Of a stretch of 63,914 bases of DNA, positions 1 through 63,914 are shown piece after piece; the stretch's first letter is position 1, and each line of letters begins with the position of its first letter. Origin of the DNA: Thraustochytrium aureum (taxonomy: Eukaryota); NCBI GenBank assembly GCA_012862495.1, contig BLSG01000216.1:523796-587709 (forward strand), in the 5' to 3' direction. Position numbers and translations under genes: made by a program. Below the pieces are notes generated by a model. The model saw only the letters and a program-made list of their open reading frames with translations. It made no database searches and was not told the origin of the DNA.

Positions 1-1442
1 CGCTCAAAATGCACTCTGCTCTTCCTCGCTGTGAAAGTGCACCCTCTCCGCCACAAACTTACCCGCTGTGCACAGTGAACAAGAGTAAAATTCACGTACT
101 ACTCCGCCGCTCAGCTGCATTTCGGGCGGACTTTGTGGCGCCCCTCACATGCGGGCGTTTTGCACATGGTTGCGGAGGCCGAGAGGAGCGTCGGATAGTT
201 TTTTTTCTCTGCACACGGAGAAACATATGCTGTTTCGCCGACTGGGGAAGATTCCCCGAACGTGCAGAGATGAGGCGGCGAACGAAGGAATGCTCGTTAG
301 AGCGAACGTAGGTTACCTTACCTCTTACCTTATTCATGTTGTGCGTGCATGTGCTGCGCGGACTCGAGCGCCCTCACATCGGCTGGCTCTCTCTTTCTCC
401 CTCTCTTTCCCTCTGGCTCCCTTCCCCTTGCCGCTCCGAAGGCGCTCAAGGCTCGCGTACGAAGAAAGTAAGTACCTACTAATACCTACCTAGGTCCTAC
501 CAGCCAGCGGTGTGTGAGGCGCGTGGCACGCCCTCTCAAGGTTTGCACACGCAGCAGTTCAGAAAAGAACTGAATTCATTCAGAACTGAATTTTTGGCGC
601 GAGAGAACGCCAGACGAAGCCCTCCGAGTCCCTCCTTCCCTCCTTCCCCCTCTCCCTCACACCGTTCTCACTGGAACCCTGCCCTATTCCTCAAGAGTGT
701 CTCTCGGTGAGCCAGCGTACCCTGCGCAGATTCACACAGTGACAGAGACGGTACCTGCACTCACACTCTCTCTGGCGCCTTCTTTCAAAAGTTCTTTTTT
801 CCCTTCTGTTCTGAATCAAAACCAAAGTGTTTCGTTTTTCTCTCCTCAGTCAAAAGGAGGGTGTTTCACGCAGAGGCGCTGCCTGTGAGGCGGGTTTGTT
901 TCGTGTTCAAGAGCGATGCGGAACCGTCAGGAGAGACAAGAAGCGAAGAATACCTACTCATTCGGTGAGTACTCGTACTAGTAGTCTGTAGCTGGTGCAG
1001 AGCTGCACCAAGTTTCGCGAGGGAAGAGCGCGGCGCAGTGCAGACCGCGGACAGCGCCCGCGAGGCCGCAGAGCAGACTAACGCGCGGTCGCTGCGTGCG
1101 GCTGCTGAAGCGGGTCCGGGCAGGNNNNNNNNNNNNNNNNNNNNNNNNNNNNNNNNNNNNNNNNNNNNNNNNNNNNNNNNNNNNNNNNNNNNNNNNNNNN
1201 NNNNNNNNNNNNNNNNNNNNNNNNNNNNNNNNNNNNNNNNNNNNNNNNNNNNNNNNNNNNNNNNNNNNNNNNNNNNNNNNNNNNNNNNNNNNNNNNNNNN
1301 NNNNNNNNNNNNNNNNNNNNNNNNNNNNNNNNNNNNNNNNNNNNNNNNNNNNNNNNNNNNNNNNNNNNNNNNNNNNNNNNNNNNNNNNNNNNNAGAGGCT
1401 GGCCGCGCTCGGCCGGCAACGCGGGCGCGAGGCGCCGGCACG

Positions 1443-4400
1443 ATGAGGTACACCGAGCTGCTCGCGTCGTACCTGCCCAGCGTCATCGTGGAGGAGCTGC
1501 TCGAGTCCAATGCAGACGAGGAGCTGCCGAGACGCACGGACTATGAGTCGCCCGTGCTGTTCGCGGACTTGGCGGGGTTCACGGCGCTGAGCGAGAGCCT
1601 GGCCAACCAGTACGGCTCGACGGTCGGCTCGGAGAAGCTCGCGCACCAAATAAACTCGATGTTCGCGCAGATCGTCAAAATCATCGGCAGCGAGGGCGGC
1701 GACGTGTTCAAGTTTGCCGGAGACGCCATGATCGTGCTCTGGGTGAGCCGCGACGAAGACATGGTCACGCGGACACGGCGCTCCTGCCAAACCGCACTGC
1801 GCATCCAGGAGCTCCTGAGTCGAGCCGAGGACGCCAAGCGCAGCGTGGAGCTCAGCGTCAAGATCGGGCTCGGCTTGGGGTCGCTGAGCATCTTGCGGCT
1901 CGGCGGGGTCCTGGGCCGCACCGAATCGATTGCGGTGGGTAAACCCCTGCACCAGGCGTTCATGGCCGAGAGCTTTGCTCGCCGTGGCGACATCGTGCTC
2001 TCGGGCAACGTGCTCTTCTGGATCGAGGACTACTTCCAAACCAAGATGGTCCCCGAGAGCTCGCGGAGCAAGCCGTTTTACTTTCTGACCTCGGACGCAA
2101 AGTCGAGCGTCATGCTGCGCAAGAAGAACAAGTTTGCGCTCCGCCAGGGACTCGACTCCATCTCCGCCGACCACGAAGCTGCCATCAGGAGGATGATCCC
2201 TGCAGCCGCGATCGAGTCTATCGACCCCAACCACCCAGAGTTTGAGCAGTTCTCCAACGAGGTGCGCCGCGTCTCTGTGGTGTTCATCTCGCTGGGTTTT
2301 GCGAGCGACGACCTTGCGGCCGCTGCGGAGGAGACCCCCGCAATGCGCCGCCTGCATCTTGCGCTGCGCATCGTGCAGACGACGCTGTACCAGCTCGAGG
2401 GCAGCCTCAACAAGTTCCTCATCGACGACAAGGGCTGCACCCTCATCGCCGTCTTTGGGCTCCCCCCTTTCTCGCACGAGAACGACCCGCAACGCGCCGT
2501 GACCTTTGCCTTGCACATGATCGATGCACTCGCCAGCGAACTGTACCTCAACAGCTCGGTCGGGATCACGACGGGCACCGCGTTTTGCGGCGTCATTGGA
2601 TCGCAGACGCGCAAGGAGTACACAATTCTGGGCGACATCGTCAACATGTCGGCGCGGCTCATGCAGGCGTCGCGGAAAGCGGGCTCGGGCATTGTCTACG
2701 TCGACGAGACGACGTACCAAAACTCGATGCGCGACATCGCCTTCCGCTCCATCGGGAAGCTGCACCTGAAAGGAAAGGCGGTGCAAGTGCCCACGTTTCA
2801 GCCGGTCGCCGCCTCCCTTGCTAGCCCAGACAGCGCCACCAGCTCGCTAGGGCCGGCGCAGGCGTTCCGCCTTGAAAGCGCCTCTCTCAACTACAACAAC
2901 TTTGACTCCGCGCTGGTGTCGCCGGCGTTTCGGCCGCGCTTTGACACGGTAGAGCTCCTCAGCACTCTCCGCATCTCTTCAATCGAGCCCGCAGAAGGCA
3001 GTTTCGGCGGGACCGCCGCTGACGCGCTCTCGGTCTACTTCAAGACGAGCGGCGCCGCTATCGTGTCGCCGAAAGGCAAAAAGGCCGGTGGACAGTTCTG
3101 GAATGCTCCTGAGCGCGCTGGTTCCCCCGCGGCAGGCGACGCTCCTCCCGGTGGGGACCTCGCTCAGCCGCTGTCGTCCCGTTCGCACGCGAAAGGCGCG
3201 AAGAAAGGCGGGCTCTTTCGGCTGACCCGCTCCACCTTTGCAAAGACCAAGGAGGCCAGCGCATCTCGCTTCAGCTCCCGGCTCGCGTCGGGCGCGTCTG
3301 CCAAGTCGGGAGAATCGAAGGAGGAGGTGGGGACGGGTTTGCACGAGGCGGACGAAATCGGGCGCAACTCGGACGCGTCGGACTTTGAGTTCAGCTTTGA
3401 CAAGGAACTCCGCCCGACCAAGTCTTCATCGTCAGGGTCCAAGAAGAAGAAGAGCAAGAGCAAGCCCAGCTCGCCAAAGGGGCGCAAAAAGCTCGCCTCG
3501 CGCAGCGGCGAGGACTTTTCGCAAGCCGCGCCTGGCCACGACGACGCCAGCAACCCCCGTGTGCCGAGCACAGAGAGCTCGTCGAGCGAGAGCGCGAACC
3601 GGCGCTCTGTCAAACGCGAATCCCTCATTCTGTACAACAACGTGCCTCGCCTTCCCGGCCGCGAGCTCCCTCAAAAGCCGGCTGAGCTCGAAGCGCTCGA
3701 GCAGGCCGCTGTCGGAGCGGAAGGCCTGCTTTTGCTCACAACGCTAAACCGCGACAAGCTGGAAACGAGCNNNNNNNNNNNNNNNNNNNNNNNNNNNNNN
3801 NNNNNNNNNNNNNNNNNNNNNNNNNNNNNNNNNNNNNNNNNNNNNNNNNNNNNNNNNNNNNNNNNNNNNNNNNNNNNNNNNNNNNNNNNNNNNNNNNNNN
3901 NNNNNNNNNNNNNNNNNNNNNNNNNNNNNNNNNNNNNNNNNNNNNNNNNNNNNNNNNNNNNNNNNNNNNNNNNNNNNAACGCTAAACCGCGACAAGCTGG
4001 AAACGAGCTCCAGCGTGCTCTCTGGGGCTTACCAATCAGCTTGCCGATCCGGCCTGCTGCGCTCGAGCGTCCCTCCTTCGGGGCTCGCTCTCCTCATTCA
4101 GGGGACCGAATTCTGCCTCCCCGTGCAGCTCTTCGGGTCGAATGCGGAGTACCTGTCGCCGCTTGAGCCTGGCGCGGCCGGCCTTGCCGACTTGCCGCTC
4201 AAGTATGTCGAGGCGATCGTCAACGAAGCGCTTTCCGGCGGGGAGATCCGTCACGACTTGAGCGCACTTGCGGCGGCTTCGGCCGCCGTGCAGACCTTCC
4301 GCAACGGCGGAAACGAAGCCAGCGCTGTTTCGTCCGGCTCGCCGACGAAATTTTGGGGGCCGTCGAACGGCACCAAGAACTCTCGCGCCGCTGCCTCTGC

Positions 4401-7400
4401 AGCAGCTTCGGCGGCCCCTGAACACTCTGCCGAGCCTTACGTCGACGACACGGGGAATGGCGGTACATCGCTCAAACTGGTTCTTGTGCCAACTCGCGAC
4501 CTTGGCCATATCCAGTCGTCGGCTTCGCACGTGATGCAAAACCTCATGTCGCGCAAGATCGAGCTCCTCGAGTATTCCCGTGGCAGCGTAACTGTCTTGA
4601 GCGGGGACCCCGGGTCCGGCAAGTCACACCTGCTGAAGCGGTTTCTGTTTGGCTTCTTGCCAGGTTCAGTGCACGTGTTTTGCAGCTCCGAGCAGTGGAG
4701 ATTGACGGCGAAACAGCGCCGCGGGCGCTCGCTGGCCGAGCCCGAGGAGGAGGACCGCCACGACCGCAAGGTGTTTCGCAACAGCGGGCAGAACTTTAGC
4801 GTCTGGTTTGAGATTGTCAACCGCTGGCTCGAGCTCGAGCTCACCAGGTCGGCCGACCTGATGCCGCAGACCGGTAGCTCGAGCAAGTCGCGCACCACCG
4901 ACGTGCAAAAGGCGCGCACGGTCGTCGTCAAGGGCATCCTCGACCTTCCTTGCATCCTTACGCGTCGCTGCTCAACGAAGAGCTCAATCTCAACTTCCTC
5001 CCCCCTGTTGGTGCGGCCGCCCAAGCGCTGAGCTCCCTCAACTCGCACGAGCACTCCACGCAGGTGAACGACATGATCTGCTCGATCGTTGTAGACCTGG
5101 TCAGCAAATTGGTCAAGGACCTCGGGAAGCTGCTCGTCGTGGTCGACGACTGCATGCGCATCGACGCACAGAGTTGGCGCGTCGCCAAGTGCCTCGCTGA
5201 GCTCGTCGCCGCGGACCAACTGCCGCTGATGATGGTTTTCGCCTCACGACCGTTCGAGGGCTTTGTGGACCGCTCCCTGGGGCTCTCGCCCCAGCTTCTC
5301 GCTGCCAGCACGAGGGAGGCGCTCGACGAGTACCGCAAACTTTGCTCGCTCCCCGTCGCGCAGTACATGCGCCTTGGGCCGATGTCGGGCTATATGGCGC
5401 ACGACCTGTTCCGCAAGCACATCGGGGAGAACATCCAAGCTGTCTCTCCCGACCTGTGGAAGGTTTGCGAATCCCGCTGCTTCAACAACCCGCTCCTCAT
5501 CAAAGAATTCGCGTTCCAGCTTCGCCAGGCGCGGCGCCCGAAGCTCGTCAAGTACTCGCCAATAACCGCAAAGTCCGGCAAGCGAAAGGGCTTGGAGGCA
5601 GGCACGCGGTACATCGCCTCGCTTCGCGTTGCGGTGCAAGAGCTCGACGAGCCGGCCTGGACCGTGCATGCTGCGCACCGCGCTCAGGTCAGCAAACAAG
5701 CGGCGCACCTGCTCGGGCACGACGGCAACGCCTCGACGCACCCGCTGGACCTTGATGTGGGCGGCGACGACGACGAGGTGGGCGGTAGCAAAGACGGCCG
5801 CTTCAGCCCCGACATGTACGCGCCCAGCGAAGTCCCGCCGCCGGCCACCGCTGCAGGCGTGCTCGGTGCCCGCATCGACCGCTTGCCAGCAATGGAGCAA
5901 CTCGTGCTCAAGATCGCCTGCGTGGTCGGAAGCGTCTTCGCGCTTCGCCTCGTGGAGGAGGTTTACCCGTTCCAAAACGACGAGTCCCGCGTCGAGGTCA
6001 AGGCGGCTTGCGAATCGCTTGCGGACCAGCATGGGCTCTTGCACAAAATCCGCGCCAACGCCTACAACGATGAGTACGTGTACCGCTGCGCAGATGTGCT
6101 GCTCGTCTCGACGGTGCGCCACCGACTCTTGCAGAAGCAAAAGCTCGGCCTGGCGGCAAAAATTACGCGCTCAAGAAGCCAGTACAAAGCGGCACTCAAC
6201 CTGAGCGACATGCAAAAGCAGGACAAGACCTTTTCCCTGTTCGACCCCTCACGCCTCTCGGCCTCCAGCCTCACAAAGTCGGGCCACGCACTGGGCGGCC
6301 CTGGCGCCCCCGGAGCGCATGAATCGCGATGGCAAAAGGAGGGCCAACTGCAGCTCAAGAAGGAAAGCGAGTCTCGCATGCTGTTTTNNNNNNNNNNNNN
6401 NNNNNNNNNNNNNNNNNNNNNNNNNNNNNNNNNNNNNNNNNNNNNNNNNNNNNNNNNNNNNNNNNNNNNNNNNNNNNNNNNNNNNNNNNNNNNNNNNNNN
6501 NNNNNNNNNNNNNNNNNNNNNNNNNNNNNNNNNNNNNGCATGTCGAGGCAGGCTGCCGGGAGGCAATCTTCCTGAGCGATGCATCTGTGCGCGTGCTCGA
6601 CCTGTCGGACGGCGCAGATCGCGCCGGTATGGCGGGCAGCAAGAACTCCAAGCTCGTGTTTGTCGTTGAGAGCGCCGAGTGGAACCGTCGCGGGGAATTC
6701 ATGTACACGCCGCGCTCCTTCGTCTTTGCGGCTGCAACAGAGGAGGAGGCTAAGAGCTGGTACTCGCGCATCCGCATGGTTGTGAACAAGCTCAAGCTTG
6801 GCGCGCTCCTGCCCGCGCCGCGCACAGGCAAGGCGCGCAGCCTCACGTCGACGGGGTCTGCAAAGCTGGCTCTCAGCACGCGGCTGCTCCCCGTGCGCCA
6901 CCGAGAGGCCAACACGGTGATCTCCAAGAAAGACACGGTGCTCCTCATCACCATGGAGCGAGCGCACCGCGAGGTTGGTCCCCATCTCGCCGATCCTCTT
7001 GCCCCAAGGTAGAGGGCGACCCTTGGCCAGAGATGTACGCCTCGCTGAGGCTCAAGCTGAAAAGCGCGGAGAAGGTGGTGCGCAAGCAGACGATGTTGTC
7101 GCAGCCTCAAAGCACGGAGCTCCTCCCCTTTAACGAGAGCTTCGCCTTCGCGCTGAGCCCTGAGACGCTCTTGGACTGGTCCGCGATCGGCAAGTGCCCC
7201 CACCGGAACGCGATGGTCGAGATCGTGATGTGGAAGCAAGAGGACGGGGCCTTGGGGTTTGATCGCATGATCGGGCTCTGCTCCGTGCCCCTCGCCCCGC
7301 TCGCCAAGCAGCTCGGCGCCCGGGCCGGAGCGAAATCCGGGTCAGGGGCCACCCTGCAAGTGAAGACGGAGCTCCCCATTTCTTGGCCGTACCAGCGCAG

Positions 7401-9896
7401 TGGGAAGAAAGTGCGGAGCCGCCCTGTAGAATCGAGCATACAGGTCACTCTGAAGCTTCAGGTCTCCAAGGCGGACCTTGACTGCCTGAAAGTCTTGGTG
7501 GCTCGCGATAAGGCAGAGCCCGCCGCGTCGCCCTCGTTTTATGAGCTCGGCCGTGAGGTCTACAAACTCAACTCGGAGCTGTTGCATCGACAAGAGCGCG
7601 ACCACCTGATCAAAGACCGCGCAAACTCGGCAGCTTCGCTTCTCGACGACGACCAAGGAGTCCACTCCAGCATCGATCGCAAACTCTCGCGCGCGGGGTC
7701 GAAAGACACGCGGAGAAGCGCGCCGTCGACCCGCAGGTCGCGCGCGCCCAGGGCCTCGAAAAGTCCCGATCCAACTCTGCCCTTGTCGGCTCGAGTGAGA
7801 CGCGGGGGAGCTGGACTTCGGCCGGCGGAGTTGCGCTGAAGCGCAACAGCACACCAGCGGACGCAACGACGGCGGCAGGCGCTTCTCCGATCGACGCTGC
7901 GCTAAGTCACCTCGAGTACCTCATTTCGCTATCGCGAGGGAGCCGCGACAAGCGCAAGCAGCAGGACCTCGACAATCTCAAGCAGCTGCTTCTGACTCGT
8001 TCGTTCAACTCGCTCGTGGACCATGTGAAGCTGGACGAGGACTCCAAGCTGTGGCTGAGCACCTTCACGCGGAGCGCCGAGGACGGCGCGTCGACCTCGA
8101 ACAGCAGCGGCCCCGTCGGGGCAGTGAAACGCCTTTCAGCTAGTGCGGGAAGCCGCCTCAAGCTGCAGCGCGGCCGGGCCGACACCGTGAGCACGGTGGA
8201 GAAGCACTCTGACGTGTACCTGGCGGAGGTGGGGCGGCCCCTCTCCTACCTAGACGACTCCAAGGCGATTCGCGGGCCGCACACGCTGAGCTTTTTCACA
8301 AATAAGCTGCTGAAGAGGCAGATGCGGGACACCGTGCTCGTATTCGTGCACAAGTCCGAGAGCGACGCCGAGAGCGAGCCAGTCGACGAGCGCGACATGG
8401 TGCCCCTCCAAGAGCACCTGACGCAGCTGGCCAAGTTGGCCATGCAGGCGACCAACTCGGCCTCGCTGCACAAAGCCAAGTCGGTGCGCAAGAGCAAGCT
8501 GGCGATGGCGCTCATGCAGGGCAACGCGGGCCGCAAGTCGAGCGTGCGCACGGGAGCGCACCCCTCTTGCTACCAGTCCCGCCTCAACGAGACCATGTCC
8601 TTCGCTGCGCTGGAAAACATCTGGATCCAGTGGGCTTTGCGCGAGAGCAGGAAGCACGGCCACAACGCTGGCACGTTGGAGCCAGGAAGCTGGACTTTTG
8701 ATCTCGGGGCTGTGGACGTCAAGCTATATGGCGTCCTGTTCAGCACGTTTTTGGCGAGGCTCGGCCTCGACGAAGAGTTTGCCATCACCTCCAAGGCGAC
8801 GTACGGCTTCGTGGAGTCGGTGCATGAGAGCATGTCCATGCACGAGGCGCCGTACCACAACATGGACCATGCCATCGACGTAGCACAAGCGGCGTATTGC
8901 CTGCTCGGCCGCATGGGCGGCGCCGAATTGCTCGACTCTGCCGAGGTCCTCGGCGTTCTTGTGGCGAGCTTGTGCCACGACATGGAGCACCCAGGCCTCA
9001 ACAACGCCTTCCAAGTGCGCGCAAAGACCCAGCTCGCGCTCCAGTACGACCGCTGTCCGCTGGAGAGCCACCACATCGCGTGCTGCTTTGCACTTCTGCG
9101 GGAGGAGAGCACCAACCTTCTCGCGGGCTGCTCGCAGCGCGACGCTGACAAGGCGCGCACAGTTATTGTCGACACCATCCTGGCGACAGACATGCAGTCC
9201 CACTTTGGCCTGGTGGACCAGGTTCGCAATTTGGTATCGCGCAACTTTGACGATGGCGCGTTTGGGGGGGGCTCGACGCTGGCTCGCATCTCGACCGAGG
9301 ACACCGATGCCTCAGATAGCCCCGGGGGGCTCGGCATGGCGGACCGCAGCACGGTCGCCAAGGCGATTATTCACTTTGCAGACATATCGAACCCCAGCCG
9401 CAGTTGGCAGGTTGCGCGGCGCTGGCAGTCGCTGATCGTCGAAGAGTTTTTCTCTCAGGGCGACAAGGAGCGCGCCAACGGGTGGGAGATCTCTCCAGGC
9501 ATGGACCGCGAGATCACCAAGGTGCCAGACATGGCGCTCAGCTTTATCGACTTTATCGTGGCCCCTGCAGCTGTCTCGCTCGCTGGTCTGCTCCCCAAGT
9601 CGTCGCTCATTTGCGTGAACCTCGCAGAGAACAGGTCGCGCTGGGCCGAGATCCAGGAGCAGGACGCCCTCAAGCGCAAGGATCTCAGCGACTCGACGCG
9701 GAAGGAGGCGCTCGAGCAGCTCTCTATGCGGCGCGCGGCGTTTGACGAGATCCTCTCCTCTGCGGGTTTCACGCGTGGTTTGGACGGCTCGATCAGCTAT
9801 GCGCCAACCACGTCCACCAAGCGCCGCGGCAGCCTGTACGGGCTCGAGGCCCTGCAAGCGCGCCAGTCCGTTTCGCTTCCAATGACAGATGTGTGA
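1443..9896 (+). CDS. Soluble adenylyl cyclase (ADCY10/sAC-like tandem class III cyclase)-P-loop NTPase-PH-C2-class I cyclic nucleotide phosphodiesterase fusion, reconstructed from 6 ORF pieces
   Basis: ATG 1443 (MRYTELLASYLP). Pieces: 1443-3770, 4009-~4950, ~4950-6387, 6538-~7005, ~7005-~7703 and ~7703-9896. They are joined by a 31-nt overlap across one gap, one true gap inside the PH domain, and three -1 frame breaks. Domain motifs run across or right up to the junctions. Confidence 0.75.
1545..2810 (+). other. Tandem class III adenylyl cyclase domains (C1+C2, sAC type)
   Basis: C1: VLFADLAGFTALSE...GGDVFKFAGDAMIVLW, with both metal-binding Asp. C2: SLNKFLIDDKGCTLIAVFGLPP...GITTGTAFCGVIGSQTRKEYTILGDIVNMSARLM, with the Lys/Thr ATP-specifying residues and the catalytic Asn/Arg. 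Confidence 0.95.
4585..6150 (+). other. STAND/AAA-type P-loop NTPase plus winged-helix region as found in sAC-family cyclases
   Basis: Walker A GDPGSGKS (4603-4626), Walker B LLVVVDD (~5130-5150), NNPLLIKE (GxP-like motif) and ARIDRLPAMEQLVLKIACVVGSVF. Confidence 0.85.
6325..6790 (+). other. PH domain, interrupted by gap 6388-6537
   Basis: N-terminal strand QKEGQLQLKK before the gap. C-terminal RSFVFAAATEEEAKSWYSRIR helix with the conserved Trp after it. Confidence 0.75.
6935..7460 (+). other. C2-like domain
   Basis: VLLITMERAH...MYASLRL...LPFNESFAF...VEIVMWKQ...FDRMIGLCSVPL follows the C2 strand pattern. Confidence 0.65.
8690..9650 (+). other. Class I (HD-type) 3',5'-cyclic nucleotide phosphodiesterase catalytic domain
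   Basis: PYHNMDHAIDV, HDMEHPGLNN (HDxxHxGxxN signature), LESHH, ILATDM, HFADISNP, EEFFSQGDKE and FIDFIV. Confidence 0.95.
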
Positions 9897-10032
9897 AGAA
9901 TGAATTTTGTGTTTGTAGCTCCAACCCACCACGATCGCGTCGACGTCGCACGTAGTGGGAAGAGTTCTAAGGTTGGTTTTCATTCAATCGGAAAGCTGCC
10001 AAGACCTCCCAAAACATCAGCAATCGACCAAC

Positions 10033-13000
10033 TCAGCACGCGGAGTGGCCGCCTGGCGTGGCTGGCGAAACCGTGGCCCAATCGTCTGCGCTGTCGACAA
10101 CAAGGAAGCCCATGTTGCTCGATCCGCTCCGCCCCGCAGATATCTCCGACAGCATGTTGCGCGCCAGCGCGGCAAACTTCATGGCGCGCGTGGCAGCGTC
10201 CGCCGTGCGACGCGTGCGCTCCTCTTCGACAGCGACAGAAAGCGCCTTGAGTTGGGCGTTGCGAGCGAGCTCGGCCAGAACAATCTCCAGCAGGGACTGG
10301 TGCACGAAGCGCGCCTTCTCGTGCTCGTAGAGACGCTCTGCTTCGCGCGCGCTGGCCCGGCGAACGATCTCTTCCTGGACGCGGGCCGCCTTCCTGAGCA
10401 GCTCGTAGGACTCGCGCAGTTCTTCCACTTGCTGCGAGGTGGCCTTCCACGAGGCCTTGCTCACGAGCTGACGGTGGCATTCGCTAAGCGAGTGCCCCGA
10501 TTCAACCAGCGCGGTGAAGCCAGCCTTGACCTGCTCCTCGCGCTCCGCAGCGACCGCACGGTCGACCTTGTCGCGGTTGTTGACACGCTCAAACTCGCCA
10601 AGCACGGCTTGAAAGGCACTCTGCGCGGATCGAAGCACGCGCTCGGCGTCCATGGCGCGGTCCGCGGAGCGAGCGTTCATCGTCTTTTCCAGCTCGCGCA
10701 CAACGCCGTCAAACGAAGTCACCAGCAAGCGCCGCTGACGCTCGAGGTCCATGGCGCGCAGCGCTTCGCCCCGGTTGTAGACGCGCTCGACGTCCTCCAA
10801 GACGCTGTAGAGCGCCTCGACGGCGCTGCGAGTCTTGAGCGCAAGCGGGGCCTCGTCGATCCGAGCCGCTGCCTCGGCTGCGACCAGGGCGTCCACAGCG
10901 CGCTGGTTTGTGCGGCGCACCAGCTCGTCCATGGCCCTGTTCTTGTGCGTCGCAGCAACGCGCTCTGCGCGCTCGCCGTCAGCGGCGGCGATCGCGGCAG
11001 CGCGGTTGAGCGCGCGCAGCAGGTCCTGGAAAACGGCGTCCAGTTTGTCGCGGTTGATGCGTTCCTGCTGCTCGATGGCCATCGCGGCGTCAACGCCCTT
11101 GATGCGGGCATCGCGGTCGATTTCGTTCAGGAGCGCCTGAAACACGTTGCTGCTTTGACGCAGCGCCATCTGCTCTTGCATGCCCGCGAGGCGCTCGGCA
11201 CGCTCAGCCTCGACGGCGCAACGGGCCTCCGAGCGCCGGCGCTTCTGACCAAGCTCCTCAAATACGCGCTCTGCCTTCATACGCGTGACGCGCGCCATTT
11301 GCTCGGCAAGAGAGAGTTCGCGTGCGCGGCGAATGTTGACAGTGCGCACGAGCTGCTCGCAAACTGCAGGGACGCGGACCTCGGCAATGACGCGGCGCTC
11401 GCGCTCAAGGTCCATGCTTAGGTCAGCGCTGCGCTGGTTCCCACGGCGCTCAATGCTCTCGAGGAGGTCCGCGTTGACCTCCTTCCGCGACGGGTTGGCC
11501 TGTACGAGCTCGGCGCGCTCTTGCTCAACGAGCGTGCGCGCTTCTGCGCGCCTGAACTCGGCGCCCAGCTGTTCGAGCGCGCGGCAGAGGCCCTGCTGGT
11601 GGCGGACGCGAGCCACCTCCTCTTCTAGTAGCCCGAGCGCTTCCCGCCAAGCCACGGTGCGCTCGAGGTCTTGGAGCGCGCGCGCGTAAAGGCGCTGCAC
11701 AACCTTGGACTCTTGTTCGCGGTCCATGGCGCGCAAGGCGGCGCGCTGGTTTCCAAGCCGCTCGATCGCCTCGAGGACTTCAGAAGGCAGCGGGCCCGTT
11801 CGCGAAGCGCCTGCGTCGTCCGCTTTGCTCTCTGGCTCGAGCCAGTTCTTGCAGAGGCGCTCTCGCTCGGCCTCTACCATTTGCGAAATGCGGCGGGAGG
11901 ACGCTCGCAGCTCGATCTCGTCCACGACATGCGCCTGGAGGCGAGCGTGGGCGATGCTGGCTACTTCCAGGTCGACCAGCTCTCGTGTCCGGCGCCACGC
12001 CACCGTGCGCTCGAGGTCGCCAAGGACGCGCTGCTTGGTCTCGGAGATCACCCTGCGTTCCTGTTCACCGGCCATGCTGGCGTCCGCCTCCCGCTGGTTG
12101 CCCCGGCGCTCGATTGCGCAAAGGATCTCGGCCAGCTCGCCGCAGGCCTCGCGCGCCTTGATCGCGGCGGCCTGCTCTGCGACCAGCTGCTTTTGCGTCT
12201 CCCGCACCACTGCTGTGACTTGGCGGCGACGGCTCGCCTCCGCAGATGCCGCAGCAACGCTGCTGTACGTGCCGCGGAGCACGCGGTCGCGCTGCTCGCG
12301 GCCGGCCGACCTATCGGCCTCTTTCTGGTTGGCCTTTCGCGTGGCCTGATACACGCACGTTTCGAAGACGGTCTCCAGGAGGTGCTCGAGGCGCGCGAGA
12401 TTCTCGGCGCGCAGAGCCTCGCGCTTGCTGTATGCAGAGACGATTCTTTCGTTTAGCGTCGACTTTGCGTCGGCGAGCTCGGGGCTGGGCGAGTCTGCCA
12501 TGGCCACGATCTGGCGTTGGCGCTCCACCTCCTGAGCCTGCAGCGCGGACTTCTTGTTGGCGACGCGCTCGAGCTCACTGAAGACGTCCAGCTTGTTGTC
12601 GCTGGCGATGCGACGCACGCGCTCCTTCTCCATGCTGCGATCGGCCCGCGCGCGGTTGAACGCGCGCTCCAGCGTCGTCACGAGGTTGCCCTTCTTCTCG
12701 CAGACGACGCGCTCGAGGCGCTCGCCCTCCTCGGCGGCCAGCACCTCCTTCTTGAGCACCGAGCGAGCCGCGTCGTTGGCCACTGCGGGGAGCCGGGCGA
12801 AAAACTTTTCGTGCGTGGGGAGTCCGAGGGTCTCCCGGCGGCACTTCTCGTCCAAGACCATCCTGTCCACCATGCGCACATTGGCCGACCTCTCCTCGTT
12901 CTCCTGCGCCTCAATCTCGCGATCCTCCATGACGCGCCTCGTCTGCTCTTCATCCGACAGCGTCATGGCCATCACCTGGTTCGCCCTCCGTTCCAGCTGC

Positions 13001-13083
13001 TCATTCACGCGACCAAACACGTCCATGCTGGCGCGGCGCGCCTTCTCCTCCTCGAAGGCGCGTCGCGACTCCACGGACGCCAT
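10033..13083 (-). CDS. Uncharacterised alpha-helical protein built of ~33-aa tandem repeats
   Basis: 1016-aa ORF rich in E/R/A, with recurrent (I/L/V)ERxxNxRxAxxxMxxExxRR units. An upstream ATG at 13216 may be the true start if further indels are present. Confidence 0.8.
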   Translation of the reverse strand: MASVESRRAFEEEKARRASMDVFGRVNEQLERRANQVMAMTLSDEEQTRRVMEDREIEAQENEERSANVRMVDRMVLDEKCRRETLGLPTHEKFFARLPAVANDAARSVLKKEVLAAEEGERLERVVCEKKGNLVTTLERAFNRARADRSMEKERVRRIASDNKLDVFSELERVANKKSALQAQEVERQRQIVAMADSPSPELADAKSTLNERIVSAYSKREALRAENLARLEHLLETVFETCVYQATRKANQKEADRSAGREQRDRVLRGTYSSVAAASAEASRRRQVTAVVRETQKQLVAEQAAAIKAREACGELAEILCAIERRGNQREADASMAGEQERRVISETKQRVLGDLERTVAWRRTRELVDLEVASIAHARLQAHVVDEIELRASSRRISQMVEAERERLCKNWLEPESKADDAGASRTGPLPSEVLEAIERLGNQRAALRAMDREQESKVVQRLYARALQDLERTVAWREALGLLEEEVARVRHQQGLCRALEQLGAEFRRAEARTLVEQERAELVQANPSRKEVNADLLESIERRGNQRSADLSMDLERERRVIAEVRVPAVCEQLVRTVNIRRARELSLAEQMARVTRMKAERVFEELGQKRRRSEARCAVEAERAERLAGMQEQMALRQSSNVFQALLNEIDRDARIKGVDAAMAIEQQERINRDKLDAVFQDLLRALNRAAAIAAADGERAERVAATHKNRAMDELVRRTNQRAVDALVAAEAAARIDEAPLALKTRSAVEALYSVLEDVERVYNRGEALRAMDLERQRRLLVTSFDGVVRELEKTMNARSADRAMDAERVLRSAQSAFQAVLGEFERVNNRDKVDRAVAAEREEQVKAGFTALVESGHSLSECHRQLVSKASWKATSQQVEELRESYELLRKAARVQEEIVRRASAREAERLYEHEKARFVHQSLLEIVLAELARNAQLKALSVAVEEERTRRTADAATRAMKFAALARNMLSEISAGRSGSSNMGFLVVDSADDWATVSPATPGGHSAC

Positions 13084-13834
13084 CCTGCGTCAGCCAGCGC
13101 CTCGACCTCCTTTTCCACCAAATGCTCCTGCAGCTGCGCCTCCTTTCGCTTCCCGACTCCGGCTGCTGCCGCTCCTCGACTTCGATTGGGGTCTGCTCGT
13201 CATTCGATGCATCCATCGACGCTAACTAGCAACTACATGCAGCATGCATTCGCTCCTTACTAGTAGCGTCTCTCTGCCACAAGGCGCTCTCTCTCTCACT
13301 AGCGCAGAGGCTTTCGTCGAAAAATTCAAAAAGTCTCACGAAAGTCCTCCTCACAGCTCCTCGCGAGCCGCCCCCTTGAGAGGGGACGCTTTGCTTTTCT
13401 CGGCGAAAAAGCGCATAAAACCCCTGCTCGCCTCACTCGCCGCGAGGTTGATGCTGAGAGCGGCACCGGGTCGCCCTCACAACGGCGGCCGCGCGGTTGA
13501 GAGGCGCCGCTTGAAACCGGCGCGAAACGCCCGCGTTCGCCGCGCGGAATCCCCGGCGCGCTGTGAGGGCGACAATCGCGCGGCGCGAGCGAGCAGAGAG
13601 GAGAGAGAGGAGAGAGAGCAGGGGCGTTTTGGGAGGCGGCCGCCGCCCGCGACACCATGTGGGGCCTGCGCGACGGTCCCGCGGGAGAGTGGACGGGCGC
13701 TCGATTTTGACCCCGATGCCGATGCGGTGGACCTGCGTGTGCCACGCGACGCAGGCAGGCCGACCAGTGAGTGACTCCTTCCTGGTCGCGAAGGCCTCGG
13801 CTGCCGCTGCACCAGGCGTTCCAGAAGGACCTGA

Positions 13835-13856
13835 CTGCTGCTGCTGCTGCTGCTGC
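13835..13856. repeat. (CTG)n microsatellite
   Basis: About 7 tandem CTG units. Confidence 0.8.
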
Positions 13857-15168
13857 TCTCGCTTCCAGCTCGTCAACGGCCATGCGTGCGGGTTGGGAGG
13901 ACGGCCGAATGCCACTTGCGTTGCGAGCTCGAGCGGCGCACGGCGGATCGCGGACTGGGCGTCCTGCCTGCACACGTGAGGGTGAACGGAAGTGTTCGGG
14001 ACTCGATGGCGGTCCCGCGCTACTCGTTTCGGCCGCAGGAAGGGCACCATCGTGCGCGTGGGGCCGCCAGCCTCTGGCTGCGACCACGGGGCGAGCGCGA
14101 AACGCTCGAGCACAAGCGGGCGTTTCAAGGGGGCCCACAAACACGCCCCTGGTCGTTCAGCTGGGAACTGACGGCTCCCTGACTGCGCGAGCAAGGAGCG
14201 CGAGCCAGAGCAAATCATCTCGAGGAGCCCAGCACAGGAGTCCTTGTNNNNNNNNNNNNNNNNNNNNNNNNNNNNNNNNNNNNNNNNNNNNNNNNNNNNN
14301 NNNNNNNNNNNNNNNNNNNNNNNNNNNNNNNNNNNNNNNNNNNNNNNNNNNNNNNNNNNNNNNNNNNNNNNNNNNNNNNNNNNNNNNNNNNNNNNNNNNN
14401 NNNNNNNNNNNNNNNNNNNNAACTTGAGCTCTTAGAGACGAGTCCGGCCTCAAGTCCTTGCTCGCTTCGCTGGCTTGGCCGGCCGCCTTGCGTGCGACGT
14501 GTCGCCGTTTCCCGGCCGGCCCTCGTCGCCGCACCGCTTCCCGTCGCAACTTGATGAAAAAAATGGAGGAGCACCTCATCCGCGTCGCGCCGAGCACGAT
14601 TGGCGAGCGGGGCCGGTGCGATGACGGGCACGGCGCAACTGCATGCAGCACGAACTGGCTCGCCAAGCCCCTCGAGAGCTTGTCGAAGCGTCGAATGGCC
14701 CAGCTTCGGCCCGTGACAACCACGGACCAAGCCTGGCCCGCCCACGTTGGGCTGGACTCGCCGAGCGAGTTGATCCCTCGAGCCGGAGCCAAGGGCGCTG
14801 CCTCCTGCCGATGCCGACCCTGCACTCGGCAAGCAAGCGAGCCCTTACTTGCCATTTGCTTGCTTGGAGACCAACTCGCTGGCGCAGCCGAGTTGGCAGA
14901 CGAGCTAGAGCTGCATACAAAGCCGGCAGGCAGCCAGGCTCGCTGGCCGGCTGGCTGGCGCGCAGGCTGGCTGGCGTGACGCGTTGTCGTTGTCGTTGCG
15001 GGCTCATCAACGCGCCGGATCATCAATCGTGTTGTGATCTCGTTCGTCATGAACATTTACTGTTTCCCTTTGGCGGTTGGCCAGTGGGATCGATCGATTG
15101 CGCGCGGTTTACGTCCAGGCGGCAGAGACGCAACAGTGCCTGCGCCGCACCCGAGCGCTCGCGGCGGC

Positions 15169-18100
15169 ATGGTGGACAGGGGTCCTCGGCGCCAGTCGTT
15201 TGACCAGTGGGCCCATGGGTTCGGCGGGTCGAGGAGCGGGCTTCACGCAGTGAACCAAGGTCAGGGGAATGACCATCGCACTTTGCCCCAGCGGAATGGG
15301 CCTGGCAGAGACGGGCCCGGGGAGGAGCGGACAGGGCCACGAGCGGCGGAGGCAACGGAGTTGCCGAACGCAGAGCGGAAGGTGGCGGGGTTCTCGTTCG
15401 AGGCACTGTTGGACGCCACGGACAGCCACATCCGCGACCTACAGACCAAAGTCCATGGCGTCACGCAGAACAGCCAAAGTGCGAGACCATTGCAAGAAGT
15501 CTCTCCTGCACTAGCGGACGAATTCGACGACGCGCTGTTGTCCAACTCCGAACTCAACTCCAGCTATCAGCGAGGTAAGGTCGCGGCATTGTTCAGGGAG
15601 CCGCAGCCGCAACACGCTCGCCAGGGCGCTGTTGAGCCCGACCCTGTCTTCCCAATGCCAATGCCCGCAACCTCGCCTTATGTAGCATCGCCGCTGCCTG
15701 CGCCTCCGCAGCGATTCTCGCCGCGGACTGGCGTCAGGCAAACACCGCGACAAATCGCCAGCGGTTCGAGACCGGGAACGGCTCGGTCACAGGGAACAGC
15801 AGCTTCAGCAGCGCGATCTGCCGAGCGGACACGGGCGAGTAGTACAGAAAGAGACCCGGGCGAGAGGTCCCTGCCGCCGTCTCGCGAGCAAGTCGAGTCT
15901 TGGACGGGCTCCTCGGAGCCCGTCGTTCGGAACGGCCACGCAAGCACGCCGAGGAGCTCGCCCAGGCGGGCGAGGGCGCTTTCAGCAAATTCTGGGCCCC
16001 GATCCCCGCTAGCGCTCAGGATGCAAGCCAGGGTCGAAAAACTTGAGCAAAAGGGGCGAAGCCAGATTCGTGCAGGGCGCCCGGAAAAGGCCAGAGCTGC
16101 TGTTCGGCGCCTCAAGAGCATAACCGAAAAGTTGTACGCAAGGATCGCATCTCGCGCTCTTCGCAACCTCCGCGAAAATGCCGTCGGATACAACTCAGGC
16201 TCCGATACGGACCTCGCCGATGAAGACGGCGCATGGTCGTCCGACGAGGAAATCCAATCCCGAGGACGACGCGTGCCGCGGCTTCCGCCGCCGCCATCTC
16301 GACAACTTCGCCCACATCTTCGCAAGGACCGGCCCTAGAGGCAATTGCGGCCCGGCTACTGAGGGGCGCTGTATCCCGTGCTCTGTGCAGGCGGAAGGCG
16401 AGAGCAATACGTGTTTGGCGAGCCGCTACACGCACAGCTGCACGCAAGCAGGCCGCAGCGGCTCGCCTTGCAGCATCAGCTNNNNNNNNNNNNNNNNNNN
16501 NNNNNNNNNNNNNNNNNNNNNNNNNNNNNNNNNNNNNNNNNNNNNNNNNNNNNNNNNNNNNNNNNNNNNNNNNNNNNNNNNNNNNNNNNNNNNNNNNNNN
16601 NNNNNNNNNNNNNNNNNNNNNNNNNNNNNNNNNNNGGCCTCCACGTAGACGCGCGTGCCTTGTCCCTCTCATTCCGAATGCTAGCGGCGGAGCGGCCGCG
16701 GCTGGCGCGCGCCAATAAGGCGCTTTCGGATACCCGAGCGGTTCTGCAAGGCGTCCGCAAGCATCTCGTGGACGCGCGCAATACACGCGTTGCCGAAACG
16801 CAGCGCCTTGGCGCCCTGATTCTTGTTCAGATGGTTCGAGCGCGAGCCAAGCAAGCCGTGCTGAAGCGCTTCGCACATTGGGCCGCCTCCGCAAAGGCCG
16901 CTCGACAGCGCGACCTGTCCGCAGCAATTCGAGCCATGGAGCGCCTGGCTGTTGACTCGAGGCAGCAACGCGTTGCAGACCAAATCGAGGACACGTGCAC
17001 CAACTTTGCAATCGCGCAGCTAGAGCAAACAAGACGCGACTTTCTTCTCTCCCGTGCGCTCGCACGCGTCGAGCGTCGGAGAACGTCTCGCGGATTCCAG
17101 GCGCTCGCTCGGTTCGCGCTCGGTGCAGGGTCTGCCTCAAAAGCTTTGGCACTGTCGACATCCGCAGCTCAAGCGCGAGCGGTGGCCCTGTCACGCGCAT
17201 TTGCAGCGTGGCGGCTAGCGCGGCCGGCTTTGCGGTGGCAAAACCAGTCGTGCGTGCTCTTCACAGGGGCGCTAGCGCGATGGTTGCGCAGACGGGCTCG
17301 TTCGAGTCTCCATCGCGGGTTCGCCGCGCTAAAGGCTGCAGCAAGGGCACGTGGCAGCGTCTCGCGGACCCTTCGGACCGCGTTGGGGCGGTGGCGAAAC
17401 GTCAATCTGTCCGCCGCGTTCTCCGTCTGGGCTTCACGGACCGGCAATAGCCGGGCTGGTTTGCAAGCCGCGAGGCTCATTTCGGTGCTCCTCAAATGGC
17501 GCCTACACAGAATTAACTTTGCATTCACGACCTGGCGGCGCAATGCCCTCAACCAACGTTCGCGCTCTAGCAGAGCCAGCGCCGTGGCGCTGGCCCTTGC
17601 CCGCCTTCTTCGCAGCCGCTACGACCGCGCCAAGCCCTCTATCGCCTTCGCGCCAACGCGATTCGCCAGCATGCGATCGTGAACGATGCAGCGGTGCTAA
17701 AGTACCACCGAAGAATCTCGCTCGTCTCGATCCTCGAGCGCGCCGCCGCCGCTCTGGCGCGGTGGAAGATGGCTAGCGTATTCCGAGCGCTGCAGAAGTG
17801 GCGCCAGGTCGCACTACTAGATGCGGGAGACCAGCAGCTAGCGTCACGGCTTTTGGCCCGCGTCGCGCTCCGCTGGCACTTGTCCCAAAAGGCGCGGGCA
17901 TGGCGAACATGGGTCTCCTTTGCCAACTCGCGAGCGCGTCACGATCTCATGCTCAGGCGCACCCTATCCAATTGGCGGTTCCGGCGCGCAAGCTCGGCCT
18001 TTCAAGCGTGGGCAGCGTTTGCAGCAGCTCGACGGGCCCGCAAAGCACGCCTGCGAACTGTCGTGGGAAGATGGGCGCTCCAAAACCAAAGCCGCGCGTT

Positions 18101-21100
18101 TTCGCAGTGGGCGCAAGTGTCGAGCGCTCAGCGCGTCTCAGGCGCCTCGCGAGCGGCCGCGACCATGGCGACATACATTGTCCGCTGGGAGGCGCGCGAA
18201 CTAGGTGTCGGCTTTCGAACGTTGAAGAGCAACGCGGTGGCTGCCCGCAAAGCAGAACGCTTCTCGCGCCATCGAGGGCTCGCAGCCGCCGCGCTGCGTC
18301 GCATAATACATCGGTGGCGCTCTGCCAGCGTTTATAGGGCGTTCTTGCGCTGGGCAGCCGTTGCGCGCGATCGCAGCACTGCGCAACGACATTGCTCGCT
18401 CATCCTCAAGAAGATCTTGGCCGCCAAAGCGCACCGGGACGCGATCTCGGTTCGACGTGCGCTCCGCTTCTGGCAACGGGCTACCGCGCGGCGGACGACG
18501 TGCACCTCGCCGCCTCCGCTCGTCGACGGGCGGGCCTCTTAGTATCTCGCCTGCTGCGACGTGCAGCAAGCCACAACGCGGCGGCGGCCGTGGCGCTCTG
18601 GCGGTCCGTCACACGCCAGAAGAGTCGCGCGGAGGATCGATTGCGCCGCTTGCTGCGCAGAATGGCAAGCAGCCGGACCGCCGCGGCTTTTGAGACGTGG
18701 CGCGAACGCTCTCGCGCGGGAGCTCGCATCGACCGCTGTCTGGGGATTGCATGCCAAAGGATTGCGTCGCAATGGGCCCGAGTCGCGCTTCGCGCGCTTG
18801 CTCGCAATGCACTTTCATGTCGACGCCTTGAGTCTGTGCTGCGAAGGTTCCGCGCTGTGCAGGCTCGTCTCGCGTTCCGGCAGTGGTCGGGTGACACTCC
18901 ATAAGGCGCACTGCACGTCGACCCTACGACTTGTGCTGCGAAGGTGGCAGCGACGCCGCCAAGCCGCCGCGTTTACGTCCTGGAGGGACTACGCGGATCG
19001 AAAGACCACTTGGGCAATTTGCGTGCTTGGTGCTGCGCGCAGGATGCGCCACATGCGTCTCGTTTTGGCTTTTGAGCGCTGGACGACCCAGACTCGCGAG
19101 CGAGCGTTGTGTCTGGCCGCTGCTAGGAGGCTCTATCTGCAGGTCAAGTCCTCGCAAAAGCTCAACGTGGCTCTCGCGCTACGTCGACTGCAGTCCAACG
19201 CACAGCAGATGCGCGTCAACACCGGCATCTTGGCTCGTGCATTTAGACGATGGCACCTGCGCAAGGCTCTTCAGGCATTCAACAAGCTCAAACACCACGC
19301 TGGCGTGGCCCAACAAGCCGAAAACGGCGCAAGACTCGCCCTTCAGTGCTGGCGACGCGCCAAGCTTCGCGCCTACCTATCACATTGGAGAAGTTGCGTA
19401 GAGGGCAATGCAGCCCTGTGGAACGCGCTCGCCCTGCTCTTTCCCCGAGCGCGTCTGGCGCGCAGCTTCCAGCAGTGGAGGCTGGCTGGGAGAGCCCTCT
19501 CGGCACAATCGCGAGGAGCTGCAGTGATCGTTGCTGTCCTGCGGCGGTGGTCAAAGGTCGCTCAGGCTCGCGCTTTTCGCGGCTTACAGGTCTCCACTCG
19601 TCAAGAGTCGGAACGAATCAGGTACATCACCCTCGCGCAGCGACGCTGGTCGCACCGCACGGTGTACTCGGCATTCCAAGCCTGGCAGGAGGCTGCCAAT
19701 CTGAGCCGTCGGCGAAAGGAGCGCTTGGGCAACGCCTTGTCGCTCTGGCCCCACGTACTTGCCCGTGTGGCACTCCGGCGCCTCGCGCAGCATGCAGAAA
19801 GCGCGTCAAACATCAGCTACGGGGCGCGAGTCCTTTGTCGCGTGGTGAAGCGCTGGCGCGAGAAGCAGGTTTCGGCAGCGTTCCGGTTCTGGCACAAGCA
19901 CGCCAAGGCGCAGAACGAAAAAAGACGAGCCATCGCAGGGCTCCTTCGCAGCTCGCGAGGCGGCCGCGTCCTCGTCGCGTTTCGGACCTGGCACAGGGCT
20001 GCTTTTGTTCGCCGGAAGGAACGGCAGGTCCTTCAATCGGTCTTTTCTAGATGGCGGCGTCGGGCCCTCGCTGCGGCACTGCGCAGCTGGGCAACTGCAG
20101 CTCGCGCCAACAGAGCAAAGAGCGCGGCGATCGCACGGCTCGGCCGGGCATTCCAAAGTTGGGACCAGAGAGGAAAAGCTCGCAGCTTGAAGACTTGGGC
20201 AGAAGCAACACGTTCCTCAGCCGTGGCTGAAATTCGGCTGCTCCGAACGGTCAACATCTGGGTCCGAGCGATGCGACGGCAAGCGTTTCGGTTGTGGCTC
20301 CGACATTGCTCGCGAGTAAGTCGAAGTGCACGAATACTTGGTCGCCTTGAGCAGTCGTCGCACGTTTCGGCAATGCGAAGTGCTTTTCGCGAGTGGCATC
20401 GGCAGTCCGAGCGCCAAAGGCACCAGCAAGTTGCGCTTGGCCGCGTCCTCCTCGGGTGGCGGAGCCGAAGGCGGTCCTGCGCGTGGCGGACATGGCGCCA
20501 AAACGACCATGCGCAGCAAGAGAGACTGTCGGCCCTGGGTCGCCTGGTGTGCCGGTCGATCGTCGGCGCGAAGCGGCGCGCACTTTGGAACTGGAAACTC
20601 ACGTGCGACGTTGAGCGCCGAAAAGCCACTGGTTCGCGGCTTTTACTGCGAGGCATCGCACGTTGGCAAAAGCGCCAATTGCAGGGCGCGTTTGATCGGT
20701 GGATTGTCATGCGCACACTTTGGCATGAAGACCCAGAGAAGCAGCGGCGAGTCGCTCAGCAGAGCGCGCTCAAGGCGATACTTGCCAAGTTGGGCCAACG
20801 AGCCAAGTCGAGCGGGTTTCACCGGTGGGCGCGCTTTGTGTCGTTTGGCCTTGGCCTCGAAGCCCCACGAAGCAACGATGCAGAGGCCGTTCTCCGCAGT
20901 CAAGAGGCAGTTAGAGTGGCGCGCACAGCAGCAGAGCGCCTCGCGCAGAGTCGACTTGTCTTTGCTCGAGCGTTTTATGGTTGGCGTGTCCACGCTCGCG
21001 CCAAGCGAGCAGCAACGGCGAACACCGTGCGAACCTTGGCGCGTTGGGGTTCGGGTGCTGTGCAGCGCCGAGCGTTCACTGAATGGAGACGAATTGTTCA

Positions 21101-24100
21101 GATCAAGCGCTTGGCTACACGAGGTTTAGATCGCAGCCTGCTTCGAACTCGGACTGGGGCGCTACGCTGCACATTTCAACGATGGTCGCGTGCAACTGCT
21201 GGCGCACGCTCGAGTATTGAGCGGCTGAGGAGCGCACTGCAACTTTTAGCAAAGGGACGGCGCATGCTGCTCTGTGACGCGATTCGGCGCTGGCAGGTCG
21301 CGATACGGCGAGCGAAGGCCGCCAAGGTGTTGATTCGGCGCTGGAAAGGCGCTGCTGCCAGCCAGGCGCTTACCGCGCTTCGGTTGCATGCACGAGCACG
21401 GTCCTGGAGTGCGATTGTTCTTGCGCACCGAGCGGCGACATCGCGAGCCCGGCTTTCGGGGGCTGCGACGGCTAGTGCGTTTTATTTGTGGAGAGCGGCG
21501 ACGTGGGGAGCTCGAGAACGCGAGAAAAAGCTCTCAGGGGCTCTCAGGAGAGCTACGTCGTTGCTGGGGAGCAACAAAGCACGTTTGTTTCAAGAATGGG
21601 TCCGACGAACGCGCAAGACCGCCCGGCAGGAGAGCGCAATCGTGAAGTGGAACCAAACGGCTCGTCGAGGTTTGTGTACGCGCGCTTTCCGCGCATGGCG
21701 CCGCGCTGCGCAAACCGAGACAGCTGCTCGCCGGCTTGGACGAATTGCTCTTCGCTCTGCAGCTGCGCTCAAGCTGCAAGCGTTGCGATTGCTAGCGGCC
21801 AAGGCCGCCCAAGACTGGAAACGCTGTGCAGCGCTGCGGCGGCTTGGAGTATGGCACGCCACTGGCGAGAAGCGCAGGGCGCTCACGGTCTTGCGCGCGC
21901 ACTCCGAGAGGTGCCGAGCGCTCGAGAAGGTCATCAAAAGGTTTCGTGTCTGGGGCGGCGTTGTCTCTGCGTGGGACCTCCTGGCCGCTCCGGTGTTCGA
22001 GAACAGCAAGATCCGACGCGCCCTTCGCATATGGGACCTCGCCGCGGGACGGACCCTCAGTCGCCAAGGCTTTGATTCGCTCAGGCGATGGGGAAGGCTC
22101 CGCGCCGCCCTTCAAAGGGTTGTGTCTCGCTGGACGGCAAGAAATTTGTCTCGGGGCTTTGCTGCTCTGCTAGGCCACGCAGAGTCGCAGAGAGCGAGCC
22201 TTCTAGGAGGCGTGTTTGGCGCCTCGGCTGAGCGCTGGAAACGGGGCTGCGCAGGCAAAGCGCTTCGGCAATGGCGGGAGGTCGTCAAGCTCGACCACCT
22301 AAGGTGCGAGCGCCTGTTGCGCGCACGGCGCGTCGCTAGGCGAGCGCTCCTCCGCCAGGGTTTGCGGGCCTTGGGGGGCCGCGTGGAGCTTGCACAGTGC
22401 CTCGCTCGATTCGCCCATGTTGTCTGGAGGCACAGCCGCGAACGCGGCCTTCGAGCGGGGTTCCGGGCTTTGGAGGCGTCGTACTGGAAGGATCATGCAC
22501 GCGTTATGGTGGACAGGGTGGCCGACCTGTTGTGCAGAGGAACGCTTGCCGGGATGTGCCGCGGTCTCGAGCAGCAGGTTGCCCGTCTCGCAGGCGTTCC
22601 AGCTACCAACGTTAGGGTGGTTGCCGGGATAACAGCGGAACCTTCGCGTCGCCACCTTGCGGCGGACAAGAGGGTCTGTCTCGCGGTCCGCAACAGGTCT
22701 GGCAAAGCCCTCGCTAACGTCTTTGTGAGCCCACTTAGCCCAGACGCCCCGTTTTCTGGGCGTATCCTGTCGGAACTGGAGGCGTTTCTTGCATACATTG
22801 GGCCGATAATGGGGTTTCAGTGGATGACACGCGTCTCGCGCTCCACGCAGCAGCTGCGGCGGTGCGTCAAGTTGAAGTTTCACCTCGAAGCAAGAGCTGC
22901 TTTTGCGCGCTGGCGCAGATTCAGCACAACCAAGTCCGTGCTTGGCCGGTTGCTCGGGAGATTCGACACAAGGTACCAGCTTCGATCTGCACTCAGCAAG
23001 TGGACTGCAAAAGTCGCCGCTGGTCGGGCAAGCGACTTTGCAGAGAGCTTCAAGAGAGGGCGGCTCCTCAAGGCTGCCACAGCCTTTGGGAATGCGCGAG
23101 ACAGGCGCCAGGACGTCCGGTTTGTATTCCACAAGCTTGTCGAGAACGCGAGAATTGCGTCACAGGCGAGTCTTCGCCAACGAATGGCAGCGCACCTCAT
23201 TCACACTTTGACACGAGCCGCTCTCTCGCATTCTTTTCGGGTGTGGAAGCTCGTCTCCTTGGGGGAGTACAACGCCGAGACGACCTGGCTGTCACGCTTG
23301 CGCAACGTCCAAGAGCGCAGACTTTTGCGTGCATCAATCCGACGATGGCGCAAACGCGCGACCCAGTCGCGGGCAGATCGTGCGCGCGAGGCACTTGCAA
23401 CGCTCTCGTACCACTCGGACGCGTTCGACTCGCTCCAGCGCGTCCTTGGAGGGGTACGCAGAGCGCCTGGCGTGGCAGCGCGGCTTTGGCGCGTTGGTTG
23501 CAAACGTGATCACCAGTAGATGGGCAGAGCACGCAAGCCTCGTTCTGGCAAGGTCGCGCCGAGACCGCCGACTGGGCCGAGGGTTCGCTACATGGCGCCA
23601 GAACGCCGTGATGCTCCGCAAGACGCGCGTCGCATCGATGCTCGAATTTACCGCGGCAGCGTACGCGGACACTGCCGCCATGGCGCAAGCCGCAGCACGC
23701 GAAGCCATTACAAGGCGAGCGTTTTCGACGTGGTCGCGGTCCGCGCACAAACGAGCTCTGGCGCGCCGCTCAGCACTTGAGAGCGCCTTTCGCGCCTGGT
23801 CCAAGCTCGTTTTCGGAGCGCGCGGCAAGAGGCTGGGGATATTGACGTTGGCTCATGCGCGGGGCCTAAAAGCGGGCACTCTGGCGCACTGGCGTCGTCG
23901 CGCTGCGGACCGCGCGCGGGCGCGACGTATTTTGGAGCGTTGGGCACGCATTAAGTACTTGCACGCGACCATCAGCGCAATGCGCCGCTGGAAGAACGCT
24001 GTCCATTACACAGCGATGCAGGGCTCTGCAGTCGCTATGTGGGGGCGCCGCGTGCGCGCCGGCATGCTTCGGGCCAGCCTCGACCATTGGGCTCGAGTAA

Positions 24101-25553
24101 CCCGCCTGATGCGCTGCCGGGCAGAAGGTGTAAGCGCCGTTCTAGCGGTTGTTGCGCGATCGGAGTCGAGCAGATTGCAAAGCGCGTTCGCGCTTTGGAA
24201 AGGTCTCGTGCGAGGCTTGCGCGGCCTTGAGCATCACGCTGCGGGCATGGACAAGCGGGTACGGGCGCGAATGGCTCTGGGCCGTTTCTGGCTAGTTGGA
24301 TCGCACTACCGCGCGGCTTTTGAGCGATGGGTCAGGTTCGCGTACCACAGCAGAATGGAGGAGACCCGGCTGGTTCTCCGGGCCTGGCACCTACAAACTC
24401 TGACGTCGCGGGCGGTGCGCCAGGTCAGCTCCGTAAGCGGCCAGTTTCTTGCGCGACAACGGCGTCGCGTTTGGGTGCGCCGTGTGTTTGGAGCGTGGCG
24501 AGCCCACGCCGTCGCGTCACGCTTGTTTGAAAAGAAACTTTTCAACGCACGGAGGAGCCTGCACTCGCAGCGAGCGGCGAGACTGGTCCCGGCGGCCTTT
24601 CACTTGTGGCACCGCTTGGCACGCGACGCCGCCGACGCGAGGCACCACTTCGCAAATCAAGGCTGAGCAAGCACTTTCGGGCGTGGCACGTGTTGACTGA
24701 TCGGCGAATGCGGCAGCGAGCGGCGCTGCGCACGGTGCTGCGAACGGCGCTTCGAAGCCATCGCGGTGGCCTTGGATTGCAGCGCGCTTTTGCGCGGTGG
24801 GCCATCCGAACCCAGCAGCTCCAGGCCGCCATGTTCCGGTGCGTTTCCGAGTCGCTTGGGGAGCAGGTTGTGGTCGCGCTTCGAGAGAAAGAGCAGCAGG
24901 TGGCCCAACTAGCATCCTCCATGCGCGACTCAGACGGCCTGCTTGAGAAGGTGAAGCGGCGCGCAAACCGGAAAATTTCTGAGCTCCTCGAGTCGACGCG
25001 GTCACTAGGATCGGCGCTGGAGGAGCGTGAGCAGCGTATCGCAGAGCTAGAAGAGAGTCTCGTTGACCAGCGGCGCCAGAGCCAGTGCTGCGAGCTCCAG
25101 CTCGTGCGCTCAAGGGAGGAGCTCGCGGGGCTTCGTCGAAGCGTCGGCCTCTCCATGGCCGATTTGGAGGTGGGCCAGCCGGTGCCTTGCGCAGAGCACG
25201 AGCAGCTCAAGGTGTATTGTACAGAGCTCGAGGAGCAGCTGTTCTGCGCGCAGGAGGAGGCGGATGCGCTGCGGCGGAAGCTTGCGCGTCGAGAACGCAG
25301 GATCGAGGCCCTAAAGATGGACGTGGAGGGAGCAAAGCTTGACCAGGATCATGCTTTTTATATCGCTCGCCTTGAGAAGCAGAGCTTCACGGACACCCTT
25401 GTGTCGGCTTTAGACGGCGGCGATGGCCCGCCTGGGGGCCCTCAAGGTCCAAAGGAACGGTTGGGTTCAAAGGAATGGTTTGGCTTGACAGCGTCGGCGT
25501 CATCGGGAGGCTGGCCTGGAGGCTCGCCGAGTATGTCTATGGACCAGCTATGA
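15169..25553 (+). CDS. Giant Sfi1-like (centrin-binding-type) W-repeat protein, ~3,400 aa, reconstructed across 6 frame breaks and one gap
   Basis: Consecutive overlapping + ORFs from 16233 onward (16233, 16378, 17679, 18392, 18561, 23329, 24606) carry RW...AFxxW repeats every ~33-37 aa. The N-terminus (ORF 15034) is disordered and the C-terminus is a coiled coil (~24850-25400). The start is uncertain (ATG 15049 or 15169). Confidence 0.7.
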
Positions 25554-25817
25554 TCTAGCACGCGAAAGTGGTGAGCCGGGCCCACCAGGCATACTCGAGT
25601 ATCAGACTGTACCGTTCATACTGGAAGCAATGTTCACTGTAACTTTTTTAAACGACGCTTTGGAGTTTCTTGCGGCAGCCCAAAACACCAAGACTCGTCA
25701 CTTTTCCACGGAGCTGGGCCTGCTCCGCTGCAGCCAGGGCGGCCTGTGCGGGCGCCGCGATCTCGGCGGCAACGCGAGGACCATGCTCTTTCTAGCTACT
25801 AGCTCGAGAGAGCTACT

Positions 25818-27221
25818 CTAGTTGTACGAAAACACTGCGCCCCCAAACGTGTAGACGATCGCGAGGCCGAGGACCGCGCACGCCGCCTGAAACGCGAGAA
25901 GCACAACACAAAGCGTCCTCTCATGCATCGGACCGAAGAGCCCAAGTGCCGCGCACAATAACGTCAGATTGTTGCGCGGGTCCCCAGGGGCCATCTTTGA
26001 CGGTTCTAGAAAGCCTGTTGAAAGGTTGATCTTCGGAAGGCGATGGCGCGGGATGGGCACCAGGTGGAAGAGCTGGGGCGCCGAGTAGCAAAAGTTGATC
26101 ACCTGCGGCAGGACGAGGAACAGGAGCGACTTGGAAAAGTGTCCCAGCACCGCCGCAACTGCGATGGTCATCCCGCTATAGTACGGAAAGACGTCGCCGA
26201 CAAAGACGGAGGCTGGGTAAAAGTTGAACCGTAGCAGACCAAACGAGGTTGCAATAAACGGCAGCATCAACATAATGCTGAACAGGTGGTGGCGGCCGTC
26301 CCCAGAGAGGATTTGCTCAGCGGTGCCTCCACGCCAGGCAAGGTCCAGGAGATTCATGACAGTGATGCTGCACGCGATTACGATGGCCTGGCCAACCTCG
26401 ATTCCGTTGATGCCTGCGTAGATGTTGATCGCGTTTGTGCAAAACACGACGAGGAAAGACATGTACAGATAGTAAACGACCCCGAGGTCAACGAGGTGCC
26501 CGTTAGCGTGCGGGTCGACGGACACGGTGGGGATGGCGTTGAGTAGCCTGGCGAGCGGGCTCTCTTCAGACTCGAGCATGGGCGAGAGCGCGCGCGGCAC
26601 AAGAATGCTCGTGGTCCCTTTGTAGGACACTAACAGGGGAAGCGACATGAAGAATCCGAGGATGAGCTTGTGCTTCCACTTGATGTCGATCACGTCGTCG
26701 ACGAGGCCGAGGAGCGTCGCGAAGCAAATCGACAGGAGTGCAGCGTTGTACTCGAGAATCTGGTCGTTCTGGGCCCCAAAGGCAAACTGCAAGAGACCGA
26801 CGCTGATCATAAAGACTGTCGCAGAGACGATCCCGAGGCTTTCTGGGATCCGCTTGCCGTCCGCCTCCCCGCCCAGCCCGCGCTTGCCGATGTCTACGCC
26901 GTTAAGCTTGACTGCTAGCTTTGGCGCAACGAGTGGGATCATTCTTGATGTAGCCACATAAGCAAGGCCAGATATTGCCGAGCAAGTGGCGAGTTGGAAG
27001 CCGAGCCAGCGGTCGACGGACCCGACCTTGACCAGCAAAACAGCGGTTGGCGCAAGCAGCGCAATCGTCAGCGAGCGCGAGGGCACATTCCAGGCCTCTC
27101 GCGTGGCGCGTGCTTGGATGTCATCGCCGTCTTCCCTGCGCTCTGCCGCATCAGCTTTCCCAGCCACCGCGGCAGCGCTGGCCGAAGCGCCGGTCCCGGC
27201 GGCCTGTTTCCTCCTCGACAT
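25818..27221 (-). CDS. DPAGT1: UDP-GlcNAc:dolichyl-phosphate GlcNAc-1-phosphotransferase (ALG7/GPT)
   Basis: IPESLG, LGLVDDVIDIKWKHK, FCTNAINIYAGINGIEVGQ, FNFYPASVFVGD and PRHRLP motifs; multi-pass hydrophobic profile. ATG 27221. Confidence 0.95.
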   Translation of the reverse strand: MSRRKQAAGTGASASAAAVAGKADAAERREDGDDIQARATREAWNVPSRSLTIALLAPTAVLLVKVGSVDRWLGFQLATCSAISGLAYVATSRMIPLVAPKLAVKLNGVDIGKRGLGGEADGKRIPESLGIVSATVFMISVGLLQFAFGAQNDQILEYNAALLSICFATLLGLVDDVIDIKWKHKLILGFFMSLPLLVSYKGTTSILVPRALSPMLESEESPLARLLNAIPTVSVDPHANGHLVDLGVVYYLYMSFLVVFCTNAINIYAGINGIEVGQAIVIACSITVMNLLDLAWRGGTAEQILSGDGRHHLFSIMLMLPFIATSFGLLRFNFYPASVFVGDVFPYYSGMTIAVAAVLGHFSKSLLFLVLPQVINFCYSAPQLFHLVPIPRHRLPKINLSTGFLEPSKMAPGDPRNNLTLLCAALGLFGPMHERTLCVVLLAFQAACAVLGLAIVYTFGGAVFSYN

Positions 27222-27556
27222 GGTCCACGCCGGCCCTCGCCACGCGCCAAGCAGCAGCGCCCTCTGCGCAAGCTGTTCGGCCCCAGAGTGTCGCGCTGCA
27301 GCCCTTGCGCTCGCTGCGCCGGGGAGGGATGCCAGGAGAAGGCGGCGGGCGGAGTGGGGCGAGTCCGGCGACCGACGACGCCGTGAATCCTGCAGGACCA
27401 AAAACCTCGGTTGAACAGCAGGAGACGCGGCAAAACACGGCGCAGTCCAAGCCGTAGGGCCAGCGTGCGAAGAGCCCACGAAGCACCCGCAGCGCTGCCG
27501 CTCAACAGCGCTCGCTGGGCGCCTGCGGTCTGTCACTGCAACAACAACAACAAATC

Positions 27557-27980
27557 CATAATCGATTATCCCCACCTCAATCGATTAATTATAAAATCGA
27601 TTGATCCCGCAATCGGTCGATTAAAAGCCCATCGATTTAATTGAATCGCCCTTTGAACTCGTCTGNNNNNNNNNNNNNNNNNNNNNNNNNNNNNNNNNNN
27701 NNNNNNNNNNNNNNNNNNNNNNNNNNNNNNNNNNNNNNNNNNNNNNNNNNNNNNNNNNNNNNNNNNNNNNNNNNNNNNNNNNNNNNNNNNNNNNNNNNNN
27801 NNNNNNNNNNNNNNNNNNNNNNNNNNNNNNAAGGGCAGCGGGTGAGCAGGCCGCGTTGACGCAGGCGCTGCTCTCTGCCTGGCAGGCGGCAGCGTGCCTG
27901 CCTCCCTGCCTGCCTGCCCGGCCGGCGTCCTTCGCCTGCGCCAATCAATCTCAATCGATGATCGATCGATTTCGATTGAA
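27557..27980. promoter_or_regulatory. AT-rich cluster of (A)ATCGAT(T) palindromes in the divergent intergenic region, spanning gap 27666-27830
   Basis: AATCGATT at 27560, 27579 and 27595, ATCGAT at 27631, and more copies at ~27953-27975. Composition is sharply more AT-rich than the flanks. Confidence 0.4.
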
Positions 27981-28618
27981 CATTCGCGAGGAAAGGATCC
28001 GTTGGGTAATTGATCCGTTTTCGGTGTTGGAGATTCTGAGGCTCCGCGACGTCGCGCCGCTGCCAGGGAGAAGGTAACGGACGGGCCACGGGCCGCGGCA
28101 GAGGAGAAGCAGGCCCGCGCCGTGTTTGCTTGGGTTTTGTTTGGGTTTTGTTTGGGTGAGATGTGCTGGTTTTGGCTCATCGATTGGCGGCGTTGCTGCT
28201 GGCCGGGCTGATGAGTTTGGTGCGTTTTCGCTGGGCTTTCTTCTTCGCCTCGTTTGTTTGTTTGAGCCTGTCGGCGCGCTTCCTTGTGGTTTACGTGGGC
28301 GCTTGCGCGCTTTCAAGGCAAGGTCTCGACCGGTTTGCATGCGTTTATTCGTTTTGGCGCGGCTGCTTCGAATGTCAGCTCAAGGTGGCGGCGTGACCGC
28401 CCATGCAGCAGTCAGCCTAAGCCATCTCGCAGCAGACGCAAGAGCGGCACGGACCACCAGCAAGCGCGCCAGGAGGAGCGGCTGCCGCGGCACAACGCAC
28501 ACGGCAACGAGAGGCTTCTGAGGCAGGCGCGAGCGCAGGCAGACGACAAGGTAGGGCGACAGGCGGTCCGTGCCAGCAGGACAAGGTCGCAGCCTCACGC
28601 GCGTGCAGGGCAAGCACG

Positions 28619-30064
28619 ATGGACGACAAGAAATCCACCGTGCTGTCAACAAAGCTGATCAAGCTGTATGGCGGCACGCCGAGCAAAGACGCGTACATCA
28701 AAGAGCAGGTGGACGGGTTCCTGATGAACATGCGCAACAAGAAAATGTCTGCAAGCGACATCCAGGCGCTTGAGCGCAAGGTAGAAGCCGGTGCCAAAAA
28801 GCTGGAAGCCAACGAGGCCGCCAAGAACGGGCCGCCCAACTTCAAGCAGGTCGAGCTCAACAAGGAGAAATCCTCCAAGCCCGCAACCAACGACTCAGAG
28901 CTCCCCCTGAGCTACCTTGTGTACAAGGAGGCGAGCTCGCTCGAGCACCAGCGCGAAGAGATCGCACGGCGCCGCCGCGACGAAGAAAAGAAGCTCACGC
29001 TGCGCCGCGAGCTCGACGCCCAGATTCAGGAAAACCAAACCAAGGGCGACGTGCAAACCAAGATCGAAGAGGACTACTCTAGAGTTGTCAGTGAAGACCT
29101 GCGCAAGTTTCGCGAAGAGAACAAGACCAAGGCCCAGCTCGAAGCCGAAAACCTGGCCAAGCTTGCCAAAGAGCGCGAGGTCCAGCTGCAACAGATCGAG
29201 GCACGCCGCGAGCGCGAGCGCCGCCGTGAAAAGGCCGAGGATGACGCCATGCTCCGAGCCGCTCGCGAGGCCGTCGAAGCGCAGGAGAAGCGCAGACGCG
29301 AGATGATCAAGCAGCAGGAGCAGTTTATGCGGAACGTGATCGCGGAGAACGAGGAAAACAAAAGGATCAAGGCCGAGGTTCGGCGCAAGGAGCAGGCCGA
29401 AGAGAAGCGCCTCCAGGAGGAGTATGCCCGCCGCCTTGACGATCAGGAGCGTATCCGTCAAGAGACCTTTGAGCGCATGAAGGCAAAGTCGTCGCAAAAC
29501 CAGCAAATGTATCTGCAAGCCACTGCCGAGAAGACTGCCAAGGATAAGGAAGACGAGGCCAAGGCGCTGGCGTACCAGCAGGAGAAGGTGCGCCGCGATA
29601 TGGAGTCGCTCGAGCAAGAGAAGCGGAACCGGCTGACCGAGAAAGAGCGGCTGCGTGCCGCGCTCGCAGAGCAGGTCGCCACCAAGCAGCGCCGCGAGGC
29701 CGAAGAGGCCGCCGCCAAGTCCGAGTTCGTGGGCCTATACCGCAGCGAGGCGCAGCGCGCGATCGAGGAGGCGCGTCAAGAAGACCGTCGCCGCAAGCAG
29801 GCTGCGATTCAGCACCGCCTCGACTTGCTCGCACAGATCGAGGAGAAGCAGAGCCGCGAGAATGAGACGGACGAGAGCGTTATGACCGAGGCCGAGAAGA
29901 AGCTCAACAAGAAGGACATCGAGAAGCTCGTCAGCCAGGACTCTAGTGTGGTTCGAACGATCACCATCAAGCTCGAGCAGGCCGCCAAGGTTGACGCTGC
30001 CAAGAAGCGCCGCGCTCTCGGGATCCGCGGGGGGCCCGCCGACCTCGCCGAGGAAGACTTTTAA
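28619..30064 (+). CDS. Coiled-coil protein, trichohyalin-plectin-homology (TPH)-like, similar in style to ciliary CFAP45/CFAP53/MNS1
   Basis: 481-aa E/K/R/Q-rich helical ORF with recurring LRRELDAQI / LAEQVATK / LLAQIEEK motifs and a C-terminal MTEAEKKLNK. Confidence 0.75.
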   Translation: MDDKKSTVLSTKLIKLYGGTPSKDAYIKEQVDGFLMNMRNKKMSASDIQALERKVEAGAKKLEANEAAKNGPPNFKQVELNKEKSSKPATNDSELPLSYLVYKEASSLEHQREEIARRRRDEEKKLTLRRELDAQIQENQTKGDVQTKIEEDYSRVVSEDLRKFREENKTKAQLEAENLAKLAKEREVQLQQIEARRERERRREKAEDDAMLRAAREAVEAQEKRRREMIKQQEQFMRNVIAENEENKRIKAEVRRKEQAEEKRLQEEYARRLDDQERIRQETFERMKAKSSQNQQMYLQATAEKTAKDKEDEAKALAYQQEKVRRDMESLEQEKRNRLTEKERLRAALAEQVATKQRREAEEAAAKSEFVGLYRSEAQRAIEEARQEDRRRKQAAIQHRLDLLAQIEEKQSRENETDESVMTEAEKKLNKKDIEKLVSQDSSVVRTITIKLEQAAKVDAAKKRRALGIRGGPADLAEEDF

Positions 30065-30658
30065 ATCACCCAGCCTGCGTGGCTTGCCGCTCTTCTGGTT
30101 TGCTTGCAACGGCCATNNNNNNNNNNNNNNNNNNNNNNNNNNNNNNNNNNNNNNNNNNNNNNNNNNNNNNNNNNNNNNNNNNNNNNNNNNNNNNNNNNNN
30201 NNNNNNNNNNNNNNNNNNNNNNNNNNNNNNNNNNNNNNNNNNNNNNNNNNNNNNNNNNNNNNNNNNNNNNNNNNNNNNNNNNNNNNNNNNNNNNNNNNNN
30301 NNNNNNNNNNNNNNNNNNNNNNNNNNNNNNNNNNNNNNNNNNNNNNNNNNNNNNNNNNNNNNNNNNNNNNNNNNNNNNNNNNNNNNNNNNNNNNNNNNNN
30401 NNNNNNNNNNNNNNNNNNNNNNNNNNNNNNNNNNNNNNNNNNNNNNNNNNNNNNNNNNNNNNNNNNNNNNNNNNNNNNNNNNNNNNNNNNNNNNNNNNNN
30501 NNNNNNNNNNNNNNNNNNNNNNNNNNNNNNNNNNNNNNNNNNNNNNNNNNNNNNNNNNNNNNNNNNNNNNNNNNNNNNNNNNNNNNNNNNNNNNNNNNNN
30601 NNNNNNNNNNNNNNNNNNNNNNNNNNNNNNNNNNNNNNNNNNNNNNNNNNNNNNNNNN

Positions 30659-30755
30659 GCCAGCCAGCCAGGCACCCAGGCAAGTCAGCCTCCAAGCAGC
30701 CAGCCAGCCAGCCAGCCAGCCAACAAGCCAGCCAGCCAACCAACCGGCAAGCAAG
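30659..30755. repeat. Degenerate (GCCA)n tetranucleotide repeat flanking an assembly gap
   Basis: gccagccagccagcca... Similar (GGCT)n at ~40841-40872 and (GCCT)n at ~43173-43210 also lie next to gaps. Confidence 0.8.
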
Positions 30756-30866
30756 CGTTCATGTGTCGTGAGGGATTGGACTAGGGCGATACGAGCGTCG
30801 CAGGCGCAGAGCTGCAGACGCAGAGGCGGCCGGCCGTCTTCATCGCGAACAGGAGGAGGCAGAGCC

Positions 30867-33516
30867 ATGGGGACGTTCAACTCTTTCATACTTGACGGTG
30901 GTGGGGCGCTGTTTCGTCATGTTTGCACATACCTCAACCCGGACCACGTTGTCCAGTCCGTGGCGCTGGCAAGCAAGGCGTGCAACGAGGCGCTGACAGG
31001 GTGCCCGCTCCGTCTCGACCTCCTCCTGAAGCGCTGGGTGCCGCTGGACGAGTTGCATAGCCCAGACGCACAAAGATTTGGGACCAAGTGGGCGCTGGTA
31101 GGCCTCGAGGTCAACTTTGAGCGCCAGTCGCTGCTGGAGCTGAGCCGGATTCCCGCCGTCTCGCTCTCCAAAGTGGAACACCTCACTGTGTGCGAGGTTG
31201 ACTGCAGCAACTCGCAGGCAGCGAATCAAGTGGGCATTGTGCTTGACAAATGCACCAGCCTGCAGTCACTTGTGCTGGACTTCTCCGGCAGGCTCCCAAG
31301 CTCGGCGGAGGAGTGCATGGCGCTAGTGAACGCCTTGCAATCGCGCCTGCACCGCTTCAGCGCCTTCTCTACGAATCTTTTGAGCCTGAAGGGCACATTC
31401 GAGCGGCTGGTCAAGCGCGCTTGGGTCGAGTCGATGTACGAGAAGCGCTCAAGCCGCCGCTGTATTTTGAGCAGCCTTCGGAGCATCAACTCCTTTTGCC
31501 ACCGCCCAGCGTGGGCAGAAAACGACACAGGTGCAATTTGGCCCTACGCTGATCCCGGGGACCGGTTGGACGCAAGTGAAGCCGGCTCGTCGCCGAGCGC
31601 TCCTCAGCTGTGCAACGCAATCATCGCAATCGCTGCCGAGCACGGTCTTGAGGGCGAGTACAGCGTGGACATTCTTCTCAGTGGCTTCCAATTTGCCCAG
31701 CAGCACTTTGGAGATCTCTTTCTGGCAGAACTTTCGGCGGTCGCGAAGCATGATTCACAAGCTGCAGCGGGACTCGGCAACAGCACAAGCGCGCTTGCGG
31801 CCGACCAATTGGAGGCCGACCGCGAAAACATCAGCTCGCTTGCCAACGAGGAGCACGCAGGCAGCCCTGCGCTCGGTTCTTTGCGAGCCGGTTCTCGCGC
31901 AAAAGCGTCAGAGCGTTCGTCTCGACGCCGCAGGAGGCCGCAAGTGAAAGCGGTCGTCTCCGAGCAGCTCTTTGCCGCCGTTGGCGGCGCCAGCTGCACG
32001 AAGCAAACGCTGCTGATGCTGTGTCACGCAATCCTGCGGCGCATTCAGGAGGACCACGTGGAGCAGTTCATGAACGAGACGTTGCAGAGGGCTGATGCCC
32101 TGGTTGCGAGCTTGTTGATCGAGCCGCTGATCTTCGTTCTGCGAGAGGTGTTGACTCACGCTCGACGCTTCTCTCCTCCATTCCAGCTGTCTGCGAAGGC
32201 GTTATCCGCTGGCGTCACAGAATGCGCACTTCGAAGCGGCTTTCGAGCGCAACAAGAGGCTCACGGACTTGTTGCTTGACCTGCTTGTCCCCTTTGTGCC
32301 AGACGCTGCTCCCACAGAACCGCTGCTAGGCCATGCCCACAACCACCACGTCTTTGGTTTCGCAAGTGGCTGTGGTGCTCGGCATAGCCCCTCTTTGTCG
32401 AGAGGCGGCAAAAACTCAACGTCCGCGAGTTCGAAAGGAATCATCGTATTTTACAACGCCACGCGGGCATGCCAGGCTCTGGCCGCAATACGATCGCGGG
32501 CATTGGAGCGGAGCAATATTGGGCTCGTGCTAGGCTTCCTCTGCAGCCGTGCAGAGCGTGTTCTTTTGCAAGACGAAGAAGCCGTCAGCGACTTGCTGGC
32601 TTTTTACCGGAGTTGGGGCATTGACGCCGACCCGGTGCAGCTGCGACAACACGCCTTCGGGGCCCTGCGGGCGGCATGTGCTTTGCTCCACGATCTGCTC
32701 GAGGCGAGCGAAACCAGCGCATCTTTCAGGCTCGCCTGGCAGTCCGGGACTCTGTCACTTGTGCTCGACAGTGCATATCGCTGGGTCGACGCCGACGGTG
32801 AAAACTGCGACGAGAACGAGGACTTTGCTCTCGACATTGCGGCTTGCACGATGCGCTTGTTCGAAATTGATCCGCGCAGAATCGAGATGATGGATGGTCT
32901 CGTCGGCTTTTTTTGTGACCGGATTCCGCTGCTGCCGGGCAGTTGGGTCCAGCAAGCCCTTCCGATGGTTGCGCACTTTGCAAGCGGAAATCCGGACCTG
33001 GCAGACGCCTTCATAGTCACAGCCGAGATTTTTGTCGAGGTCTCAACGGGAAGCCCTGGCTGCGAGGGCAACCTTGTTGACATGCTCATGAGGCTGGAGG
33101 CTTTTCTGGACCACACCGACCACCTTTTCCGCGCTTACCTTTGCGCCTTGTCTCTCGTGTCAAGTTTTGGCAGGCATAGGTCGTTCGACGTTGCCACGGC
33201 AGCGTTGAAGCTCATGCTCGTCTGTTGGTCTCGCCCTTGCGCGGTGGATCTTCCTTTAGATGCCTGCCGCAGCCTCATCGAGGACTCAAATATGACGTTT
33301 CTCAATGTGCTCGATGAGGCTCGCTTCTCCCTCGATCGCACGCAGTATGGCATGGTCGGGAACCTTACTGAGAGAGTAATGGTCGAGTTGCGAAAGGTAG
33401 AGAACGAGATCGAACTCTACGGTTACGGGGCACACGCGCCAGTAAGCGCCTACGAGTCGAGGCGCCGGGATCAAAACGGCCTTCATCCGGAGGCGTTTTG
33501 CAACACGCATCTCTAG
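30867..33516 (+). CDS. Uncharacterised protein with an F-box-like N-terminus and a helical C-terminus; two ORFs probably joined by a +1 break near 32270
   Basis: ATG 30867. GALFRHVCTYLNPDHVVQSVALASKACN resembles an F-box, followed by LRR-like VEHLTV and LQSLVLDFS. ORF 32269-33516 overlaps the stop of the first ORF. Confidence 0.55.
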
Positions 33517-33517
33517 T

Positions 33518-33539
33518 AGCTAGTAGAGCTCTACTAGCT
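33518..33539. other. Perfect 22-bp palindrome immediately after a stop codon
   Basis: AGCTAGTAGAGCTCTACTAGCT equals its own reverse complement. Confidence 0.85.
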
Positions 33540-33944
33540 CTGGACTAGAGCTCATCAAGAGAGCGAGGCTCGCGTCTCTTGTTGGCAACTGGCTGGCCGA
33601 GTCTGGGGCTGATGCAAGCGGAAAGGTCAAGACGTTCGTTCAGACCCATGAGCGAGCGGAATGCGAAGCGCCATACCGCTAGGCGTCTCCGAAGGCACGG
33701 AATCTGGCATGCCTATGAAGTCATGCGGAAGTGACCAACATCTCCGCGCCACAGGAATCAGGTCGCGAAGGTTGGCGCAGCGCCAACTTGCAAACATTTA
33801 GCAACGAAACGAAAGAAAGGCTCACGCGGCCGGGATGGATCTCTTGGCCGGGTGCAGTGCATTGCATGAATTTGAAGGTTTCCCCGTCCTTTATTTGTTT
33901 TTGTTCCTTCAGGTGCAGAAATTCAGGGGTAAGGTTGAAGCACG

Positions 33945-36052
33945 TCACTTGGTCGCAAGGAAAACGTGGTGTTCGGCATCAGCTGCAGCGACAAGGTCCG
34001 GGTCTAACCCCTCGCAAAGCTCGGCTTGGTAGTCCGAGCCCCACTCCACGAGCTCGTTGGTCCGAAACCAGTACCAGGAACGCGGGTTCGAGAAGAACAT
34101 TGCCATCGACTCTTGGCGCCGGGCTTCCAGCAATTGCTCCTCTGGCATGGTTGCAGCGTGCTTGAAGACGTGCACCGGCTCAAAAACGGGCTTTCGCGTT
34201 CGCCGGACGTGCGCGTCCGGTGATTCGTTCGAGATGTCCAAGTTGGGGTGGGCCTCGCGGACGGGTTTGAGCAGCCCTTCGAAAAAGTCGAGCAGCTCCT
34301 GGGCCCACTTTCTGATCGGAAACGCGGGGTCCTCATCTTGTGACTTGTTGTACAGCAGGCAGTTGTTGAAGATGAGGCGCACATCTTCGGCAAAGGCGTC
34401 CACATTCTTGTACTGGCGCTTGTTGAGGTTTTGACGCACAGTGCGAAGGTCCATGGGACGAGCAACGACGAGCGGGTAGTCGTCGAGGCCGAGCGATTTC
34501 CACTTGAGCGGGCGGGCAAACTCGCGGGAGGCAGGGAGGTTGCCAATGGCGTCGAGGAGCGGCAAGCACACCGTGCGGACAGTCGGAGCAGATTTCTCTG
34601 TGCTCGAGGGCGCCGCTGCAGTTGACTTGCGCGTAGAAGGCATGTGGGCCCAAACCACGCGTTCCGACAAGAGATGTCGGTGCTCTGCGAGGCAGAGCCA
34701 CGCCCCGCGCCGCTCCAGGCTGCGCGAGCCCGAGCTCTCTGGTTTGGGCTTGAGGTCGACCCAGGCAATAAGGTGCTTGGCGTGCGGCTCAGAGAACTTG
34801 ACGATCCTCCCCGTTCGAAAGCTCCCCTTCACCTCGATATTGACCAGGCGCCCAACGAGCGGGGCCTGCCTTGTGACTACCTCAGTGCGCTCCGCATCCG
34901 AGAGGAAGGCAGAGAGCCTGGCGCTATTCTTCGGGTTCCACCACATTTGCCCGATCTGCCGGATCACGCCGAGGTTGGCAGGGTCGTTGTGGCGGTCGTG
35001 CTTGGCGCGGTTGGCCCGGATCACGTTTCGCATCTTCACTTTTAGCTTGCCGTACACTGTCGTCTCGCTGCCAGCGTACATGTGCGTCACGTGTGTGCTG
35101 CGCAGGCCCTCCGCGAAGCGCTCCCAACCGCGACGCGAGATGCCAAAGTTTTCGCCTACGTTGAGCGCCCAAATGGTCGGGTTTGCAGAGAGGACCTGGA
35201 TGAGGCGTTCGAGGACCGCGTCGTCCATGCCCTCCTCCATGTTCTGGATGTAGAGCACTTGCACCACCGTGTTGGTCTCCAGCGCACGGAGAACCTCCAG
35301 CAGCACGTGCTTGTTGCTATCCGCGTCGATGTGGTTTTTTAGTCGCAGAACTTGAATGTCTCGGTCGGCTGGGTCGTTGCGCCGCAGGCGGTCAAGGAGG
35401 GCGACGACCCGCGGCTGGCTGAGCTGCTGCTTGCCGTTGCAGCGGTAGCTGCGACGAACCCACGCCTCCCGCGTCGCTAGGCACGCCCTGGGCACCCGCG
35501 GGGGCGGCCTCTTGGCGAGCATCGCAGCTGCCGTCGCCACTCTGCCTTGGCTCGAGTCTTGCGCGCTTGGGCGGCCGGTCGCCACTATTTCCCTCCGCGA
35601 GGCTCTCGCGCTTGGCTTCCTCTAGCAGGGCAGCCTCGTTCATTACCGAGCGGCGCTCAAGGGCCCAGAGCGGCACCCGCTTGTCTCGACCGCCAAGCGC
35701 AAACTTCACCTCGAGGTGGCCTTCGAGGTCAGAGAGGCCAACCACGCGCCCGGCGCCGTGTTGCTTGAATGGGCCGGGACCACTGCGCTTCAGGACGTTG
35801 ACGAGGTCGCCCGGCGCGAAGGCAGATTCGTGCGGCGGCGGAGTGACGACGTCCAATTCAGCCCCGTCTGCGTCGTTGTCGGTTGCGCCGTTGTCTGTTG
35901 CGTTGTAAGTGAGGTCGGGGGAGCCCTGGTCGTCGCTGGATGCCGCGCTGCCGCTTGACCGAGCGCAGTGCTCCTCAGCCAGGCGCGCTTGCTCGTCGGC
36001 CACTTTGCGCTCAGCAAGAAACATTTCAGGCCGAAACTGCAGGTCCTCCTCT
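33945..36052 (-). CDS. Bromodomain protein with SH3/Tudor-like, RNI-like LRR, Tudor and split PWWP modules; 5' end in gap, +1 break near 35530
   Basis: Bromodomain FARPLKWKSLGLDDYPLVVARPMDLRTV...FAEDVRLIFNNCLLYN with the conserved Asn. LRR-like VLRLKN / VLYIQN / WALNVGEN. Tudor-like LVGRLVNI...GRIVKF. PWWP-like VVWAHM ... MFFSNPRSWYW. Confidence 0.8.
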
Positions 36053-36594
36053 NNNNNNNNNNNNNNNNNNNNNNNNNNNNNNNNNNNNNNNNNNNNNNNN
36101 NNNNNNNNNNNNNNNNNNNNNNNNNNNNNNNNNNNNNNNNNNNNNNNNNNNNNNNNNNNNNNNNNNNNNNNNNNNNNNNNNNNNNNNNNNNNNNNNNNNN
36201 NNNNNNNNNNNNNNNNNNNNNNNNNNNNNNNNNNNNNNNNNNNNNNNNNNNNNNNNNNNNNNNNNNNNNNNNNNNNNNNNNNNNNNNNNNNNNNNNNNNN
36301 NNNNNNNNNNNNNNNNNNNNNNNNNNNNNNNNNNNNNNNNNNNNNNNNNNNNNNNNTCGGGGGAACTATAGTCTCGGGGAAATGTTGCTCTCCGGAAGGG
36401 GGGATTTTTACTGTGGTGGCTGTTCCGCTCTGTTCGGATGAGAGGGCCTTTGGAAGACTCGACTCGGGGAAAGCGATTTTTGGCGGGGGATGTGAGGGCG
36501 GAGCGTTTCTGCACATGATGTGTGGGTAGGTAGGGCCTGTTCCTTTCTTTCCCCCTCCCAAACGGCTCGGGAGGGAAAAACAGCGAGCCTCCGC

Positions 36595-36770
36595 AGGAAC
36601 GCAGGTACGCACCTCTTGGCCAGTACGAGGAAACCACCGCACACCTTCACTTCGAAGGCAGGAACGCAGGTACGCACCTTCCGGCAAGTACGAGGAAACC
36701 ACCGCACACCTTGGTAAGGGGAGGAACGCAGGCACACTCCTTCGACAACGAGGAAACCGCCGCACACCTT
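36595..36770. repeat. Three-copy ~63-bp minisatellite between divergent genes
   Basis: Unit AGGAACGCAGGTACGCACC..n..ACGAGGAAACCACCGCACACCTT starts at 36595, 36660 and 36722. Confidence 0.9.
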
Positions 36771-37101
36771 GCGCGTGAACGTGAAAACGAGAGCGCACCG
36801 ACCGGCCGAAGGTTCATCGGAGCGCGCGCGCACCCCAGAGCGTAACGGATTTCTCTCGCTGGGGCGATTGATGTCCGTTGGCGCAGCAGCGTGTGCAGGC
36901 AGCGTGCGGGGCGAGCGCCTCGGCGGCACGGGCTGCAGGATAGAATCGGTGCGGGTGGTCGCGCGCGCGAGGGCGTCCGTTCGCTCGAGCTTGCAGGCGC
37001 TGCGCGGGCCCACGACCGACAGGAAGGCGCCAAGCCGGTCGTCGCGGATTCGGCGAGCGCAAGGCTCGGGCGCGCGAGCCGCGTCAGAAGGCGCACGAGC
37101 A

Positions 37102-38961
37102 ATGGCGACGGATTTTGCCCAGTGGGTGTCGGGACTCGATGCCAAACGAGAGAGCCGCGGCGGGCCCGGCTTCGGGTCGGCACGCAGCGCGCTGAGCGCG
37201 GAGGAGGACTTTGGCGGAGACGCGCTCGACGCCTCAGGCGGCAAGTCGGCCGAGCAGAATCTGAAAGAACTCGAGCAAGAAATGAAGCTGCTGCACTGGC
37301 ACAAGCTCGCAAACGAGGCTGCGTTGAAAGCCGCGCTGATCAAAACCAGGAGGCTGAAGAACAAAGAGGCAATGGAGCGCGGCGGGTCGCGGCACAGCGA
37401 AAAGGCCGCATGGATGCAGCAGGTCATCCAAGAGGAACAGAGCAAGCCCCTCGAAGTCACGGAGGAGTTTATTCGCGCCTATCAGGAGCGGGAGGAGAAG
37501 GAGGATCAGCGGGTCGAGCGCGACACGCGCAACCACTTGAAGGAGCTCCAGCGCGTCAAGAGCGAGGTTGAGCGGCGGGAAGACCTCCGGAGACGCAACG
37601 AGACATATCGCGAGAAAAAGCTCTTGATGGAGAAGCGCGCCAAGGCCATCCAGAACGCCAGCCTTAGGCAAGCAAAGTACGGTGCGCCACGCGAAGGCAA
37701 AGGGCTGGATGGCTCGGGCATGCTCGACGTGCCAAGTCTTGCCGCCCACGACCCAGCTGGCGCCACACATGGGCTGGGCGTTTCGGGCGGCGGTGACGAG
37801 TCTTTTCCGCCAAACAAGCGGCTGGGCAAGGTTGTCACCTCTCTGGACAAACTTGTTGAGCTGGAGAAGCGCATCACGCAGCTCGAGCACGAGTACGACG
37901 ACACGGGGGCAACTCGGCGGCGCAATGTGGTTCAGTTCGCCAAGCACCGGGTCGCTGCAGGCGAGGACGGGCCAGCTCGGACAAAGTACCACGTGCGAGT
38001 CAAGAGAGCGCAGGGCGCTCCGCCAGCTCGGGCGCGGCGCGGCAATAACAACCAGGAGGAGGAAGAGGACGGGCTCGACGAGCAGGCGCACGGCGGCTCC
38101 AGCACGTTCATCACGTCGCTCCCGAAAATTCGAAAGAGCAACGCGGGCGCGCAGGACGACTCGGGCGCAGCAAAGAAATCCCGCACGAGCTCGCGGGCGC
38201 TTGTGGCACGAAACGCAGCGCCGAGCAGGGCGGCGGGCTCTGGAGCCAACTCGAGGGTGCGCAGCCGCTTGCAAGGTGCACAGCGGCAGGACGCAGTGGT
38301 CTCCAAGTGGCTCAAGGAGAGAACAAAGGCAAGCGCCGCCTCGGCTCCGCGAGGGGCGGCCTCGCGGGCTCGGCGCGCAGGCGGGGCTGCCACGACCGCC
38401 CTGGTGCCGCGCGGCTCGGCCACCCGCCAGCCAACGCGCAAGGTGCCGACAGCGAAGGAGCGCATGCGCGAGTTCAGAGAGGTTCGCAAACAGTACGAGA
38501 AGAAGAAGTCCAGCTTGCACCGGTCCCTGCACGCAAAAGCAGACACTGCTGTCCGCCGGGTCCCGGCAGTGACAAGCCATGCTGGTACGAAGAGGCCTCT
38601 CGCCGGGTCCCGCCTTAGCGCTCACGCCGCGGCCACAAAGCGCGGCGTTCGCAGCACGAGCAGGGCGCTAGCAACGCAGGCCGCAGCGGGCGGGCCAAGC
38701 GCCGGGGCTGGCGTCGTGGTTCGCAATGTGGGCGCGAACGGCAGGGGCCGGCTCGAGGGCGTGCGTTTCCCAGGCCACGCGTCCAGGGCTGCTGGGGTGC
38801 GATCTAGCTCGAAAAGGCTCATCGGCCGCAATGGCAAGGCCGTTCGCAAAGGCCAGACTGGCCCGAAAACGCTGCAGCCTATTGCGAGCCAGGGCTTTGG
38901 CGTTGTCGGCCAGTCCGCAGGTCTCGGCATTGACGGCAACCTGCTCCCACGCATCAACTAA
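37102..38961 (+). CDS. Uncharacterised protein: N-terminal coiled coil and basic low-complexity C-terminus
   Basis: ATG 37102 (MATDFAQWV), 619 aa. Coiled-coil segments plus LPKI/LPRI motifs, which are often seen in ciliary or microtubule-associated proteins (inference). Confidence 0.75.
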   Translation: MATDFAQWVSGLDAKRESRGGPGFGSARSALSAEEDFGGDALDASGGKSAEQNLKELEQEMKLLHWHKLANEAALKAALIKTRRLKNKEAMERGGSRHSEKAAWMQQVIQEEQSKPLEVTEEFIRAYQEREEKEDQRVERDTRNHLKELQRVKSEVERREDLRRRNETYREKKLLMEKRAKAIQNASLRQAKYGAPREGKGLDGSGMLDVPSLAAHDPAGATHGLGVSGGGDESFPPNKRLGKVVTSLDKLVELEKRITQLEHEYDDTGATRRRNVVQFAKHRVAAGEDGPARTKYHVRVKRAQGAPPARARRGNNNQEEEEDGLDEQAHGGSSTFITSLPKIRKSNAGAQDDSGAAKKSRTSSRALVARNAAPSRAAGSGANSRVRSRLQGAQRQDAVVSKWLKERTKASAASAPRGAASRARRAGGAATTALVPRGSATRQPTRKVPTAKERMREFREVRKQYEKKKSSLHRSLHAKADTAVRRVPAVTSHAGTKRPLAGSRLSAHAAATKRGVRSTSRALATQAAAGGPSAGAGVVVRNVGANGRGRLEGVRFPGHASRAAGVRSSSKRLIGRNGKAVRKGQTGPKTLQPIASQGFGVVGQSAGLGIDGNLLPRIN

Positions 38962-39330
38962 GCGCTTGCGCGTAGCTGGGCCAACCGCCAGCCGCTCTGT
39001 TGCATTGGTCGGGCACCTGCTTCGCGCGGCCGACCCGAGCCGTCTTTTATAAAAAAAATCTGATGGACATTGCGTCAGCGCAGCGGAGGCCCTCGTCCGT
39101 ACGAAGTAGCTGGACAGTGAGCGTCTTCGGTGCCGGCGGGACTTGCGCCAAGCACCGCACTCGCTTTTGCTTGTAGTCGCAAGGTTTGGCGGCCGGCACC
39201 GGCGCATTCGGGAGCGCGGCGCCCGCCCGCCGCCCCGCGCGTGGGAACGGCAGGCGGAGGAGCGACCAACCCGACACCAAGCAACAAGGTGAACAACAAC
39301 GCAGAATTCCGGGGGAGTTTAGTCGTGTGC

Positions 39331-39828
39331 TTAGAAGCGCAGCTTCTGGTAAAAGTACTTGACGCCCTCGACAGACTTGGGGTTCTTCCGCTTCTGCTGC
39401 GCGAAGAGACCCTGCTCGAAGACCCTCTTGAGCGCCTTCTTGGCGAGGATGCGCTTCTCCGGGTCGGCGACGGTCTGCTCGTCGATGTCGACGACGATGG
39501 GGTCGCTGGGCTCGGTCTCGTCCTTCTTCTTGGGGGCGGGGAGCTCGAGCTTCTTGAGCTCAAAGTCAACCTGGTAGCGGGTGGGCATGACGTGGTTGAA
39601 GTTGAGCACCTTGACGAAGGGGCGAATAACAGTGCGCTTGGCGATCTTGCGCTTGCTCATCGAGCGCGTCACGCGCTTGGGGTAGCGGTCGATGCCAGCC
39701 ACCAGGAGGTGCTGGAACTTGCGCGAGTTGGTGCCATCGTCGAACGTCTTGACGATCACCGCCTTGCGCCCGGCGAAGCGTCCGTTCAGGACGACGACGA
39801 CCTTGCCCTGCTTGAGAAACTTGCCCAT
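39331..39828 (-). CDS. RPL27: 60S ribosomal protein eL27
   Basis: [27 protein letters not shown]...AGIDRYP...[10 protein letters not shown]...YFYQKLRF. Confidence 0.97.
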
Positions 39829-40888
39829 CCTGCCGACTGCTCGCTCTGCTCCTGCCCTGCCCTGCTCGCCCTGCGCTGCCTGCACTGCCTGCTCTGCCGC
39901 ACTGCTGCTGCCCCACTCACTCGCTCACTGCCCTTGCGCTTCTACCTACTAGGCAACCACCCGCGCCTACCAACCAACACCTCCAGCCCACTCTCAGTCC
40001 GCTCCGCCACGCACTACCCTAACCACGCTGCTGGGCAGGCACTAAACGAACAGGGAGTTGATCCCGAAGAGCGCTACCAACGGGCAAGCGGGTATTCTGG
40101 NNNNNNNNNNNNNNNNNNNNNNNNNNNNNNNNNNNNNNNNNNNNNNNNNNNNNNNNNNNNNNNNNNNNNNNNNNNNNNNNNNNNNNNNNNNNNNNNNNNN
40201 NNNNNNNNNNNNNNNNNNNNNNNNNNNNNNNNNNNNNNNNNNNNNNNNNNNNNNNNNNNNNNNNNNNNNNNNNNNNNNNNNNNNNNNNNNNNNNNNNNNN
40301 NNNNNNNNNNNNNNNNNNNNNNNNNNNNNNNNNNNNNNNNNNNNNNNNNNNNNNNNNNNNNNNNNNNNNNNNNNNNNNNNNNNNNNNNNNNNNNNNNNNN
40401 NNNNNNNNNNNNNNNNNNNNNNNNNNNNNNNNNNNNNNNNNNNNNNNNNNNNNNNNNNNNNNNNNNNNNNNNNNNNNNNNNNNNNNNNNNNNNNNNNNNN
40501 NNNNNNNNNNNNNNNNNNNNNNNNNNNNNNNNNNNNNNNNNNNNNNNNNNNNNNNNNNNNNNNNNNNNNNNNNNNNNNNNNNNNNNNNNNNNNNNNNNNN
40601 NNNNNNNNNNNNNNNNNNNNNNNNNNNNNNNNNNNNNNNNNNNNNNNNNNNNNNNNNNNNNNNNNNNNNNNNNNNNNNNNNNNNNNNNNNNNNNNNNNNN
40701 NNNNNNNNNNNNNNNNNNNNNNNNNNNNNNNNNNNNNNNNNNNNNNNNNNCATGATGCAGACAGAGTCAACACGCATCGCGTTTCATTGCAGATCGATTG
40801 CCGTCTTGCCGGCTGAGCGGCCACGAGCGGCCACGAGCGGCTGGCTGACTGGCTGGCTGGCCGGCCGGCTGGCTGCCACTGCGAAGGG

Positions 40889-41680
40889 ATGTGGACGGCG
40901 TACAAGCAAACGCTGCAGCGGCGGCCCTTGCTGACCAAGGCAGTTACGGCTGCAGGGACCATGTTTTGCGCAGACTCCATGGCACAGGTTGTGGACAGGC
41001 GCACCGCGACCAGGCTTGTGAACAAGTTTGGATCCCCAAACCTACAGGCAATGTGCCCTGTGAATGTGGATTGCAAGCCCCAGTCTCGCAACGAGCAGGT
41101 CAAGCTGATGGAGCACAACTGGCGTAGGTCGCGAGACGTCGCTGTCGTGGGGCTTGCCTTCTCTGGCCCGGTGAGCCACTTTTGGTATTCGGGCCTCGAG
41201 GCCGTAGTGCACTCGGGCAGGTTTCCAGGCCCGCGAGGCGCCTGGATGCGCCTCGCTGCCAAACTCGCGCTGGACGCCACCGTGTTCACGCCATTCGCCT
41301 GTGCCGGGTACTTTGGGATTCGCGGCTTGCTTGAAGGCAAGCGGTTGCCAAACGTAGTGGACAAGCTCCGCGACAAGCTCCCTGACGCGGTGTCAGCATC
41401 GTGGCACTTTTGGCCTCTTGCCAACGTGATCAATTTCTCATTCGTCCCATTGCCTTTGCGCGTTCTCTTCAACAACGTTTTGTCACTCGGGTGGAACGCC
41501 TGGTTGAGCCAGCTCAACTCGGCGAGGCTGGAAGCAGCGGTCTCGCAGCGCGAGGAGGGCCTCATGGAAGCTGCGGTCTCGCAGCGCGAGGAGGGCCTCG
41601 GCTCGCCCTTGCGTGGCCATGCTGCTGCGAGCAACCTTCGGCCGTGCGTCTGCTCGCACTGCCGCGCGCAACGAGCCTGA
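40889..41680 (+). CDS. Mpv17/PMP22 family membrane protein
   Basis: YKQTLQRRPLLTKAVT...ADSMAQ, GPVSHFWY, KLALDATVF and FWPLANVINFSFVPLPLRVLFNNVLSLGWNAWLS. Confidence 0.93.
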   Translation: MWTAYKQTLQRRPLLTKAVTAAGTMFCADSMAQVVDRRTATRLVNKFGSPNLQAMCPVNVDCKPQSRNEQVKLMEHNWRRSRDVAVVGLAFSGPVSHFWYSGLEAVVHSGRFPGPRGAWMRLAAKLALDATVFTPFACAGYFGIRGLLEGKRLPNVVDKLRDKLPDAVSASWHFWPLANVINFSFVPLPLRVLFNNVLSLGWNAWLSQLNSARLEAAVSQREEGLMEAAVSQREEGLGSPLRGHAAASNLRPCVCSHCRAQRA

Positions 41681-41943
41681 AACGCACGGGAGAAAGCCTT
41701 CTATTTCCCTTTCGCAAAACCCAACGATGAACGAACTGCTGTACTAACTGTGCATAAGGGTATGTACCTTTTGAGCTCTCTAGAGTGGCTGGAGCTGTGG
41801 GAAGCAGCACCAGCAAAGGAGACCGCCGGGCACCTGCTGCAGCGCGAGTCGCACAGCCGCCCATCTCCCCCTTCCGCCCATCCGCACCACTCCTGCACAG
41901 TTGTGAGATGGCCGCCAAGGCAGTAATCGGATCAATCAGTCTC

Positions 41944-43040
41944 TCAATCCTTGCGGTTCAGAACGCGCCTCGCAGTGTTGACAACGTCAGCGATCTGCGG
42001 CAGCGCGCTCTGCTCCAGGTTGGCTGCGTACGGCATCGGCACGTCCGCCCCAGTGATGCGCTGGACAGGAGCGTCAAGGTAGTCAAAGGCGCTCGACTCC
42101 ATGATTACGGCGCAAATCTCCGCGCCCACGCCGTGCTGCGGCCAGCCCTCCTCCACGGTGATCAGGTGGTTGGTCCTCATCACCGACTCAATCACGGTCT
42201 GCGTGTCGAGCGGGCGGATCGACCGAAGGTTGATCACCTCAGCCTGGATCCCTTGCTTGGCGAGCTCCTCGGCCGCCGCCAAGCAGGTGCCCACCTGGCG
42301 CGACATGGTCACCAGCGTGATGTGCTCGCCCTTGCGCTCGATCTTTGCTTTGCCAAACGGGATCACAAAGTCCTTGCCCATCACCTCGTCGCTCACGGTG
42401 AACTCGGTGCCGTACATCAGTTCGTGCTCCAAAACGACCACCGGGTTGGGGTCTCGGATCGCTGCCTTGATCATCCCGCGCGCGTCCTCGGCGCTGTACG
42501 GCATCACAACTTTGAGGCCGGGGCAGCTGCCGTACCAGGCAGCAAAGCACTGGCTGTGCTGGGCACCTACGCCCGACGCGGCCCCGTTCGGGCCGCGAAA
42601 CACGATCGGCACGTTGCAGGTCCCGCCCGACATGTACAGCTGCTTGGCCGCCGAGTTGATGATCTGGTCGATGGCTTGCATGGAAAAGTTGAACGTCATG
42701 TACTCGACTACCGGCCGCAGGCCCTTGTACGCCGCGCCGACGGCGAGCCCGGTAAAGCCCATTTCCGTGATCGGCGAGTCGATCACGCGCTCGCTGCCAT
42801 ACTTGGCGTGCAGGCCCTTGGTCACCTTGTAGGCGCCGTTATACTCTGCCACTTCCTCGCCCAGCACAAACACGTTCTCGTCGCGCTCCATTTCCTCGTC
42901 CAGGGCCGAGTTCAGCGCCTCGCGCACCGTGATCTTCGTGCTCATCTCGCGGTGCGCTCCCGCAGCGCCCGCGAGCGGCCGAGCCAGGCCAGCCGCCAAG
43001 CCGGCCTGCACGCGCGCCGTGCGCGCAAGTGCCCGAGCAT
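41944..43040 (-). CDS. PDHB: Pyruvate dehydrogenase E1 beta subunit, mitochondrial
   Basis: [27 protein letters not shown]...DSPITEMGF...[17 protein letters not shown]...DVPMPYA. An Arg/Ala-rich transit peptide is restored if ATG 43040 is followed by a 1-nt indel; the in-frame ATG at 42945 would lack it. Confidence 0.96.
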
Positions 43041-44025
43041 TTCCCTTGTAGACCCGCTTCCTCCCCGCGCAACGACGAAGCCGACGCCACTGCCTCTGCC
43101 GCCAGCACCGTGTCGCGCTCTTTCCCGCAGCAGCTCGCGCAGGCCTTGGCCGAGCTGGACCGACGCGTTGTGCCTGCCTGCCTGCCTGCCTGCCTACCTG
43201 CTGCCTGCCCTGCACAAAAACCNNNNNNNNNNNNNNNNNNNNNNNNNNNNNNNNNNNNNNNNNNNNNNNNNNNNNNNNNNNNNNNNNNNNNNNNNNNNNN
43301 NNNNNNNNNNNNNNNNNNNNNNNNNNNNNNNNNNNNNNNNNNNNNNNNNNNNNNNNNNNNNNNNNNNNNNNNNNNNNNNNNNNNNNNNNNNNNNNNNNNN
43401 NNNNNNNNNNNNNNNNNNNNNNNNNNNNNNNNNNNNNNNNNNNNNNNNNNNNNNNNNNNNNNNNNNNNNNNNNNNNNNNNNNNNNNNNNNNNNNNNNNNN
43501 NNNNNNNNNNNNNNNNNNNNNNNNNNNNNNNNNNNNNNNNNNNNNNNNNNNNNNNNNNNNNNNNNNNNNNNNNNNNNNNNNNNNNNNNNNNNNNNNNNNN
43601 NNNNNNNNNNNNNNNNNNNNNNNNNNNNNNNNNNNNNNNNNNNNNNNNNNNNNNNNNNNNNNNNNNNNNNNNNNNNNNNNNNNNNNNNNNNNNNNNNNNN
43701 NNNNNNNNNNNNNNNNNNNNNNNNNNNNNNNNNNNNNNNNNNNNNNNNNNNNNNNNNNNNNNNNNNNNNNNNNNNNNNNNNNNNNNNNNNNNNNNNNNNN
43801 NNNNNNNNNNNNNNNNNNNNNNNNNNNNNNNNNNNNNNNNNNNNNNNNNNNNNNNNNNNNNNNNNNNNNNNNNNNNNNNNNNNNNNNNNNNNNNNNNNNN
43901 NNNNNNNNNNNNNNNNNNNNNNNNNNNNNNNNNNNNNNNNNNNNNNNNNNNNNNNNNNNNNNNNNNNNNNNNNNNNNNNNNNNNNNNNNNNNNNNNNNNN
44001 NNNNNNNNNNNNNNNNNNNNNNNNN

Positions 44026-44168
44026 TCCTTGGGCGCCAGCAGCGCCATGGCCTCGAGCCCCTTGAGCGCCAGAGCAGCCTTGTACAGCGCCAGGGCGCAG
44101 TACACAGGGCCCGAAGCCGCGCCGAGGCCCCCTCTCGGCCGCGGCGGCGCCTTGTGGTCGCCGGCCAT
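44026..44168 (-). CDS. Possible 5' end of a small gene running into gap 43223-44025
   Basis: ATG 44168, MAGDHKAPPRPRGG...VYCALALYKAALALKGLEAMALLAPK. Divergent from PNPase; no recognisable family. Confidence 0.25.
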
Positions 44169-44245
44169 CGTCGCTCTGGAGGGGCGAGCCCAGACCAGAC
44201 CCCTTTCGGTGGCCACAGTTCGAGGTGTTGGTGGCGCTGCGGACG

Positions 44246-46380
44246 ATGAACGCGCTCGCACGGCACGGGCCCGCGGCGCGAAGGGCGCTCGGCCGGGCCC
44301 GCGGGCTGGGGTTTGGAAGAGACAGCGTGCGCTTTCGAGCTGGTGCTGGGGGGCTGGGCTGCGCGAGATGGACAAGCGGGACGGCAGAGTCAAGCAGACC
44401 GGCGAAAGTGCGAGCGGGAGCTCTGTCCTTCGAGGTCTTGAGCGAGGTTGGCGGCTTTGCTGATGGAGCCGTCCTGGCGCGGGAAGGTGGCACGGTGGTG
44501 ATGGCTGCTTGCGTGGTCTCCAAGAATCTATCCTCGGAGAACGGTTTCATCCCGCTCACGGTGCAGTATCAGGAAAATGCCTCTGCTATCGGCACCGTGC
44601 CGCAAACGTTCACGCGGAGGGAACTCAGAGGTAAGGACCACGAAGTTCTCGTCGGGAGAACGATCGACAGGGCCATCCGACCTCTCATCCGCTTGGGATA
44701 TCGTTACGACACGAAAATCACCTGCACAGTCTTGGGCTACGACGGTGAAAACGACCCGGAGATACTCGCGCTCAACGCATGCTCGGCGGCAGTGCATCTC
44801 GCAGGACTCCCATGGGCAGGGCCCTTTGGTGCCATTCGCGTCAGCGCTGTGGAAGGTGAGGGAGGCGATAGTAAAATGCTCAGCTCGCTCCCGCTCCAAC
44901 AACAGCGCGATTGGCGAAGGTCCCGCCTCAACATGACGGTGGTTGGCACGGCTGGCGATCGCATCGTCATGCTCGAACTCGGCGCTCACGAGCACCCGAA
45001 GAGCTTGTGGTCGATGCGCTGCGCCACAGTTTTCTGTCGGTAAAGGAACTTGTCAGCGCACAGCGTCGCTTGAAGAGCAAGGTTTACAACCACGCGCTCA
45101 AGAAGAAGATCTCGTTCCAGTACAACCTGATCCGACCAAGAGCAGACACCATGCGCTACGCCAGACTCGCGTGCAGCAAGCTGGCTGCGTCGATCAGTCG
45201 GGCAAGCAACGTCACCAAGCGCCAGCGCGAGATCTCCCAGACCGAGTTTTGGATGGCCGCAACCAAACGAATGGACGAAATCTGCACTGTGCATGGCAAA
45301 TCCCACGTTCCGTCAGACCTGCGCCAAGAGGCCATTCACGACGTACTCAAAGAGGAGCTGCAAAACGCTGCTCTGGACGAGGAAGACCCGCATCGCCCGG
45401 ACGGCCGTGGCCTCGACGAGATCCGCAGCATTTCCTGCTTCGCAAACGTATTGCCGCGCGTGCATGGGTCGGCGGTCTTTTCGCGCGGAAATACGCAGGT
45501 CTTGGCGACAGTCGCCTTGGGTCCGCTCCAAATGGCGCAAACCGTGCTCTCCTCTATCGAGGAACCCCGCCAGCGCCAGTTTATGCTCAACTACAGTTTC
45601 CCGCCGTATGCGGTTAACCGCACTGGCGCCGTTTTCGGCGCCAACAGGCGGATGGTGGGGCACGGCGCTCTCGCTGAGAAGGCCTTGCTCCCTTCGCTAG
45701 CAAATGTGCTCGCAGTGCCCGGCTCTGACGTGGTACCCAGCTTTCCCTTCGCGATCAGCGTGAATGCAGAGGTCACGTCCTCCGACGGGTCCTCGTCGAT
45801 GGCGACGATTTGCGCGGCGACACTTGCGCTTTTGGACGCCTCGGTGCCCCTCTCGGCCCCTGTCGCCGGGGTTTCCATTGGGCTGTACTGCCGGACAAAA
45901 GGCGGCAAATCTGAATTTGTCATGCCTGTTGACATCTTGGGCATGGAAGACCACTTTGGTGACATGGACTTCAAGGTCGCTGGTTCCGCGAAAGGCATCA
46001 ACGCGGCACAGCTCGACATCAAGCGCCCCTACATCGGCTTAGATATCGTGGAGGCAGCCCTCCAACGCGCCAAGGCGGCTCGCATCAAGATTCTCGAAAC
46101 CATGGTGAGCCAAACCGGCATGGCTGGCCCGCGCGTTCCACGCAAGGTCCACCTCCCTGTCGCAGGCCGCTTTCAACTCGCCGACCCTGTCCAGCATCGC
46201 GGAATTATCTTGGCGAGAAACCGTGCAGTCAAGCTCGACATCGAGGCGCGCTCGGGAGCAGAGCTCCGAGTTGACTACAACAGCGAGGACGTGGAGATAT
46301 TTGCCCCGAACCAGGGGTCTCTGGACTCTGCGCGCAAGCTTTTGCGTAAAGCTCTCGAGGGAGACGAGGCTGGTGCCTGA
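44246..46380 (+). CDS. PNPT1: Polyribonucleotide nucleotidyltransferase (PNPase), organellar; -1 break near 44996
   Basis: PH1: FIPLTVQYQE...RRE...LVGRTIDRAIRP. PH2: RPDGRGLDEIR, PRVHGSAVFSRGNTQ, RRMVGHGALAEKAL, SDGSSSMA and DHFGDMDFKVAG. Degenerate KH at the end; Arg/Ala/Gly-rich N-terminal presequence. Confidence 0.93.
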
Positions 46381-46581
46381 GATTGCAACCTCCACGGGCG
46401 ACTTGGCCTTCCCTCTCCTTGAAAAAAGCAAACGCGCATCGCGGCTCAGCTTTTAGCCCCTCTGGGGAGTCAGTCAGCTACAACGAGCGTCGTTCCGCAA
46501 GAGAGCCCTGGCCCGAGCCGAGCATGCATGCAAGCAAGCAAGAAGGAAGGTAAGAAACGAAGCGAAACAGCTGTTCATGTC

Positions 46582-49500
46582 TCAAGGGCTCGCCAAGTCG
46601 GTGTCCACAATGAGTGGCACGTTGAGGCGCTTCTTGAACGAGGTGCTCAGCCCCAGCGCCATGTCCCCCGAATCAAGCTCGGCATCCCTTGTCTCCCTTA
46701 GCAGAGCATTTAAGTCTCCGAACGGGTCGCTGGGCTTGACTGCAACGGGCATTTCAGACGTCGTTTTGGCACGACCGGGCGCTTCGCACGCACCTTCTGC
46801 CGACGCCCAGGAGACGTGGTTCTGGGCGCCGCCTGTCCGGGCCAAACCCGAGCCTGCTGCGCCTTGGTTGCTTCGGAAACCCCCTGGCGTTGCTCCCAAC
46901 GCGTCGAGTTGGGACTTGAGGCCGAAAATCGCTGCCTTTAGTTCGGCCACTTCCGCTGCGAGGTGCTCGACGTCACCGGTCGGCATGGGGCGGCCTCGGT
47001 GGGGCGAATCGAAACTGTCTGCTGTTTGCTTGGAAAGGTTGGAAACCTCTTTCAGCACGTCCGCAACAGACTTGCCCGCGAGTCGATTGCTCGGGGCCTC
47101 TTTGGAAAGCAGGAAAATACGGTCGCCACGAGCCAAAACCGTCTCCCCTGGCGGGTTGGTGAATACGTATGGCGTTGCATTCCCGCGAAAGTGGCTCGAC
47201 AGTGCGCTGTGAGTGCCGCGCAGGATACCCATCGGGACCATTCCGCCATAGTTGCAGGCCAGGTCCCAAAACACCTCGGAGTACGTCATTCCATGCTGAT
47301 CTTTCGTGACCGGGATTTGGAACAAGTGGCTTTGCGTGATGTCGTGAATGAACTGGATCTGCTCCGCCTCGAGCCGCGCGTCGCTGCCGTCAGCGGTTTG
47401 GCTCGCCAAAGCTCCGAGCGTCGGATTCGACGTTCTCGGATCTCCTGAAATCAGCTGCTGAAACACGGTCGTGATGTGCGGGTTGTAGAACGACTGCGAG
47501 ATAAGCGTATCAAGCATGCTCGACGAAAACACGATCCCCGCGATGAACTGCTGCGCTCGGGTGTAGTTGCTGTAACCTGCGTCGCACTTGGCGTGCCGCT
47601 CCAAGCCCCCGTCCTCGCGCCGCCGCGCGGCAATAATCTTTGCCTTGGCTTTGTCGCCGCCGACGTCAAGGAACCCAATGTTGGAGATGTTGATCAGCTC
47701 CGTCACAATTTGTATCGAAGGGTTCATTCCGATTGCGCCCTGGTGCGCGAATATGGCGTGCGCGTCGCCCATAGTGGAGTCGTCCATCTCGCCGCGGTTC
47801 CCGACAGACCTTGCTAGCACGATAGCGTGGCTGGCGTGCCGAATTCCCGCTCGGTTGAGGTCGCTCCTGTCTGTGGACGAGCCCTGAACGAAGAAAATGA
47901 GCGGATACCGCGAGATTTGGACCCACAGCGAGTGCGAAGGCGGCTCTGGGTTGAGGATGACGATCGGAAGCAGGGAAACGAGGTGCTTTGCACGGAGAGT
48001 GCGAACGAGGCTCGTTAGACCCGAGAGATTGCCACATATGACGAGGTGATTGCGCACCGAAGGAAACTCCTTGTACAAGGAGTCGTGCACGGAGACCTCG
48101 CTCAGGGATCGGGCCTTGTCAAGCATGTAGAAGTGTGAGTCGTCCGGGTCACGCTCGCTCTCGCGATTGCCTCGCGCTGGCGATTGCGCCGGAGCGTCTG
48201 CGTCCAAGCGCGTTGCGCTCTGCAATTCGTCTTGTTCGCTCAACGTAGTCGAGTCGCCGCCGGGGTCGCCGGCGGTGGCTTCGCCTGCGCGTGCTCGGGA
48301 TGGGCTGGAGCTGGCAGAGGCAACCACCGGCGAGCTTGGCAGACTGCTCTTTACGACGCCCCACCCGCGATTTGCCGGTGATGCGGCCTGTGCACCCCCA
48401 ACCGTTTGCTTTGTCGGAGGGACCCGCACCTCGCTTGGCCGCTTGTGCTCGGAGTCTTTGCTGGGGTCGAGCTGCTCGCGGCGAATCCGCAGGGCTAGAC
48501 GCTCCATGACTGACTCGTGCTGCCCTTTGCCTTTGCGCGACTTGATCGAGAAAGATTGTGCCGGCAGGGAATCCGAGTTTGCGACGAATTCGTCCACCGC
48601 GCTCAGGTCGGCGCTCTCGAGGTCTGTAGCGATCACGAAACAGTGGACCTGAAAGGTCTCGATTGGTGGGATCAAAAAGTTGCCCGGGTTCATGATCACG
48701 CGCGAGTAGCTCCCCACGGAAAGTTCAAGGGCAAACATCAGCGCGCCCAGCTCCTCGTGCACGATGCACGCGGCCTTGGCAAACGGGACTTGCTGGAACA
48801 CCGGACTGAGCTTGGTGCGGTATATCTCAAACTCGCTCCCCATCTGATACTCGGCTTCCCAGGGCTGGATCCTCGCGTTTTCGCCCTCGTCGACATCAAC
48901 GCTCATCACGAGGTTGCCAATCATCGTGATTATCCCGGGACACAGGCAAGCCTGTGCGAGCAGGTTCATCTTGATCTCGTTAACGCAGATAATAGGGTCG
49001 ACTTTGACCTTTCGAGCACTTCCTTGCGGCTCGAGGCCGTCAAGGGCGCTCTCGATCGAACCATGCACGTTGCTTTCGCGTCCATTCAAGGAGTTTACGG
49101 GATACACTGCAGGGAAAGCAGTGCTCCGCCCGTGCGCACTCCCGTTGCCGCCGCCGCCGCCGAAGGGTGTGGTCGGTAAGGCGAATGCGCCAGAAAACCC
49201 AGTCTTGCCGCTCGCGACCTCGGCGTTTTCCACTCCGACGTACAGGTCCTCCATCATGATCTTGTGGCTCAGAGTAAAGTGCTGCTTGTTCTCCTGCCTC
49301 ATGAGCTGCAAACAAGTGAGCAAGTCGTCTCCTGTGTACTGAAGGTAAAGCCGTTTGATGGACAGCGCCCGAAGGATGGTGGCTGCGTCCTCCGTGTCTG
49401 GGTCGTTGGTGAACTTGTTGCAGAGCAGGAAGCAGGCGCACGCGCCAAGGACGTGGCAGCGGAGCAAGTCCTGCTTCTCCAGCGGCGACCCTTGCAAGTA

Positions 49501-51015
49501 TGTCACGTTGAACTGGAACTGTGGCGTAGCGAGGAGATTCTCCATACCTGAACTCGGCAGCGTTTCGCAGAGCAGCACCGCGTGCAGGTCGACGTTGCCA
49601 TGGTCCTCGTGGAACAGCTCGTTGAGGAAAGCCCGAGCGCCAACCACGTCGAGCGAACCGCACACCAGCACGAACGGGGTGTGCGGGGGAGGGCGAAAGC
49701 GGCGCCGGGCGTAAACGCTTTTGGTGCTCATGAGCGTGATGAGGTGATTGGTGGCCTTTGGAATGTACACGAGTGCAGCACAGATCAGCAACGCGACCAC
49801 AAGACGCGCCTCGTTCGATACTGGTGCGATGTCACCATAGCCAACCGTACTGATGGTCACAACAACAAAGTACAGCGCATCGTGAAACGGCAACCTTGGC
49901 ATCATGTTCTCCTCCCTGAACGACGACTCGAAGATCTGTACCACGCCAGCGCAATAAAATGCCGCGGTGATAATTGTTGTCACGAGCACAGCGACCTGCC
50001 GGTTGATCTCGCTGTCTATTGTGCTGAGGATGAATCGGTTTATGCGGATAATGCGCAGCACGCGGAGAACGCGCACGAGCAGAAAAATCTGACTCCCTGT
50101 AGCGCTCATGAGAGTGAATACCGCAGGCACTATAGTAATAAGGTCGATCATAGCCATCGCGCTGAATGCAAACTTGACCCGCTCGTCACTGAGATAAAGT
50201 CGCAACAAGTAGTCCAGCAGGAAAAAGAGGGAAAACCCGACATCGATCCGCTCAAACGTAAACCCCAGTTCGTGGTCGTAGGTTTCCCAAACGTATAGCA
50301 CTGCGGCATGAACAGCAAATAGCCAAATAGCATTTCACGCGTGGGGGTTAGCCATGACCAGGCGCCGTGCACAAGAACCCAGCGTAGCGCTCTCAGCCCA
50401 AACCCGCGCATGCTCATCGCGCATTGTGCACTTACCGCAGCTCAAGAACGACAGCGCAATGTTGCAAAAGTCGATCGCGAAACCGAGCCGAGACGTCGCC
50501 AAGTACCGCTGCAGTGAGCGCCGGAAGCGGAACACGCCCTCAGACGGCTCGCTATGGACAGAGTACCGATTCCCGGGCTTTCCTCCGAACAAACGATATT
50601 GCAGCGTGCGGATCCCGTTCGCGAGGCCACTGCTGTAGTTGGCCTCCTTGGTCCGTACGACTGCAATATCATTATGTATCTGCTGTCTGTTGAGCGCTGC
50701 CTCGGCTCCGTCGCTGCTGCGTTGGTTCAACATGCGAAGCGTGGCGCTTCTTGCCATTTGCGCACTCTGTCGTCTTGCCTTGAAGGCCCGCCCAATCGGC
50801 TGCACGCCGATCTCGCCAGCCTTGCCATCGAGCGAAGCGCGCAGTGCCGGGCTCGCAGGCGACACTGCAGAGGAGCGCCCGCTTATGCGCCTGTTGGGGC
50901 TGATTACTGACGACCGACCCCTTGCTCTGCCCTTCCCGAGAATGTCTTCCTCGAGCCTGTCCGCGTCGGTGGCCACGAACTGGGCAAACGTGCTGTTGCC
51001 CAACCGCCGAGCCAT
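46582..51015 (-). CDS. Slo/BK-family K+ channel (6TM plus two RCK domains); exons 51015-50436 and 50300-46582
   Basis: S4 VRVLRVLRIIRINR, pore TISTVGYGDIAP, RCK1 FVLVCG...GSPLEKQDLLRC...DAATILRALSIK and RCK2 NHLVICG...GSSTDRSDLNRAGI. Confidence 0.93.
50301..50435 (-). other. 135-nt spliceosomal intron in the K+ channel gene
   Basis: 5' GTAAGT, GCTAAC branch point (~50347-50352) and 3' CAG. Phase-1 splicing gives continuous S1 helix sequence IALSFLSC-V-LYVWETY. Confidence 0.9.
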
Positions 51016-51096
51016 GATCTCCGCCTTGTCGGTCCGTCTGCGACCGCCTTGCGCAAGCCTCACCTGGTGGTGTGGCCGTCAGTTGACTCACTGATT

Positions 51097-51120
51097 GATC
51101 GATCGATCGATCGATCGATC
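51097..51120. repeat. (GATC)6 self-complementary microsatellite
   Basis: gatcgatcgatcgatcgatcgatc, ~80 nt upstream of the channel ATG. Confidence 0.9.
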
Positions 51121-51886
51121 GACGCCGACCGAATTGCACAAGCGCAGCGCCGACGTTGAGGAGAGACCGCTCAAGTTCTTGACCCAAAGTCCAGCATCAG
51201 CAACCATGTCGTCAGGTTGCAAGAACCCTCTGCTACCTTCTAGGCGCTCAAGAGACCGTTGTAAACCAAACGGGCATCTACCTCCACTCCCAAGGCGAGC
51301 AGTCTCAGTCTCCGTCAGCGCGACAGCATCGCGAGCGCAAGTCGCCCTGGAGGAAACGCCGCTGCGGCCATCAATCATCTCCACACACACCCCGATCTCG
51401 AGCAAACCCGGCAGAATGCAGCAGGCCAGAATGCAAGCAACACAGCGAGGAGGACGACAGCCATGCGCCGGGCAGCGGAAACAACGAGAGGCCTGCAGCA
51501 GCCGGCGCGCTGCCCGTTGGTCGCATCGGACGCAGCGCTTCCGTAACGGCTCCACCGGACATATTGTCCCCGCAAAAGAAGTCCCGCGTACGTATTTCTG
51601 TGCTTGGGTTGAAAATAGAGGGCTTTCGTTGCAGCGACCGAAAGGCGGCGGCGGCCAGAGCAGAGCGCAGTCCCGACGGCGGCGCGTGGGTCGTTGCTCG
51701 CTGGCGTGGAAGAGCTTGCTTGGTCCGCGGCCGCTGCGGCTCTTGCTTGTCGTCTCGTCGGGCGCGCGGCGTGGTTTGGCTCCTGCGCCCTGGGGGGATC
51801 GGAGCTGTGGCGTGGGGGTTTTTAGGGGTGTCGTTGGTGGTGTACCCGGCGCGCGACGCGGCGGGCAGCCTGGCCGGCGCGCGGAG

Positions 51887-52897
51887 ATGGACGCCGATGA
51901 GTTCAAGTTCACGGTGGAGTGGTTCGATGAGCTGGGCGGCGTCGCGCGGAGGTACCTGCTTACGTTTTACAGGTTTGACCGCGATGCGCCGGAGGTGAGC
52001 ATTTTTGACTACACGAAGAAGCGCATGTTTCTCAAGCGCACGCAATACCCAGACATGCGGCTCGAGGACTGCTTCGTCGGTGGACTCGTTAGCGTCTTTG
52101 CGCGCCAGTTCAAAATCGTCGGCTACGCTGACGAGAAGACCCGCAACGCGTTTGAGTCGGAAAACGGCCAGCTTGTGGCGATTCTACCGCCAAGCCAGTA
52201 CGACTGGGGCGCCGCGCTGTCGGCCTCGCAGGGCCGGGGCGGGTTTAAAATCACACGCGTGAAGACCATTATAGAGGAGGGCGCTGTCAAACTTGCCGTA
52301 GAGCTGGTCGGCCAGATCGGCAACGCGCCAGACGCCGAGCTCTGGCACCTCCTTTTCCCTGGCATGGGAAAAACCAACTTGACCTCGGTGCGTGTCGTGC
52401 GGCGGTCCGAAGAAACCGACCAACTCTTTGAATCGCGCCAGAGCACCGCCACGTTCGACAACTGTTCATGCCTGGTCGCGCTTCCGCACCTCGTGAAAGA
52501 CGGCGCGATTGGGGAGATTGTTTCGCGCCTGGTGGACGCCAACTTTGAAATCAGCTGCGCCAGCAGCTTTACAATGACCCGCGTCGAAGCGGAGGACTTT
52601 TATGAGGTGTACAAAGGCGTGATCCCCCAAAGTGACTTTGCAGCCAAGACTCTCGAGCTCTCGTCGGGGCCGTGCGTCGCATTCGAAGTTCGCGCTGAGA
52701 ACGCCGTCAACGAACTCCGCAGCTTGGCAGGGCCCGCCGACGTCGAAACGGCGCAAAAGCTCCGGCCCAACTCGCTTCGAGCGGTTTTCGGGAGGGACAG
52801 AATTCGTAACGCGGTGCACGTTACGGATCTTGCCGACGACGCGGTCCTCGAGTCTCAATTCTTCTTTGACATTCTCGCCAACAACGCCAAGAAGTGA
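51887..52897 (+). CDS. NME7: Nucleoside diphosphate kinase 7-like protein (DM10 + NDK)
   Basis: DM10: FTVEWFD...RRYLLTFY...KKRMFLKR...RQFKIVGYADEKTR. NDK-B: AEDFYEVYKGV...GPAD...RPNSLRAVFGRDRIRNAVHVTD. Confidence 0.93.
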   Translation: MDADEFKFTVEWFDELGGVARRYLLTFYRFDRDAPEVSIFDYTKKRMFLKRTQYPDMRLEDCFVGGLVSVFARQFKIVGYADEKTRNAFESENGQLVAILPPSQYDWGAALSASQGRGGFKITRVKTIIEEGAVKLAVELVGQIGNAPDAELWHLLFPGMGKTNLTSVRVVRRSEETDQLFESRQSTATFDNCSCLVALPHLVKDGAIGEIVSRLVDANFEISCASSFTMTRVEAEDFYEVYKGVIPQSDFAAKTLELSSGPCVAFEVRAENAVNELRSLAGPADVETAQKLRPNSLRAVFGRDRIRNAVHVTDLADDAVLESQFFFDILANNAKK

Positions 52898-53336
52898 GGG
52901 GGGGTCTCGGCCGGAACCGCAGCTGACGCGACGGCGAGCAGGGCGCAGGAAATGAGAGCGCGCATGCACGTGGCGCGAGGGCGGGGAGCCTTTCACGAGT
53001 TTTTGATGGCGTCTTGCCACTGAATCCGCCACGCGCGCCGCAACCCGACCTTGCGTCCCTTGGACCGAAGCGCCGAAAACATATAGTGCGCGTTCACGCG
53101 CCGGAAGCGGTTGCCACGCACGTGCAACACCAACACCAACAGAACGAAATACAACTACAANNNNNNNNNNNNNNNNNNNNNNNNNNNNNNNNNNNNNNNN
53201 NNNNNNNNNNNNNNNNNNNNNNNNNNNNNNNNNNNNNNNNNNNCATTCGCATCCGCGTGCATGAGCCGCGCAACGACCGTGTGTCCGCGTCGGTGCCAAG
53301 CACACGAGCGCAAGCAGTTGGTGCACCACCGGGAAT

Positions 53337-56300
53337 TCAATTGAAAGATTCCTCCGCATCAGCACCTGCGCCGACGTCCTTGGCCACAAGAACGTCCCAG
53401 CCAGCGACCGTGACGGACTCTGCCCCTTCCGTGAAGAAGGTCCTCGCCAACTCCGACTCGCGAAGCGTGTCGATTGCGCATACTGTTTGGATCATCGACC
53501 CAAGTCCGAGTTGGCGCTGGTTTAGCGCAGTGTTTCCCAGACGCCACGGATGGCGCGAAGGAAGCGGCAGAGCGGTGCGCGACTTGTTCATTTTGCGCAT
53601 CAGGCCATCGCGCAAACGACGAAAGTCCGAGTAACGACGCCACACCACCCAACATTCCTCCGTCTCAGCGGAAGCAACAACGATGCGAAACACGACAAAG
53701 CTTTGCCCCAATCTGCGCAAAGATCTGCGCCCCGTGATCACCGCGCCCCGGACGCGCATACCAGAAATGCGCTCGCTTACATCGTCGCTTTCGACGACAA
53801 CGTACTCTCCAAGGGCCTCAGCTGCGCCCGGGCCGAGCCGCTCTGCCTCAGCATCACCTGACGTCCCGTCTGCGCTCTGGCTTGCTGCGCTGTCTGGCAA
53901 GGGTGCCGCTGGCATCGCCCCAGCGCGCTCCTTCAGCTTTGAGAGCAACGAATCGAGGTGCTCCAGGTCCCGGGTCGCGACCAGTGCCGAAAGACGCCCC
54001 TGCGCGTCGCACGCCTCCCCGAACGCTCCCCCCGGGTCTGTAAGAGCCAGCATTCCAGCCTCGAGCTGGTCGGCTTGGTCGGCTCGAAGCGAAGCAGTCC
54101 GGCATTCCTCCAGGTCGCCACAGGCGCGAGGGCGAGGAGGTCGGCGAGATTCCGAGCCCTGGCCGCACTGCGGCATCGCACGACATATCCCATTCGCTCA
54201 CGTTCAAAGTCCGTGCTCGCACCAGCTCTCTCTCTCGAGCCGAGCTCGAGGCAAACGAAAGGTCCGCGGACCAGTGGAGGGCACACAACGTCCAGCGGAG
54301 CACACCAACTTGTCTCGGCATCTGACATCCGGTTCAAGAACACGGCCTTGTCGCTCACGAAGAGCACGCCATACGCCCCGGTTCGAGCCGCAGGCGTGCT
54401 GGCCGCGAAACCGCCGCCCTCTGCTCCCACGAAGCTTGCCCCTTGCTCTGGCGCGCTGGCAAAAGCGTTCCATTCCCGCAAGGTGAACGTGCCGTCAGCG
54501 CCGGTTTGGAGCATGAAGACGTGTTCGTGAAAGAGATACCGCACGACGTCGTCAAGCTGAGCCATGTGCAAAACGTGCGCTCCGAGAGACTCGCGCGCCG
54601 AATACGGCTCCACGGACAAGTTTGGCCCAACCAAACGGCGCAACCGGACCGGGAGCTGCTCTCGAGCTAGCGTCTCGGTCGTGTTGCTCACGCCGCGCAG
54701 AAACAGCGAAGCGGCGTCAAAAAAGGCACACAGCGGCTTGATCACCACGCCAACCGCGCCCTTGCCCAGACCAGCGACGAGACCAGAGGCCCCGTTGCGT
54801 CGTGCTCCGCGATAGGGCTGGCTTGCGATCCCAAACACGCCGTCGCGGATCCCGACGGCGAAGGCCAGAACGCCGGCTTCTATGCCTTCCGCCACATTGA
54901 TCGGCTCGCGCACGACGTCGTTGCGGAGCTGGGCCTCCTTCAGGATGTACCTGGAGTCGAGCGAAGCCTGCGCCAGTGCGCGGCTCGCGGTCTCGGCGAA
55001 CTTTTGCAGCGAGTACGAGAGCCCGTGCGTTGTTCCGCGCAACAACTCGCCTCCTCCCTTGCGCAACCCCGTGCCGATGTTCAAGTAGCCACCCACGGAC
55101 AGGGCCAGCGCCGGCTCGTAAAAGAACGAGTAGGCGCCTTGCCCGAAGCTGCCGATAAGCTGGACTGGGCTGCCCAGCAAGTCTGCCGAAGCAATCAAGT
55201 TTCCCATCTGCGCCAGGTTGCTGAACAGCTGGTCTGCCATGTGCTGCATAAACGTCGTCTTGAGCATTTGCGTCGTCATCCCCTCGTTGAAAATTTGCAG
55301 CGCGTTGAAGCGCAGAGGCGCATTCGATATGTTGGCCACAGTGTTCACCAGCGCGCTCGCAAAAGCAGACAGCACAGGCACGCCTTGCATGAGGTGCAGG
55401 ATCTTGAGCCGGTTCTCCGCCTTGATTTCTTGGTCTGACGTCATGGAAAACGTCAGGTTGATCTTGATGGGCTTGATGTCGGCGCGCTCGACCAGAATCC
55501 TGGCCTCCTCGCCGCTCGCCTGTTCGCGGGGCGCCCCGTCCCCGCCCTGCCGAGCCAGGCCTTCCGTACCTAGGAGGTCAATCTCGCCCAGCCACGCCAT
55601 AGGGTTGTGCGCGGAGAACGTGCGCCAGACCATCTCCTTAACGCGGCGCGCCTCCCGAGAGCTAAGCAAGCTCGCAGGCCTCTCGGCGTCAGAGCCGTCC
55701 CGACTCGAACCAGACGGCAAAACACGTTGCAGCCGGCCCCGCGCAGGCGACAGAGTGCGAGGCTCAGCGTTGCCGCCATGGAGCGGCGGAAGGTCGAAGC
55801 TTGACGCACCGCCAACGTGGGAGTCGCCCAAGGACGCAACAAAGTCCTGGATCGCGGTGAGCCAGCGCTCCTCGAGGCTAAAGTTGATCTCCTGCAGATA
55901 AAAGTCAAAGTACTCGACGTATGTGAGCTGCGAATTCGGGCCGAGGTCTCGCGTAACTGCGGAGCAGAGGATCGCAGGTGGGCCCATGATCATGTCGTTG
56001 GCCGCCTCCAGCGCAGCCCGCGACACAAAACCCTCGTCTTGACACTCCTCAGCGTTGCGAAGCCAAGGGAAGGGTAGCGGCGCCGCGCACAGAACGATTG
56101 GGTGCACCGCTGAGAACATCTGGTTGTCAATGTGGATTTTCCCAGCAAACAAGTCGAACACGCGGCGCCCGTCCTGGTGCTGCCCATGGTAAACGCGGAG
56201 CCCAGAGACGGATATGTAGGCCAGCTCGCAGCTCCGCAAGCGCGTGTCCACAAGAGAGATGCCGATACCGCGCAGCTTGATGTCCGCGGCCAAGGTAATC

Positions 56301-59300
56301 ACTTCGGCAGGGTCTGTCGGCGCAACGGACCAGCCCACTTCAAGGCTCACGGAGCCTGCGCCAACAATGCCGTGCAAATCAAGGTGGCATTCTATCGTCT
56401 TGCGAGAGAAGGCCCCGAGCTCGCGCGCCGCGCTGTCCAGGCCTCGGCCGCGCTCCTCTTGGACCTGGGACGGGATCGGCGGAAGCAGAACCGTGGTTTC
56501 CCCAAGTAGCACGTCGCAATCGCCAAACTTTTCTTGAGTGGTTCGGATTTCCGCGTCCATCTCCACGTCGTCTCCAAAGAGGTACAGAAGAGGAACCAAT
56601 ACGTCCTGGTCCTCGGACTTTGAGAAAATGTCGAGTGCTGGCTCATCGCTTCCATCGCGCGCGTACACAGCGATGCGGGCTCGGCGGTGTTCGAGCTCGT
56701 TCCCCATGATACCAGACTGCTCCTTCGCGCGCGCCCTGAGCGTGTCTGCTTCGTCAAAAGCAATTTGTTGCATCCAGCTCACGTTGCAGCGCTCAAACTG
56801 GGACGAAGTGCAGAGCTCCCGCGCGAGCTCTTTGCGGCCCGCAAGAGTTCCCCCGTCGTCATCGAAGCGCACAGTCAGCGGCCGGGGCGCGGTGCTGAGT
56901 AGGTCGCGTAGCATCGTGAGGCTCCAACTCGAGGCGATCTCTGTGCTTTGTATAGCGACAACTTTGACGCCAGGAATGATGCGCGGCTCGCGGGCTGCTT
57001 GCCCGTCCGAAGCGACACTCTTCACCGCGATTTCGCCGCTCGAGAGCCGCTCAAACTGCAGGCCAAGTGGACCTTGGCCGGGAAAGCAAACGTCGAATTC
57101 CCCGAACTCAGAAAAGGTCGCTTCTTCCACGTTTGGCCTCGCGCTGGTGACGGCCTCATCGCCAATGTGCGCGGGGTCGGTGCGCAGGGAATGGTCGCCA
57201 TATGTTACGACGCAATACACTTCGCCCAAGCTGCGTTTCGACAAGGTGCGCGGGCTCAGAATGCTAGCGGCTTGCAGCACGGTCACGCACAACTTGGTGC
57301 GTGTCTCAACGGGAAGCGTCTGCTGCGTGCGAGACTCGTCCGACGCGCCATTCAAGGCGCTAAAGTCTGTCTCATTCCTGATGAGGCCCCGAACCGTGCT
57401 CCTTCGCTGGAGGACGCCCCCCTCCTGCACAACTTTCGCTTGCAACCTCTTGAGGATCTCTGTCTCGGCTCGAAAGAGTCGCGCGAACCGTAGGCGATGT
57501 ATAAACTGCCCGTTAGAAGGCGCGCCGGCAGTCCGTAGGGCTGCTGCAAGCCGCACTTGCCCCCTGTACTCGCCACTCTTTCCACGCAGGGTCACCCAGA
57601 CGTCTGCCGGGGCCGCGCCGGCGGGCGGCGCCGTGCCTTGGACAGCTTGTCCTGAGAGACCTGCTTGGCCCGCGGCTCCCAAATCTGACACGACCGTGCG
57701 CGGTGGCGCCCCAAGAGCAACGCTCGCTCCGACGGCCCCCGCGACCGTAGGTCCACACAGTTCGCCCACTCGGACTGTCGCGCTACCCATGAAATCGTCC
57801 GAGGAGAACAAGTCCTTGTCGTACAGCTCAATCCGGAGCTCGCTCGATCCTGACACGCCCTCAAACGTGAATTCTTCATCAAAGATGGGATCCAAAGATT
57901 TGTTGACGACCTTGGAGCGCCGTGGCTTGTTCTGGGCCTCGGCTCCCATCGACAGCACTGCGTACGGGTCGCTTGTGTACATGTCCATCACGGGCAGATC
58001 CCGCGCCTCGAGCAAGCCGACCCAAAGCTGTGCGCCAGGCTCCGAGCTCTGTACTTGCTCCGTCGCTTGGTAGAACGCAACGAGGCAGACTCGGAACGGC
58101 CCCTTTGCAACAAGCTTGAAGGCTGTGCACGACGGGCTAGGGCGTTCGAGGCGGAATAGCGTGGTTGTCTTCTGCTGGGCGATGGCGGCATCGCCCCCGC
58201 TTCCGCCAGCATCGACAACATGGTACACAAGATCCTCTTTGGAATGCAGGCCCCGGCGCTCGTCGAGCACGACCCAATTGCCGGCCGCGCTCGTTCGACC
58301 GAGCAAACACCACGATCGGGGGTGGACGCCATCCCGCAGCGTCGAAACAGTGAACGAGTACGCCTCGATAGCGCCGATGCGCGGGGCCAAGTCCACGAGG
58401 ACGAATTCTTCTGCGCCTCGCCGATCGCTCGTCCAGTCGCCGGCACCAGGATCTATCGCGTTGGAAGCAGAGCGCGAACTCCCCGCAACGCTTCCCTTGG
58501 CGTCCAAACGCGAAAGGCCATCTGTGAGCAGGCTTCGGGTCGCAAGGAGGCGAGCCTCTGTTCGCGCCAACTTGGCTTGCAGCGTTTTGCGCGCTGATCC
58601 TGCGCCGCGCGCTGAGGAAAGGTCATCCACGCACAAAACTTTGGTGAGGCCCTCGACTCGAACGCGGATTTGAACTTCTGCGCCGCCATGCGAGGCCCTG
58701 ATGACGTTCCCGACCCGATCGAGGTTGACGGTCCACGCCACTCGCTGCGGCCGTGGGTAATTGTCCATGTGATCCAAGCCACAGCTCTCTAACAGAACAT
58801 CCACCTTGTGGTCCATCGTGACGTCCTCCCACACAAACTCCACGCCCATTTGGTCCGGTTCGACAACCTGAATCGTGCGCCTCTGCGCGCCGTGCTGCAC
58901 AACCCCCACGCGCAAGCTCGAGCACAGGTTGTCGATTCGGTAGTCGAGAGCTCGTCGCTCCGGGCACTCGCTAACGTTGACTCTAACCACATTGTCAACA
59001 AGCTCGATGTTGACAAGAGCTGTAGCAACGCGATCGGCAGCGTGTGCTAGGAGCTCCTCCTTCGGTGGAACCGTGAGCGGCGACAAACAGTTCACTCGCG
59101 TGCAGCTCAGTAGCGGCGGCTCGCGCTCTGCCTCTGGTGCACGCAGCCGAAGCACGTTGCGCTTGACCACGTCAAGGCGGAAAAACTGCGACACCGCTTC
59201 ACCCGGCGCGCCCCCTCGCTCTGTCCGAAGCGACAAGCGGGCGGAAAAGTCCTTTGTATCGAGCTCGCCGTCGCCGTTGACGTCGACTGGGTGGAATGGG

Positions 59301-62300
59301 CTCAAAGAATGAGGGGCGAGTTCGAGCTGCCACGAGTCTGCGGCTGCCCCTTGCTGTGCAATACGTAACACCGAGCGAGTCTTGTTCACAACCACAAAGC
59401 GTGGCGTCACAGTCACCACCTTGGTCCGTAGAAAGCGTCCTGGCGCAGAAGTGATCGAAACACCTACTTGGTGCACGACGTCTCCGCCTGGCAAGGGCGG
59501 AATCGTCACCTCGCCAGACATTCCTATAGCGAGGCCGAATCGCTTCGACCAGGCCGTCGCGCCGTGCTCCAACGCGAGGCTCAGCTTGTCTGTTGTTGGA
59601 GAGAACATCTCGATACGCACGAGCTGCTCCATGTCCACTTTCGCAGACTCTGCGGAGATGAGCTCTGCACCAGCCGCGCTGGATCTGCTCCTCCGAGGTG
59701 CGACTTTGCCTCGCAAGTGCCCTGAGCGACCCTTTTCTCCTGGATGCGACTCTGCCGAGTAGGCGAGTCCCAGCCCAGACCAGTTCAGGACGAGCACAGG
59801 GCAGAAAAAGACGACATGGACCGGGGCGTAACATCGCGAATGATACGCGCAAGGACGCGGCCCTCTGCCGAGCGCGCCGTCCCCGTCCAGAATGCCGCCC
59901 GCACCGCTCGTCTCAAAGGCGAAGCTGAACGCATTCGTCGCCTGAGCGAGGTTCCAGCTGAGGAGATCCAACTCGTCCGGGATGTCGTCATCATCTTCGT
60001 CGCTGACGGCGGCCTGCTCGCGAGTCCCGGATCGAGAGGTTGGCCCGCCCCCGCTGCCGTGCCGACTTGTGAAACCGTCTTGTGATGCGCCGCGACTCGA
60101 GGTGGCACTAAGCGGGCCCGTCTCGTGGAAGTGCTGGTGATCCGGGTCCACAGCGTCTGTGGTTCGCGTTGACAGCTCAACGCTGAGCCGCAAATCGGTC
60201 TCCTCGAGCGGCACCGCTATATGCTCGCCAGCCGCAACCGCGTCCAAGCCGTAGACGATTGGCGCCTCGCTTTCGACGCAGCGCAGGAAACTTCCATTAG
60301 GCTTGTGGACCGCAAACAGCAACCCAACGCGGTCAACCGTGAATACGTCGGCGACGCGCTGACTCCACTGGCCCGACTTCGCCTGCAACGCTGGATTCAC
60401 GTAGAGACACTGCGAGACTTGGCCGCGCTCGACGACTACTTCAGAGTCTGTGCGGCACATCTCAACCATTACCGGCTCGTCAGTGAGGGTGCTCGAGGGC
60501 GATAAAAGACTCGACCGCGAGCTGCTCCCTCTGAGCGCTGAAGCACCTCCCGACGGAGCCAGTGACGCACTTCCGCGACGAGGGTTGACCCCAGGGACCG
60601 GCTCAGCGCGTCCCATTGCCTTGTAGTGCAGCGGAAAGGGAACGAGATTCTCGACGACAAGGGGCGGGTCCAAAGTCAGGACCCAGAAGGGCGCATTCCC
60701 TTCTTCTGTTCGCGCGGTCTTCGCGACGTCGTGAAGGCGGTGGAAGCTCACATGAACGATGCAGTGCTCGGTCCCAAAGTCGAGGCAGGCAGGGAAGAAG
60801 CGCGGCTTGCGGCGTTTGTAGACGGATCGAAGCTTCCAAGGGTCGATAAAGAGCAAATCTTGCAGCAAAACAAAACTGCCCGTCGAGCCAAACCGCACCG
60901 CGCCACCAGGCGCAATCATCTCGACCGGGACGGAGGCTGTCTGGCCCGGATCAAGGCGGATGGAGTGCATTTGGCCGCTCTGCTTGGCGCGGTGGTGGTG
61001 AGCTTGCTCCTTCGAGTAGAAGGTAATATTGCCCACTGCGACATCGGAGGTGCCCCCATGGCCACGTTTGTGAGCGCCAAGTGCAGCGGCGCATCGAAAG
61101 CTGATCCGGAGTTTGTAGCATGACTCCATGCGGCGCGTAGAGAACGAGCGCAGCTGGCACGGCTTGGTGAAGAACACATCGTTCTGTTCGTCCAGGACGA
61201 CCCAGTCACCGCGCGACTCGGACAGGCCTTCAAGCACCCACTCACACGGCGCGTCGCCGCGCGGCGCGGATGCGAGCGAGTACACCATGACGCGTCGGGC
61301 CACGCGGTCGACGTACGCATACTCAACAAAGCAATTGGGCGCGCTGAGCGAGGCAGACCAATGCGTGTGGACATTGCCGTCGAACGCAGCGTCCTGACTG
61401 AGCCAATATTTGTCGACCCCAAGCGGAGACGGCCCAGGTGAGTTGGGATAGAGCCTGCAGAAAGTCAGCTGCACGGCCTTGTGTAGTCTGTTTTTCAGCG
61501 TCGCGTTGGAGGCGACCCTGCAAAGCTTGGCACCTTCCTCAAAATGCACGTCGCAGACCAAGTAACGAGGCAAAACGACGGAGCGCAGGTAGCTCGAGTT
61601 TGCGTCAGCAGACGACTTTTGGAAACTGTGCGTCATTACCTCGCGCTCGTCACGATCCTCCGCCTCGAGCGGCAATGCGTAGCGCCCCGAACCCTTCACC
61701 GGGATCGGGTCCAGCACCTCGCGATCACCCCATTGCAAACTCAGAAAACGGTCGCGTGGTTTTGCAGGCACGGCCTCCGACATCGCGGAGGCCGGGGTCG
61801 GCGATGCAGCGGCGCTGCCATCGAACTCTATGTCAGAGGAAGAAGAAGCAGAAGAAGAAGACGACGACGACGACGATGATAATGGTGTCCGGCTTGCCCC
61901 ACCAGATGAAGTCGTCCCGGCTTTGGTTCGAGTCTGGCCTGCCTCGTTGTCGGAACACCGCAGGGCACCTCGCCGCGTGGGGAGACCAAAGTCAAGAGGC
62001 CGTCCTGTAAATCGCCTGCGTTGTCGTCGTCGCGGCTCGACAGAGGAACCCGCTCATCAAAGCCGCCCTCGGATTTGTATGCACGAAGGTTATCAGACGC
62101 TACCACATGGACTCCAAGCTTGAACATTGGCCGATCAAAGCTGACCTGAGCGAAACGTCCAAGTGAGTGGTACACGGTGACGTCTGCACGCCGGTCGAGA
62201 TCCGCAGCGGTCGAGATCCTAGGAAAGAGAAGGTGGCCCGAACCGCGGAGCTCGGAGTCGGGGTCCGAAGGCGCCCTGCACAAGAAGTCGAAGCGGAGAA

Positions 62301-63914
62301 TTTGCTCTTGCTCGCAATCTTCCTCGGCGCAGTCAAGAGTAAACTTGAACGCCCTTGGTGTCGACGATTGAACTACTCTGCCAAGGTCCACAATCTGCAA
62401 GGTGCCTCGCGGCAGGAGCCATATGCGCGCATGGGTTATCGAGTTGGCTCGAAAATACTCGTCGGCCCCATCAACGAGGATGTCAACCTCTCCTTGGAGC
62501 CAGTCTGGGTCTCTATGAGGTGCAAGGCGTACTTTGGGTCGCGCTGCAGGCACGGGGCTTTTGAGCGCTCGACGGGCGCGCTCCTTGTCGCGCCTATACT
62601 CCAACCGGGCTTGAATTAGCTCAAGCAAACCGCGACGCTCGCTGTTGTCATTCGCCAGCAGCGGTTCCGAGAGACTGCCACCATCTGCGTCGATGGGGAG
62701 CGAAGCTGGCCGCACACGCGCACTGGTGCTCGAGTCCGCAGTGTCGGCCTCGCTTGCAGAGGCGCCGCTCAGGTGCTGCAGCTCGATGGCCTCAAAATAA
62801 AACGTAGGCCCCACGAGGAGAAACCCACGCCCGCCCTGCGAGGTCGTCGAGCGTGCGATGGCGCAAAACCGGGAGAGGTCCACCGACAGCAGAGGGTCGC
62901 CAACCTCCTCCTCCTCGAACGAGGTGAACGAGCCATGCTGAAAAGCCCGCTTGCGAAAAATGCTCAAGCTGAATGCGTCGAGCCGGCACACCACTTGGTC
63001 GCGCTCACGCGGCAGCGTTACCTTCAGCAAGCTCGTGCGGCTCAGCAGCACGAGGCGGGGCACGCCGACAGCATCGGAGGCGCCCCCAGAACCTTGGATC
63101 ACGCGCATGATCGCGCGCACGAGCTTGGCCTTCCCTTCCAAAGAAAGCGCCACGAACTTGTACGTCCTTTGCCGAGTGACCACCTGGAAAGCGCACTGCT
63201 CCGCGTGGCGCACTCGAACGCCATAACCGCCGACAGCGCTCCGAACCTGCAACAAGGCGGGTCCATCCACGCCCTGGAGCGGGATAACCCCTGCGGGTTG
63301 GTCTTGCTTGACCTTGGAAATAGATTTGAAGTACTTGACCGTCCCGCCCTGGATGGTGACAAACCGCCGCTTCCAGATCAACCCCGTGGGGTCTGACTTC
63401 CACGCCCAGGCCCCTTCGGCCGCCGAGCCCGAGGCAGCGACGCTCGCGGAGCCGTGCAGACCAGGTGCGAACCGGTCAACCGCACGATCCTCAGAAGCAA
63501 AGAGGCGAGCACGGAGAGCGATTCCAGCCTCATTTCGGAGGAGTACGTGCGCTCCCTCCGTGCCAAGGCCTCGTCTCCCCGAAGTCACTCCAGCCGAGCG
63601 ATCCGACGCACTGCGACCCAACTCGGCAGTTTCGTCGTTCCCCTCATGTACTTCTGTGAACAAGCTCAGCAGATTGATCTGCTGCATTGCCGTCGGAGTG
63701 ACGTTCATGTTGAGCATGTGCGGCGACTCCAGTCGCACGAATGCCTCGGCGAGAGAGAGCGGCTTCACAGGATCTGCCTTCGAGAACTCGAGCGTCCTGA
63801 CGATACGCTCTTTCGGCGTTTCGCGCGAAAACTCTGGGACATCGACGCTGAGCCGGGCGAACCAGGGCTCGAGGAGGGATTCCCACACCCCGAGCGTGGC
63901 GTTCCAATAAGAGG
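53337..63914 (-). CDS. VPS13: VPS13-family bridge-like lipid transfer protein, 3' portion (5' end outside window); -1 breaks near 61955 and 54130; C-terminal PX domain
   Basis: YWNATLGVWESLLEPW; VAB/SHR-BD repeat TKVVTVTPRFVVVNKT; APT1-like GIGISLVD...ELAYISV...IHIDNQ; ATG2_C-like LLGSPVQL...FFYEP...GLGKGAVGVVIKP; C-terminal PH-like region. Confidence 0.9.
53430..53700 (-). other. PX (phox homology) domain
   Basis: FVVFRIVV...WVVWRRYSDFRRLRDGL...LPLPSR...LNQRQLGL, containing the RRYSDF signature and a Pro-rich loop. Confidence 0.88.

What the first reader, a model, noticed from the sequence alone, without database searches (positions are those of the whole stretch)
1443..9896. One polypeptide that may both make and destroy cAMP: sAC-NTPase-PH-C2-PDE fusion
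Seen in sequence: intact tandem sAC-type cyclase domains, a P-loop NTPase/winged helix, PH, C2 and a class I PDE occur in order on one strand with no intergenic space. The PDE frame is open back to ~7683, overlapping the C2 ORF (…AEKRAVDPQ…SPIDAALSHLEYL…DSKLWLSTF). Each break is fixed by one base in a short run (4950 tt, ~7003 cccc, ~7703 aaa). Established: sAC/ADCY10 normally ends in TPR-like repeats after the NTPase. Cyclase-PDE fusions are known (plant CAPE, diatom GC/PDE) but with other architectures. Inference: this is a soluble, membrane-recruitable (PH/C2) cAMP microdomain or pulse generator gated by a nucleotide switch. I am not aware of this architecture being characterised.
Basis: partly seen in the sequence, partly recalled or inferred. 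Interest (0 to 1): 0.9.

Follow-up and report, generated by a model that had tools for sequence, protein, structure and literature searches.

The report
Protist cAMP maker-and-breaker fusion protein
One gene, likely from a thraustochytrid-type protist, encodes a single 2,713-residue protein joining a predicted cAMP-making enzyme, a predicted nucleotide-switch domain, predicted membrane-binding domains and a predicted cAMP-destroying enzyme; relatives carry the same layout intact, so it likely makes short, local cAMP signals.

Summary
The fusion is real. Public contigs laid on the window repair every frame break (+1 at 4943, -1 at 6980 and 7002, +1 at 7707/7708), close the first N gap and size the second at 76 bases, giving one 2,713-aa frame, 1443-9896 (26 codons in that gap read as X). 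Five collinear single-ORF orthologues exist, including Hondaea GBG26248.1. Cyclase catalytic residues, Walker A/B and PDE metal ligands are intact. PH is supported; C2 only moderately. Two residue changes matter: the sAC bicarbonate arginine is Phe, and the PDE's 'invariant' glutamine is Ala/Ser/Gly in all 22 rows of this PDE clade. Active plant CAPE also lacks it. A second, PH-less group appears to have gained a different PDE independently (p-AU 0.012). Best reading: a soluble, membrane-recruited enzyme making local cAMP that its own PDE confines and ends. No activity is shown, and nucleotide gating is doubtful. Cyclase-PDE fusions are known; eight literature searches did not find this architecture. 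New variant of a known kind; interest 0.62.

The parts
1443..9896 (+). Single coding frame, 2,713 aa after read-supported corrections; no intron joint seen
   Evidence: collinear with P0121-P0125
1443..2813 (+). Tandem sAC-type class III cyclase domains (C1+C2): D42, D94, K324, N401, R405 match human D47, D99, K334, N412, R416; K90 = K95 kept; F173 replaces R176
   Evidence: (human sAC, E 2.2e-43); residue roles from PMC12867704 Table 1
2814..3600 (+). Poorly conserved low-complexity linker (aa ~460-720)
   Evidence: 6-21% identity to the five orthologues over aa 501-700
3610..4510 (+). Conserved domain between cyclase and Walker A, possibly a ubiquitin-like (Ras-binding-like) fold; assignment inconclusive
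   Evidence: conserved in 5 of 5 orthologues; only weak hints: Foldseek E 5.7-9.5 to Parkin Ubl, ubiquitin, ISG15, PI3K; PI3K_rbd E 0.0089 below cut-off in homologue P0004; hhalign E 0.0068 vs controls 0.16-0.5; nothing usable
3740..3977 (.). False assembly gap: N run plus 31-base duplication
   Evidence: joint 3739 to 3978 in 4 of 4 runs
4603..4626 (+). Walker A (GDPGSGKS) of the STAND NTPase
   Evidence: sequence; kept in 5 of 5 orthologues
4943..4944 (.). Assembly error: one base missing
   Evidence: 4 of 4 runs
5127..6180 (+). Rest of the STAND module: Walker B (hhhhDD, 5139), hhhSR motif (5238), NNP in the GxP position (5484), winged-helix-like region (~5820-6180)
   Evidence: 446 representatives at E<=0.001, most listed ones matching residues ~285-360 of the query; motif names recalled
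6333..6791 (+). PH domain, interrupted in the window by an N run that stands for 76 bases
   Evidence: Pfam PH above cut-off in P0121-P0125
6935..7470 (+). Divergent C2-like domain; two surplus bases at 6980 and 7002 are assembly errors
   Evidence: Pfam C2 at this position in P0001, P0126, P0127, P0128, P0255, not in P0121-P0125
7707..7708 (.). Assembly error: one base missing (two alleles seen)
   Evidence: A after 7707 in X2 and X3, T after 7708 in X1 and X4
7884..8072 (+). Conserved helical hairpin ending in an LDxxSxxWL...FTR motif; candidate PDE regulatory cap (untested)
   Evidence: strong in orthologues, E 2e-4 to 0.07 in distant fused proteins, not significant (E 2.4-3.6) against PDE1 proteins; three helices predicted
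8241..8348 (+). GYF-like domain, degenerate
   Evidence: hhalign probability 68%, E 4.9e-5, five controls 0.12-0.9; predicted beta-beta-alpha-beta order; Pfam GYF here in P0001, P0126, P0127
8574..9776 (+). Class I PDE catalytic domain; metal ligands intact; purine-binding Gln replaced by Ala (codon 9534-9536)
   Evidence: fold Z 39.5, rmsd 2.0 over 316 residues to 2r8q

Best explanation
The gene encodes one 2,713-aa protein that is predicted to be soluble, likely docks on a membrane through its PH and C2-like domains, is predicted to make cAMP with its N-terminal sAC-type cyclase, and likely destroys that cAMP nearby with its tethered C-terminal phosphodiesterase, which would give short, spatially confined signals. 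Shown: the single frame, the domain order, intact catalytic motifs, and conservation in relatives. Inferred: the STAND module restrains the cyclase at rest, as the C-terminal region of full-length mammalian sAC is thought to. PH, C2 and PDE sit where STAND proteins normally carry a repeat sensor, so membrane binding or a partner would release the cyclase. Inferred: the cyclase is not bicarbonate-activated (Arg176 is Phe) and may respond to pH, like sea-urchin sAC. Inferred: the Gln-less PDE prefers cAMP and may have lower affinity, so it acts mainly at the high concentration next to its own cyclase. Step odds: one polypeptide 0.97; active adenylyl cyclase 0.85; active PDE 0.75; membrane recruitment 0.6; nucleotide-dependent STAND gating 0.4.
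For: Frame repaired by contigs of 4 runs from 2 studies, which tile 1394-10000 with overlaps of 71 bases or more (table 8); 8,142 nt with one terminal stop. Five single-ORF orthologues of 2,322-2,655 aa align end to end, e.g. P0124 at 39% over aa 1-2682. One relative with the full domain order, P0126, is a complete MMETSP transcript ORF. 12 of the best 120 cyclase hits and 7 of 9 long PDE hits carry both Pfam domains. Cyclase residues match human sAC. PDE His/His/Asp/Asp ligands and the D-x-x-N motif are invariant in 22 of 22 aligned rows; PDE fold Z 39.5. MpCAPE has Thr at the Gln position and hydrolyses cAMP much better than cGMP (PMC8115329, PMC5159850). PDE5 Q817A loses cGMP affinity about 60-fold without changing cAMP kinetics (cited in PMC3069055). 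K95-kept, R176-lost sACs are bicarbonate-insensitive and pH-activated (PMC12867704). Highest 19-residue hydropathy is 2.02 and lies in a PDE helix.
Against: No activity, localisation or phenotype is known. No single contig spans cyclase to PDE, and the RNA label of X2-X4 is the tool's guess; 51 of the 76 gap bases were never seen. Nucleotides did not regulate purified human full-length sAC (PMC12802110). The invariant Gln is described as critical for substrate binding in PDE9 (PMC3069055), and this copy also lacks the Asn two residues downstream that most clade members have. C2 is below Pfam detection in the window and in 5 of 5 close orthologues. The architecture is labile: oomycete relatives have no PDE, and P0128 has a degenerate cyclase, so coupling is not obligatory across the superfamily.
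Confidence: 0.5

Rival explanations
1. Both enzymes work in one chain, but the STAND module is a scaffold or fixed brake rather than a nucleotide switch; control comes from pH, phosphorylation or partner binding.
For: No nucleotide effect on human full-length sAC (PMC12802110). pH control of sACs lacking R176 (PMC12867704). GxP motif is NNP and there is no repeat sensor.
Against: Walker A and Walker B are kept in 5 of 5 orthologues, and the STAND/winged-helix region is as conserved as the cyclase (57-70% identity at aa 1401-1500).
Confidence: 0.2
2. The PDE domain is a weak enzyme or a cAMP sensor that feeds back on the cyclase, not a real sink.
For: Invariant Gln absent in 22 of 22 clade rows, against 35 of 39 rows outside the clade that keep it; Gln described as critical for binding (PMC3069055).
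Against: All metal ligands and the catalytic His are kept; MpCAPE without the Gln is active.
Confidence: 0.12
3. The gene yields separate working units in the cell, a short cyclase like mammalian sACt and a PDE piece, through alternative starts, early polyadenylation or proteolysis in the long linkers.
For: sACt precedent (PMC12802110); long unconserved linkers; no contig spans the whole gene.
Against: No splice joint in any of 4 runs; contigs cross the C2-to-PDE junction (X2 6845-8634, X3 5774-8149, X4 7355-8381); a complete 2,304-aa transcript ORF exists in a relative (P0126).
Confidence: 0.1
4. An NLR-like surveillance protein: the STAND module oligomerises on sensing an invader or damage, and cAMP is the alarm output.
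For: Cyclase-STAND-TPR proteins are the nearest non-protist-type relatives, and STAND proteins often serve in defence (recalled).
Against: No repeat sensor; conserved, collinear orthologues with housekeeping-type PH/C2/GYF domains, unlike fast-evolving immune receptors (inference).
Confidence: 0.06
5. Artefact: adjacent separate genes or a decaying pseudogene read together.
For: Three frame breaks and two N runs in the window.
Against: Every break is corrected in independent contigs and orthologues are single ORFs.
Confidence: 0.02

Closest known systems
Soluble adenylyl cyclase, full-length (ADCY10 / sACfl) and bacterial cyclase-STAND-TPR proteins
   Same: Tandem class III cyclase domains followed by a STAND P-loop module; catalytic residues conserved (PMC12802110, PMC12867704).
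   Different: Bicarbonate Arg176 is Phe; PH, C2-like, GYF-like and PDE domains replace the C-terminal region (TPR repeats in the bacterial hits; TPR in ADCY10 is recalled); extra conserved domain before Walker A.
CAPE (COMBINED AC with PDE) of streptophytes, and oomycete CAPE-like proteins
   Same: Class III cyclase and class I PDE in one chain; invariant PDE Gln replaced (Thr/Asn in CAPE); proposed to localise cAMP (PMC8115329, PMC5159850).
   Different: CAPE has the PDE first, the cyclase last and transmembrane helices between; no STAND, PH or C2 is described. The oomycete CAPE-like accessions (OQR90122.1, XP_008616153.1, OQS03511.1) differ from the sAC-STAND proteins of the same species (OQR95212.1, XP_008606267.1, OQS05187.1). 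I could not fetch the CAPE-like proteins to check their architecture.
Diatom bifunctional GC/PDE (Seminavis robusta)
   Same: Cyclase and class I PDE in one stramenopile protein (PMC4726125).
   Different: Predicted transmembrane guanylyl cyclase and cGMP PDE; here a soluble sAC-type adenylyl cyclase with a STAND module.
Oomycete and Mucochytrium cyclase-STAND-(FYVE)-PH proteins (e.g. P0022, P0043, P0105; uncharacterised)
   Same: Same cyclase-STAND-PH core.
   Different: No PDE; often a FYVE finger; separate clade in the cyclase tree.
PDE4 long forms (UCR2 cap)
   Same: PDE4 is the best PDB profile match for the catalytic domain; a conserved helical element lies upstream of it, as UCR2 does (PMC13095499).
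   Different: No sequence match of the upstream element to any PDB chain; homology to UCR2 is not shown.

Membership tests
sAC-type class III adenylyl cyclase | Two tandem heterologous catalytic domains at the N-terminus | tested here: met
sAC-type class III adenylyl cyclase | Metal Asp pair, adenine-specifying Lys, transition-state Asn/Arg | tested here: met
   D42, D94, K324, N401, R405
sAC-type class III adenylyl cyclase | Bicarbonate site K95 + R176 (mammalian type) | tested here: not met
   K90 kept, R176 is F173; many non-mammalian sACs also lack one (PMC12867704)
sAC-type class III adenylyl cyclase | No transmembrane helices | tested here: met
   hydropathy scan only; maximum 2.02 inside a PDE helix
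sAC-type class III adenylyl cyclase | ATP to cAMP activity | not testable with these tools
   needs assay
STAND NTPase | Walker A and hhhhD(D/E) Walker B | tested here: met
   AAA_16 above cut-off in P0001, P0010, P0128, P0255 but below it in the window pieces
STAND NTPase | GxP motif and winged-helix domain (features recalled) | tested here: inconclusive
   NNP in place of GxP; region shared with cyclase-STAND-length proteins; not folded
STAND NTPase | C-terminal repeat sensor (TPR/WD40/LRR; recalled) | tested here: not met
   PH, C2-like, GYF-like and PDE instead
STAND NTPase | ADP/ATP switch with oligomerisation | not testable with these tools
   needs biochemistry
Class I cyclic nucleotide PDE | PDEase_I domain and fold | tested here: met
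   E 9.1e-70; Z 39.5, rmsd 2.0, 316 aligned
Class I cyclic nucleotide PDE | His/His/Asp/Asp metal ligands | tested here: met
Class I cyclic nucleotide PDE | Invariant purine-binding glutamine | tested here: not met
   Ala here; Ala/Ser/Gly in 22 of 22 clade rows; active MpCAPE also lacks it
CAPE | N-terminal PDE, transmembrane helices, C-terminal cyclase | tested here: not met
   reverse order, no transmembrane segment
C2 domain | C2 beta-sandwich | tested here: inconclusive
   Atlas 19 of 30 hits C2, weak hhalign, no Pfam hit, not folded; Ca2+-ligand set looks incomplete by eye
Ras-binding / ubiquitin-like domain | Beta-grasp fold | tested here: inconclusive
   weak hints; none; the model lacked the first strands
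GYF domain | GP[YF]...W...GYF signature (recalled) | tested here: inconclusive
   GP kept, W and GYF lost; profile E 4.9e-5

The most novel reading that the evidence does not exclude
A previously undescribed family of self-resetting cAMP pulse generators in which one STAND switch controls two opposed enzymes reciprocally, cyclase at one end and PDE in the sensor slot at the other, with membrane-lipid and Ras-family inputs. A PDE was grafted onto the sAC-STAND chassis at least twice, and loss of the PDE's invariant glutamine, also seen in plant CAPE, is a convergent tuning for working beside its own cyclase.
Probability: 0.2. Interest if true: 0.85.

Novelty: new variant of a known kind. Interest (0 to 1): 0.62.

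Why it matters
cAMP nanodomains are normally built from separate cyclase, PDE and anchor proteins; this gene appears to hard-wire source, sink and membrane anchor into one chain. It offers a natural test case for an open question: what the STAND module of full-length sAC does, for which no regulator was found in purified human protein (PMC12802110). It also defines a PDE clade without the 'invariant' glutamine, which bears on PDE substrate recognition. The orthologue in Hondaea is annotated only as a phosphodiesterase, so the family is hidden in plain sight.

Tried and rejected
No whole genome is held, so copy number and other cyclases/PDEs in this organism were not checked. No listed run is on record as RNA. 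X2-X4 have no depth over 1-1254 and almost none over 13168-18800, where X1 has depth in 30 of 30 bins; this fits RNA but is not counted as evidence, and they are one study. Tiny-intron reading of the ~7010 break (GT...AG, 22 nt) rejected: wrong phase, and contigs show two single-base deletions instead. Ubiquitin-like domain: VIA wide search returned only generic helix matches, best Z 5.3; PDB profile search 0 hits; Atlas no usable hit. Pre-PDE cap: no PDB hit, not aligned to UCR2 in the fold search, complex prediction gave no answer (score 0.00, alignment not used). STAND search of 1.84 billion representatives gave only 3 hits under 1e-30, all known orthologues. Cyclase tree left out 24 of 128 rows (the weakest hits) and is a quick tree with long branches; it does not resolve the root. 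Proteins of 1,000-1,400 aa on ~4-kb contigs may be truncated and were not counted as PDE-less. P0286 (PH-PDE only) is not a stand-alone PDE: it starts mid-domain and aligns from aa 1415 on. Three look-ups of earlier findings returned nothing. PMC2705460 and PMC7720076 passages held nothing on this architecture. Leipe et al. 2004 on STAND architectures was seen only as a reference title and may mention such proteins.

Full report
1. Observation. The window holds, on the + strand from ATG 1443 to TGA 9896, pieces of coding frame separated by three frame breaks and two N runs. Pfam finds two cyclase stretches (E 4.4e-18), sub-threshold AAA_16 hits on both sides of the first break, a near-threshold PH and a strong PDEase_I (E 9.1e-70); it finds no C2. 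No genome is held for the window, so I tested the breaks with public runs. Four of 11 listed runs hold most of the stretch and were laid on it. All four put a C after 4943 and leave out one base each at 6980 and 7002; all four add one base at 7707 or 7708; all four join 3739 to 3978; two span the second N run with 76 bases. The 25 gap bases visible as a loose end read, by eye, in frame as the start of a PH strand like that of the orthologues. Applying these edits by index gives 8,142 nt, 2,713 codons and one terminal stop, with 28 codons as X. Listed contigs tile 1394-10000 with overlaps of at least 71 bases, none spans the whole gene, and no splice joint appears.

2. Relatives. Searching with the PDE among proteins of 1,365-3,895 aa gave 9 hits of 5,949 candidates; 7 carry both cyclase and PDE domains. 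Five of them (P0121-P0125, 2,322-2,655 aa) align along the whole read-through, including Hondaea fermentalgiana GBG26248.1, annotated only as a phosphodiesterase. The window's organism is therefore likely a labyrinthulomycete (inference from nearest named hit; 100* clade of six rows). Searching with the cyclase among 801-2,285-aa proteins gave 408 hits; 12 of the best 120 carry a PDE. Four proteins show the full order cyclase-NTPase-PH-C2-PDE by Pfam: P0001, P0126, P0127, P0255; P0126 is a complete MMETSP transcript ORF. Oomycete and Mucochytrium relatives have cyclase-STAND-(FYVE)-PH without PDE. Four proteins, one from Cercozoa, have cyclase-STAND-PDE without PH.

3. Anatomy. Cyclase: human sAC is the top structure (E 2.2e-43); D47, D99, K334, N412, R416 and K95 are matched, R176 is Phe (roles from PMC12867704 Table 1). 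That paper reports that sea-urchin sAC, with K95 kept and R176 lost, ignores bicarbonate and is activated by alkaline pH (passages). STAND: Walker A and B are kept in 5 of 5 orthologues, with NNP at the GxP position (motif names recalled). PH passes Pfam's cut-off in all five orthologues. C2 is divergent but supported by the Atlas, a weak profile match and position. PDE: fold Z 39.5, metal ligands invariant in 22 of 22 rows.

4. The missing glutamine. The PDE aligns without gaps to PDE1B across the purine pocket, with Ala at the invariant Gln. In a 61-row PDE tree, the PH-type fused domains plus two others form one group (SH-aLRT 90, not starred) in which 22 of 22 rows have Ala, Ser or Gly there; 35 of 39 other rows keep Gln (8 near-duplicate or cluster-member rows were skipped). 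The four PH-less fusions form a separate group (97*), three of them with Gln. Forcing all fused PDEs together is rejected at p-AU 0.012, but on a quick LG+G4 tree, with two rows added to the group after the tree was seen and no root, so two origins are suggested, not shown. Marchantia CAPE has Thr at this position (PMC8115329, passages, section 13 and supplement rows) and hydrolyses cAMP far better than cGMP (PMC5159850, passages). PDE5 Q817A loses cGMP affinity but not cAMP kinetics, while PDE9 work calls the Gln critical for binding (PMC3069055, passages). An active, cAMP-preferring, perhaps lower-affinity enzyme is the likeliest reading.

5. Mechanism. I commit to a soluble enzyme recruited to a membrane by PH/C2, whose STAND module restrains the cyclase until released, and whose tethered PDE confines and ends the cAMP signal (0.5 overall). 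The fusion and intact motifs are shown; activity, localisation and coupling are inferred. The main doubt is nucleotide gating: purified human full-length sAC is about 3-fold less active than the short form but no nucleotide tested changed it selectively (PMC12802110, passages). Rivals: scaffold-only STAND (0.2), PDE as weak enzyme or sensor (0.12), processing into separate units (0.1), NLR-like alarm (0.06), artefact (0.02).

6. Known systems and novelty. It works like CAPE and the diatom GC/PDE (PMC4726125, passages) in joining synthesis and breakdown, but is a member of neither: order, topology and cyclase type differ. It is a member of the sAC-STAND superfamily and of class I PDEs, failing the mammalian bicarbonate site and the Gln criterion. 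PMC8115329 already noted cyclase-PDE proteins in four oomycetes; their accessions differ from the sAC-STAND proteins of those species. Eight searches aimed at this architecture (mostly listings only, open-access library only) found no description. Verdict: real, conserved, apparently uncharacterised; new variant of a known kind; interest 0.62.

Noticed in passing
P0123 (CAK9060722.1) and P0065 (KAH9261183.1): A protein labelled Durusdinium trenchii falls inside the six-row clade with Hondaea (100*), and one labelled Batrachochytrium salamandrivorans groups with Mucochytrium (97*). Both may be labyrinthulomycete DNA in those assemblies (inference).
   Followed up: no
P0128: Relative with the same domain order but a degenerate cyclase (catalytic motifs lost) and an intact PDE: a possible pseudo-cyclase-regulated PDE.
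   Followed up: partly
window 10033-13083 (-): Convergent neighbour, 1,016 aa, repetitive charged helical sequence, no Pfam hit; ends 136 bases from this gene's stop and is covered by the same runs.
   Followed up: partly
window 964-970 (+): GTGAGT splice-donor-like site upstream of the N run 1125-1393; could mark a 5' UTR intron of this gene. Not bridged by any contig laid.
   Followed up: partly
window 46582-50157 (-): BK/Slo-type calcium-activated potassium channel gene piece.
   Followed up: no
window 53933-63717 (-): VPS13-like ORF with a C2 domain (2,616 aa) and an adjacent PH-bearing ORF (629 aa) 44 bases upstream, possibly pieces of one gene.
   Followed up: no
window 51206-52897 (+), 25818-27221 (-), 33945-35522 (-): NDK7-type nucleoside diphosphate kinase, glycosyl transferase family 4 and bromodomain genes; 18807-23519 (+) 1,570 aa has no Pfam hit.
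   Followed up: no
window 10006, 14796, 15060, 16331, 14247-14433, 16481-16651: Further small indels and mis-sized N runs relative to public contigs: the assembly is error-prone, so other broken ORFs in this window are suspect.
   Followed up: partly
window 7707-7725: Two sequence versions among the runs (X2/X3 versus X1/X4), both restoring the frame; allelic or strain variation.
   Followed up: no
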